Shown here piece after piece: positions 1 to 64,000 of a stretch of 64,000 nucleotides of DNA. A program made the position numbers and the translations under genes. Position 1 is the first letter of the stretch, and each line of letters begins with the position of its first letter. The stretch is taken from positions 185,132,001 through 185,196,000 of the forward strand of contig NC_091470.1 in NCBI RefSeq assembly GCF_036971445.1, given 5' to 3'. The notes beneath the pieces were generated by a model that ran no database searches, was not told the origin of the DNA, and saw only the letters and a program-made list of their open reading frames with translations. Origin of the DNA: Narcine bancroftii. Its lineage: Eukaryota.

Positions 1-226
1 GTGTGCTCACCCTCTCCGCCTCTGATCCCCCAGTGATCACTGAATCGTCCACCTCTGGCTTTCTTTTCCTGAGTTAACAATCAGCTCCTTGGTTTTGGTG
101 GCATTGAGTACAAAGTTGGTGTTGGTGCACTGTTCAGCTGAGTTTTCAGTCTCCCTCCTGTCCTCTGACTCATCCCCTTCCTTTATACAACCCACTACCG
201 TGGTATCATTGGCGAATTTGTAGATG
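1..226 (-). mobile_element. Rex1/Babar-type LINE RT fragment
   Basis: Minus strand translates IYKFANDTTVVGCIKEGDESEDRRE...LNATKTKELIV (degenerate FADD region typical of Rex1/Babar RT). Confidence 0.7.
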
Positions 227-479
227 CGGCCCTGGGTACGTCAAAACATTCAACCAACTCCTTTCCCATCCCTCCACCAATTGCTCCACATCTGCACCCC
301 TTCCCTGGTTGCTGACCTGTCGGTGAAGGAAAACCAAATCTTCCTCTCTGCCCTGTACCACCCTCTGAGTTTTGTGTGCGCTTATCCTCATTGAACGTTT
401 CTCATCAGGAGGGACTTCCCTGTGCTTCCCATGAGCAGGTGTGAGTTTCCCAGTAAGAGGACCAGTCCTAGGGAACTTG

Positions 480-1447
480 TTGCGGGAATAACAATGCGCA
501 GTAAAGGGCAGGCCACGGAGAAGTGCTGTAGAACAGAGGGATCTGGGAATAAAGATATATAATTCCCTGAAAGTGGCGTCACAGGCAGATGGGGTTGTAA
601 AGAAAGCTTTTGGAACATCAGTCTTCATAAATCAAAGTATTGAGTATGGGAGTTGGGATGTTAGGGTAAAGTTTTTTTAAAACCTTGGTGAGGCCAAATT
701 TGGAGAATTGTGTGCAATCTTGGTCACCAAACTTACAGGAAAAATATCAATAAGATAGAAAGAATACAGAGAAGATTGATTAGGATGTTGCCTGGACTTC
801 AGGGACTGAGTTACAGGGAAAGGTCAAACAGGTTAGGACTTTATTCCCTTCAGCGTAGAAGAAGGAGTGGAGATTTGATCGAGGTATTCCACTGAGGGTG
901 GGTGAGAATTAAAAAAATCCTAGAGGGGACAGGTTAAGGGTGAAAGAGGAAAAGTTTAAGGGGAACATGAGGGGGATCCACTTCATCCAGCGAATGGCAG
1001 GAGTGTGGAACGAGCCGCCAGGTGAAGTAGGAAAGGCTCAATATTGACATTTACAAAGAATTTGGACAGGTACATGGATTGGAGATGTATGGGGGTGGGA
1101 GGGGAAGATATGGACTGGATGCAGGTCAGTGAGACTAGGTAGAATCATTTAAATTTTTTTTTTTTACATTGAGACACACAGCAGTTTCCTCCCAATTTAC
1201 ACCCAATTAACCAACACGCACCCCCCCCCCAGTCAGTTTGTGAATGGAGGGAGGAAACTGGAGCCGCCGGAGAAAACCCACACAGCCAGGGAGAACGCGC
1301 AAACTCCTTGCAGACAGCACGGGATTCGAACCCCAGTCCGCTGGCGCTGTAAAGGCGTTGCACTAACCGCTGTGCCAACCGTGCTGCCCTGAGTATGAAA
1401 CAGACTAGAAGGGCCAAAGGGCCTGTTTCTGTGCTGTCGTGTTCTAA
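480..1447 (+). mobile_element. CR1 LINE 3' fragment interrupted by a SINE
   Basis: YRKNINKIERIQRRLIRMLPGLQGLSYRER..LGLYSLQRRR.GDLIEVF (CR1 RT C-terminus); the CR1 3' UTR resumes at ~1391 (gggccaaagggcctgtttctgtgctg). Confidence 0.8.
1146..1389 (-). mobile_element. tRNA-derived V-SINE (HE1/DANA-like)
   Basis: Minus strand GGGCAGCACGGTTGGCACAGCGGTTAG (A box) ... GGTTCGAATCCC (B box) ... GGAGTTTGCGCGTTCTCCC...GGGTTTTCTCCGG..CTCCAGTTTCCTCCC (V-domain), A-rich tail. Confidence 0.8.
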
Positions 1448-1584
1448 TTCCAGAGCAGCAGTGGAGCTGCTGCCATCCATGGATCCAAAGATCATCCAAG
1501 ATGTCAATCAACTCACCCCCTGATCTAACCAACTGTTTCTCACTGAACCATGAGGGAAAGTTCCAGAAACATCTACGTACATCA

Positions 1585-1850
1585 TCCAGGTTCAATTTAT
1601 CATCGCATAATAACACATGAAAATGTTATGTACATAATGTACTTCAACTTCCGCCCACTGTAAAAAAAAACAAAGAGCTGCCGCGAGCTTTGCCTGGCGC
1701 TGCTAACAATAGGGGAAAGAGAAGCAAAAGAGAGTCCCTTCAGAGTCACCAAGTGCCTGGGGATTCACCTCCAGCGCTCCCACAGCCACATGGTCTCCTG
1801 TTCGATCCATTGGCCGCCCGAGATCCAGATCAGACCTCAGAATCAGAATC
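1585..1850 (-). mobile_element. Partial copy of an unclassified non-autonomous retroposon (family also at 33103 and 60569)
   Basis: Shares gagaagcaaaagagag..cagagtca..ggattc(a/g)cctccag..cccacagccaca with the 33.1 kb copy and related motifs with the 60.6 kb copy. Confidence 0.55.
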
Positions 1851-1899
1851 AGAATCTGACGTCGTGATCACGTGTCAAAAAAAATTAGTTGCTTTGCAG

Positions 1900-3330
1900 C
1901 AGCCCTCCCGCCCTGGGAAAAAGGTACTCTCTGTCCACCCTATTCTTGTGCCTTGCATAATCTTCCAGACCTCTAGTCAGTCACCCCTTGCCCTTCTGCG
2001 CTCCAAAGAGAAAAGCCCTCATTCTGCCAATCTTGCCTCACAAGACAGACTTATTTTCCAATCCAGGCAACATCCTGGTGAATCTCTTCTGCCCCCCTCT
2101 CCTTTAGCTTCCACATCCTTCCTGTAATGAGGTGACCAGAACTGAACACAATATTCTAAGTGTGGTCTTGAACTTAATCCCCCGACAAATTAAGGCCAAT
2201 AAGCCTTCTTAACTATCCTATCAACCAGCATGGAAACCTTGAGAGATCTATGGATTTGGACCCCAACATCCCTCTATTCATGCACACTGTTAAGTATCTG
2301 ACCATTAACCATGTACTCTGCATTCAAGTTTGATATGTCAAAATGCATCAGCTCACACTTATCCGCATTGTGCTCCATCTGCCCCTTTTCTTCCCAACTC
2401 TGCATCCTGTCTATATTTTTACATCATCCACAAACTTACTGACCCATCCCTCAACTTCTTCGCTGTAGATCACAAAAAGAGCAGGGGTCCCAGAGCAGGT
2501 CCCTGCGGTACTCCACTGGTCACCGACCTCTTCTGACTTTCTTGTTGAACTGCTCGCCTCAGTTTGCTGGGTGTTTTTTGCATGGCTTCTTGTTGTTGGT
2601 CCTCTTCTTCTGGGCTAGTTATCTGTTGGGCTTCCTGTTACTGTTTTTCTTTCTTATCACTCCCTTTCCCGTTGCTTTCCTCTTCTTCCAGCTGAGAGCC
2701 CTGCTGTCAGGCATCTCTCAGCTGGTCATGCTGTGCAAGTTCACTCCACAGCTGGGCCCCCCTCCCGTCGGTATTTTCCTTTTCCTTGGTGTGCGCAGTT
2801 GCGCACTTCTGTTTGGCTCAGAGAGCCATTTTTGCAGTCCCGTGGTCTGGAGGTCGCGACCCTGCAGGGTCTCCACTAACCTCGGGGAACTGATCCCTCT
2901 CTCCACAGTGGCTCCCTGCCTCTTCATGCAGGTAAGGCCTTCTCCTTTCTCTTCCGGCGTCTTTTCTTCTTTTTTTTCCCCGTTGTTTTTGCTTTTCCCT
3001 TCTTGGGTGCCATTTTCTTTCTTTTCTCCACACCTTTATCTTTTATTTGTTGTGTTTTGTGTTTCTTGAACTTTGCGTTTTCTTCACTTTATTTCTTCTT
3101 TTCTGGAGAGGGCTGGTATTCTCCTACCGGCCACTACCCCATCATGTGACTCCTCTGGTCACCGATCTTCAGGTAGAATTCTTCCCATCCACTCCTACTC
3201 TCTGCTTTCTACAGGCAAGCCAATTCTATAGGCACTCACACAAGGTCCCATGGATCCCGTACCTCATAACATTCCAAAGGAGCCTCTAATGGGGGGGACC
3301 TAGTCAAATATCTTACTAAAATCCAGACAC
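1900..3330 (-). mobile_element. Degenerate CR1 LINE fragment (RT region), split by an L1 5' piece
   Basis: Minus-strand CR1 RT motifs (cagggtcc..ggtactccactggtcac = VTSGVPQG region; YCVQFWSP-like at ~2130-2155). Confidence 0.7.
2531..3154 (-). mobile_element. L1 5' end only (5' UTR + start of ORF1), flanked by target-site duplication
   Basis: 5' end aggagtcacatgatggggtagtggccgg..ccagccctctccagaaaa matches the L1 at 22917; flanking repeat CTGGTCACCGA at 2516-2526 and 3155-3165. Confidence 0.8.
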
Positions 3331-3660
3331 ACCATGTTCTAGGTGGGGTGTGGGTCCTTGATGATTGCTGCTGTTCTCTGACGGAAGCGTTCCCTGTAGA
3401 TGTTCTCAATGGTGGGCAGGGTTTTGCCTTTGACCTACTGGGCTGTGTCCACGACCTTTTGCAGGGCTTTCTGCTCAGAGGTATTGACCAGGCTGTGTGG
3501 CAACCGGTCTCCACACTTTCCACCGCATCTCAGTAGAAGTTTGCCAGGGTTTCCGATGTCGTACCAAAACTCTACAAATTCCTGATTCTCTGAGATAGTG
3601 ACTCCCAAAAATATAAATTTGCCTACCCTTTCCACCTTTGATCCACAATGATCACTGATT
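3331..3660 (-). mobile_element. Rex1/Babar LINE 3' fragment
   Basis: Minus strand SEQKALQKVVDTAQ..GKTLPTIENIYRERFRQRTAAIIKDPHP; VERVGKFIFLGVTISEN. Confidence 0.7.
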
Positions 3661-3993
3661 CAGCTGCCCCACCTCCCCTCCACACTTTACATCGATCAGA
3701 AACTCCAGCTGGCTAGCCATGCCAACATCGTGCAGACAAGAGGTTGGGGGTCAAGAGGCTTCGGAGGCCAGACTGTGAAATGAATACGCCTGTTCCCACA
3801 AAATCAAAATGTGACGCAATGGCATTTGTGCAGAGCCAGTGGTGTTCTGCACAGCTGGGAAAGCAGGACTGATGCCTAACCCGATTACTGCCCCAACCCA
3901 CCCCCCCCCAGCAGATTTCTAATTCAATTAGTTCCTCCCCTCCCCTCCCCTCTGTTGACAACACAGTTCCAGGTTGCAGCAATTCTCAGAGAT

Positions 3994-6720
3994 GGAGGAG
4001 GAAGGGGGGGGGGGAGGAGGAAGGGGGGGGGAGGAGGAAGGGGGGGGAGGAGGAAGGGGGGGGAGGAGGAAGGGGGGGGAGGAGGAAGGGGGGGGAGGAG
4101 GAAGGGGGGGGGAGGAGGAAGGGGGGGGAGGAGGAAGGGGGGGGAGGAGGAAGGGGGGGGGAGGAGGAAGGGGGGGGGAGGAGGAAGGGGGGGGGAGGAG
4201 GAAGGGGGGGGGAGGAGGAAGGGGGGGGGAGGAGGAAGGGGGGGGGAGGAGGAAGGGGGGGGGAGGAGGAAGGGGGGGGAGGAGGAAGGGGGGGGAGGAG
4301 GAAGGGGGGGAGGAGGAAGGGGGGGGAGGAGGAAGGGGGGAGGAGGAAGGGGGGAGGAGGAAGGGGGGAGGAGGGAAGGGGGGAGGAGGAAGGGGGGAGG
4401 AGGAAGGGGGGAGGAGGAAGGGGGGAGGAGGAAGGGGGGAGGAGGAAGGGGGGAGGAGGAAGGGGGGAGGAGGAAGGGGGGAGGAGGAAGGGGGGAGGAG
4501 GAAGGGGGGAGGAGGAAGGGGGGAGGAGGAAGGGGGGAGGAGGAAGGGGGGAGGAGGAAGGGGGGAGGAGGAAGGGGGGAGGAGGAAGGGGGGAGGAGGA
4601 AGGGGGGAGGAGGAAGGGGGGAGGAGGAAGGGGGGAGGAGGAAGGGGGGAGGAGGAAGGGGGGAGGAGGAAGGGGGGAGGAGGAAGGGGGGAGGAGGAAG
4701 GGGGGAGGAGGAAGGGGGGAGGAGGAAGGGGGGAGGAGGAAGGGGGGAGGAGGAAGGGGGGAGGAGGAAGGGGGGAGGAGGAAGGGGGGAGGAGGAAGGG
4801 GGGAGGAGGAAGGGGGGAGGAGGAAGGGGGGAGGAGGAAGGGGGGAGGAGGAAGGGGGGAGGAGGAAGGGGGGAGGAGGAAGGGGGGAGGAGGAAGGGGG
4901 GAGGAGGAAGGGGGGAGGAGGAAGGGGGGAGGAGGAAGGGGGGAGGAGGAAGGGGGGAGGAGGAAGGGGGGAGGAGGAAGGGGGGAGGAGGAAGGGGGGA
5001 GGAGGAAGGGGGGAGGAGGAAGGGGGGGAGGAGGAAGGGGGGAGGAGGAAGGGGGGAGGAGGAAGGGGGGAGGAGGAAGGGGGGAGGAGGAAGGGGGGAG
5101 GAGGAAGGGGGGAGGAGGAAGGGGGGAGGAGGAAGGGGGGAGGAGGAAGGGGGGAGGAGGAAGGGGGGAGGAGGAAGGGGGGAGGAGGAAGGGGGGAGGA
5201 GGAAGGGGGGAGGAGGAAGGGGGGAGGAGGAAGGGGGGAGGAGGAAGGGGGGAGGAGGAAGGGGGGAGGAGGAAGGGGGGAGGAGGAAGGGGGGAGGAGG
5301 AAGGGGGGGAGGAGGAAGGGGGGGAGGAGGAAGGGGGGAGGAGGAAGGGGGGAGGAGGAAGGGGGAGGAGGAAGGGGGGAGGAGGAAGGGGGGAGGAGGA
5401 AGGGGGGAGGAGGAAGGGGGAGGAGGAAGGGGGAGGAGGAAGGGGGGAGGAGGAAGGGGGGAGGAGGAAGGGGGGAGGAGGAAGGGGGGAGGAGGAAGGG
5501 GGGAGGAGGAAGGGGGGAGGAGGAAGGGGGGAGGAGGAAGGGGGGAGGAGGAAGGGGGGAGGAGGAAGGGGGGAGGAGGAAGGGGGGAGGAGGAAGGGGG
5601 GAGGAGGAAGGGGGGAGGAGGAAGGGGGGAGGAGGAAGGGGGAGGAGGAAGGGGGGAGGAGGAAGGGGGGAGGAGGAAGGGGGGAGAGGAGGAAGGGGGG
5701 AGGAGGAAGGGGGGAGGAGGAAGGGGGGAGGAGGAAGGGGGGAGGAGGAAGGGGGGAGGAGGAAGGGGGGAGGAGGAAGGGGGGAGGAGGGGAAGGGGGG
5801 GAGGAGGAAGGGGGGAGGAGGAAGGGGGGAGGAGGAAGGGGGGAGGAGGAAGGGGGGAGGAGGAAGGGGGGAGGAGGAAGGGGGGAGGAGGAAGGGGGGA
5901 GGAGGAAGGGGGGAGGGAGGAAGGGGGGAGGAGGAAGGGGGGAGGAGGAAGGGGGGAGGAGGAAGGGGGGAGGAGGAAGGGGGGAGGAGGAAGGGGGGAG
6001 GAGGAAGGGGGGAGGAGGAAGGGGGGAGGAGGAGGGGGGAGGGAGGAAGGGGGGAGGAGGAAGGGGGGAGGAGGAAGGGGGGAGGAGGAAGGGGGGGAGG
6101 AGGAAGGGGGGGGGTGGTGGAGGGGGGGAGGGAAGGGGGGGGTGGGAAGGGGGGAGGAGGAGGGGGGAGGAGGAAGGGGGGGGGGGAGGGGGGTGGAGGT
6201 GGGGGAGGAGGAGGGGGGAGGAGGAAGGGGGAGGAGGAAGGGGGGAGGAGGAAGGGGGGAGGAGGAAGGGGGGAGGAGGAAGGGGGGAGGAGGAAGGGGG
6301 AGGAGGAAGGGGGGAGGAGGAAGGGGAGGAGAGGGGGAGGAGGAAGGGGGGGGAGGAAGGGGGAGCGTTGGTGTCGTTGCGGTGTGAGGAAGGGGTGGGA
6401 GGAGGTTGGGGGGAGGAGGAAGGGGGAGGAGGAAGGTGGGGGAGGAGGAAGGGGGGAGGAGGGAGGTGGTCGGGGTGGAGGAAGGGGGCGGTGGGAGGAG
6501 GGGGGAGGAAGGGGGTAGGGAGGTTGGTGGCTTGGGTTGGTGGTTGGGGGGAGGTGGTTGGGGGGAGGTGGTCGGGGGGGGCGGAGGTTTGGGGGGAGGA
6601 GGAAGGGGGGAGGAGGAAGGGGGGAGGAGGTTGGGGGGAGGAGGATGGGGGGGATGGGGTTGGTTGCGTTTGGGGAGGAAGGGGGGAGGAGGAAGGGGGG
6701 GAGGTTGGTTCGGTTGGCGG
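3994..6720. repeat. Polypurine minisatellite (GGAGGAAGGGGGGA)n, 14-16 bp unit
   Basis: Near-perfect tandem array, almost only G and A on the + strand for over 2 kb, degenerate after ~6100. Confidence 0.95.
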
Positions 6721-6729
6721 GGAGGCGTT

Positions 6730-7935
6730 GGCCTGGTGTTTGGGGTGTGGAGGAAGGGGGAGGAGTGCTGGTGTTTGGGGCTGGGGAGGAAAGGGGGAAG
6801 TGCCTGGTGTTTGGCGAGCCTGGTGTTGCTGGAGGGGGAGAAGTGCCTGGTGTTTGGGGCTAGGGAGGAAGGGGAGAAACGCCTGGTGTTTGGGGCTGGG
6901 GAGGAAAGGGGGAAGCACCTGGTGTTTGGGGCTGGGGAGGAAAGGGGGAAGCGCCTGGTGTTTGGGGCTGAGGAGGAAAGGAAGAAGCGCCTGGCGTTTG
7001 CGGCTGGTGAAGGAAGGGGAGGGGGGAAGCGTCTGGTGTTTGGGGCTGGGGAGGAAGGGGGAAGCACCTGGTGTTTGGGGCTGGGGAGGAAGGGGGAAGC
7101 ACCTGGTGTTTGGGGCAGGGGAGGAAGGGGGGAGGCACCTGATGTTTGGGGCTGGGGAGGAAGGGGGGGGAAGCACCTGGTGTTTGGGGCTGGGGAGGAA
7201 GTGAGGGGGAAGCACCTGGTGTTTGGGGCTGGGGAGGGAAGCACCTGGTGTTTGGGGCTGGGGAGGGAAGCACCTGGTGTTTGGGGCTGGGGAGGAAGGG
7301 GGGGGAAGCACCTGGTGTTTGGGGCTGGGGAGGTAGGGGGGAAGCACCTGGTGTTTGGGGCTGGGGAGGAAGAGGGGAAGCACCTGGTGTTTGGGGCTGG
7401 GGTGGGTTGGGGGGAAGGGGGGTGCGCCTGGTGTTTGGGGCTGGGGTGGGAGGGGGGTAAAGCGCCTGGTGTTCGTGGCTGGGGAGGGGAGGGAAGGGGG
7501 AGAGCGCCTGGTGTTTGGGGCTGGTGAGGGAAGGGAAGGGGGGAGCGCCTGGTGTTTGGGGCTGGCTAGGGGAGGAATGGGGGGGGAGCGCCTGGTGTTT
7601 GGAGCTGGGGAGGGGAGGGAAGGGAAGGGGGAGCACCTGATGTTTGGGGCTGGTGAGGGAGGGGGGGAAGCGCCTGGTTTTTGTGGATAGGGAAGGGAGG
7701 GGAGAGGTGGAAGCGCCTGGTGTTTGGGGCTGGGGAGGGGAGGAAGGGGGGAAGCGCCTGGTGTTTGGGGCTGGGGTGGGTGGGGGAAAGCGCCTGGTGT
7801 TTGGGGCTGGGGAGGGGAGGGAAGGGGGGGAGCGCCTGATGTTTGGGGCTGAGGAAGGAGGGAAGGGGGGGGGGAGCGCCTGGTGTTTGGGGCTGGGGAG
7901 GGATGGGGAAGCGTCTGGTGTTTGGGACTGGAGAG
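6730..7935. repeat. G-rich minisatellite, ~30-40 bp unit with core GC(A/G)CCTGGTGTTTGGGGCTGGGGAGG
   Basis: Tandem copies of the core with variable G/A spacers. Confidence 0.9.
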
Positions 7936-7949
7936 GGAAAGGGGTGCCC

Positions 7950-8420
7950 TCTCTGCAGTGCCCTGGTTTCCAGCCCGTTCAGCGCCGTAATAGCGCAGGA
8001 AAATCTCCTGCTGTCGCTCTCTTTTAACCCCATCCCTGTCCCAAGGTTTCAATCAATGCAACGTTGCAACCCTCACTCGCCCCGACATGCATTCACAGAC
8101 CTTGCTTTTCCGTCGACATCCCTGCGGGTCGATGTGGCGAGCGATGCCGCAAGAGGTTGGGTCCGGACTCCCCCTCCCCTTCCCCCCGAACACAACCTAG
8201 CAGCGGCGCGCGTGTAATCCAGGGAGCGGGTCGGCGAGGTTGCGCGGCACATCCAAGAGTGGGAGGGGAGGGGTAGGTGGGGGGGGGACCAGGAATCCTC
8301 GGCTTCCAGGAGCTGGGACGTGCGAGATGTAGCTGCCGGCTGGAGGAGGCTTTTTTTCTGTCACCAATTTACCTCCATGGATAACAATCACCCAATCAAT
8401 GAACGGCAGAGGGCGCAGAC
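7950..8420. promoter_or_regulatory. CpG-island-like segment (possible promoter of an unidentified transcript)
   Basis: Dense CpG (gcggcgcgcg, tgcgcggc), CCAAT at 8392; no product assignable. Confidence 0.35.
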
Positions 8421-9180
8421 TGGCGGAGAGGGGGGGAGAGGGGAGGAGGGGGGGAGGAGGGGGGGGAGAGGGGGGAGAGAGCGGGGAGAGAGGGGGGGAG
8501 GAGGGGGGGGGAGAGGGGGGGAGGGGGGGAGGGGGGGGAGGGGGGGAGGGGGGGGGAGGGGGGGAGGGGGGGGGAGGGGGGGGGAGGGGGGGGAGGGGGG
8601 AGGGGGGGGGAGGGGGGGGGAGGGGGGAGGGGAGGGGGGAGGAGGGGGGAGGAACAATGTGGGTGGAGAGAGGAGGGGGGAGAGGAGAAGGAGAGGGAGA
8701 GAGGGGGAAGGGGAGGGGAGGGGGGAGAGAGGGGAGGGAGAGAGGGGGAAGAGAGGAACAGTGTGGGAGTGGGGAGAGAGGAGGGGAGAGGAGAAGGAGA
8801 GGGGGAAGGGAGGAACAGTGTAGGAGAGGGGAGGGAGAGGAGAGAGGGGAGGGAGAGGAGAGGGGGGAGGGAGGGGAGAGGTGAGGGAGGGGAGAGGGGG
8901 AGAGAGGAGGGGTGGAGAGAGGAGGGGGTGAGAGGAGGATATAGGATGGGTGTAGAGAGGAGGAGGGACTGGCAGATTAATCCTTTTGGGGTGGGCAAAA
9001 CGGGGTCCCATCTGTGAGATGGGGCCAACGGGGACTTTTCAGCCAAGGGTGTTGCCTGCCCTGTGAACGACAGCCCAAATTGGACTTTGGACCTAGAGCA
9101 GTGGTGTTCTCCCCCCACTCACATACCACCCTGACTAACAACCAGAACATCTCCGCACAAGGCAAGCCCTGGTTATGTAC

Positions 9181-10197
9181 TGTTACTGGCCCAGAGGTCC
9201 CCAGAGCCCAGCAGCAATGGATATTCACCAAGGCAAATGGTTACTTACACAAAAGTTGCTTTAAACATGAAACCAGGATCAAACTTTAACTTATTACTAT
9301 TAACAACCCCCTTCTGATTCTAAGTGCATGTGTATGTAATGTGTGTAAGTTCAAGAAAAGTACTTTGATTCACAGTCCAATCTCACTTCTCACTCCTCCA
9401 AGTTCACTGGTTACAGGCAATTATTATACCGTGCACAGAATTTAACATTTATGGATCTTCACCAGGCTATGGTGCTTGAAAGGTAAATTGTTACCACTCA
9501 GGAAGGTTCTTGTCGGTTTTCAGAGAGAGATTTGTTGCTCATTGGGCACCCACAAAACTGATTTCTTTAAATCACTTCAGTGTCTTACTGACAAAACTTG
9601 ACCCATCAGGGTTTTCCAGATGATAACCTCTTTCTTTCACGTCGCCACAGAGTTCCTTTTTGTTTCCTTTATTTCAACATTACACAGCCAGCCATATCCT
9701 CTTGCATGGGCCACAAGGGCTTTGACCAGGGTGAACTAAGAACACATAACCCTTCTTCAAAATGGTGTTTTCCACAAGCTTGCCAGCTTGTCCTGTTCCA
9801 GTCCCAGCTGCTGCTGCTGAACTGTAGAACTGAATTCTCTCTCTTTCTCAAACAAACACACGCTCAAAGAAAATCACATGACCCTCTTAGAAGAGCCAAC
9901 TGCACTCAGTCATACTGCGGCTCCAGACCTAACCTTCTGAGTCCGTTCATCTGCAGCTTTCCAAATCAATGATCCATTACTCCACAGCAGGTCCAATTTG
10001 TGAAGTCTTTATAGGAATTTTTCAAAATTTTTTCAAAGGCACCTGGAGCCTGGACTGTCTGGCTTGAGCAGAGCTCTGGCATTTTAAATGAGATCTGTCT
10101 GAAGTGTTTGTGTCTGTGTGTGACCTCACTAAAAAACCCTGCCATAATTTATCTCTTTTAAAACATATCTATATAAAATATAATGTAATCTGTTACT
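9181..10197 (-). mobile_element. Probable solo LTR (Gypsy-like)
   Basis: Begins TGTTAC, ends TGTTAC(T) (terminal A apparently mutated), 4-bp flanks GTAC/GTAT, ~1 kb, non-coding. Confidence 0.5.
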
Positions 10198-11100
10198 GTA
10201 TCTTTATCTTTGCAAGGTGATAGGACACAGTTTGAATTTCTCCAGCCTTGAGTTTTCACTTCGACCACGGTGTCTGCAAACCTTTGTGTTCCAGGCCCTT
10301 CCATCCACGATGTTGTGTTGGCCTTCATAAATTGCTCAGCAATCTAACTCACACCCCACAACCCTCTGTTTTCCTTGCATCCATATGCCTGTCGAAGAGT
10401 CTCTTTAATGCCCCTATTGTCATTGGAGTCACTGGGGGGGGGGGGGGGCTGCAATGGGTGACACCATCAGAGGGGGTGAAACTAGAATGACTGTCTATAA
10501 AATTGTGTCCAGGGTTTTAGCAGAAATGTATTATTTTTTATAAAAATATCCCTGTCGTTAGTTATCATAAAAACATTTTCCGTAAGCCCAGGTGACGTGG
10601 CTAAAACTCGATGCTCATTTACTTTTTGAACCTCCAATCAGAGCTGTCATTATGACCCAATGACAACGACACTTCGAATCACATGGTTTCGTCTGCACAA
10701 GCAAGCGCTGTTGTTTTTGCAGCTGCCGGTGTTANNNNNNNNNNNNNNNNNNNNNNNNNNNNNNNNNNNNNNNNNNNNNNNNNNNNNNNNNNNNNNNNNN
10801 NNNNNNNNNNNNNNNNNNNNNNNNNNNNNNNNNNNNNNNNNNNNNNNNNNNNNNNNNNNNNNNNNNNNNNNNNNNNNNNNNNNNNNNNNNNNNNNNNNNN
10901 NNNNNNNNNNNNNNNNNNNNNNNNNNNNNNNNNNTGAGGGAGAAGGGAATTGAAGGAAAGATGTAGCAAACATACTACTTATATGGTGGGGTCAATCCCC
11001 CACCCAACACCTCACTCCCATTAGTGATACAAACCCCACAGGCGAGAAAAACACCCAACGCAGGCTCCACAGACCCTCCCCGACCTCCCTCTTCACTCAC

Positions 11101-11368
11101 TGGGCTTCAGCTAACGCTCTCCAATCTGGACATATTTCTTCTTGATACATTCCACCTCCAGGTAGTTTCTCCACTCAGTGTATTCCATTTTTTCCAATTG
11201 ATCCCACTGTGTTTGGTTTCCTGGCCCCGGGGCACAGATGTCTCCTACACCAGGCTCTCCTTGTTGAATCTGATGAAGTCCTCCCCGTCCCAGCCATACC
11301 TTGCAAAGCCGATGGTGGAGCCATCGTCCTGCAGCTCACAGCCGGTCAGCCTCAGGTAGTGTGGACCC
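11101..11368 (-). pseudogene. MHC class I alpha-2 domain exon (disabled)
   Basis: GCEL..DGS..GF..YGWDGEDFI.F motif, YLEVECI, canonical splice sites, in-frame TAG x2. Confidence 0.9.
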
Positions 11369-12429
11369 CTGGATCATCGCGGGGGAGGCACGGCCCGTTA
11401 GTGGGAATGTGAGGATCTAACCCTCCACATGGTCCCAGTGCGGGGTGAATTCTCTCCTCCCCTCCCCCCCAAACATGGTCTCAGTGCAGAACTCTCCCCC
11501 TCACCTAGTCTCAGTGCGGATGTACGCCCCCCCAACCTGATCCCAGTGAAGGACTTCCCCCCCCCACCCTCACCTAGTCCTAGTGAGGGGTGTACGCTCT
11601 CCCCCACCCCCCCCCCCCAACCTGGTCCCAATGCAGGACATTTCCCTCCCCCCCAACCTAGTCCCAGTGTGGGGTGTCCACCCTCCCCCAGAGCCTTGCA
11701 ATTACCCCGGTCAGCACTGTTCCCTCTAAGCTGCGTGCATGTGTGTGTGTTGCCCTTGTTTTGCAACCAGGAAATTAATTTATGCACAAAATGTTAGTTA
11801 CATTAAATAATGCAGTAATTAATAAATTATACTTATTGAAAATAATCTCTTAGCTAACTGTTTCTGTTAACTAGTTAAAACATCCCAATACAGTTTTATT
11901 AGACATGAGAGATAGCCTGGACCAAAATTATCTTGAAATAATTTCAAGGTTACGTTTACACAAGCATATACTTCTGTCATAGGAAAAAAATTAGCACAAC
12001 ATAAGATTTGGCCACACTGACTACTAAAAATTAGAGGCCATATTGGGTCACACCCTTTTCTCCCCCCATCTGCCAGGCCGAAGATGCGCGATCTTGAAAA
12101 CACCAACCTCCCAATTCAAGGACAGATTCTTTCCTGCTGTCATCAGATTCTTAAATGACCTTTTACTGGTAAAAAGCTGATGCATCTGTTCTTTTCTCTG
12201 TACCCTGCCCTCGTGACTCACAATAAAATGTTTGTTTTATTATTGCACTGCCTGCTTTATTTAAGGAAGAGTGACATGCCGGGATAGCAAGATATTCACT
12301 GTATCTCAGTGCATGTGACAATAAATGATTCAATTGTTCTTTTCCCTGGACTAGCTTCCATGTCATTCTCCAAGGTAAATGGTGAAGAGCTGGCCCACCC
12401 CCTGTTGCCCCACACATGGAGAACCAGAC

Positions 12430-12960
12430 TGACCCATGAGAGGATGGATTCTTCTCAACATGCCTGGAATTTCATGAAGATTCTCCTTTGTCTCAAAACA
12501 GGAGAATCTTTTCACTGTGCACCCTCGCTCTGCCCACGTCGGTGACAGTGGCCAACCTTTTTAATTCCGCCCCCACTCCCATGTCTGTCCAGGGCCTCGT
12601 GTACTATCCCACCACGACCACCCATCATTGGAGGAGCTACACCTGACTTTCCGACTGGGCACCCTCCAACCAGATGGCATTAACATCGACCTCTGGTTTC
12701 TGCTAACCTCCTCTCCATTCTCCCTCCCCTCCATCTCCATTCACGGACTCATCCCTCCCCTCCTGCTTGCTGGTGTAACCTCCCTCTCATCCACCTATTA
12801 CCTCTTGTATGAGGGACTATGCTCCTCCTTCTACCCACAACAACCCCCTCCCCCCTCCAATTTTGTTCAATTGGCTCCAAACATTCTGTTCATAACTTGA
12901 GAAGGGCTCAAGCGTGAAATGTGGGTTATGTAATATCTTTGCTACTTAAAGAATGTTGTC
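12430..12960 (+). mobile_element. Penelope-like element fragment (GIY-YIG C-terminus and tail)
   Basis: LEELHLTFRLGTLQPDGINID, typical of the PLE endonuclease end; tail tgagaagggctcaagcgtgaaa. Confidence 0.65.
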
Positions 12961-14169
12961 GTCGTCGTCGTCCCCCCCCCCCCCCATTGTGTGTTTATTT
13001 CCTGATTTTTCTCTTCAGAAAACCTCTATTCTCTTGGGATAATCCCACCTGACACCTTTGACCTGACCAGAACCTGAATGTCCCTCATCAGCCTTGGACT
13101 CTCAGGAAGATTCTGGTTCTGAATTCTCTCCACCTCAGATGGGATGTGACTCATTCAGTGTTTCTTCGGGTTCACTGTGACCTCACTGCTCTCTTACTCT
13201 GTGCCTTGACCTGGAATCCTCGGCGTTACTACCGCTCAACTGCCCTGATGTGCAGGATGAGTGCATATACACCCAGTTCTCCCTGTCCTGCACTCCCTTG
13301 CAGCCTGGATTGTTTCCCCTTCAAGAATGGAAACAAAGTTCAGAGTGCAAACAGTTAATGTTTCATTGCGAAGACCCTTCCTCAGAAATAGGGGTGGGGG
13401 TGTGTGATGTTGTGATGGAGTGGTCTGGGTGGTCAGTTCAGACACACCTGGTTAATGGTCTCTGCTTGGTTCTGCTGAAGTGTTTCACTTCACAGCAGTC
13501 TGTCCAGACCTCTCCGGCAAGTCTGACGTTCCCCTGTCCTCTGAACGTTTGCTGCTTCTCTACCATTCACCCTAAACCTGGGAAATTACCCCTCCACAGA
13601 TGGGTCACACTCACTGACAGGCAAGGAGGGGCTGTGATGCCAGGACTGGGTCCTGGTGCACCGTTTCCAGCTGACTGATCACTTCCCCCACTGACTGAGA
13701 TCTGGCACTCCATGTCCAGCTGTACTGACCCCTCCCATATTGAACAGTGTCTGGCACTGAACACTGAACAGTCCTGCCAGACTGACCCTCTCCCCATAGA
13801 CCAGGATCCGGCACCCACGTCCACCGGACTAACCACTCCTCCCCACTGACCGGGATCTGGCTTCTTATGTCCAGCCAGACTGATCCCCACAACTGACTGG
13901 GGTCCAGCAACCTGTGTCCAGCATCTAACCTCTCACCCCTGTCACAGACCAGGGTCCAGATCCCCATGTCCAGCCGGACTGTCCTCAGCCCTACTGACCG
14001 GAACCTCAGTTGACCCCTCACCCACCTGCAGAGACCCCCCTCACACAGGAGGGTCAGCAGCAGCAGCAGCTCCATGATGTCACGCCACGATGTTGCAGCG
14101 AACTGGTCTGGACTGTCGATTGAACCAGTTTATCCCCAGGCAGAATGGTGGTGGGACTATGTCGTATCT

Positions 14170-14350
14170 CTATCCAATCATAATCCGAGCCATTTCGGCG
14201 TCATTGGTCACTAGGCAGAGGAACTCTGAAGAATTCGCACTTTCTCCAAATTTTGGCTCTACGTCTATCTGTCCAATCAGAATTCCGATTCTAAATGCGT
14301 CATCAGTTGCCGAGAGGGTTTGCAACGAGAAGTGAGATGCGGGACTTCCA
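14170..14350 (-). promoter_or_regulatory. MHC class I promoter: kB site, two X1/X2-Y modules, ISRE-like motif
   Basis: Minus strand: GGAAGTCCC (14341-14349); CTCTCGGCAACTGATGACGCA (14296-14316) + CTGATTGG (14273-14280); GGAGAAAGTGCGAA (14234-14247); CCTAGTGACCAATGACGC (14198-14215) + TGATTGG (14174-14180), ~100 bp upstream of the leader ATG. Confidence 0.75.
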
Positions 14351-14354
14351 GACA

Positions 14355-14550
14355 CGGAGCCGGGGTCAGAGACTGTGGGGAAGACCCCCGGATATGGAGC
14401 CGGGGTCAGAGACCCTTCGGGCAGAACCACGGACACGGAGCCGGGGTCAGAGTCCCTTGGGGCAGATCCCCGAATATGGAGCGGGGGGTCAGAGACCATG
14501 GGGCAGACCCCCGGATGGAGCCGGGGTCTGAGAACCTGGGGACTGATCCC
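14355..14550. repeat. ~42-bp tandem repeat (GGAGCCGGGGTCAGAGAC...GGGCAGACCCCCGGAT), ~5 copies
   Basis: Directly visible tandem units. Confidence 0.85.
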
Positions 14551-14714
14551 CCGACACAAAAAGAACATAATAACGCCTCATTCCGTTTGTATAATAACTT
14601 CTTTCCCCAGGACTTTGTCCGTCTATTTATTCATTTCAGCATTAACCCACGAGACTTTACCTGCCGCCTCACGAAAAGGAGAGAGATCGCAGTTGGGTCG
14701 CTTTACGATAATAT

Positions 14715-15170
14715 TTAAAATGAGGAAGTTGTAGATTCAAACCTCCAAGCCCATTTCTCCACAGAAATCCTTACTTTCCCATAAAAACTTGCGTAGAATT
14801 TTATTTCGAAAATCTTCTTAGATACGGCAATAGATTGAAATAAGTATTGAAGCACAGGAAAAATATTCATTTTAATACAATTTACTCGACCTATTAATGT
14901 AATTGGTAAATCAATCCACCTTTTTAAATCTGCTTCAATTTTCCGAAACAACGGCCCATAATTAATGTATCTCACCTAAATATTTTATACCTCCTTCAGG
15001 CCATTTACATTTTTGTTTTTTGTCGACACTGAGTGTAATCACCAAATGTCAACAGCATTTGATCCCAATTCACCTTCTTCCATATTGTTCTAATTGCAGC
15101 TGTAATTTACATAATGATCTTTACATTGCATATAAATGATTTGGATTAAGGAATAGATGGCTTTGTGGGC
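14715..15170 (-). mobile_element. Old L1 ORF2 fragment
   Basis: NYGPLFRKIEADLKRWIDLPITLIGRVNCIKMNIFPVLQYLFQ, homologous to ORF2 of the L1 at 27.3 kb. Confidence 0.8.
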
Positions 15171-15392
15171 TGTGTTGCAGGACTTTCCGCTTCAGGCGCA
15201 TTGGTGCCTGACCTGCACAGCACATGCAAAGGTGCCCTTGACAATTTAGTCCTGGACCACCCTCTGACGGCTGCAGACGCACAGAACTGGCAGGACTGGG
15301 TTCACAGCCTCTGAGTGTTACGCATGCGCCGGAATCAGTCCAATTGCAGGCCGGCAGCGCTGAGGGGAAAAACCGTTCCTTTTAAGGTATGT

Positions 15393-15541
15393 ATGCAAAT
15401 TAGAGAAGCGAAAGGAGAATTTTAAAAACCGCAACCTTTGAAAAAGAAATGAAAGGGAGATTCGAAAAGTAGGATTCTTTAGGTTCGGCTAGTGTAAACT
15501 TAGGTTTTTCAGCTAATGACTCGCAATGATGTTAAGGAGTG
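15393..15541 (+). promoter_or_regulatory. snRNA promoter: DSE octamer and PSE
   Basis: ATGCAAAT at 15393-15400 (about -190); PSE-like TCGCAATGATGTTAAGGAGTG at 15521-15541 (-61 to -41). Confidence 0.7.
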
Positions 15542-15581
15542 TGGATGGAGGTTGGGGATGTGAGCCTGAAGAAAATAAAAC

Positions 15582-15745
15582 ATACTTACCTGGCAGGGGA
15601 GAATCGGTGGTCATGATGGCCGATCTCCCAGGACGAGGCTATCCCATTGCACTTCGGGTGTGCTGACGCCTGCGATGTCCCCAAATGCGGGATACTCGAC
15701 TGCAAAATTTGTGGTAGTGGGGGACTGCGTTCGCGCTCTCCCCTG
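15582..15745 (+). ncRNA. RNU1: U1 spliceosomal snRNA gene (sequence variant)
   Basis: 164 nt, ATACTTACCTGGCAGGGGAGA start, U1A loop ATTGCAC, Sm site AATTTGTGG, terminal stem GGGGGACTGCGTTCGCGCTCTCCCCTG. Confidence 0.97.
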
Positions 15746-15752
15746 ATCCTTG

Positions 15753-15764
15753 GTGAAAGATAGA
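15753..15764 (+). terminator. snRNA 3' box
   Basis: GTGAAAGATAGA 8 nt downstream of the U1 end, resembling GTTYN0-3AAARYAGA. Confidence 0.6.
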
Positions 15765-17269
15765 TCTGTTTTTCGTTACTTTATAGTATTGCTGTAGAAT
15801 TCAAAGCTTCTGCTAATGCAGTGCTACTGCCTGGTCTATCTGGTTCTGCACCCACATAAGTTATCTGCATTCTACTTCCTAAACCATTTTCATTTAGTTT
15901 CTGTAAATATTTGTATGGCCCTATGCTTGGTGGATACAATGTATCTTGGAATGGAGAGAAACATGGAGGGAGAGTGGTTAGGGGAAGGGTGGAATGGAGA
16001 AAAGTGGGGGCTGGAGTGAGCGAGATAGAGGATGGAAAGGAGAAATGAGGGAAAGAGGAGTAAGGAATAGAAGAAAGAGGTGGGAGGGACATGTGAGATG
16101 AAGATGTGGAGGAATGGGAGTAACTGCTTCTTCCTCTCTCCCGCTCCCCCTTTCTCTCCTCCCTCTCTCACTCCCCTCCCACCCTCTCCCCTCCCTCCCT
16201 CACTCCCCTCCCACCCTCTCCCCTCCCTCCCTCATCTCTCACGCTCCCCATTCNNNNNNNNNNNNNNNNNNNNNNNNNNNNNNNNNNNNNNNNNNNNNNN
16301 NNNNNNNNNNNNNNNNNNNNNNNNNNNNNNNNNNNNNNNNNNNNNNNNNNNNNNNNNNNNNNNNNNNNNNNNNNNNNNNNNNNNNNNNNNNNNNNNNNNN
16401 NNNNNNNNNNNTCCCCCCCCTCCCTCCCTCTCCCCCCCTCCCTCCCTCTCCCCCCCCCTCCCTCCCTCTCCCCCCCCTCCCTCCCTCTCCCCCCCTCCCT
16501 CCCTCTCCCCCCCCTCCCTCCCTCTCCCCCCCCTCCCTCCCTCTCCCCCCCCTCCCTCCCTCTCCCCCCCCTCCCTCCCTNNNNNNNNNNNNNNNNNNNN
16601 NNNNNNNNNNNNNNNNNNNNNNNNNNNNNNNNNNNNNNNNNNNNNNNNNNNNNNNNNNNNNNNNNNNNNNNNNNNNNNNNNNNNNNNNNNNNNNNNNNNN
16701 NNNNNNNNNNNNNNNNNNNNNNNNNNNNNNNNNNNNNNNNNNNNNNNNNNNNNNNNNNNNNNNNNNNNNNNNNNNNNNNNNNNNNNNNNNNNNNNNNNNN
16801 NNNNNNNNNNNNNNNNNNNNNNNNNNNNNNNNNNNNNNNNNNNNNNNNNNNNNNNNNNNNNNNNNNNNNNNNNNNNNNNNNNNNNNNNNNNNNNNNNNNN
16901 NNNNNNNNNNNNNNNNNNNNNNNNNNNNNNNNNNNNNNNNNNNNNNNNNNNNNNNNNNNNNNNNNNNNNNNNNNNNNNNNNNNNNNNNNNNNNNNNNNNN
17001 NNNNNNNNNNNNNNNNNNNNNNNNNNNNNNNNNNNNNNNNNNNNNNNNNNNNNNNNNNNNNNNNNNNNNNNNNNNNNNNNNNNNNNNNNNNNNNNNNNNN
17101 NNNNNNNNNNNNNNNNNNNNNNNNNNNNNNNNNNNNNNNNNNNNNNNNNNNNNNNNNNNNNNNNNNNNNNNNNNNNNNNNNNNNNNNNNNNNNNNNNNNN
17201 NNNNNNNNNNNNNNNNNCCCCTCCCTCCCCCCCCCCTCCCTCCCTCTCTCTCCACCCCCCCCGTCTCCC

Positions 17270-17700
17270 CAATATGGAGTGGGAACTTCCAGTAGGCGGC
17301 TAGAGGCGGTAGGCGGGTGCTCGTTGGGGCGCCGCGCGAGCACGAGGCGGGAGTACGAACCCATAGAGCTGCGGTCGCGCGCGCCGCCGGCTCCCGGCGC
17401 GTTCCAGCCAGGTGACCAGCGCGCGCCGCGCTTGGGAGGCATCACTGGTGAGCGTGGCTTGTTTAGGATTCTGAGGCCAGGCCTGTTGCCACGGGTGATG
17501 CGGAGGTGCCGGGCCTGTTGCCGTGCCGGGGAAAGGGCGGGACCTGTTGTCATGGGTTTATCCCGTTGCCCTGGGCTCGGTTGAAGGGCGTTGGGGGCGG
17601 CCCGAAGTCAAAGGCAGGGCCCGCTCTCGTGGGCGGGACCTGTTGTCATGGCCGGGGCTTGAAGCGAGGGGGCGGGGTTAGGGGATGCGTCTGAGGGACG
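17270..17700 (+). promoter_or_regulatory. CpG island / likely promoter and non-coding first exon of MS4A-like gene A
   Basis: Very CpG-rich, GC boxes, candidate donor ccag|gtgacc at ~17411, ~1 kb upstream of the first coding exon. Confidence 0.55.
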
Positions 17701-17769
17701 TGATTGGGTCCTGGGGAAGAGCCAGAGCTTGATCGTCAGGAAGGAGGGGCTACTTGGAAGGGTGGGGAG

Positions 17770-18135
17770 TCATGTTGGGGGATGAGGGGTAAAGGGAAGG
17801 GGTGGGGGATGAGGGGTAAAGGGAAGGGGTGGGGGATGAGGGGTAAAGGGAAGGGGTGGGGGTGAGCGGTAAAGGAGTGGGGGATGATGGGTAAAGGGAA
17901 GGGGTGAGGGATGAGGGTAGGGACGGTGGGGAAGGGAAGGGGGATGAGGCTGGGGAAGGGGTGGGGGGATGAGGCTGGGGAAGGGGTGGGGGGATGAGGC
18001 TGGGGAAGGGGTGGGGGGATGAGGCTGGGGAAGGGGTGGGGGATGAGGCTGGGGAAGGGGTGGGGGATGAGGCTGGGGAAGGGGTGGGGGATGAGGCTGG
18101 GGAAGGGGTGGGGGATGAGGCTGGGGAAGGGGGAG
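17770..18135. repeat. 24-25 bp G-rich tandem repeat (GGGGATGAGGCTGGGGAAGGGGTG)n
   Basis: Directly visible tandem array. Confidence 0.9.
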
Positions 18136-18436
18136 GCTGGGGAAGGGGGAAGGAAAGGGGGATTGTGGAACAGGGAGATGAGGGTGGGGAAGGAGTGAGG
18201 GGAAGGGTGATGGGAAGAAGGTGGTGAAGGGGTTGAGGGGGAGGGGAATGGGATATGGGGAAGTGTGTGAGGGAGGGGAAGGGGATATAGGGGAAGGGGG
18301 TGAGGAGGAAAGGGAGAGAGAAAAGAGGAAATACAGAGAATGTCAGGGGGCAGAGGTGAAGCTCATCCACCAAAGGTCACTGATTCTCTCACCCCTCCAC
18401 CACTGGCAGGTCAGGAACACAGGGAATAGCTGTTTC

Positions 18437-21400
18437 ATGGACACGGAGAGGGAAAGACGGAGTGCAGTCCTGGCCCAGCGACCCCGTCAGGTCCTTGGAG
18501 CAAAGGACGGGTTCGTCCAACGTCAGGTCAAGGTCGTGGGGGTGGGTACCTCATACCACGAGGTCACTCTGTCCCTCGGCACTCCCTGCTGTTCACAGTG
18601 CACATCCCACCTTCGCACCCTGAGTTCCCTCTGTGAGAAACAGAAGTACCTTCACAGAATTTGCTTGAGACAAAAATTGAGAACAAAGAACATTTATTAT
18701 ACAACAATGCAAAGTTGGGTGCTTCCCCTTACCCTGGGAATACACACACATACTGGGGCTCACCCAACTTTTATACTTCATTTCAGTGGAGAGGTACCCT
18801 CCTCCCCCCCCCCCCCCCAATCATTCTTCTGCCTCCTGAATAAGTTTGGCATTAGGCAATCCTGTCTGCCTACATGCTGTTTCTGTGAACTTGGAGGACC
18901 AGGGAGTATCCTGTTTGTGTCCCATCATGTCATTATCCTTATTGTCCTTATTCACAAACCTGCCTTTGTCCTTATTCACACGTTCCCAACCCTCAGGGCT
19001 TACTAACTCTTATATGCAGAACTTGCTAATTCTGTCTTTGTCTTCCTACATTCTATTATCTACCCTTATATCCTATTCAGACTGGCTTTATTCATTACAC
19101 ATATATCCATACTAGCTTTCTTCATCTCTCATATTTTCATATTAGTTTTACTCATCTCTCACAATCCTCACTTTTCTTTTAGCTACGCTTCGTGAATTCT
19201 CAACTGCAATGTATTACTTGTAAACTTGGTCTTTTTCCCAGCGAGTCAGTAAACGAACTGCAGTCTCAGCATCATCAGACAGAATTTGGGAAACATACAT
19301 CCTTTGGGTTATAGTGATCTGACGAGGGGACTGTTGAATTAAATACTGCACACAAGTCTTTAGGCAGGGGAGCACCATAATGGCCAGAATAGCGAGTCCA
19401 ACTGCTATAAGGGCTGTGGGTATCAGACTCCAGTTACCCAATAAAAAGTCTAGTCCAACCCACACCGGACCAAGGTTGCCAAGTCTGAACCTGGGCATGG
19501 GAAGATTTTCGAACTCCTGAAGAAGTGTCTTTAACCGCCTGACCGTTGTGAGCATTGTCATTAACCAGTCTTTCACAAACGCTGCCTTCAGCAGCCAACG
19601 AGTAATCGAGAGCCAGGCAGTTTTGTTGAACTGTGGCTCGTATCTGTCGTCTTTCTTCAGCCCATAAATTCAGGGCCATCACTGTCTGTTCGGTGATGAT
19701 TGCCAAGGCTGGAGTCTGATTAAACGATTTAAATGCCAAGCAGCTGTGTGTTCTGGAGCAGCTTATGTCGTTTACAACTGGAACTCCCCTTACAGTGGTG
19801 GTTCTTAACATTCCGAATGTCTGTGTGACCCAAAGGATGATTTACAGGAGACCAAGTTGGGGAGGGGTGTTTCTTGTCACTTAACCTGTGAGTTGCAACT
19901 TGTCTGCGAACATTAGCATAAGTATCACTGAACCTGTGAGTTGCAGCCTGTCTGTGAACATTAGCATATGTATTCACTCTATCTCTGCTACATGTACAAT
20001 CCTGACTAACATTCTGTCTGTCATTGTCCCACCATCTTCTTTGTGCTATCTCTTTAAAACTCCTCTTTTTAATATCTGTAGAGGCCGGAATACAAACGAA
20101 GTCTACTCCCCGAGGGCCATTCCGTTCCCCTGGTCCATGTTGGGATCCTAAATTAACCCATATTAAATAAGGTACCCCACTATGACTATACTCTATACCT
20201 GTGCCCTGTCTGCATTCTAAAGGTAAATAATTGTCACCTCTGCTGCCCCTATTCCAGGAGGACTTAATACATTGTGAGCAATTTGGTGATTTCCCAAAAA
20301 TTGGGAACCAACAATTAAACAAAACAGCAAATGGTAAAAACAACATTACAGCACTTTTTCCCGATGTAGTGTAACTTTCAGATCAGAAGGATGAAGGACT
20401 GCACGCCAGGTGGAGGATAGATTATCAATCTTTAGTCCGTGGATCAGCAGCTTGTTTAATTAATTCTATGTGAATCCACCCCTTTTCTTTCGTTCGCACT
20501 GCAGTGTATGTAATCAAAAGTACACAATAGGGTCCGTCCCAGACAGGTTTTAGTTGGTGATCTTGCCATGCTTTTACATATACCCAATCACCAGATTTAA
20601 TAAAATGAATAGGATGCTCCAGGGGTGGGTTTTGAGCTAATAAACCCTTCCGTTTTAATTCGTATAGAGAGGCAGAAAGTCCCTTTAAATATTTGGATAT
20701 GTACTGGTCGTTCGCCTCAGGGGTAGGGGTATTAAAAGGTGACATCCAAGGTTCGAGTGTACCATCTTTCACCAACTGATCAATTACTGGCTGCAGCCCC
20801 TTTGTGCCAGCCATCAGAATTGGATACTGCTTTCGTCTAATTACTTGCTCAGGATCTTTTAAAGTAACTTGCAGGGGAGGAATATCTAACACTCCTCTAT
20901 TGCTTCTTTTTGCCCATACTCCAGGATTTATTAGTTCCCGATCCTCCTCGGTTAATACATACAATTGAACCCCGATACCTGATTCCTGTGGTCTGGTGCC
21001 GATAGCCAATTGGTCCTGTAAATCTCGTCCTAACAAACAAACTCCAGCTTGGGGAACTAGTAGAATGTCCTCCGTTACTATCTTCTCTCCCATTTATATT
21101 CTTACATCCCTTAATACAGGGACCGTAAAATCTCTTCCTCCTACTCCCGAAATCATCACTGTCCCCTCTATCTTAACACCCTCGGGTGGTTGTAAAATAC
21201 TAGACCGGGCTGCCCCAGAATCTACTAAAAAGGTCATCTTGTCACTGTGGGGTTCTATGCATAAATTTACCAATGGTTCTCTGTGCAGCCCCAAGGTGTG
21301 TATTGAATGAGAACCGTGACCCCCCCCCCCATTTATAATCTGCTTCCATCAGTGCGTAAGATCGCGTCTCCCTGGCTCGCATTGGGCATTCTCTCTTAAA

Positions 21401-24400
21401 ATGTCCCTCCTTTTTACCATGGTAGCAAACTAATGCTCCTGTTTCCCAATTCCTACTGGGATTGCCACGAGGTCCCGGGAACGGTCGTCATCCCCGGAAT
21501 TCCCCTCTACCCTTGCCCCTGCTCTGGTCTCTACTCTCCCACTCCCGGAGTTCCTCCCAATGTCCAGGAGCTGGCACACAGCCCCTACCCTTTCCTTGCT
21601 GTCCCTCCACGACTTCTTTTACTGCCTGCATCAAAATCTTAGCCTTTCCTTTCTGTCTATTGGGCATTCACTCTTAAAATTACGCACCTCTGTACTAGTC
21701 AGAGGCACATTTACGAAACCGAGACCCCCTCCCATGGGAACTTCCCATAAAGATCTCATCCAGTTAATTTCTGGCTTATCCTCTCCTTTATAATGTCTAG
21801 ATTCTTGCTCTCTGAGAAATGAATCAAAGGGTTCTGCCCTTCCCTCCCAGAGGGTCTCACACTGTTTTGAATCAAAGTCTCCTCCCTCTCTTGTCAATTG
21901 AGGTGGTAATCTAGTACTTTGTGAACGGGTCATCATACCACCCCTACTTTCTTCTCCTTTCTTTAGCTGTGGGGGAGGAGGGAAAGGTGAAGAAGGGTAG
22001 AGCATAGGAAAGAGGGGAAAGATAAGAGCTGGCATAGGAGGAGCATAAAGTGGAGGAAGGGAATGTAACACATCCCATCCTTGTGTTTCAGGGACAAAAG
22101 GTTCCTCATCCTTCTTGTCCTTACATTCCTTTTCATTCAAAACCAGTTGATCAACCGATCCACTGAGCCAGCAGGCTAGGCTGCATATTCTCTGCTCTCA
22201 ATATTATCTCTGATTTTGATAGAGCCAGATGTTCAATGCCTGACACATCCAGTCCTCATCAGATCCGAACTTTGGCCAATATACCGAATTCCCTTTTATT
22301 GGGTTTTTAACCCATTCCAGACAGCAATACCTGACCATGGTCTGTTTGTCTTTCCCGCGGGTTCCTCCCGCACCCCAATCAGATAGCATTAATCCTAACG
22401 GACTTTGCTTCGTTATTTGATCGTCCCATCCTTCCTTAGGACTATCTCCCATGCTACTCACACCTCCCATACTAACAAGTAAGTAAAATTCCTCTTACCA
22501 GGATCCAGTAGCTATTCCTAGTGCACTTCCTTAACGTCCTCCCGTTGTTTGTTCTCAATGCCTCTTCTCGGCTATCACTCACTTCATCCACTGATCAGTC
22601 ACCCATCGTCCATGAGTCCAGCTGAATCAGCTGGGGTGCACCTACCCTCGTCGTCGGGCACTCTGTCAGTGGAGGGAGTGGGATCCCGGACGAGCCCCCA
22701 TTTGTGAGAAACAGAAGTACCTTCACAGAATTTGCTCGAGACAAAAATTGAGATCAAAGCACATTTATTATACAACAATGCAAAGTTAGGTGCTTCCCCT
22801 TACCCTGGGAATACACACACATACTGGGGCTCACCCAACTTTTATACAGTTCATTTCAGTGTAGAGGTACCCTCCCCCCCACTAACATTCTTCTGCCTCC
22901 TGGATAAGTTTGGCATGGAGGAGTCACGTGATGGAGTAGTGGCCGGACGGTGAACTCCAGCCCTCTCCAGAAAAGTCGGGAAAAACAAGAGAAAATACAA
23001 AGGCACAGAAATAAAAGTTAAAGAAAAGTGAGTATAAAGGTGGAAAGAAGATGGCGACAAAAAAAGAAAAATCAAAATCAACGGTAAGAAGAGAGGAAGA
23101 GAAGACAACGGAGGAAGAAAGAGAAGGCTTTACCTGTCCGAAGAGGCCCGATGTGGAGAGAGAAGCCCGCTTCCTCAGGTCGGTAGAAATAGGACTACAA
23201 AAATGGCTCGCAGAGCCGAGTAAAAGTGCGCAACCGTGCATGCGCGAGGAGTCGCGCATGGGCGATGCGCATGAAAAAAAACACACTGACGGGAGGGGGG
23301 AGTCGATCTCCACAGCCGGCAACGACAGCTGCAGAACACCTGCAGCAAGAAGAGACCACAGAAGACAATGGAAACAAGAAAGAAGAGAAGAAAAGGGCAA
23401 CAAAGAAACAACAGATGGCCAACCCAGAGGAAGAAGAGGAAGAGTACAGTGAAATAGAAGAAGAAAAGAAAGGCAAGGTAAAGGATATACTTTCTCTTGT
23501 TAGAGGATACATGGAGTCATTTAAAGAATGGCAAACCAGGAATTTAATGATTTAAGAAGAAGAATAAACAACACAGAAGAGAAAGTGAATAAAATAGATA
23601 TGACCTTAACAGAAATGGGAAAGAAAATGGACAAGATGGAAGAGCGGGCAGTAGCAGCAGAAATGGAGGTAGAAGACTTAAAAAAGAAATTGGAGAAATC
23701 TAATAAAAAAACTAAAGAGACACAAGAACTACTAGCTCAAAAAATAGATACAATGGAAAATTTTAACAGAAGAAATAACATAAGATAGTGGGCCTTAAGG
23801 AAGATGAAGAAGGCAAGAATATGAGGGAGTTTATAAAAGAGTGGATCCCTAAGACCCTAGGATGTCCAGAACTACAGCAAGAAATGGAAATAGAAAGGGC
23901 ACATAGAGCATTGGCCTCTAAACCACAACCACAACAAAAACCAAGATCTATTTTAGTAAAATTCCTAAGATATACTACAAGAGAAAAGGTACTGGAGAAG
24001 ACAATGGAAAAAGTAAGAGAGGGCAACAAACCACTGAAGTATAAAGGGCAAAGAATCTTCATTTATCCAGATATAAGTTTTGAACTCCTAAAGAAGAGAA
24101 AAGAGTTCAATACAGCAAAGGCGATTTTATGGAAGAAAGGGTATAAATTTATACTAAAGCATCCAGCGGTATTGAAAATATTTATTCCAGGACAACAAAA
24201 CAGACTATTCTCGGATCCAGAAGAAGCACGAAAATTTGCAGAACAATTACAAAAATAGACTGAGGGATGAAGACGGGTAATGAGAGTAAAAATGATCACG
24301 ATTGATATGTATGTGGGTAAAGACAAAAATAGACTGAGGGATGAAGACGGGTAATGAGAGTAAAAATGATCACGATTGATATGTATGCGGGTAAAGACAA

Positions 24401-27400
24401 AAATAGACTGAGGGATGAAGACGGGTAATGAGAGTAAAAATGATCACGATTGATATGTATGCGGGTAAAGAGGTATAAGAGTGAATAGAGACAATGTGCA
24501 TACGTGAATGTATCTGTACTTTGAGGAAAATATAGATAGTATAGACAAGAATTAATAAGGGAAGGTAATGGAATAGAGAGAATAAGGAGGGAATTAAAAG
24601 AGTGACCTTTGTGACATATGAAAAGTGAAATCTTTTCTGGGGGGGGCGGGGTGAGGGGAAATAGCGGTCACTGCAAAATCAGTTGATGCTTGCGAGTGGA
24701 TTCGCAAATCCAAATGGAGAGGGGAGATGTGGTTGTCCGACAAGGGATAAAGGACAACTCAGGAGGGGAAGGGGAGATTGGGGATAAAGAAGATTGGGGA
24801 TAAAGATAGGAGAATAAGGAAAATGTTGGATGTTGTAGGAATGTTGTCTTATAAAGAGTTGAAAATAAGAAAACAGAAATGGAAAAGGAGGAAAGGTAAT
24901 GATGGAAAAACGGAAAGAGAAGATAAACAAAATATAAAATGGCTACGCTGAACTATATGACTTTAAATATTAATGGAATACATAACCAAATTAAAAGGAA
25001 GAAACTACTAAATTTACTGAAAAAAGAAAAAATTGATATAGCATTTGTCCAAGAAACACACTTAACTGAATTGGAGCACAAGAAATTAAAGAGAGATTGG
25101 GTAGGACATGTAACAGCAGCATCGTATAATTCAAAAGCAAGAGGAGTGGCTATATTAATTAGTAAAAAGGTGCCATTTAAAATAGAAGAGGAAATAATAG
25201 ATCCAGCAGGGAGATATGCTATGATAAAATGTCAGATATATTCGGAGTTTTGGAATCTACTTAATATATATTCACCTAACGAAGAAGATCAAAAGTTTAT
25301 GCAAGATATCTTTTTGAAGGTAGCTAATACGCAAGGGAACATACTAATAGGAGGGGATTTCAACCTGAATTTGGATCCAAATATGGATAAAACGGGGAAA
25401 AAAATTAACAGGAAGAACAAAGTAACAAAATTTATAATTAAATCAATGCAAGAAATGAAACCTTTGGATATATGGAGGAAACAAAACCCAAAAGAAAAGG
25501 AATACTCATACTACTCGGCTAGACATAAAACATACTCAAGAATAGACCTATTTTTGTTATCAGCTAGTATGCAAGATAGTGTAAGAAAAACAGAATATAA
25601 AGCTAGAATACTATCGGACCATTCACCCTTAATATTGACAGTAAAGCTAGAGGACATCCCTCCAAGAATGTATAGATGGAGATTAAACCCCATGCTACTT
25701 AAAAGACAGGATTTTAGAGAATTTATTGAAAAACAATTAAAAATGTATTTTGAAGTAAATACGGAATCAGTGGAAGATAAGTTTATACTATGGGACGCAA
25801 TGAAAGCATTCATTAGAGGGCAAATAATAAGTTATGTAACCAAGATGAAGAAGGACTATAATCAGGAAACAGAGCAGTTGGAAAGGGAAATAGTAAACAT
25901 AGAAAAAAAATTAGCAATGAAAGAAGATACAACTAAAAGAAGAGAATTGGCGGATAAAAAAATAAAATATGAAACATTACAAACATATAAGGTAGAGAAG
26001 AATATAATGAAGACAAAACAGAAATATTATGAACTAGGTGAAAAAACGCACAAAATCCTAGCATTGCAGCTTAAGACAGAGCAAGCTAAGAAAATGGTAT
26101 TGGCATCAAGGAAAAAAGACAAACAAATTACATATAATCCAAAAGAAATTAAGGAAAACTTTAGAGAATTCTATGAACAATTATACCGAACTGAAAACGA
26201 AGGGAAAGAAGGGAAAATAGATGAATTTTTGACTAAAATTGAACTACCAAAACTACAAATAGAGGAACAAAATAAATTAACAGAACCATTTGGAACAGTA
26301 GAAATACAAGAGATAATAAAAAAAATTACCAAATAATAAGACACCAGGAGAGGATGGATTTCCAATAGAATTCTACAAAACATTTAAAGACTTATTAATA
26401 CCACCCCTCCTGGATGTAATCAACCAGATTGATGAGACACAAAACTTACCAGATTCATGTAAACAGCAATAATTACAGAAATACTAAAACAAGGGAAAGA
26501 TCCACTCTCACCAGCGTCATATAGACCAATATCTTTGCTAAACACAGATTATAAGATAATACCTAAACTATTAGCAAACAGATTAGCAGAACAGGTACCG
26601 AAAATGGTAAATTTAGACCAAACTGGATTTATCAAAAAAAGACGCACAACAGACAATATTTGTAAATTTATTAACTTAATTCATGCAGTAGAAGGGAATA
26701 AAGCACCTACAGTAGCAGTTGCTTTAGACGCAGAGAAGGCCTTCGACAGAGTAGAATGGAATTATTTGTTCAAAGTATTGCAAAAATTCAGTTTACCGGA
26801 GAAGTATATTAATTGGATTAAAGCATTATATAAGGGACCGTTAGCGAAAGTGACAGTAAATGGACAAGTAAAGTGACAGTAAATGTATCAAAGCAATTTA
26901 ACTTAAGCAGGTCAACACGGCAGGGATGCCCACTATCACCTTTATTGTTTGCGCTAGCTATAGAACCACTAGCAGAATTGATAAGAACAGATAATAATAT
27001 AAAAGGAATAAAAATAAAAGACAGGGAATATAAAATCAGTCTATTTGCGGATGATGTTATAGTGTACTTAACAGAACCAGAACTATCAATAAAAGAATTA
27101 TATAAGAAATTGAAGGAATATGGAGAAGTGTCGGGTTACAAGATAAACGTAAATAAAAGTGAAGCAATGCCTATGAATAATGCGGATTTCTCAAAATTTA
27201 AGAAGGAATCTCCATTCAGATGGCAAATGCAGGCAATAAGATACCTAGGTGTACAAATAAACAAAAATCTAGGCCAATTATATAAACTCAATTACAATCC
27301 ACTAATGAAAAAATTACAGGACGATTTAGAGCATTGGAAAGATCTACCACTAACACTGATAGGAAGGATAAACTGTATTAAAATGAACATTTTTCCAAGG

Positions 27401-30400
27401 ATACTATACTTATTTCAGGCATTGCCAATACAACTGACAGAAAAATTCTTCAAAGAGTTAAAGAAAATAATAAGGAAATTTTTATGGAGAGGGGGGAAAC
27501 CGAGGATAGCACTAGATAAATTAACAGAATGGTATAAACAAGGAGGCTTACAATTGCCAAACTTCAAAAATTATTATAGAGCCGCACAATTAAGATACCT
27601 ATCAGATTTTTATCAAACAAGGGAAAAACCAGACTGGACGAGATTAGAATTAGATAAAATAGGGGAAAAGATACCTGAACACATATTATATAAATGGGAC
27701 GAAAAATTGGTACAACATAGAACTTCTCCAGTATTACATCATCTCCTCAATATTTGGAAAAAGATTAATGTAGAAAGGAATAAAACAAATTACCAATTAC
27801 CAAAACTAATATTGACGCAAAATAAGCTACTCCCTTTTACAATAGACAACCTTTCCTTTAGAAAATGGGAAAAAAAAGGGATTAAAAGAATAGAAAATTG
27901 TTTTTCAGGAAGTAGATTCTCATCCTTTGAACAAATGAGAGATAAGTACAATATAACTGGAGATACAGCGCTGGAATATTACCAACTGAGATCCTACTTG
28001 AAAGATAAATTAGGAAGCAATTTGAGTTTACCAGAGGGAAGTAACTTTGAATATGTGATTACAGATACAATGTTAATCAAAAGATTTATATTAAACTGTA
28101 TATTAAACTGCAAGAAAAGGAGAATGAGGAAACAAATGGTAAAACTAAACAAAAATGGGAACAAGATTTAAATATAAAGATAAAAAAGGAAACATGGGAG
28201 AAATTATGTTCTGGAACGATGAGAAATACAATAAATACGAGGCTACGTATGATACAATATAATTGGTTACACAGACTATACATTACACCGCAAAAGTTAA
28301 ATAAATGGGACCCAACAGTATCTGATAGATGTTTTCAATGTAAAAAAGAAATGGGAACAACAATTCATGCAATCTGGACATGTGAGAGAGTAGAAAAATT
28401 TTGGGATGATCTCAGTCAGATATTAAATAAAATAACAGAAAACAATATACCAAAGAATCCAGAGATCTTCCTCCTAAGTAACATAAAAAAACAAAGAATT
28501 TGGAATTGATTTGGATGGTGCACAAAAAAGATTTGTTAAGATAGCTCTAGCCGTAGCAAAAAAATGTATTATGTCAACCTGGAAATTGGAAGATAATTTG
28601 AAAATACAACAATGGTATATAGAAATGAATAAATGTATTCCATTAGAAAAAATAACATATAGTTTAAGAAATAATATTGAAATATTCGAACAAGTATGGG
28701 AGCCTTACATTAAATACAATAGCGAAAACCTACCGGGGACAAACATTACCTAAGTTGATAGAAGGAGAAGGAAAGAAAAGAATGGACTCAGTAGAATTTC
28801 TGGTGTATTTTTGTTGAATGACAACATTGACTGACTGGCTTAATGCAACCTAGATTGTATACCTAAAATGGATGAGAGGGGGGGGGGTGGCTTGGGAGGA
28901 GGGAGGGGGAGAAAAAGTCACTGTATATGTGTGAAAAAGAAAAAGTGTATATCATGGCTAATGTGATTTATGGTGTGAAAAATAAAAAATTTAAAAAAAA
29001 AGATAAGTTTGGCATTAAGCAATCCTGTCTGCCTACCTGCTGTTTCTGTGAACTTGGAGGACCAGGGGGTATCCTGTCTGTGTCCCATCATGTCATTGTC
29101 TCCTTATTGTCCTTATTCACAAACCTTCCTTTGTCCTTATTCACACCTTCTCAACTCTCAGGGTAACTCTTATATGGAACTTGCTAATTCTGTCTAAGGC
29201 TTACTACTAATTACATATGCAGGACTTGCAGACTCTCTCTAAGGCTAGAAGACCCTCATCTTATTCAGACTAACTTTACTTCCTACAATTCTATTATCTA
29301 CCCTTGTCCTATTTATACTGCATTTATTCATTACACATATATCCATACTAGCTTTCTTCATCTCTCATATTTTCATATTAGTTTTACTCATCTCTCACAC
29401 CTCTGTCCCTCAACCCTCCTCACCTTTGTATCCAGAGGTCCCTCCGACCCTTGACACATCCCACTGCTCATAGTGCATGTCCCACCCTCATGCCACAACT
29501 TCCCTCTGTCCCTTGACCCTCCTCACCCTCGTACCCCAAGGTCTCTCTCCCCATTAGCAGTGTATATCCCATCCCCTGATGTCGCTCCATCCCTCTACCC
29601 TAATGCTCTAATGCTCCATTCCCTCCATCCCTCAACCCACCCCACCCTCATACCCCAAGGTCCCTCCGTTCCNNNNNNNNNNNNNNNNNNNNNNNNNNNN
29701 NNNNNNNNNNNNNNNNNNNNNNNNNNNNNNNNNNNNNNNNNNNNNNNNNNNNNNNNNNNNNNNNNNNNNNNNNNNNNNNNNNNNNNNNNNNNNNNNNNNN
29801 NNNGATCTTGATGGGAATTGTGCAGGTCACCGGGGGAATTCCGCTCATCGTTTCAGCCCCCAACTCCACCGCAGTGACAACTGGAACACCCTGGTGGACA
29901 GGATCACTGGTGGGTAGGGGAGGGAATGGGGGGAAATGAGGTTAGGAGGGAGGGGAATGAGAGGAGGGAGGGGAATGAGAGGAGGGAAGTGGTGGGAAGA
30001 GGAGATGGGATGGGACTAGAAGGGTGGGAAAATGCAGAGGACAGTTGGGTTTAGAACAGCAACCCCCCTCTCCATCTAACACCTCTCTCTCTCTCTCTCC
30101 CTTCTCCTTTTTTGTCTATCTCCCTCCCTGTCCCCCATATCTCTCACACTCTCTCTCCCTCATATCTTTATCTACCCCTCTTTTGCCCTCTCCTCCCTAC
30201 CCCCTCCACCTCTTCCCTCTCCCTGGTGCCTCCCTCTCTTCCTTACCGACCCCTGTCAACTCTCTCTCCCCCTTTCTTCCACTTCTCTCTCTCTGCAGTC
30301 TGTGGTCTCCGGGTGCTTCACCATGAATGCAGAAGGAAGGCCATCCGAAGACTTTGTGAGTTGTCTCCCCTGTCCCCTACACCCCTCCCTGTCTCTGTTA

Positions 30401-33400
30401 TGCTATGCCTTCCCCTAAACCCCTCCTTGTCTCTGTAACCCTATCCCGACCCCTACACCCCTCCCTGACTCTGTAATCCTATCCCGTCCCCTACACCACT
30501 CCCTGTCACTGAAACCCTATCCTGTACCTGACACCTCCCTGTCTCTGTAACCCTATCCCATCCCCTACACCCCTCAATGTCTCTGTATCCCTATTCTGTA
30601 CCTACACCTCTCCTTGTCTCTTTAACCCTATCCTGTCCCCTACACCCCTCAATGTCTCTGTAACCCTGTCCTGTCCCCTACACCTCTCCCTGTCTCTGTA
30701 GCCCTATGATGTACCTTACACCCCTCCCTGTCTCTGTATTACCCTCCAGTCCCCTATATCCCTTCCTGTCTTTGTAACTCCCTCCAGTCCTCTGCACTCC
30801 TCTCTGTCTATGTAACCCCTTCTGCTCCCCTGCACCCCTTCCTCCCTGTAACCTCCCTCCAGTCCCCTACACCCCTCCTTCTTTGTAACCCACTCCGGTC
30901 ACCAACACCCCTCCCTGTTTTTGCAACCCTCCTCCGGTCCCTTGTACCCCTCCCTGTCTCTGTTACACCCCCCATCCCCTGCACCCCTCCCTGTCCCTGT
31001 AACACTCAACCCCACCCCTTCTGGTCCCTGACACCCCTCCCTATCTCTAGCCCCTTTCATACTTGCATGTGGTCCCAGGAATTAACAGCCAATCAGCTGA
31101 AAAAGTGTGGTGTGAAAGCAAAATCTTCTGAAAGCTGCAATGAAATGACATCATCTCACGCTGGGGATAGAATGCCTCGACCCCTACTGTAATCTCCGGC
31201 ATCTGCAGATGCCAACATTGCAATCAGTCAAGTGTGAAACTGAGAATTGCATTTGGACACTTCTGATTGAAGGTAGAACAGTCCTATCCCCGGGGATGGC
31301 TCCTTGTAAGTGTGAAAATGTTCAGTGTCCCAGTTAAGAGTGGCCAAGTGTGAACAGCAAAATTGCCATTCCTTACTGGGACACTGCACACTTTCACACT
31401 TACAAGAAGCCATCTCCGGGGATAGGACTGTTCTACCTTTAATCGGAAGTGTGCAAATGCAATTCTCAGTTTAGGCCGATTTACTGGTACGCAAGTGTAA
31501 AAGGGGCTTCTGCAACAAACCTACCCCTGCAATACTCTCCCTGCCACTGTAAACCAACCCCTCCCCCCCATTCCCCTGCCTCCCTCCCTGTCTCCTTAAC
31601 CCACTCTGTCCCCTGTCTCGAGCAGAAATGGACACTGGTCGTGATGAACATGGTCCACATCATCAACACCACCATTGCACTGGTCATTTATGCCCTCTCT
31701 ACCAGTTTGTCCACAACCTTCCGCTTGCATATCCTTCCGGTGAGTGACAGTTCCACCCCCCCCCCCCCCACCCTGCTCTCCGTCTCACCCCGCTCCCTTC
31801 CACCTCTACCACCTATAACGTTTTAGTAAAATCGGATCATCACTGCAAGGGATAGTATCAACAGGAGGGACTGAATGGTCAATTAACATTTCACACAAGC
31901 ACAAGTCACATCCCAGTGATAATTCAATACGTTGGAAGAACTGAGGAAAGCCTTGTCCCAGTCTGTTCCAGAATTCAATACATTTGCAAAGACACAGTGA
32001 TTTTACAATGGGAGGACCATTCTGACGGCTGGAGAGAAAACAGCTCTTTGCAGCACCTCTTGTGACCAGCCGTTCTGTGGAATTCAGAGCTGTGAATGAC
32101 TGGGCCTTTTCGGTGGGTTGACCAGTGTCAGGAGGGTCTTTTTGGGAAGCAAAGGGCTTCATTTTGATTGTGACTAACAGTGAAGTTACTTGGAAGCTCC
32201 GTGGAGGCCGCCCAGTTCAAGTCTCACCTACAGAAGGACCAGGAGTGTAGTGACCACAGCTCATGTGGGTGGACGTTAATTCAAAGGCAACGCAAGAAGA
32301 ATTTGTGAGTCTGTAGTAGCCACAACTCCAGTCTTCCCATCAGTTCAAATTTAATTCTGGGCATCACATTTCAAAGGCCTACACTTCTACGGTGAGTTTG
32401 AAAGGCTGAAGTATCTTTTTGGATTTTGGCCTGGACTGCAATGGTCTGGGTGTAACACACACACTCTCACACACAGACACACACACAATAGACACCTGCG
32501 CATAGCTGGGGATAGATTTAGTGTTAAGGATAGTTTAAAAGTTAAAACTGTAGTTTAAGAGTTAGAATTAAAATTAGTGTTTTAAAATTAAACGCTGTCT
32601 AGTTCATTGCCAATTGCTGCTCATTACACGCAGTTTGTAACACACCTCTGTCCTCCTCTCTCCCTTCCATCTCTCCCTGCATTCACCCCATCTTTCCCTC
32701 CCCTTCATCTCTCTCTCCCTCCCACTTTCTCATTCTCCTCCTTCTCTCATAGACCATTCCCATGATGATAACTTGTGTCCTGAGCGGATTCTCAATCTGC
32801 AATTTCTTGGTGACATTCCCCATCATCTGTGTGTTTTACAAGCATGTAAGTATTTTGGGACCCTCTCTCTCCCCCTCCACCCTATCTCTCTCTCCATCCC
32901 CCTCTCATCCATGACTGCTCTCCCCTCTCTCACACACCTCTCTCTCTCCCCATCACTGCCACCTCTGCCCCGTTCTCTCCCTCCCCTCTCTCCACCTACT
33001 CTTTGCCCCTCTCTATTCCCTCTCCCTGCCCATCTCACCTTCTTCCCCTTCTCTTCCCATCTCTCTCTTCTTTCCATACCCCCTCTCCCACCTCTCTCCC
33101 CCTCAAGAATTAATTTATTGTCATGTAATAAGCAGTGTCATATTACATGAAATTGCTGTTGCCTGCTGTAATGCAGACAGATTTGCCATCGGCAAAATTG
33201 CCTGAAGCGCCTTACAGTTAGAGAAAGAGAAGCAAAAGAGAGAACCCACCCCCAGAGTCATTGAGGGTCCATGGATTCGCCTCCAGTGCTACCACAGCCC
33301 CCACAGCCACACAGAGTCTAGTACAAACCATCGGCAATCCAAGCTCCAGATCCGAACCTCTGACGCAATCAGGAACCCTTCAATGCCCTCCCCCTCACAT

Positions 33401-34093
33401 CCCAGTTCTAATGCCAAGTTTGAGCCAGTCTCCAGCAGTCTGCAGTCTAGTGCAAGTCCCTTGACTACAGTCTCCAGCAACCCACAGCCTCCGTGGGATC
33501 TTCGCATCGAGTCACCAGCAGCCCACCGAATGTGCGGGTCTTTCGGCTGCAGAGCCCCCTCACTGGTCCACCGGTGTGGCCACCGTCCCATGGGTCATCT
33601 CCTCTGCTTCTCCTTCTCATTCAGGGGTGATCTCCCCATTTTTTGGTGCCATCTCCCCATTTTCTGGTGCCCTGTGCCAGTACTCCACTTCACTTGAGTC
33701 TGCAACCCCCTCGTGGCTGTTGCCAATCACAGGTGCCTCCATTGTAGTCACAGACCCCCACGGTGGCGGGATTTTAAATAAAACTACTGTCAACTCTTTT
33801 AAAGAGGCTTTCAAAGCCTGTACGGAGCTGACGACTATCAGACTGGGTGGTTGGACCCCGCAGGAGTGCTGTATCTCTGCTCCCTGATCACTGTGTGTCT
33901 GCACCAGCAGCAGTTTAGCAGTGCTGCCATTTCTCTCTCTACCGCCTTCTCTCCCCACCTCTCATACCCCTCTCTCTCCTCCCCCTCTCCATCTCTTTTC
34001 CCTCCCCCTTTTCTCTCTCCCCTTTCCTCCCCACGTAACTGTGCCTGTTCTCCACAGCATTCCCGAGTCAGAAGGAGGCATTTACCTCGTTAG
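18437..34093 (+). CDS. MS4A (CD20-like) tetraspan membrane protein, gene A, ~172 aa, 6 coding exons
   Basis: Exons 18437-18541 (MDTERERRSAVLAQRPRQVLGAKDGFVQRQVKVVG), <=29804-29909 (ILMGIVQVTGGIPLIVSAPNSTAVTTGTPWWTGSL; 5' edge lies in N gap), 30299-30355 (SVVSGCFTMNAEGRPSEDF, 57 bp), 31626-31739 (KWTLVVMNMVHIINTTIALVIYALSTSLSTTFRLHILP), 32753-32845 (TIPMMITCVLSGFSICNFLVTFPIICVFYKH), 34058-34093 (HSRVRRRHLPR*). All visible junctions are GT-AG and phase 0; four hydrophobic segments; MS4A motifs K(V/I)xG|xxQI, PWW(T)G, (I/V)SG; AATAAA at 34567. Confidence 0.8.
18632..19163 (-). repeat. ERV 3' LTR
   Basis: TG...CA termini, preceded on the minus strand by a polypurine tract, homologous to 22703-22916 + 29002-29399. 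Confidence 0.9.
19214..20346 (-). pseudogene. env: ERV env remnant (gamma-type, internally deleted, frameshifted)
   Basis: Signal peptide MLFLPFAVLFNCWFPIFG, CSQC, heptad + ISD QQNCLALDYSLAAEGSVC, TM LIAVGLAILAIMVLPC. Confidence 0.8.
20425..21294 (-). pseudogene. pol: ERV pro and deleted pol (protease, RT N-terminus fused to integrase C-terminus)
   Basis: FLVDSGA, LLGRDL, RKQYPI..GLQPVI..SPFNTP fused directly to PVWDGPYCVLLITYTAVRTKEKGWIH (GPY/F). Confidence 0.85.
21335..22470 (-). pseudogene. gag: ERV gag remnant
   Basis: MGG myristoylation start, SPLGLML..W, YCC..W, WPKFGSDEDW, PPLY late domain, EVPMGGGLGFVNVPLTSTEVRNFK, degenerate CCHC CYHGKKEGHFKREC; most of the capsid is missing. Confidence 0.85.
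22683..22700 (-). other. Primer binding site, tRNA-Pro
   Basis: TGGGGGCTCGTCCGGGAT two nt after the 5' LTR end. Confidence 0.9.
22917..29001 (+). mobile_element. Full-length L1 LINE (frameshifted ORF1 and ORF2) inserted in the ERV 5' LTR
   Basis: 14-bp TSD GATAAGTTTGGCAT (22903-22916, 29002-29015); ORF1 coiled-coil/RRM (IERAHR, YPDIS); ORF2 APE (NING, QETH, GDFN, SDH) from 24939, RT (QGCPLSP, FADD), CCHC; poly-A tail. Confidence 0.97.
24249..24470 (+). repeat. 74-bp tandem repeat x3 at the start of the L1 inter-ORF spacer (x2 in the copy at 48762)
   Basis: Units start at 24249, 24323, 24397 and include the ORF1 stop codon. Confidence 0.9.
30365..31045. repeat. Degenerate ~37-bp minisatellite (CCCTCCCTGTCTCTGTAACCC...CCCCTACAC)
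   Basis: The same motif recurs inverted at ~39810-40320 and direct at ~44190-44570. Confidence 0.75.
31049..31508. mobile_element. Palindromic MITE, PIF/Harbinger-like
   Basis: TIRs AGCCCCTTTCATACTTGC / GCAAGTGTAAAAGGGGCT, 3-bp flanks TCT/TCT, internal ~100-bp inverted repeat. Confidence 0.7.
31814..32642 (+). mobile_element. Solo LTR (Gypsy-like)
   Basis: T(A)TAACG...TGTAACA termini, 4-bp TSD CACC/CACC. Confidence 0.65.
33103..33932 (-). mobile_element. Unclassified ~0.8-kb non-autonomous retroposon
   Basis: Colinear with 60569-61279; the minus strand ends in AATAAA plus a short tail. Confidence 0.6.
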
Positions 34094-34609
34094 CCTCCTG
34101 AGGAGAGGAATCTGCATTGGTGTCCTCCTGTCCCGTCCATCAATGAGGTGGCTTTTCCAGCTCATGAGAGTGCTCTGATTCCATCTGCACCTCCCTGTCC
34201 TATTCTCTCTGCCCATCCTGTTTCCCCCAGAGGGAGGAGGGGGGGGGGGGGAAGAGAGAGAGGGGGAGAAGGAGGGGGGAGAGAGATGGGAAGAGTGGAG
34301 AATGATTGAGACGAGAGGGAGAGGGGAGAGAGTGAGGGGAGAAGAGAGAGATGGGGAGAGATAGAGTGAGTGAAAGAGGGGAGAAAAGATGGAGAGGGGA
34401 AGAAGGAGAGAGAGGTGAGAGGGAGAGAGAAGGAATAAAAGAAAGGGAGGAGATAGAGTAGGAGATTGGGAGAGGTAGGTGGGGAGAAGAGAGGGGGAAG
34501 TAAGAGAGAGGGAGGAATGGGAGATCGGAGAGAGAGGGTGGAAACAGGGACACCATGTAAACTTCCAATAAAAGTAAAATTGAATTCAGAACCTCGTCTT
34601 TTGTCTTGA

Positions 34610-36840
34610 CTAGGGTTGGAGGTTAGTTAACAGGTTAAGTTGGTGGTTCCGGTTCACAGTTGCGGTTTGGATGGGTGATGTTGTGCTGCAGTTAATCATT
34701 GCGACGTGACTTTGAATCCAATCGGCAGTGTTAACTGTTTGCGAATTTATCTTCACCATTAAACACTAATTAACCAGTTAACCCACCCTTCACTCCCCCA
34801 CAGCTCACTCTTGTATGACCTGTCATAACTATTAACCCAAGTTTAACCATTAAATCATCAAATGTCTTTGTATTCCTGTCCTAACCACCAACAATCTCTT
34901 TTACCTGCCCTGAGCATATCAGCAGTTAACACTTTTAGACGAGTCTGCCTTGATGTGTCTAACTGGTCTTAATTATTAATCCACTGTCACCGAACATTGA
35001 CGATGTCCCTGTCTAGCCTAACCTTAACCATTCCCACTAACTACTGACAAAACTGCCTTTAAATAACAGTATAACCCATGAACTGTTAGTCTATGTCTCC
35101 CAAAATTGACTGTCAGCTTAATTATTCTAACCTCAACCATTTAAACTATCTTGCCATTAACTAGAACCAAGACCAAACCAGTGTAACCTGTCTGAACTAT
35201 TAAACCAGTGTTAACCATTGTCATGTAACATTGCCCATGCTCCTCAATACCTAACCTTAACGATTAACCCTAGTCACTGACTAACCAGTTATCCTGCTCT
35301 TAACTAGCTCCAAGAATCTTAACAAGTAAATCATTGCTAACCATTATCTCCTAACATAGACTGTAGGCTTGTATATTCTAACCCTGACAATTAACCATCT
35401 GGGTTGGTAGCAGAATGTTGAGCACTGTCCACCTCAGGGCCGTGCGCCCAGTCCGCTCCTGTTCACACTCATGACCTACAGTGGCATTGCCAGATCCAGC
35501 TCCAACAGAGTCATCGAGTTTGCAGACGACATGACAGTCGTCAGCCTCATCAGCAACGACGATGAGTCGCGCTGCAAAGAGGCGGAAAAATGGGGCAAGA
35601 GTAACAACCTGAGTATCAACGTGGATGAGACGAAGGAGATAATTGTGGACTTCAGGAGGACTAGGAATGATCACATCAACCACTCTGTTGTGGAGGGAGT
35701 GGTGAGCACCAAGTTTCTTGGCGTTCACTTATCTAGTGACCCAATTGTGGACACCCAATATCTCCTCACTTGCCAGGAAGATGCAACAGCGACTGCACTT
35801 CCTGAGAAGACTGAAGCGGCCAAGGCTAATGGCCACCATTATGCCTACCTTCCACAGGAGCTCTATCAAGAGCGTACTGGCCAGCTGCTTCACAGTGCAG
35901 TATGGTTGCTGCAGAGAATGGATTGGAGGTCAATCCACAGGATCATAAGAGCAGCAGAGAGGATCACTAGAGTCTCCCTTCCCCCCATTGATGTGATCTA
36001 TCAGGATCATTGTCTGAAGAGGGCGCGCAAAATCATTGAGGACCCCTTCCACCCTGCACACATCGTCTTCAGCTGCTCCCATCGGGGAAGAGATCCAGGA
36101 GGATCAGAGCCAGCACCACTAGGCTGAGGAACAGCTTCTTCCCATCAGCAGTGAGAACGCTGAACGTCCAAAGGAACTGACCATCCAAGACTCTCATACT
36201 CACAAAGCAATATTTATTTATTTGTATATATAAATATTTGTCTGCATATGTATTGTTGGTCTGTATGTGCATTATGTCTGGTTGTGTGTGTGTTTTGCAC
36301 ACTGTTTCATCAGGTTGTACTTGTGAAATCAGATGATAATAAACTTGACTTGCATTTGAACTAACGCTAACCATTAACGATTTAACTAAAACCAAGACTA
36401 ACCAGTGTAACTGAACTATTAAACCAATCTTAACCATTGTCACCCATATACAGTATAATCCTGTGTTTATATATCCTTATCTTAACCATCAACACTAACA
36501 ACTGACTAACCAGTTAACCTGAGCTTAACACTTCCACAGCCAACACTATTTATCTAGACAATGTGGACTTGTGTAATTAGTCTTTCTTAACTAGTAAACC
36601 AATGCTAACCATTTTTACAGAACATGTAGATTCTAACCTTGACCATTACCACTAACCGCTGAATAGCCAGTTAACCCACCCTTAACTAACACCAAAACCA
36701 GACCAGTGTAACTCATCTTAAATATTACACCAATGTTAACCATTGTTAACCTTAACTATCATTATCCTTATCCTTAACTAACACCAGGAGTTAATTTTCG
36801 GTCCACAATTGGTGGACATGTTAGAATTAAGTTAAGGGAT
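34610..36840. repeat. Degenerate TTAACC/CTAACC-rich satellite-like region, interrupted by Rex1
   Basis: Recurring ttaacc, cctaaccttaac and aaccagttaacc motifs. Confidence 0.5.
35410..36355 (+). mobile_element. Rex1/Babar LINE 3' part
   Basis: VIEFADDMTVVSLISNDDES...KEIIVDFRR...KFLGVHL; QQRLHFLRRLK; tail aataaacttgacttg. Confidence 0.85.
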
Positions 36841-38239
36841 GGGAACACTTCTGCCCTTTGACCTCCCCTTTACTCCTCAGCCCTGACATGGATGGGTAAC
36901 CCCCTTCCTACCCCCTCAAGTGGGACCCAAGGGCAGCCAGTGACCTCACTCCTCAGTGCGCAGCCGCCATTGGCCGGAGGTCCCGGCAGCCATTTTGGTT
37001 GTGCCATTTTGTGCGCTGCAATTGACTGTATAGCCAAGATGCCCCTGCCCCTTCTGATGGAACTTAGGGCAGGTTTTGGTAGGGGGCAGAGAGATTGGAA
37101 GGTCATGCCATGACTGATGTCCTAAAACCTAAGCGCCCTGTTGGCCAATGGGCAGCCATTTTGTCTGTGGAGGCATCCCGCTGCCTGCTAATTGGAGGAG
37201 ACGGGATGACTTTTTTGGTCTGTGGGAGGTGAGGTAGCAAAGGTCAAGTGGTTATGCATGAGCCTCACTCCCTCAACCCTTGCAAAGGAGATGGAAGGGC
37301 CTTTTTCCCCAAGCCCTTTACTCAATGGGCAATTGGGCAACTATATTGTCAGTCCGCACCCCCACCCCAAAACTCCCCATACGGAGAGGAGGAAGAGAGA
37401 GAGCCTCCTGGGATGAGTCAGACATCAGGACCAGAGTCTGAGGGGGACAAGGTGTGGGGAGGGTGGAGGAAGCATCTACAATGAAAGGCAGGGCGTGGGT
37501 GTACAGAGGATCCCAGCATCCCATCCATCAAGGGAAGGGTGCGGGCAGTGAGGAAGGCATGGCAGATGGGACATTGGGTTCCGTCATTCATGCCATTGCT
37601 GTGTATAAAACACCCTAACTCTTTCTCACCTATTCTCTTTCCTCCCTCTCCATCTCTCTGCCCTTTCAGCCACCCATTCTCTCTCCCCCTCACCATGCTT
37701 CCCATCTCCTCTAACTTTCTTTGCCTCCCTACATCCCTTTTTCTCCCCTCACCCTCCCACTCTTTCACCCCCTTTTTTCCCTCTCCCACCTGCTTTCCTC
37801 CATCTCCCCTCCCCCTCCTCCACCCACCTCTCTCCCCCTCCCCTTCCCCCTTTCACCCCTTTTCCTCTCCCTCCCCCTTTCCTCCCTCTCTCATTTCCCC
37901 ACCCCCTTTCCTCCCTCTCTCATTTCCCCTCTCCCACCCCCTTTCTTCCCTCTCTCATTTCCCCTCTCCCCTCCCCCACCCCCTTTCCTCCCTCTCTCAT
38001 TCCCTCTCTCCCACCCCCTTTCCTCCCTCTCTCATTCCCCCTCTCCCACCCCCTTTCTCCTCCCACCCCCTTTTCTCCCTCTCTCCCACCTCCCACTCTC
38101 TCCCACCCCCCCCACCCCCACCTCCCCCTCTCTCCCCCCCGCCCCAACTCCACTCCCAGGAAGGGAGCACCGACGTTTTCAACCAGTATTAATGATCCTC
38201 GCCCAATGGTTGGTGAGAGGAAATTAATACAACCAGAAA

Positions 38240-38485
38240 ATATGATTGTTCGGCCTTCGCTTTCGTGCTAGCCCACGAGTGTGCCCATGCGAGCTGTGTC
38301 TCCTCGGGCGCATGCGTCCTTCCTTCGGAATGCCCAGTACCGCCGTGTACCGGGGCGCGCACGCGCGCTGGTCCGGGGTGGGAGCCGTCAAGGCCGGCAG
38401 ACCTGCTGCTCAGGCGCGCGGCGATGGGATTGGTTTGGGCAGGAAATTCAAATTTAGAGCGGGGCGGGACTTCCTGAGAGGTGGG
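38240..38485 (+). promoter_or_regulatory. CpG island / likely promoter of MS4A-like gene B
   Basis: CpG-dense; NRF1-like GCGCATGCG, inverted CCAAT, GC box GGGGCGGG, ETS ACTTCCTG; candidate donor gag|gtggga at 38480. Confidence 0.55.
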
Positions 38486-38630
38486 ATGGGAGGGGGAAGG
38501 CCAGAGAGATGATATGGGAGGGGGAAGGCCAGAGAGATGATATGGGAGGGGGAAGGCCAGAGAGATGATATGGGAGGGGGAAGGCCAGAGAGATGATATG
38601 GGAGGGGGAAGGCCAGTAAGATGATATGGG
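38486..38630. repeat. 28-bp tandem repeat (ATGGGAGGGGGAAGGCCAGAGAGATGAT), ~4-5 copies
   Basis: Directly visible. Confidence 0.85.
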
Positions 38631-39659
38631 GGGAGGGGAGAGAGGAGGAAGGAGGTAGAGAGAGTGGAAGGAGAGAGGGAGGAAGGCCAGAGAGGTGATA
38701 TGTTGGGGGGGGGGAGGGCAGGGAAAGGGAAAAGGAAAAGGGGGGGAGGGCAGGGAAAAGGGGGGGGGGAGGGTAGGGAAAAAGAAAAGGGGGGGAGGGC
38801 AGGGTAAAGGAAAAGGGGAGGGAGGAGGTAGAGAGAGTGAGAGGGGGCAAGAGAGAAAGGAGAGATAGGAACCGAGAGAGGGGGGGGGGGTAGATAGATA
38901 GAGGAGAGAGAAGGGGAGACGGAGGTGAGAGAAAGAGGAAGATCATAAGGGATGAGGGGCAGAGAGATAGGAGAGATAGAGGAGGGAGAAAGACAGGGGA
39001 TAGAGATGGAGGAGGGAGGAGAGACAGAGGAGGGCTGAGATGGTGGAAAAACGAGATGGAGAAAGGGGAGAAACAGACAAGGAAGGGAGAGAGTGAGGCG
39101 GTGAGAGATGAGAGATGGGGAGAGAAGCAGACGAAGAGAAAGAGGGGAAAGATGAGGGAGAGAGGGAGAATATGTGGAGAGAAGAGAGGTGGATGGGATA
39201 GGAAAGGGGAAAGAGAGGTTGGGAGAGTGTTGCAAAGAGGGGCTTTGTGAGAGAGGGGGTGAGAAAGTGGAAAGAGGATGGAGGGATAGGAGGGTAGAGA
39301 GGGGGGAGTTGTATTGGGTGGGTGGAGGATGAAGGTAGGTGGATGGAGTTACAGAGACAGGGAGGTTTTCAGGTGGTGGGATTTGAAATGACCACCAAAT
39401 AATTCCAGAACCAACGTCTTCCCCTCTCCCCACTTGCTCTCCCCATTCTCTCTCCCTCCTACTCTCCCCCACACTCCTCCACTTTCCCACCCACTCTCTT
39501 CCACTCTCTCCTCCGACTCTCCCCGCACCCCCTTTCCCCCCACTATCTCTGCCCTCACTCTCTCACCCCTCTTCCCCTCTTCCTTCCTTTCAATTACTCC
39601 TCCCTCTGTTTACTTCCTCTCCTCACACACCCTCCCTCTCTCTCCCCAAAGGCAGGGAC

Positions 39660-42600
39660 ATGTCGACACTCTATATTGAGGCAGTTGCTGAGCATGGAAA
39701 TTGTCTCCAACGTCTCAGCTTTTTTGTGCGGAGAGAGCTGAAAATCTTCGGGGTGAGTGAGCACCTCATCCCCTCACATCTCCCCTGAGAAACTGATGTA
39801 TGCTGGGTTCCGGAGGGAGTTGCAGAGACAGGGATGGGTGTAGGGAATGGGAGGGGGTTACAGAGACGGAGCGATGTAGGGAACTGGAGGGGGTTACAGA
39901 GACAGGGAGGGGAGTAGGGGACTGCAAGGCGATTACAGAGATCGGAGGGGGTGTAGGGAGCTGAAGAGACAGGGAGGGGAGTAGGGGACTGGAAGGGATT
40001 ACAGAGACAGGGAGGGATGTCAGGGACTGGAGGAGGTTACAGAGACATGGAGTGATGTGGAGGACTATAGGGGAGGGGTTACAGAACATGTAAAAATTTA
40101 GGGGACTGGAGGGAGGTTGCAGAGACAGGGTGGGGTGTTGGGAACCAGAGGGAACTACAGAGATAGGGCCAGAGGGGGCTTACAGGGATAGGGAGCAGTG
40201 TTGGGGACATGAGGGCATTACAGGGACAGGTCGTGGACTGGAGTGGGTTAGAGAGATAGAAGGATGTAGCTGACCAGAGGGGTGTTACAGAGACAAGAAG
40301 GGGTGTAGGGAGGTTACAGAAATTGGAGTGTTCAGTTCTGGTTGCCCTCATTACAGGAGGGATGTGGAATTGTGGAGAGGGTGCAAAGGAGATATCCCAG
40401 GATATTGCCTGGAGTGGAAAATATACCTTATGAGGCAAGGTGAGGAAAGCGAGGGCTTTTCACTTTGGAATGAAGGATGAGAGGTGACTTAATAGAGATG
40501 GACAAGATTATGAGAGGCATAGATAAGGCAGACAGCTTTTACCAGGGTGGGAGTAGCAAACACCTGTACAAAGACATCTGTACAAAGTGAGGGGGGGGGG
40601 TGGAGGTTTAGGGGAGACATTTTTGTTTACACATAGAGATGTGGATGCCTGGGAAACATTGGCAGAGGTGGTGGTAAAAGCCGGTACAATCGACATTTAA
40701 AAGACTTAAACTGGCACATGGATAAATAGATGGTTAGAGGTGTGAGGGAGGGAGGGAAGGGAAGGCTTTGCATCTGTTGGGCTGGTGATGAAGGGATTGT
40801 GTGTCTTCTGTGTTTACAGCAAAGGGAACCAATGACCTCTCTCCCCACCCCTCCCCCAGATCACAGAGATAATTATTGGCATTGCCCAGATCACCTTCGG
40901 ACTCCCGCTGAATTTCACAGAGCAGTACATGTTGGTCGTGCTGATCGGAGTTCCCTGGTGGACAGGGATCTGGGTGGGTTACCCCAATTCCTGCCCTGTC
41001 TCAAACTCCTGCCTCGTCTCCCTCCAACCCCTCCCCATCTCTCCCCAGCCCTTCCCCATCTCCCCCACCCACTCCCCATCACCCCTTCCCACCCTGTCTC
41101 CTCTCCACCCTGCCCCCACACCCCACCCCTTCTCCCCCACACACCCCCCTGTGACCCCCACCTTGTGACAACCACCCTGTCACTCTGCCCTGTCTCCCCC
41201 ACAACTCCTCCCCATCTTCCCACACTCCCGCCTCATCTTACCCCATAAGCCCTCCCCATCTCCTCCACACTTCTGCTTCATCATCCCCCACTCACTGTTT
41301 CCCCCACACCCCCTCTGTGTCTCCCACACTCCTTCTTATCTCTCCCATGCTACCACCCCATCTCCCCACACCCCAAACTTATCACACCCCTGCCCCATCT
41401 CTCCATCCCGTCTCCCCGCTCCATCTCCCCCACAATCCTGCCCCATCTCTCCCCACTCTTGCTCTCCCCTACACCCCCACCTTGTCTCCCCCACAACCCC
41501 TCACCTTCCCCTCCACACCACCACACCGTCTCCCCCATCCCCACCCCATCTCTACCCAACCCCTCCATGTCACCCCCCAACTCCTGCCCCATATTCCACA
41601 GAGCTCTATCCCATCTCTACAACCACCCATCCCCATTTCACCCCACTCCATCCCTGTCTTCCTCCCACTCCCACCTCATCACCCCCATTCTCACCTCTCT
41701 CCCCTACACCAGCGCCCTCACTCCCCCACACCAGCGCCCTCACTCCCCTACACCTCTCCCCATCTCCACTCCTCTCCATTTCCCCCACCCTGCTCCTTCT
41801 TCCCCCACCCCTCCGTCTCCTCTCCACTCGTTCCCTGTTTCTCCCAATCCACACCTTGTCTCCCTCAATCCTGCCTCAATCATCCTCCCATCCCTGCCCC
41901 AATGACCCCTTCACCCCTGCCCCATCTACCTCCCACCCCTCTCCATATCTCCCCATGATCAACCCTCTGCCAATGGGAGCCGACGTGTAGAGAGAGCTGG
42001 GTAGGGTGGAGGAGGAAAAGTCTCGGGAGGGGGGAGAGGGGAAAGTCTCAGGATGGGAGAGGAGAGAGCATTAGATGTGTGAGGGAGGGAAGGGAAGGCT
42101 TTGCATCTGTTGGGCTGGTGATGAAGGGATTGTGTGTCTTCTGTGTTTACAGCAAAGGGAACCAATGACCAATGGGAGGTCTCAGGACGGGGGTGGGGGA
42201 AAGTCGGGGCGGGGACAGGGGAAACCCTCGAGACGAGGCAAAGTCTCAGGACGGGGAGTGGGGGGATGTCTCAGGATAGGAAGGAGGGGGAAATCTCGGG
42301 ATGGGGAAAGGAAATTTCTTGGGTCAGCAAGGGGGAAGTCTTGGAATGGAATGGAGGGGAGGGAGAGGGAAAGTCTCAGGACTGGGAGGGGAGTGGTTGG
42401 GGAGGATGAAGGATGTAACTGAATTTGTGTAACCATCTGGTTTCTCCTCCCAGTACATCATTGCTGGGTCCTTGGTGGTCGACATCATCAATACCTCCAA
42501 CACGCATCTCGTGAGTGGTCTGCCCTGTCTATCACCACCTCCCCTCCCCACTGTCTTTCTTCCCCCATCTTCTCCTCCCCAACCTTTTCCTTCCCCTTCC

Positions 42601-43720
42601 CGTCTCCCCAATGCTTACCCCTGTCTCCCCTACTCACTCTCATCCACTCTCTCCGCCTCACTCCTCCCCCTCTCTCACCCCCCCACCCTTCCTCACCCCC
42701 CACCCTTCCTCACCCCCCACCCTTCCTCACCCCCCACCCTTCCTCACCCCCCACCCTTCCTCACCCCCCACCCTTCCTCACCCCCCACCCTTCCTCACCC
42801 CCCACCCTTCCTCACCCCCCACCCTTCCTCACCCCCCACCCTTCCTCACCCCCCACCCTTCCTCACCCCCCACCCTTCCTCACCCCCCACCCTTCCTCAC
42901 CCCCCACCCTTCCTCACCCCGCACCCTTCCTCACCCCGCACCCTTCCTCACCACTTTCCCACTTTCTCCCTTGCTCTCTCTCTCCCATTCATTCTCCCCT
43001 TTCCCTTCCTCTCCACTCTTTCTCTCCCACTCCTTGTATCTCTCCTCTCTCACCCTTTTCCCTACCTTCTCTCCCCCACTCTAAACCCCTCCCCCCTCTC
43101 TGCTCCCTCTCTCCCACAGACTCAATTCCCCCTTTCTCTCCCCACCCCCCGACTCAATTCTCCATCTTTCTCACAACCCCCCCCCCCTTACTGGTGTCAG
43201 CACTGACCTCTCTCTTTCTCTGTCTGCAGAAGCAGGTCATCGCTCTGACCCACATCATCAGCACCGTTGCTGCAACGACTGCAGCAGGAGCCTACTTCAT
43301 CTCAATTTACCTGATGCCGCCGCTTAACAACTTCTTCATTGTGAGTCCCCTGTATTTGATTAGGGGAGAGATTTAGGGGATAGATAGGGGAGAGAAAGGG
43401 TCAGAGAGAGGAGGAATAGAGAGGAAGGGAAAGAGCAACGAGAGAGGGGGAAGATGATATTTTTAAACCCTCTGCTCCCTCTTTCTCCCCATTTCTCCCC
43501 CTTTGCCTCTTCCCTTCCTATCTCTCTCCCATCCCCTTTCCCTTAACCCTCCCCTTCCCCTCCCCATCACATCTCCCTCTCCTCTCCCCACTTTCTCTCC
43601 CCCTCTCCTCCACCTCCATCTCCCCCTCTTGCTCCCTCTCTATCCCCTCTCTTCCTTTCCCCTTCCCCCTCTCTCTACCCTCTCTCTCTCCTCCCCCATC
43701 TCCCTCCAACCCACCCTTCA

Positions 43721-43753
<33 letters not shown>

Positions 43754-44083
43754 CCCCCCCCCCCCCCCCCACAGTTCCAGCCGGTTCTCCTGCTCCTGTT
43801 CCTCATGGTCCTGTGTGTGGTCGAACTGGTCGTGGCCTCTCTCATTCTCTTCTTGCATTGTGTGCTCATCACTCAGGAGATTCAGCGTAAGTCAGCTTGG
43901 TCCCTCCCTCTCCCCTACCCCACCACTGTCATGTCCCCTCTCCCCTCACCCACGTTCTGTTCAGGTTGAGGGGGTGGGGGTTGAATGAAATTGGAGTCAG
44001 GCAGAATCGCTCCCTCCCCACTGACCTGTGTCTCCGTCTCCACAGTCATTCTGGCGTCCAGACACTCCCTGAGTCAGCACTGA
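39660..44083 (+). CDS. MS4A (CD20-like) tetraspan membrane protein, gene B, ~174 aa, 6 coding exons
   Basis: Exons 39660-39752 (MSTLYIEAVAEHGNCLQRLSFFVRRELKIFG), 40860-40973 (ITEIIIGIAQITFGLPLNFTEQYMLVVLIGVPWWTGIW), 42454-42510 (YIIAGSLVVDIINTSNTHL, 57 bp), 43230-43340 (KQVIALTHIISTVAATTAAGAYFISIYLMPPLNNFFI), 43775-43886 (FQPVLLLLFLMVLCVVELVVASLILFLHCVLITQEIQ), 44046-44083 (LILASRHSLSQH*). All GT-AG with an open frame; AATAAA at 44605. Confidence 0.85.
40320..40735 (+). mobile_element. CR1 3' fragment in an MS4A-B intron
   Basis: Degenerate VQFW.PHYRRDV..ERVQRR..RILPG; RGDLIEM.KIMRGID. Confidence 0.7.
42675..42950. repeat. 17-bp tandem repeat (CCCCCACCCTTCCTCAC)n, ~16 copies
   Basis: Directly visible near-perfect array. 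Confidence 0.92.
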
Positions 44084-46581
44084 GGTCTCCAGATGTCTGA
44101 GAGCTGTCTGTAGCCATCTGCTCCGTGTCGCACCCCCCCCCCCCCTTCCTCCCCCCCTTCTCTGGCTCCCTTCCCTTCTGCCTTCCTTGTCCCTGTAACA
44201 CCCTCCATGTCTCTGTGACACTCTCCGGACCCCTACACCCCTCTCTTTCTCTGTAACCCTCTCTGGTCCTCTCCTCCAATCCCCAACACCCCTCCTTGTC
44301 TGTGTAACCCTACCCTCACTATTTCTGTAACCCCCTCCAGTCCCCTATGCCCTCCCTATCTCTTTAACCCCCTCCGGACCCTACACTCCTCTCTGTTTCT
44401 GTATTCCTGTATGGTCACCTGCACCCTTCTTTGTCTCTAACCCCTTTCTGGCCCCATACATCATTCTCTTTCTCAGTAACTTGCCTACACCCCTCCCCAT
44501 TTCTAACCCTCACTGGTCCCCTACCCTCCCTGTTTCTGTAATCCCCACCTCCAGTCCCCTACACCCTCCCCTCCAGATTTCCATAAAGTTTTGTAATTAT
44601 TCTCAATAAATTTATCAGTACTCAGCTGTCAGGTCTGAACTTAATCCATCACTGGACTCTAATGGCACACTCCAGTCAGCCAATCTCCCTCCCTCCCTCC
44701 CTCCCTTCTTACCACCCCTTCCTCTCCACACCCTTCCTCCTCACTCTCCTTCCTTCCCTCCCTCCCCCACTGCCACCTCCCCCCTTGCCTCCCCCCCTCC
44801 TTGCCAGCCCTCCCCCTCACAGACCCTCCCAATCGCCCCTCCCCCCTCACCGTTTCCCCCCCCCCCACCGCCGTCTCTCCACGCAGCATGTAGAACAGAG
44901 AGGTACAAAGTCCAACACATGAATAGTGGGGAGTGTCGCTGAACAGAGAAACATTGGTGTTCAGGGACCACACAGTGAACGGTGGGAAGTCTTGTAGAAA
45001 AGAGAGAGATCAGGGTACAGAGACTGACACGATGAATGGAGGAGAGGGTTGTAGGTCAGAGTGACCTCCAGGCACAGGGGCTGATATGGTAAACATTGGA
45101 GAGTGTCAAAGAATGGAAGACCTCGGGGGTACAAGGGTGGGATGCATCTCCCTGGCAGTGCCAACAGCAGACAAGACAGCTCCTCCAGACTCCTGATGGA
45201 GATGGTAAAGGACACACAGCGGTGTGACCCCTCCAGACACCCTCAAGGTGAAGCACAGCTACAGCCCACCTGGTGGAGATCGGACGGACAGCTCGAGTTA
45301 GTACCTCCATGTAATTATCCAGTCTTTCCTTAAATGTAAATAACGTCTTTGCTTCAACCACCTCTGCTGGAAGCTTATTCCACATCCCAACCACCCTTTG
45401 CGTGAAGAAATTTCCCCTCAGGTTCCCCTTATAATTTTACCCCTGCAATCTCAAACCATGGCCTCTGGTTTGAATATCCCCCACTCTTAATTGAAAAAGC
45501 CTATCTACGTTGACTCTCTCTGTCCCTTTTAAAATCTTGAACACCTCCATCAAATCCCCCCTCAATCTTCTGCGCTCCAGAGAAAAAAGCCTCAGGCTGC
45601 TCAACCTTTCTCTGTAACTCAAACCTTGACATCCTGTCAACATTCTCGTGAACCTTCTCTGCACTCTCTCTATTTTGTTTATATCCTTCCTATAATTCGG
45701 TGACCAAAACTGCACACAGTATTCCAAACTTGGCCTCACCAATGCTTTGTACAATTTCATCATAACATCCCTACTCTTGAATTCAATACTCCGATTTATG
45801 AAGGCCAACATTCCAAATGCCTTCTTCACCACTCTATCTACCTGAGTATCAACTTTGAGGGTACTATTTGCCATAACTCCTAAATCCCTTTGTTGCTCTG
45901 CACTTCTCAATTGTCTACCATTCAATGTATATGATCTATTTAGATTTGCCTTTCCAAAATGCAACTCTTCACACTTATCCGTATTAAATTCCATCAACCA
46001 TTTTTCAGCCCACTCCTTGAGCTTTCCTATATCTCTTTTTAAGCTACGGTAATCTTTCTCACTGTCCACAATACCACCAATCTTTGTATCATCTGCAAAC
46101 TTACTTATCCAATTTACCACCCCTTCTTCCAGATCATTAATATATATAACAAACAATAGTGGACCCAGGACCGATCCCTGAAGAACTCCACTAGTCACCG
46201 GCCTCCAATTTGACAAACAATTTTCTACCAGTACTCTCTGACACCTCCCAACCAACCATTTCTGAATCCATTTCACTACCTCCTTATTTATACCTAATGC
46301 CTCCACCTTTTTTCCTAACCTCCTGTGGAGAACTTTGTCAAAAGCTTTACTAAAGTCTAAATAGACAACATCTACACCCTTCCCTTCATCAATCTTTTTT
46401 GTAACCCCCTCAAAAAAGGTTTGTTAAGCATGATCTACCCCTGACAAAACCATGCTGACTACTTCCTATCAATCCCTGTTCTTCCAAATATTTGTAAATA
46501 CCATCCCTCAGAACACTTTCCATCATCTTATCCACCACAGACGTCAGACTCACAGGTCTATAATTTCCTGGCTTACATTTG

Positions 46582-49500
46582 TTTTTTTTTAAAACTTTAT
46601 TTAAAGATTTTATAACATGAATAACATATAGGATTACATTTTAAAAAAATTAAGAATAAAATAATAAAATTACAATACAGTATCAATAATCTAAATAAAC
46701 TATACCCTCCCCAATAATTATTACACATTAATAACCCAACTCAAATTGGTCCAACCCCCCCTTTCCCCCCCCAAATAAAGAGTGAAGAATTAATAAAGTT
46801 AATAATATGTGAGAAAAAAAACCCACTTACAAAAAAAAAACAAAAACATAACCGATTAAAATACTAACAAAAAGAAAAGTAATTAATACTAAGATATCAG
46901 ACTTAAAAAACATTTAAATCAAACTTAAATGCATATATTTAACAAACGGAGTTAAGATGAAACATATATTTAACTCAAACTTAATATATAAAAAATTAGT
47001 AAAGTTAGTAACATTATCTATCAAAAATTCTTAAACAATAATCAATTCTTAAAAAAAAATTGTAGCATGAAAAAAAAGAAAAAAAAACTTTCTCTATAGA
47101 GATAAACCTTCACCAAATATCAACTAACTTCACATCTATCATCATATTAGTCACATAAACCACCATCTTAAAACAAAATTCAAACCTCATTAAGCATTGT
47201 ACAATTCAATTTTAGTACTCTTCCACCATTTTTCCCTTTTATTCTTGAATAGTTATCCAATAAAAGCTCCAATACCACGTTTAAATATCCCCAATCATTA
47301 CATTAAAATTCAGATATCCAAATAATAAAAACACATCAACAACGAAATCTATATCTTCAACAAATGGAGCATAAACCACAAACAAAATTCAAGCCTCATT
47401 AAGAATTGTACAATTCGAGAGGAGTCACGTGATGGAGTAGTGGCCAGACGGTGAACTCCAGCCCTCTCCAGAAAAGTCGGGAAAAACAAAGGAAAACACA
47501 AAGGCACAGAAATAAAAGTTACAGAAAAGTGAGTATAAAGGTGGAAAGAAGATGGCGACAAAAAAAGAAAAATCGAAAGCAACGGTAAGAAGAGAGGAAG
47601 AGAAGACAAAGGAGGAAAAAGGTGAAGGCCTTACCTGTCCGAAGAGGCCCGCTGCGGAGAGAGAAACCCGCTCCCTCAGGTCGGTAAATAATGGACTACA
47701 AAAATGGCTCGCTGAGCCGAGTAAAAGTGCGCAACCGTGCATGCGCGAGGAATCGCGCATGCGCGATGCGAATGAAAAAAAACACACTGACGGGAGGGGG
47801 GACCAGCTGGGGAGTCGATCTCCACAGCCGGCAACGACAGCTGCAGAACACCTGCAGCAAGAAGAGACCACAGAAGACAATAGAAACAAGAAAGAAGAGA
47901 AGGAAAGGGCAACAAAGAAACAACAGATGGCCAACCCAGAGGAAGAAGAGGAAGAGTACAGTGAAATAGAAGAAGAAAAGAAAGGCAAGATAAAGGATAT
48001 ACTTTCTCTTATTAAAGAATACATGGAGTCATTTAAAGAATGGCAAACACAGGAATTTAAGGATTTAAGAAAAAGAATAAACAACACAGAAGAGAAAATG
48101 AATAAAATAGAGATGACCTTAACAGAAATGGGAAAGAAAATGGACAAGATGGAAGAGCGGGCAGTAGCAGCAGAAATGGAGGTAGAAGACTTAAAAAAGA
48201 AATTGGAGGAATCTAATAAAAAAACTAAAGAGACACAAGAACTACTAGCTCAAAAAATAGATACAATGGAAAATTTTAACAGAAGAAATAACATAAGATA
48301 GTGGGCCTTAAGGAAGATGAAGAAGGTAAGAATATGAGGGAGTTTATAAAAGAGTGGATCCCTAAGACCCTAGGATGTCCAGAACTACAGCAAGAAATGG
48401 AAATAGAAAGGGCACATAGAGCATTGGCCTCTAAACCACAACCACAACAAAAACCAAGATCTATTTTAGTAAAATTCCTAAGATATACTACAAGAGAAAA
48501 GGTACTGGAGAAGACAATGGAAAAAGTAAGAGAGGGCAACAAACCACTGGAGTATAAAGGGCAAAGAATCTTCATTTATCCAGATATAAGTTTTGAACTC
48601 CTAAAGAAGAGAAAAGAGTTCAATACAGCAAAGGCGATTTTATGGAAGAAAGGGTATAAATTTATACTAAAGCATCCAGCGGTATTGAAAATATTTATTC
48701 CAGGCCAACAAAACAGACTATTCTCGGATCCAGAAGAAGCACGAAAATTTGCAGAACAATTACAAAAATAGACTGAGGGATGAAGACGGGTAATGAGAGT
48801 AAAAATGATCACGATTGATATGTATGTGGGTAAAGACAAAAATAGACTGAGGGATGAAGACGGGTAATGAGAGTAAAAATGATCACGATTGATATGTATG
48901 CGGGTAAAGAGGTATAAGAGTGAATAGAGACAATGTGCATACGTGAATGTATCTGTACTTAGAGGAAAATATAGATAGTATAGACAAGAATTAATAAGGG
49001 AAGGTAATGGAATAGAGAGAATAAGGAGGGAATTAAAAGAGTGACCTTTGTGACATATGAAAAGTGAAATCTTTTCTGGGGGGGGGCGGGGTGAGGGGAA
49101 ATAGCGGTCACTGCAAAATCAGTTGACGCTTGCGAGTGGATTCGCAAATCCAAATGGAGAGGGGAGATGTGGTTGTCCGACAAGGGATAAAGGACAACTC
49201 AGGAGGGGAAGGGGAGATTGGGGATAAATAAGATAGAAATAGGTGAATAAGGAAAATGTTGGATGTTGTAGGAATGTTGTCTTATAAAGAGTTGAAAATA
49301 AGAAAACAGAAATGGAAAAGGAGGAAAGGTAATGATGGAAAAACGGAAAGAGAAGATAAACAAAATATAAAAGGGCTACGCTGAACTACATGACTTTAAA
49401 TATTAATGGAATACATAACCAAATTAAAAGGAAGAAACTACTAAATTTAAATGAATAAATGTATTCCATTAGAAAAAATAACATATAGGTTAAGAAATAA

Positions 49501-51898
49501 TATTGAAATATTCGAACAAGTATAGGAGCCTTACATTAAATACAATAGCGAAAACCTACCGGGGACAAACATTACCTAAGTTGATGGAAGGAGAAGGAAA
49601 GAAAAGAATGGACTCAGTAGAATTTCTGGTGTATTTTTGTTGAATGACAACATTGTCTGACTGGCTTAATGCAACCTAGATTGTATACCTAAAATGGATG
49701 AGGGGGGGGGTGGTGGGGGGGTGGCTTGGGAGGAGGGGGGGGGGGAGAAAAAGTCACTGTATATGTGTGAAAAAGAAATAGTGTATATCATGGCTAATGT
49801 GATTTATGGTGTGAAAAAAAAATTAAAAAAAAAAAGAATTGTACAATTCAATTTATAACTTTCACCATTATTCCCTTCGTTCTATAACTAAAATAGCAAA
49901 ATAATATACACCAGAATTACCACTCCTTCACCTTAAAGTTAAAGAAAAAATTTAAAAAAAAACATCCATCCCATTCACATTTAAATTTCAGATATTCCTT
50001 ATCTACTGAATAAACTTTACAAAATAAACCACATCAATTTTTAGTTTTTTAAACAATCAAATACTTTCTTATGTTTTTTTTTAATATTTAAACAAAAACA
50101 AACCCCTTCACTCTTTAATCTAATAATACAAAAAGGAAAAAAAAACAGGTAGGTGGTTAAAAATACCCCCTCCCGTCTAAACCGCGCAATGCGGTAACTC
50201 CCAAAAAAAATGTGTGTGAGATAACTCACACGTTAGCAGATGATTTTCAGGAAATAGTGCCTATCCAGTTCTCTCCCCCAACTCTCACTTCATCTTAAAC
50301 TAACATCATCATTATTTAATATCCCTTTTTTTAAAAAAAAAACATTAAAAAAAAAGGATAACTTCTTTTAATCAGCTCCAACTGCCAAGTCACCATTACA
50401 ACCATTCCTTCTTGGAGCACGGCTCTTTTCTTTCATCTCTTGTCTCCTTAGAGATCACGGCAGACTATGTCTCTGTTGAAACTGAGTAATTGGCAGCTCT
50501 TGAGCAAATGCTATAGCTTCCTTTGGAGAATCAAAGAACTTTGGTTGGCAACCATCTTGGAAAACCTTCAAAACAGCTGGATATCTAAAGGTTGCCTTGT
50601 AACCTTTCTTCCACAACAACTCTTTAGCAGGATTGAATTCCTGTCATTGGAACATAACTTCTTGACTCAAATCCACATAGAAGAAAACTCGATTATTTTG
50701 AATCATCAAGGGTGATTTTCTCTGATGTGCATTTCTAATAGCCACTCGTAAAATTATTTCTCTGTCGTAATAATTCAAGCAACGAACCAAAACAGGTCTT
50801 GGACTTTGACCTGAAATAGGTCTTCTACGCAAGGCTCTGTGAGCACGTTCCAGTATTATACCTTCTGGGAAATGTTCTTGACCCAGCACCTGCGGAATCC
50901 ATTCAGTAAAAAATTTTCTTGGGTCTGGTCCCTCCATACCTTCCAGCAAACCAATAGTCTTTATATTGTTCTGTCTGGATTGGTTTTCCAAATAATCAAT
51001 CTTTTTCACCAAATTTTTATTTTGAGTTTGAAAGTCTTCGACCATTTTGGTCACATCAAAAACTTGATCCCCTATTTCGTCTATATCTTCTTCACACTAA
51101 TTAAATTTATCTCTCACTTCAAGCTTAAAGCTCCAAACTCAGCCATCTGTTGAGAATATATTTTCACCAGAGTATTAAACCTAGTACCAAGTTCAGTCAT
51201 AATCTTGGATAATCCCTGCATTATATAAGATAATTTAGATTCAAGATTCACAAAAATCTTTTCAATTGGAAGAGATTTTGGCTCAACATATTCCTGCTTC
51301 TTCTGCATAACCAAAGGATCTTCTGTTCCTTCCTTCATTCTGGTTGCCTTCCTTGTAGTATGACTGCTTGTGGAAACCCCAGCCACAGCCTCTCCAGCAA
51401 TGACTGGAGGATGCTGGCCGGGGTTTTCCCCAGTCCATAATGTATTAAGTTCTCCCAGTACATCAAGTTGTATAGGTTTTTCTATCTCAAGATATGCAGT
51501 TTGCATCGCCACCTCTACAGTTGACAAATGCCTTTGAGTAACTCTTTGTTCTAAAGCCTGTTTGGCGCCCTCTTTAGGGGGCTCTACCGATGTAACATAG
51601 AGCTCTACATCCGAACACTGTACCTCTCTCCTGGGATCCATTTCACGCTGAGTCCCGGTGTCTTTCCTGTAGGTAGGCTCCAAAACTTGAACTTTTGGAA
51701 AATGTAGTTTTTTGATGATCTGTTGTTTTTTTTTTGCTCTTTTCCACCAATTGTACCATCATAAGTTAAATTAACCGCACTGAAATTATCTAAACTTTTT
51801 AAGAATTTTAACGGGCATTTCTAGACAAAACAATAAGATAGAGTCAGGAGAGGACTGGAAGGCACGTCTGATCCTTACACCATCTTGCCACGCCCCCC
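46582..51898 (-). mobile_element. ORF1-only (HAL1-like) non-autonomous L1 derivative, copy 1 (contains nested deleted L1)
   Basis: 16-bp TSD TCCTGGCTTACATTTG (46566-46581, 51899-51914); 5' GGGGGCGTGGCAAGATGG; ORF1 LENQSRQNNIK..LERAHR..PRPVLVR..YVDLS; decayed ORF2 endonuclease remnant; poly-A at 46582-46590. Confidence 0.9.
47417..49833 (+). mobile_element. Internally deleted L1 (ORF1 + spacer + both ORF2 ends + 3' UTR)
   Basis: 16-bp TSD AAGAATTGTACAATTC (47401-47416, 49834-49849); near-identical to the L1 at 22917, but ORF2 is fused at ctactaaattta|aatgaataaatg (~49450) and its ATG is changed to AGG. Confidence 0.93.
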
Positions 51899-53646
51899 TC
51901 CTGGCTTACATTTGGACCCTTAAACAGCGGAACAACATGAGCCACCCTCGAATCCTCTGGCACTACTCCCGTGATCAGTGACATCCTAAATACCTCTGTT
52001 AATGGCCCCACTATCTGTACACTAGTCTCCCTGAGTGTCCTTGGGAATACATTGTCTGGACCCGGAGATTTGTCCACCTTTACCTTTTTTAACACTGCCA
52101 TCACTACCTCCTCAGTTATCCTTATATGATTCATGACCTCCCCACTATTTTTCTTTACTTCAACTGGTACAATATTTTTTTCCCTAGTGAATACCGAGGA
52201 AAATAAATCATTTAAAATTTCCCCCATCTCCTCTGACTTTTCACATAGCCTACCCTCCCTATCTACAATGGGTCCAATTTTTAATCCCTCACTAATCTTT
52301 TACTTTTAATGTACCTATAGAAACCCTTTGGATTTATTCTTACTCTGCCTGCCAAAGCCTCTTCGTCCCTCTTTTTGGCCTTTCTAATTTCTTTCTTAAG
52401 ATTTTTACTACACTCCTTGTAGTCCTCTTTCAATTTCTCATTACCCTGCTCTTTATACCTCTTGTACACCTCCTTCTTTCTCCTAACCAAATTTCTAATA
52501 TTTGTCGAAAACCAAGGCTCCCTGTGACTTCCAGCCTTTCCTTTGATCCTCACTGGGACATATCTACTCTGTACTCTCAAAATTTCTTCTTTGGATATTC
52601 TTCATTTTTCATTTACATTCTTTCCTGAAAAAATCATGTCCCACTCAATACTCCCCAAATCCATTCTCATTCCTTCGAAATTTGCTTTTCTCCAATCCAG
52701 AACCTCAACTTTAGGCCCTTCTTTGCTCTTCCCTAAAACTACCCTAAAACTAATAGAATTGTGATCACTAGACCCAATTTGTTCTCCAACATTAACCTCA
52801 GACACCTGACCTATCTCGTTCCCAAACAAGAGATCCAGTATTACACCGTCCCGAGTCGGTTCCTCTACATATTGATTAAGAAAACTATTTTGCACACATT
52901 TGACAAACTCTAGTCCATCCAGCCCTATTACTGTATGGGTATCTCAATCAATGTGAGGGAAGTTAAAATCTCCCATGATCACTACCTTATGTTTATTACA
53001 CATATATGCTATCTCCTTACAAATTTGTTATTCCAGTTTTCTTGGCCCATTTGGTGGTCTATAATACACTCCTATTAGTACCCTCATGCTTCCTCCACCC
53101 CTCAATTCCACCCAAACAGCCTCACTGGATGATCCCTCCAAACCATCCTGCCACCTCACGTCAGTAATGTCCTCCTTAACAAGCAGAGCAACTCCTCCCC
53201 CTTTTTTACCCCTGTTCTATCACATCTAAAACATTTGTATTCTGGAATATTTAGTTGCCAGTCCTGACCCTCCTGTAACCAGGTCTCACTAATTGCCACA
53301 ACATAATTCCAAGTGCCAATCCATGCTCTAAGCTCATCTAACTTGTTCACTATGCTTCTTGCATTAAAGTACATGCATTTCAGAGAATGACCCTCACATA
53401 TATTCTCTATTCTACCTTTTACCTTAACCTCCATCCTTCCTTTGTTATCTTTATCATTCTTAACTAGGTGACCATGTACCCTAGACACTGCTTGCAAACT
53501 CTGCTCCCCACCCCCCTGCCAAACTAGTTTAAACCCTCCCCCACAGCTCTAGCAAATCTGCTTGCCAGGATATTGGTCCCTTTCCAGTTCAAGTGGAGTC
53601 CGTCCCCTTTGTACAGGTTCGACTTTCCCCAGAAGAGATCCCAATG

Positions 53647-55666
53647 AAGAACAGAAAATAATATAAAAGGGATAAAAATAAAAGACAAGGAATATAAAAT
53701 CAGTTTATTTGCGGATGATGTTATAGTATACTTAACAGAACCAGAACTATCAATAAAAGAATTATATAAGAAATTGAAGGAATATGGAGAAGTGTCGGGT
53801 TACAAGATTAACGTAAATAAAAATGAAGCAATGCCAATGAATAATGCGGATTTCTCAAAATTTAAGAAGGAATCACCATTCAGATGGCAAATGCAAGCAA
53901 TAAGATACCTAGGTATACAAATAAATAAAAATCTCGGCCATCTATATAAACTCAATTATTATCCACTAATGAAAAAATTACAGGATGATTTAGAGCATTG
54001 GAAAGATTTACCACTAACACTAATAGGAAGGATAAACTGTATTAAAATGAACATTTTCCCAAGGATATTATACCTATTTCAGGCATTGCCAATACACTTG
54101 ACAGAGAAATTCTTCAAGGAGTTAAAGAAAATAATAAGGAAATTTTTATGGAAAGGGGGGAAACCGAGGATAGCACTAGATAAATTAACAGAATGGTATA
54201 AACATGGAGGCTTACAACTGCCAAACTTTAAAAATTATTATAGAGCCGCACAATTAAGATACCTATCAGATTTTTATCAAACAAGGGAAAAGTCAGATTG
54301 GACTAGATTAGAATTAGATAAAATAGGGGAAAAGATACCTGAACACATATTATATAAATGGGATGAAAAATTGGTACAACGTAGGAGTTCTCCAGTATTA
54401 CATCATCTACTCAATATTTGGAAAAAGATTCATGTAGAAAGGAATAAAACAAATTACCAATTACCAAAACTAATATTGACGCAAAATAAATTACTCCCTT
54501 TTACAATAGATAACCTTTCCTTTAGAGAATGGGAGAAAAAAGGGATCAAAAGAATAGAAAATTGTTTTTCAGGAAATAGATTATTATCCTTTGAACAAAT
54601 GAAAGATAAATACAATATAACTCAAGATACAGTGTTGGCATATTACCAATTGAGATCCTACTTGAAGGACAAATTAGGAAGCAGTCTGAGTTTACCAGAG
54701 GGAAGTAACTTTGAATATGTGATTACAGATACAATGATAATCAAAAGATTTATAACAAATATGTATATTAAACTGCAAGAAAAGGAGAATGAGGAAACAA
54801 ATGGTAAAACTAAACAAAAATGGGAACAAGATTTAAATATAAAGATAAAAAAGGAAACATGGGAGAAGTTATGTTCTGGAACAATGAGAAATACAATAAA
54901 TACGAGGTAACGTATGATACAATATAACTGGATACACAGGCTATACATTACACCTCAAAAGTTAAATAAATGGGACCCAACAGTATCTGACAGATGTTTT
55001 CGATGTAAAAAAGAAATGGGAACAACAATTCATGCAATCTGGACATGTGAGAAAGTAGAAAAATTTTGGGAAGATCTAAACTAAATATTAAATAAAATTA
55101 CAGAAAACAATATACCAAAAAATCCAGAGATCTTCCTCCTAAGTAACATAAAAAAACAAAGAATTTGGAATTGATTTGGATGGTGCACAAAAAAGATTTG
55201 TTAAGATAGCTCTAGCCGTAGCAAAAAAATGTATTATGGAAATTGGAAGATAATTTGAAAATACAACAATGGTATATAGAAATGAATAAATGTATTCCAT
55301 TAGAAAAAATAACATATAGTTTAAGAAATAATATTGAAATATTTGAACAAATATGGGAGCCTTACATGAAACACAATAGAGAAAACCTACCGGGGACATT
55401 CACTACCTAAATTAACGAAAGGAGAAGGAAATAAAAAGAATTTACTCAGTGGAATTTCTTGTTTATTTTTATTGAATGACAACATTGTTTGACTGGTTTA
55501 ATGTATCTTAGATTTTGTACTTTAAATGGATGGGGGGGAGGTAGGGAGGGTGGGATGGGAGGAGGGAGAGGGGGGAGAAAATGGCACTGTATATATTTGA
55601 AAAGGAAAATGTATGTATCATGGTCAATGTGGTTTATGGTGTGAAAAATAAAAAATTTTTAAAAAA
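53647..55666 (+). mobile_element. 5'-truncated L1 (RT to 3' UTR)
   Basis: Closely related to 26983-29001; FADD, CCHC region, poly-A; no TSD found. Confidence 0.92.
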
Positions 55667-57739
55667 GAATAGCGCGTGGCACTGGCAAGAGTCCAGAGAT
55701 TACTACCTTAGAGGTCCTGTTTTTTAACTTCCTGCCTAATTCTATGTCTTCCTGTTTCAAGTCCTCATCCCCACTTCTAACTAAATCATTGGTCCCCACA
55801 TGGACCATGACTTCTGGCTACTCACCTTCCCCTTGCGGAATTCTGTGAACTCGATCAGAGATATCCCTGACCCTAGCACCAGGGAGACAACAGACCAACC
55901 TGGATCCCCGATCTCATCCAGCAAACCTCCTATCTGTCCCTCTGACAAGTGAGTCCCCAACCACAATTACCCTGTTCTTATCCCTCCTTTCCTTCTGAGC
56001 CTCAGGGGCAGCCCCTGTGCCAGAGACCTGACCCCCACGATTCCTCCCTGGTAGGCTATTTTCACCCAGCAGTATCCAATGCCGAATTCCTGCTGCTGAG
56101 CGGCACTTCCACAGGGGTACTCTGCATTGGCGCTCTCCCTCCTTTCCTCACAGTCACCCAATTCCCTGACTCCTGCCTTCTAGGGGTGTCTGTCTCCCTG
56201 TAACTCCTCTCTATCACTGCCTCTGCTTCCCTTATGATCCTCAGTTCATCCAACTGCAGCTCAAGCTCCTTAACATGGTCACTCATTATATGCAATTGGA
56301 TGCACCTTTTGCAGGTGTAGTCATCAGGAACAGCTGTGCAGTCTCTGATTTCCCACATCCCACAATTGGAGCATATGACTACCCCAGCTGACTCCATTTA
56401 CCTCTTTTCTCAATGTATATAGGTTATTTAAAAAGAAAAACTGAACAAATAATACTAAAAGACTAACCAAAAAGGACACCTTACCACACAGGGAGCTCCT
56501 TCTTATCGAAGTCCCTCGAGCCAAAGTCCCAAGTCTCCACTCCTTCACTGCCCCACTCCTCACTGGCCGCTCCTTCCCCTTTCACTCCTTTTATAGGCCC
56601 CTTGACCAATTAACCCTGTCACTTTCACCAAGCTCCTCCTCCTCCTCCGACTCCCAGCCGAACCAAGTAGCCGAACTCCATCCGTTCCGTTGTAAGACTC
56701 ACAAAAGCGATGGCCGACCAGTTGAGCTGTACACGGCTCTGTGGGACTGGCTGGGCCCAGACCTGCTGGAAATAGACAATGCTGTTCTCCTGGCAGGAAG
56801 CATGTCAGACTCCATGAGGAAAGGCGTCATCACCCTCATCTTCAAACAGAAGGGGGAGGAGGAGGAAATCAGGAATCGGAGATCCATTTCATTTCTAAAT
56901 GGAGATTACAAAATCCTGTCTAAGGCTATCACCAATAGAGTCGAGTCTGTCCTGCGGCTGGTGATCCATCATGACCAGATCTGCATGGTTCCAGGCAGGA
57001 AGATCTCTGACAGCCTCACGCTGGTCAGGGGTACCATCGCCTATGTGCAGGACAGTGGGAATGGACGACTGCCTGATCAGCTTAGACCAGGAGTTTGACT
57101 GGATGTTGCACACGTACATGATGGATGCACTCTCCAAAATGGACTTTGGGGAGGGAATCTGGAATTGGATTAAACTGTTCTATACAGTTGCCTGTAGTGC
57201 AGTCCAACTCAATGGGTGGGAAACAGATAGCTTCCCCATCGTCTGGAGTTGGGCAAGGCTGCCCACTGTCTCCAGTCTTATTTATGTACTGCATAGATCC
57301 GTTTGCTGAATCCATCAGGAAGGGATGAGGACTTAAGGAGTGACATTGCCAGGGAGTGGAGGCAATCAGGTCAAGGCTTTCCTGTATATGGACGTTGTTG
57401 TATCTCAGATCGGACGCACAATCGGTCTGGAGACTGACCAGCATATGTGGGCATTTTGAGTCCACATTAAGCACCAGGGTAAACCAGGGGGGCGTGGCAA
57501 GATGGCATAGGGAACAGACGTGCCTTCCAGACCTCTCCTGACTCTGATTTATTGTTTTGTCTTTAAGTGCCGGTTAAAGTTCTTTTAAAAGTTTATAAAT
57601 AATAAGAGGTGTTGGATTAGTGCCTAATGGTTTATATGCAAAAAAAGGTAAAAGAAAATATCAACAGACTGTTAAAAAACTACATTTTCCGAAATTGTCT
57701 GAGCCTACTTGTTTACAGGAAGCCAGGTCTTAACGTAGA

Positions 57740-58903
57740 ATGGATCCAGAGGAGGACGTGCAGAGTTTGGCATTGAAGCTTCGTTTTAAGCCGGTGAGGC
57801 TCTCTGAAGGTCGCACCCAACAGCTTTCAGAACAAGGGGCTGGACGGGTGCCAGTATTTCACACAACGACCACTGTGAGTGCTGTTACTGAGGTTTTGAC
57901 AGTTGAATCAGCTGGGGCGCCACCAGCTGGAGAGTTAAAGAGTTGTCATTCGACTGCTATAGTGGTGGCCCTGCAAAATGCATCTTCAATTACAACGGTT
58001 TTTCCAGACATCGATTCAGTGAAGATGATTAAAGAGATTTGGCTTAAAGATAACCCTGATCCTCAGTCTCCTGGCATTGCTGGGGGGACTTTGAGAGGGA
58101 TTTTTATACGAAGTCAAACTGCTAGAAAAGATACTAAATTAAGGGAAGGGACAGAAGATCCCGTGGTCTCTAAGGAACAGCAAGACCCCATTATGCCTGA
58201 ATCTACTTCTGTTGAAATGTCTGTTAAGGATCTTGAAGATAAGATATATTCTGTATCGAGTCACTTAGCTAATTTTGTGAACCTGTTTATTTCCAAGATT
58301 AATGCGATGGCGGAAGTCATTAATGGAGCTTTTAAGCTTGAAACCATTGAAAGATTTGAAATGTGTGATCAAGGTTTAATTGATGTACAGGATCAACTGC
58401 AAGATGAAAATAGAATAATTGAAACATTGCAGATCCAAAATAAAAAATTAGCAAAAAAGGTTGATTATTTGGAGAATCAATCTAGACGGAACAACGTGAA
58501 AATTGTTGGTTTGCCAGAAGGCATAGAAGGACCAGATCCAAGAAAATTTTTTACTGAATGGATTCCACGAGTGTTAGGAGAGGATAGATTCCCTGAAGGT
58601 TTAATACTGGAACGTGCTTATAGAGTTTTAAGAAGAAAATCTTTTTCAGGACAGAATCCAAGATCTGTTTTGATCCGTTGTTTAAACTATTGTGACAGAG
58701 AGACAATTTTACGTACGGCTATTAGAAATGCCCAGCAAAATCGATCTCCTTTGATGGTTCAGAATAATCCTGTTTTCTTCTATCAAGATTTGAGTCAAGA
58801 AATTATGTTTCAACGACGCGAATTTAATTCTGTGAAAGAACGGTTGTGGAAAAAAAGACATAAGGGAACATTCAGGTATTCTGTAGTACTGAAGATTTTT
58901 TAG
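57740..58903 (+). CDS. L1 ORF1p-like protein (coiled coil-RRM-CTD), C-terminally truncated by a nonsense change
   Basis: LENQSRRNNVKIVGLPEGIEG, LERAYR, PRSVLIR, FFYQDLS. Confidence 0.75.
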   Translation: MDPEEDVQSLALKLRFKPVRLSEGRTQQLSEQGAGRVPVFHTTTTVSAVTEVLTVESAGAPPAGELKSCHSTAIVVALQNASSITTVFPDIDSVKMIKEIWLKDNPDPQSPGIAGGTLRGIFIRSQTARKDTKLREGTEDPVVSKEQQDPIMPESTSVEMSVKDLEDKIYSVSSHLANFVNLFISKINAMAEVINGAFKLETIERFEMCDQGLIDVQDQLQDENRIIETLQIQNKKLAKKVDYLENQSRRNNVKIVGLPEGIEGPDPRKFFTEWIPRVLGEDRFPEGLILERAYRVLRRKSFSGQNPRSVLIRCLNYCDRETILRTAIRNAQQNRSPLMVQNNPVFFYQDLSQEIMFQRREFNSVKERLWKKRHKGTFRYSVVLKIF

Positions 58904-59489
58904 GATGGAAATTAACCAAAGTTCTTTGACAATCTTAAAGAGGTTATGGACTTTGCTCAGTCTCTACCAATCATGCAGTTTCAGGAACGATGTAGTCCTT
59001 CAAGGTCTCCAAAGAGAGTAGAGATGTAAGGTGGGATCCAGTCTTTTAAAAGAAATGGAAGCAATGGTGACCGAAGTGGTAACGTTGATTTAAAAAAATA
59101 AATTTTTTATCTTTTTTTTTGAGAAGAGTTTAAATAGTTTAAATAATGATGATAGTTTAATGAAATGGGAGTTGGGAGAGGGAACTGGGTGGGCACTAGT
59201 TTCCAGAAGTCATCAGCTACCTGTGAGTTATCTCACACCCAATATTTTGGGGGAGTTACCGCTTTGGGCGGTTTAAACAGGAGGAGGTAGTTGTGACCTC
59301 CGACCTGTTTTTTTTTTCTTTTTAATTTTTGGGTTAAGAAGTGAAGGTTTTTTTATTATTTTTTTTTAAATAAATAATTTTTTTTAAACTCTTTTTGTTT
59401 TCTGACTGTAATTGAGAGGGAATTAGGAGGTTTTTTTCTCTCCTTTTTTCTCCTTTTTTTGGGGGGAGGTTCTCTTTTTTCTTTTTTAA

Positions 59490-59702
59490 GAGGATAATGT
59501 CACAGAAGATAATAAGTCAAAAATTGAGGATGTTGAATTAGATGAAGAGGAAGATGAGGGGAAAGGTGATAAGAAGAAAAAAAAGAAAATTAAGTACAAA
59601 TACATTGAGGGAGAAGAGTTTAATAAAATTAAGTTAATTTCGATAGAGAATTTTGAAGATGTTATAAATGAAGAATATGGAGAATTTTATAAGAGTTTGA
59701 AC
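59490..59702 (+). pseudogene. HSP90AA1: Captured HSP90-alpha coding fragment (charged linker / start of middle domain), C-to-T hypermutated
   Basis: [64 protein letters not shown] aligns without gaps to HSP90-alpha [64 protein letters not shown] (recalled human sequence). Confidence 0.9.
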
Positions 59703-60568
59703 TTTTTTCTTTTTTTTTCTTTTTTATATAAGGGGAGGGGAAGGGAATAAAAAGTTTATCTGATTGTTTTTCTAAGGGATGTTTTTGTTCTCGATGAATT
59801 ATAAAGGAAACTTGGTATTAATGGAAATTCTGTATTTATGTATTATTAATTATGATTTTTTTGAATAACAGATATGTGGTTGATATATGATTTTAATATT
59901 TGAACTTAGTTTTAAAGTGGATTTCATTTGTTAAATACATGTATTATGTTTGATTTAAATATATGTTTAAGGGTATTATTTTAGTATTGATATTTTTTTT
60001 TGTTGTTAGTAATTTTTGTTGTTGTTAAGTTTTATCCTTTTTTTGTAAGTGGGGTTTTTTTTAATTTTATTTACAATATTGTTAATTAATTCTTCACTCT
60101 TTATTTTGGGGGGAGCATTGGACTAATTTTAAATTAGATGATTAATGTTGTGTTATAATTATTGGGGGGGTTAATTTGTGTAGTTTAATGAGGTAGTATT
60201 CTAATTTTTATTATCTTATTTTTTATTTCTTTAAATGTAATTTTTATTTTATTCATGTTATAAAATTTTAAATAAAGTTTTAAAAAAAAGCACCAGGGTA
60301 AACCAGAAGAAGAGTGAGGTAATGCTCTTCGTTAACTGACCCAATCGGTCCACTATCCCCTTCACAGTCAGATCTGATTACCTGAAGGAGTTGGGGATCT
60401 GGTTTGGAGGGGCTGAGGAGAGCAACAAGAATTGGTTGGAGCAGAACTCAAGGTCCACCAAAAATTGGGTCTGTGGGTGCAGTGTTCCCTCTTGATAATG
60501 GGGAAGAACTTGGTCATCGGGTGCAAGGAGCCCTCGGTGCTGCTGTAAGCCAGAGCAGTTTTCCGGTT

Positions 60569-61279
60569 CAGATTCAAGATTTTATTGTTATGTAATACAA
60601 CAGAAAATGTGATATTACATGAAATTTCCTTTAGTCTACCATAAGGTAGGCAAAGATTCACTATCAGCAGAAATTGCCCAGTGCCCCTTACAAGTTAGAG
60701 AAAAGAGAGCCCCCCCCAACCCTCCCAAGTTACTGAGTATCTGTGGATTCGCCTCGAGCTCTTCCACAACCACCCAGCCTTCAATCCAAACCATCGGCAA
60801 CCCAAGCTCCAGACCCAAACATCCAAAGTGATCAGGAAGCCTCCAGCGCTCTCGGCACCCTCTCATATTCCAGTTCCAATACCTGGTACCCCTTTGGCCA
60901 TTCTGCAGCAACCTGGAGTGTCTCATTTTACCGCATTCACCCACAGCCTGCGTGAACACCTCATCTTGAGTCACGAGTAGCCTGCTGCCTGTGTGTTCTT
61001 CAGCCTTTAATCTGCCTCTCCTTTGCAAACGGAGCTTGATCTCCCCATTTTCTGGTGCCCCGTGCTTTGCAGGGTCTGCAACCCCTCGTGGTCACCGCCA
61101 AACAGACACTGCCATCTTGATGCCCGACTCTGCAGTTGAGGGATTTTAAAGTAAACCACTTTCGGCTCCTTTAACAGGTTATTTAAAGGCTGTACAGAGC
61201 TGAAGGCAGACAGACTGAATGGTTGGACCCCACAGGGCAGTGCTTGTCTGCACTAATGGCAGTGCTGCCGCCTTTACTT
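60569..61279 (-). mobile_element. Unclassified non-autonomous retroposon inserted in Tx1
   Basis: Splits the Tx1 reading frame RAVFRF|..WASKMDKV; colinear with 33103-33932. Confidence 0.65.
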
Positions 61280-61808
61280 TGGGTGGGCTTCCAAGATGGA
61301 TAAAGTTTGACAGGTTGCCACGTAGGCGTCGACAAACAATTTGGGAAATGTGTACCTTACGCATCAGGCAATGCGTGGAACCAAAATACAAGGACACCCT
61401 TGCCACAGTGTGCTGAGGTTTTACCTGTCCTAGATGTTGCGAAGGATGAGCTTGGCCCTGTTGCTACACAATGTCCCAGTTAGATGGACTTTGCCACACC
61501 ACCTATCATTCATGGAAAAGTTCTTCCAGAGCAACATCTATGACCACAAGGCCATCAGGCAGTGGTCAATATGGAACACACTGCAGACACAGAGACAAGG
61601 ACTATATGGATCCAGTGAGATGGTTCTCTGAGCAAACCGACCAGGTCATCTGGCAGAATGCCTCACAAACTAGCACCAGGTCTTGGCCTGGCTGGGGGTG
61701 AGAGGGGCCCTCCCAATCAGATCCTTCCTGTACAATTGGAACATCACCCTCCATGCACTTGCCCTTGAGATGGCTGCAATGGAGTGGAGACTGTCGCCCA
61801 TAATAGAG

Positions 61809-61931
61809 GATCTCCCAGGACGAGACTATTCCATTGCACTTTGGGTGTGCTGACATCTGCGAGGTCCCCAATGCAGGATACACGACTGCAAAATTTGTGG
61901 TAGTGGGGCACTGCGTTCATGCTCTCCCCTG
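61809..61931 (+). pseudogene. RNU1: 5'-truncated U1 snRNA pseudogene
   Basis: GATCTCCCAGGACGAG..CCATTGCAC..AATTTGTGGTAGTGGGGCACTGCGTTCATGCTCTCCCCTG; lacks the first ~40 nt; 3'-box-like GAAAGGCAGA follows. Confidence 0.9.
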
Positions 61932-62199
61932 ATTCTCGAAAGGCAGAGTGGTGTACAGCAAGGTTGGAGACTTCTGCAAACACCGGCAATGAGTGCCCTA
62001 CATTGCTGGAGGAGCTCTCCCCTGACTTTCAGTGCAAAGACAGAACCGGTTCACAGTGAATTTAGGAGCCTGTTGGACACTAAAACAAGCCCCAGCACTG
62101 ACTCCAGCAATGAATAGCCAGGGATTGGTGGAGGGGCTCAGTTGGATCAGACAAGCACGTACCTATATCATCAGTTATCAGGCAGAGCCACAGAACATG

Positions 62200-62460
62200 G
62201 AAGCAGAACTACACCCTGGCACAATGTGTTTTGCCTGACACCCTGGCATGTTTGTGTTTTGCACTTACACTCTGACACGATTGTGTGTGGCCTGACACCC
62301 TGTCACATTTGTGTGTTGCATTTCACCTGGCAATGTGTGCTGCATTACACCCCAGTGCATTTGTGGGTTGCACTACACCCTGGTGCATTTGTTGAACCAT
62401 ACCCTGGGACGGTTGTATGTTGGATTACACCCAGCGTATTTGTGTGTTGCACTATGCCCT
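62200..62460. repeat. Degenerate ~28-bp tandem repeat (ACACCCTGG..ATTTGTGTGTTGCACT)
   Basis: Recurring motif visible. Confidence 0.6.
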
Positions 62461-63292
62461 GCTGCCATCAGATTCTGAATGATCCTTGAATTTTTATTTT
62501 TATTTTGTACAGTGGTTTATATAAATGTTTGCCCTGTGATCCTACTGCAAAACAACAAATTTTGTAATATTTTCATGAAAATAAATTCTGTGATTCTGAA
62601 TATTGTAAAGGTTGGATAGAGTAGACGTGGAAAAGACATTTCCAATCGTGAGAGAGTCTGAGACCAGGCTTGGGCAAGGTGTAGTACCTGTTTAGCCTCC
62701 CAATCAGGGTCACGTGAAGCCATGGATTGTACATGGCGAATGTTGTTTGCAAGCAGATTCTACAAATTGGAATTTATGGTTGGAAAACTAAAAACGCTGG
62801 GCAGATGGGCACTGCAACTGAAGAAGGCAATGGGAAGCCCCGAAGGAGGCAACAACTACAATTCAGAGGGTCAGAGACTGTGACGGATGGGGGGAAAATG
62901 ATCGCCCGTGCCAAACAGCAAGGCTCCTGAATGATGATGAGAAATTTAAAAGAATTTGTATTGCTGGGTAAATGCCAGTGGAATTGATAAATATTTTGAA
63001 CATCCGGTATGTAAATAGTGTGAAAATCTCAGTCATGTGATTTTTTTTGCAGCGTGTGAGTTTTACATCGCCCTGCCCCTTACAAACATCTCTTTAATGC
63101 TGTGCCACAGGTTCTAATGTCTCCACCAGCTGAAGCTCGGATAAACACCACTGCACTTCCTTTGGGTTCTCTAGAAGATTCCCTGGTCCGGAAGACCACA
63201 ACCTAGTTTGTAGTTGGTAAATTGTGAAAATACATCTCCTGTTGTCATATAGGAAGATAAAGAAAGCAGCGCCCTTTGACACAAACAGCCAC

Positions 63293-64000
63293 AAAACATG
63301 GGAGCAGAAATAGGCCATTCAGCTCATCAAATCTGTCCCAGCATTCAATCGTGCTGATCTGCTCTCCCACTCAGTCCTACTGTCTGGCCTTAAAATGGAA
63401 CATTTCAGCACTTGTACCAACCCAAAATACCTACCCTCCCTATCTCATAAACACAATTTTGCTTTCATCCATGGACCTGTCTTGAGAGTCTCTTAAATGC
63501 TCGTATTGTTCAGGCCTCTACCACCACTCCTGGCAATGCATTCCAGACACCCACAACTCCATACACTCCTCTCCACCACATTTGATGCCCTGGCTAATCA
63601 AGAACCTATCAATCTCTGCTTAAGTGCACCCAACGACACTGCCTCCACAACCCCCTGTGGCAACAAATTCCGCAGATTCACCCCCCTCTGGCTGAAGAAA
63701 TTCTTCCGCATCTCTGTTTCCAAGCAGACGCCTTTCAATCGTGAAGTTGTACCCTCATATCCTGGACTCCCCCACCAGAAGAAACAACCTTTCTACATGT
63801 ACTCTGTCTACACATTTCAACATTTGAAGTGTTTCATTGAGGTCCCACCCTCATTCACTTAAATTCCAACGAGGGCAGGTCAAAAACTGTCAAACACTCC
63901 TCATATAATGACTCATTCCCGGAATCATCCTTGTGAACCTCTTCTGAACCTTCTTTAATGTCAGCATATAAATGAGGAACTCGAAACTGCTCAAAATACT
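63293..64000 (-). mobile_element. CR1 3' end fragments
   Basis: aacatgggagcagaaataggccattcagc tail; minus-strand RRNFFSQRGVNLRNLLPQGVVEA. Confidence 0.75.

What the first reader, a model, noticed from the sequence alone, without database searches (positions are those of the whole stretch)
57488..60287. ORF1-only L1 family with strand-specific C-to-T hypermutation (possible deaminase-driven restriction)
Seen: downstream of ORF1 (about 59100-60287) the sense strand is almost devoid of C while G is retained. The independent minus-strand copy (46582-47416, 49850-50400) shows the mirror image. ORF1 differences from copy 1 in conserved motifs fit C>T: ERAHRAL>ERAYRVL, PRPV>PRSV, YPAVLKVFQDG>YSVVLKIF*DG. 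The ORF2 C-terminal remnant reads EL*RKLGI..YY*L* where the L1 in this window has YYQLR. Most of these sites are not CpG. Established: CpG decay is strand-symmetric, and APOBEC3 editing of retroelement cDNA gives G>A on the sense strand, the opposite polarity. Inference: repeated C-to-U editing of the element RNA, or deamination of the non-template or second strand by an AID/APOBEC-type enzyme, accumulating over retrotransposition cycles. The autonomous L1 in this window is A-rich and does not show it.
Basis: partly seen in the sequence, partly recalled or inferred. Interest (0 to 1): 0.85.

Follow-up and report, generated by a model that had tools for sequence, protein, structure and literature searches.

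The report
ORF1-only L1 parasite, sense-strand C-to-T drift
A half-LINE-1 retrotransposon of an electric ray (it keeps only the first L1 gene) has lost nearly all cytosines to thymines on its RNA-sense strand wherever the sequence is unconstrained, and a captured piece of the host HSP90 gene shows this came from mutation; the changes are inherited by the whole family and are not a scar on this copy.

Summary
Copy 57488-60289 has target-site duplications (TSDs), a poly(A) end and only ORF1. Its 1.2-kb tail has C 6%, G 20%, T 44%, against 26-28% C in the flanks. The minus-strand copy (51898-46582) mirrors this.

The direction of change is proven by a captured HSP90 fragment (59490-59702). At codon positions 1-2 of invariant residues, 9 of 12 C became T, all outside CpG, against 1 of 20 G to A (p=7e-5).

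- ORF1 differences between the two copies are symmetric (C>T 47, T>C 37, G>A 62, A>G 66).
- No ORF2 remnant is detectable in the tail.
- Changes private to young copies are symmetric (C>T 7, G>A 6).

The signal is therefore pressure on the replicating lineage, not hypermutation of individual copies:
- ORF1 four-fold sites share the bias (C .10, T .42).
- ORF1 is under purifying selection (dN/dS 0.19).
- A conserved, strongly folding island (59161-59310) keeps its C.

The polarity is opposite to canonical APOBEC3 editing. It points to deamination of the sense RNA or of the non-template DNA strand.

The scan had already noted the HSP90 fragment and the island on this same window.

The parts
57471..57487 (+). 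Left target-site duplication of copy 1 (17 nt; may extend by the two preceding A)
   Evidence: Identical 17-mer at 60290-60306
57488..57739 (+). 5' UTR of copy 1. It starts with a G-run and the GCGTGGCAAGATGG motif, as copy 2 does, so the copy is full length
   Evidence: Aligns to copy 2 at 51897-51611 with 72% identity; C/(C+T) 0.34
57740..58903 (+). ORF1 (387 aa plus TAG stop), an L1 ORF1p homologue truncated relative to 444-aa relatives
   Evidence: The family profile hits human LINE-1 ORF1p structures 2LDY, 2YKP and 2YKO at E 5e-6. It is 40-44% identical to the ORF upstream of the L1 ORF2 at 23782-24249. P0001 and P0002 are 93-95% identical to it. dN/dS against copy 2 is 0.19. Four-fold sites are A .26, C .096, G .22, T .42
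58904..59030 (+). Former C-terminal coding part of ORF1, cut off by two Q-to-stop changes (TAG at 58901-58903 and TAA at 58913-58915)
   Evidence: It still reads like the C-terminus of P0003 (FQDGYQPKFF...AQSLPI); C/(C+T) is still 0.35
59101..60281 (+). Non-coding 3' tail with saturating sense-strand C depletion
   Evidence: C .063, G .196, T .444. By segment, C/(C+T) is 0.03-0.13 outside the island
59161..59310 (+). Conserved, structured island that keeps its cytosines
   Evidence: 24 of 29 C are shared with copy 2, against 7 of 35 elsewhere in the shared tail. The RNA fold is -59.5 kcal/mol, z -3.84, reached by 0 of 200 shuffles. Its C have predicted pairing probability .96, against .74 for random placement among pyrimidines
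59490..59702 (+). Captured HSP90 coding fragment (charged linker to [10 protein letters not shown]) in sense orientation; it serves as a polarised recorder of mutation
   Evidence: Pfam PF00183 at E 2.7e-8. Human HSP90 alpha and beta at E 2.6e-14 and 8.8e-14. C is .033. C>T at 9 of 12 sites against G>A at 1 of 20. The same piece, with 1 difference, occurs in a run of another coded organism (record 15)
60271..60289 (+). AATAAA signal (60271-60276) and poly(A) (60282-60289)
   Evidence: Read directly; copy 2 ends the same way
60290..60306 (+). Right target-site duplication of copy 1
49834..51898 (-). Copy 2, 5' part: 5' UTR, broken ORF1 of the ERAHRAL/PRPV type, island (50312-50163) and the start of the tail. 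TSD at 51914-51899
46582..47416 (-). Copy 2, 3' part of the tail with poly(A). TSD at 46581-46566. Sense strand has C .063, T .477

Best explanation
This is a HAL1-like, ORF1-only, non-autonomous LINE-1 derivative of an electric ray; its ORF1 matches only Narcine bancroftii proteins. It is transcribed by Pol II, polyadenylated, and inserted by L1-type target-primed reverse transcription, presumably with ORF2p supplied in trans. Its replicating lineage has been under a persistent substitution pressure that turns C into T on the RNA-sense strand only. C survives at ORF1 replacement sites and in a conserved hairpin-rich island. The changes were fixed in master copies before the present subfamilies amplified. 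The copy in this window carries them by descent and is not itself a hypermutated or restricted copy. Most likely mechanism (inferred): low-level C-to-U deamination of the single-stranded sense RNA intermediate, or otherwise of the non-template DNA strand of transcribed source copies. Reverse transcription copies the change into DNA, and it compounds over very many cycles. Whether an AID/APOBEC-like enzyme does this is open. Shown here: the anatomy, the composition, the polarity, the non-CpG nature, the family-level inheritance and the selection on ORF1. Inferred: the substrate (RNA or DNA) and the agent. The confidence given covers the whole statement; the shown parts alone would rate about 0.85 and the RNA-substrate step alone about 0.35.
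For: Anatomy: TSDs, AATAAA and poly(A), ORF1 only. ORF1 is homologous to L1 ORF1p. The family has thousands of contigs in DNA runs, and near-identical pieces occur in other coded organisms. Polarity: in the HSP90 passenger, C>T at 9 of 12 sites against G>A at 1 of 20, p=7e-5, all non-CpG, with A and T almost untouched. Only the pyrimidine ratio is shifted: C/(C+T) is .03-.13 in the tail and .19 at ORF1 four-fold sites against .51 in the flanks, while G/(G+A) is about .4-.46 against .48-.51. Lineage-level and persistent: both subfamilies (dS about 1.1, dN/dS 0.19) have C-poor shared and private tail segments. Outside the island only 7 of 35 C positions are shared, against 47 of 97 G positions. 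Differences between copies and changes private to young copies are symmetric. Single-strand target: surviving C are predicted to be base-paired more often than randomly placed C (island .96 vs .74; tail .82 vs .70; 0 of 100 and 0 of 60 simulations reach the observed value). Not a property of the region, nor of the ERV or the window's L1: flanks and ERV-like ORFs are symmetric, and the L1 has no shift in pyrimidine ratio.
Against: There is no direct evidence for RNA editing. Contigs of runs guessed to be RNA show the same classes of difference as DNA contigs, and contigs cannot show low-level editing. The base-pairing test is not significant for the older copy 2 (z 1.1), and in the island it cannot be separated from selection for structure. 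No TC, CC or WRC context stands out; only a weak shortage of C after G (1 of 57) and at CpG. Per the literature read, cartilaginous fishes are reported to have APOBEC2, while APOBEC1 and NAD1 are listed only from other vertebrate groups (PMC5889660). An unrelated RT-bearing LINE shows a milder bias of the same sign (four-fold C .10, T .23, G .32, A .34), so the pressure may not be specific to this family. The HSP90 ancestral state was inferred from protein conservation, not from the ray's own gene. Only two genomic copies could be read base by base.
Confidence: 0.5

Rival explanations
1. An AID/APOBEC-type deaminase restricts this family by hypermutating element RNA or second-strand DNA at each retrotransposition, so individual copies carry heavy private C>T loads.
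For: The polarity and the near-saturation of C>T in the HSP90 piece. Two Q-to-stop changes truncate ORF1. AID is present in cartilaginous fishes (PMC5931798).
Against: This copy shows no private excess: C>T 6 against G>A 4 among the 31 best-supported within-element differences. Three young ORF1s give C>T 7 and G>A 6. The stops and the ERAYRVL and PRSV motifs are shared by P0001 and P0002. The HSP90 piece in its converted state is shared across copies and runs. No deaminase context signature is seen. ORF1 stayed under purifying selection.
Confidence: 0.12
2. One or a few ancient hypermutation bursts hit a master copy's 3' region. The result was then simply inherited, and there is no ongoing pressure.
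For: Differences between copies and among young copies are nearly symmetric. The tail is more depleted than ORF1 four-fold sites (C/(C+T) .08-.13 against .19).
Against: At least two separate episodes are needed: one in the ancestral tail shared by both subfamilies, and one in the HSP90 piece seen only in copy 1's subfamily. The private tail segments of copy 2 are also C-poor. ORF1 synonymous sites of both subfamilies are biased as well. Outside the island, C positions turn over faster than G positions.
Confidence: 0.18
3. Selection on base composition. A T-rich, C-poor transcript is favoured, for example for expression or for evasion of silencing, as has been argued for LINE composition in general.
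For: [quoted passage not shown] L1, the RT-bearing LINE and this family each have their own composition in one genome.
Against: A passenger HSP90 fragment with no plausible function was driven to the same state. Nearly every C was replaced, while G, A and T were almost untouched. Site-by-site selection of that strength on neutral passenger sequence is unlikely.
Confidence: 0.1
4. A biased error spectrum of the reverse transcriptase or of second-strand synthesis, such as G:T mispairing when the sense DNA strand is made, with no deamination involved.
For: It would give sense-strand C>T and needs no deaminase. Many cycles at ordinary RT error rates could in principle add up (inference).
Against: The window's autonomous L1 relies on an L1-type RT and shows no shift in pyrimidine ratio; its partnership with this family is not shown. 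G:T mispairing in first-strand synthesis would also give G>A, which is not seen (1 of 20). Preferential survival of predicted paired C is not expected from polymerase error.
Confidence: 0.1

Closest known systems
HAL1 (half-L1) elements of mammals: ORF1-only L1 derivatives mobilised in trans
   Same: It keeps an L1 ORF1p-type ORF, lacks ORF2, has poly(A) and TSDs, and is multi-copy.
   Different: The host is a cartilaginous fish. The 3' tail is unrelated to the window's L1. It carries a captured host HSP90 fragment and an extreme sense-strand C>T bias. The abundant young subfamily has a truncated ORF1.
APOBEC3-type DNA editing of retroelements (G>A clusters on the sense strand; PMC4866542, PMC3880073)
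   Same: Strand-specific transition hypermutation of a retroelement, compatible with cytidine deamination of a single-stranded intermediate.
   Different: The polarity is opposite: C>T on the sense strand, which those screens use as the negative control (PMC4866542). There is no TC or CC context. The changes are inherited by the family rather than clustered in individual copies.
C-to-U editing or deamination of plus-strand RNA (APOBEC1 targets; directional C>U in coronavirus genomes, PMC7831814)
   Same: Directional C>U on the sense RNA strand, accumulating over replication cycles, with an apparent preference for unpaired C.
   Different: Here the record is in germline DNA of a LINE derivative. 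No RNA-DNA differences were shown. APOBEC1 is not reported from cartilaginous fishes (PMC5889660).
Clade-specific, strand-biased base composition of non-LTR retrotransposons (A-rich L1; CT-rich Xenopus L2; PMC7140322, PMC9099904)
   Same: A LINE-type family with a stable, unusual, strand-asymmetric composition that differs from co-resident LINEs.
   Different: Those papers leave mutation versus selection open and lean towards selection. Here a passenger with a known ancestral state shows directly that mutation produced the bias.

Membership tests
HAL1-like ORF1-only L1 derivative | Encodes a homologue of L1 ORF1p | tested here: met
   The profile of 8 family ORF1s matches human LINE-1 ORF1p chains 2LDY, 2YKP and 2YKO at E 4.7e-6 over the RRM and CTD. 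It is 40-44% identical to the ORF just upstream of an EN+RT ORF2 in the window. Pfam itself gives no hit above threshold. The AlphaFold model was too poor to use (pLDDT 45), though it shows a 100-residue helix before the C-terminal domain.
HAL1-like ORF1-only L1 derivative | No ORF2 (endonuclease or reverse transcriptase) | tested here: met
   ORF1 is the only ORF of 150 aa or more in 57488-60289. tblastx of the tail finds only copy 2, plus one marginal 18-codon hit (E 0.046) at 2641-2694. The C=T-collapsed alignment to the L1 3' region is not significant.
HAL1-like ORF1-only L1 derivative | L1-type insertion hallmarks: TSD and 3' poly(A) after AATAAA | tested here: met
   17-nt and 16-nt TSDs in the two copies, with poly(A) and AATAAA in both.
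HAL1-like ORF1-only L1 derivative | Amplified as a family; mobilised in trans by an autonomous L1 | tested here: inconclusive
   Amplification is shown by thousands of contigs and by ORF1 relatives 93-95% identical. Trans-mobilisation and the partner L1 cannot be tested with these tools.
Canonical APOBEC3-type editing of first-strand cDNA | G>A excess on the element's sense strand | tested here: not met
   G>A at 1 of 20 sites against C>T at 9 of 12 in the HSP90 passenger. G/(G+A) is close to the flank value.
Canonical APOBEC3-type editing of first-strand cDNA | Clusters private to single copies, with TC or CC context | tested here: not met
   Private changes are symmetric. The share of pyrimidines still C is .105 after T.091 after C and .106 after A.
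AID-type deamination (WRC hot spots) | Preferential loss of C in WRC and retention in SYC | tested here: inconclusive
   C after G is rare (1 of 57) but C after A is not (13 of 123). Saturation hides the context, and the C retained in the HSP90 piece include both GTC and TAC.
C-to-U RNA editing of the element transcript | C>U polarity on the sense RNA | tested here: met
C-to-U RNA editing of the element transcript | RNA-DNA differences in one individual; an RNA-active deaminase in the genome | not testable with these tools
   Only Logan contigs were on hand and the RNA label was a guess.
CpG methylation decay | Confined to CpG and strand-symmetric | tested here: not met
   All 9 scored C>T changes are non-CpG. 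The flanks have CpG o/e .33-.39 but symmetric composition.
RIP-like repeat-induced point mutation | C>T on either strand of duplicated DNA, with CpA preference | tested here: not met
   The same (sense) polarity is seen in both subfamilies, at ORF1 four-fold sites and in the passenger. C before A is not depleted (.104 against .105 before T).

The most novel reading that the evidence does not exclude
A cartilaginous-fish cytidine deaminase (AID or an undescribed AID/APOBEC-like enzyme) edits C to U in the sense RNA, or in the non-template DNA strand, of particular LINE-derived transcripts in the germline. This would give retroelement editing of a polarity opposite to APOBEC3. Over many cycles it would set the base composition of whole families, and so provide a mutational answer to why LINE clades differ in composition.
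Probability: 0.25. Interest if true: 0.8.

Novelty: new variant of a known kind. Interest (0 to 1): 0.6.

Why it matters
Screens for retroelement editing treat sense-strand C>T as the negative control (PMC4866542). Reviews of transposable-element base composition leave mutation versus selection unresolved and lean towards selection (PMC9099904). In this family a passenger of known ancestry, an invariant HSP90 block, was driven to the element's own odd composition by one class of change on one strand. That is direct evidence for a mutation-driven, strand-specific bias of non-canonical polarity in a LINE derivative, in a vertebrate group where APOBEC1 and APOBEC3 have not been reported. It makes the question testable, because thousands of copies can be polarised on a tree and the HSP90 insert gives an absolute reference. 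It also documents a HAL1-like element with host-exon capture in a ray.

Tried and rejected
No further genomic copies, and not the ray's own HSP90 gene, could be fetched. All base-level comparison therefore rests on two copies plus the read laying tables.
- A metagenome scan for the island motif gave 0 hits.
- Rfam gave nothing near a gathering score in 57400-60400.
- Pfam does not recognise ORF1. A profile search against PDB sequences did.
- The AlphaFold model of P0003 had pLDDT 45, so no fold search was run.
- The C=T-collapsed BLAST of the tail against the window produced only low-complexity noise. A scored local alignment with shuffles replaced it and was negative.
- The base-pairing protection test on copy 2's tail was not significant (z 1.1).
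- The read-laying output listed only 40 of 421 differing places, and only those at a share of 10% or more. It cannot show rare per-copy edits.
- A search of earlier findings by words returned nothing.
- Rejected readings: CpG decay, RIP-like mutation, canonical APOBEC3 polarity, an artefact of regional composition (the flanks are symmetric), and a bisulfite-like artefact (the element has TSDs, is shared by many runs, and its surviving C are not CpG-specific).

Full report
WHAT IS THERE

Window 57488-60289 (+) is one discrete retrotransposon insertion. A 17-nt target-site duplication (TSD) brackets it at 57471-57487 and 60290-60306. It ends in AATAAA, about 5 nt of spacer, and A8. Its only long ORF is 57740-58903, 387 aa.

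A second, older copy lies on the minus strand at 51898-46582, with a 16-nt TSD at 51914-51899 and 46581-66. It is split by an internally deleted L1 at 47417-49833 (+) that has its own 16-nt TSD. Copy 2 itself sits inside an RT-bearing LINE. The two copies are 66-79% identical where they can be aligned.

ORF1 finds relatives only in Narcine bancroftii: P0001 and P0002 at 93-95% identity, and P0003 at 66% with 444 aa. Earlier notes on this genome (IgW, germline-joined Ig genes) fit a cartilaginous fish.

Laying public contigs on the element shows thousands of pieces in the DNA runs of organism A. Near-identical pieces occur in two other coded organisms.

WHAT KIND OF ELEMENT

Pfam does not recognise ORF1. 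A profile of eight family members does match the RRM and CTD of human LINE-1 ORF1p (2LDY, 2YKP, 2YKO) at E 5e-6. The C-terminal half is 40-44% identical to the ORF directly upstream of an endonuclease plus RT ORF2 in this window. The structure model was poor (pLDDT 45) but shows a 100-residue helix before the C-terminal domain.

Nothing in the 1.2-kb tail resembles ORF2 or the window's L1 3' end. This holds even when C and T are treated as one letter. The element is therefore an ORF1-only, HAL1-like L1 derivative.

dN/dS between the two subfamilies' ORF1 is 0.19, with dS about 1.1. ORF1 therefore mattered for propagation, and the subfamilies are old.

The abundant young subfamily has ORF1 cut short by two Q-to-stop changes that P0001 shares.

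THE OBSERVATION

The tail at 59100-60287 has A .30, C .063, G .196, T .444, against C .26-.28 in both flanks. Splitting purines from pyrimidines is more telling than GC skew:

| Region | C/(C+T) | G/(G+A) |
|---|---|---|
| Tail outside one island | .03-.13 | .28-.46 |
| Flanks | .51-.52 | .48-.51 |

On its sense strand, copy 2 shows the same pattern.

ORF1 four-fold sites carry the bias too: C .096, T .417, G .224, A .263. The pressure therefore acts on the whole element and is masked by selection at replacement sites.

CONTROLS

- Flanks are symmetric.
- ERV-like ORFs at 19729-22140 (-) are symmetric at four-fold sites.
- The autonomous L1 is A-rich, with low C and low T alike (four-fold C .04-.085, T .11-.165) and no shift in pyrimidine ratio overall.
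- The unrelated RT-bearing LINE shows a milder bias of the same sign.

POLARITY

At 59490-59702 the tail carries a sense-oriented fragment of HSP90, running from the charged linker to [10 protein letters not shown]. Pfam scores it at E 2.7e-8, and human HSP90 alpha and beta at E 2.6e-14 and 8.8e-14.

In the blocks that are identical in human alpha and beta, the ancestral bases at codon positions 1-2 are fixed by the amino acid.

- Of 12 such C: 9 are now T (P>S, S>L, T>I three times, P>L, P>F), 1 is kept, 1 is G and 1 is A.
- Of 20 such G: 17 are kept and only 1 is A (Fisher p=7e-5).
- A and T are almost untouched.
- None of the 9 converted C is followed by G.
- Only 3 of 60 third positions are C.

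This proves directional, non-CpG, sense-strand C>T. It rules out the idea that the tail was simply born C-poor. The same insert, with one difference, is in contigs of another run (record 15). The conversion therefore predates the burst of amplification.

INHERITED, NOT PRIVATE

- Between the two copies, ORF1 differs by C>T 47, T>C 37, G>A 62 and A>G 66.
- Among the 31 best-supported within-element differences from the other copies, most of them near-universal, C>T 6 stands against G>A 4. Over all listed places the classes are near-symmetric: T>C 53, C>T 35, A>G 37, G>A 35.
- Private amino-acid changes in three young ORF1s imply C>T 7 and G>A 6.

This copy is therefore not hypermutated relative to its family, and there is no sign of restriction.

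The process did persist, however. Shared tail segments were already C-poor in the common ancestor. Segments private to each subfamily are C-poor too, including the HSP90 piece. Outside the island only 7 of 35 C positions are shared between the copies, against 47 of 97 G positions.

THE ISLAND

Segment 59161-59310 keeps C at .18. Of its C positions, 24 of 29 are shared with copy 2, which makes C the most conserved base there. It folds at -59.5 kcal/mol, z -3.84, reached by 0 of 200 shuffles, into several hairpins.

With two sequences only one compensatory pair is seen, so covariation is not established.

Surviving C are predicted to be paired more often than the same number of C placed at random among the pyrimidines. 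The values are .96 against .74 in the island and .82 against .70 in the rest of copy 1's tail, and no simulation reached the observed value. In the decayed copy 2 the effect is not significant (z 1.1).

This fits a process that attacks unpaired C in a folded sense strand. In the island it cannot be told apart from selection for structure.

MECHANISM

The deaminated or misread C lies in the sense strand. That means the RNA intermediate, the non-template strand of a transcribed source copy, or the second DNA strand. Canonical APOBEC3 editing of first-strand cDNA gives the opposite sign, and screens use C>T as their negative control (PMC4866542).

I favour slow C-to-U change of the RNA, compounded over many cycles and filtered by selection on ORF1 and the island. 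The non-template strand is the next candidate. The reasons:
- The bias is element-wide.
- It is persistent.
- It spares predicted paired C.
- It is absent from the window's L1, which relies on the same kind of RT (the partnership itself is an inference).

An enzyme is plausible but not shown. No context signature is visible beyond CpG and a weak GC effect. Contig-level RNA and DNA sets do not differ. The literature read here lists APOBEC2 for chondrichthyans and lists APOBEC1 and NAD1 only from other vertebrate groups (PMC5889660); AID is invoked for shark T-cell receptor hypermutation (PMC5931798).

Rivals are episodic bursts, selection on composition, and polymerase bias. They are weighed in the rival entries.

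VERDICT

Two supporting claims fail: the ORF1 motifs and the ORF2 remnant. The 'restriction' reading is not supported. The element is a new HAL1-like member. The sense-strand C>T signature is a new variant beside known retroelement editing, and it bears on the open question of why LINE clades differ in base composition (PMC9099904, PMC7140322).

Noticed in passing
window 47417-49833 (+): An internally deleted L1 (5' region, ORF1 with a frameshift, then the L1 3' end and poly(A)) is inserted into copy 2, with a 16-nt TSD GAATTGTACAATTCTT. Its ORF1 segment 48295-48762 matches 23782-24249 of the full L1 with the same scores.
   Followed up: partly
window 45437-46581 and 51915-53500 (-): The host LINE of copy 2 has an RVT_1 ORF at 45437-46306. 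Its sense strand has C .10, G .30, T .25-.27. This is a milder pyrimidine-only bias of the same sign as the ORF1-only family, so the pressure may reach other LINE clades.
   Followed up: partly
window 4009-6652 (+), continuing to about 8900: A 2.6-kb pure-purine minisatellite (14-nt unit GGGGGGAGGAGGAA, 184 copies, 93% matches) is followed by 36-nt and G/A-rich arrays. These arrays produce the 1000-aa and longer 'ORFs' in the mechanical list.
   Followed up: partly
P0004, P0008 (Narcine bancroftii annotation): Two annotated host proteins (a GalNAc-transferase 6-like isoform and a GPR139-like receptor) carry stretches 50-94% identical to this ORF1. They are probably gene-model chimeras or exonised copies.
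   Followed up: no
window 58901-58903 and 58913-58915: The abundant young subfamily's ORF1 is truncated by two Q-to-stop changes relative to 444-aa relatives, yet it amplified massively. Either the last ~57 residues are dispensable or ORF1p is supplied in trans.
   Followed up: partly
window 59470-59492: The HSP90 piece is preceded by a pyrimidine tract ending in AAG. This looks like a 3' splice acceptor, so the capture may have come from pre-mRNA or genomic DNA rather than mature mRNA. The 3' end of the piece shows no donor-like GT.
   Followed up: no
window 59311-60279: Among pyrimidines of the tail, C after G is almost absent (1 of 57, against about 10% after A, C or T). The sample is small and the effect is weaker in copy 2.
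   Followed up: partly
window 19729-22140 (-): ERV-like ORFs, including an MLV-type integrase C-terminal domain at 20425-21093. Base composition at four-fold sites is symmetric.
   Followed up: partly
window 29674-29803: A run of N (assembly gap or masked stretch) lies just downstream of the autonomous L1. It was left untouched.
   Followed up: no
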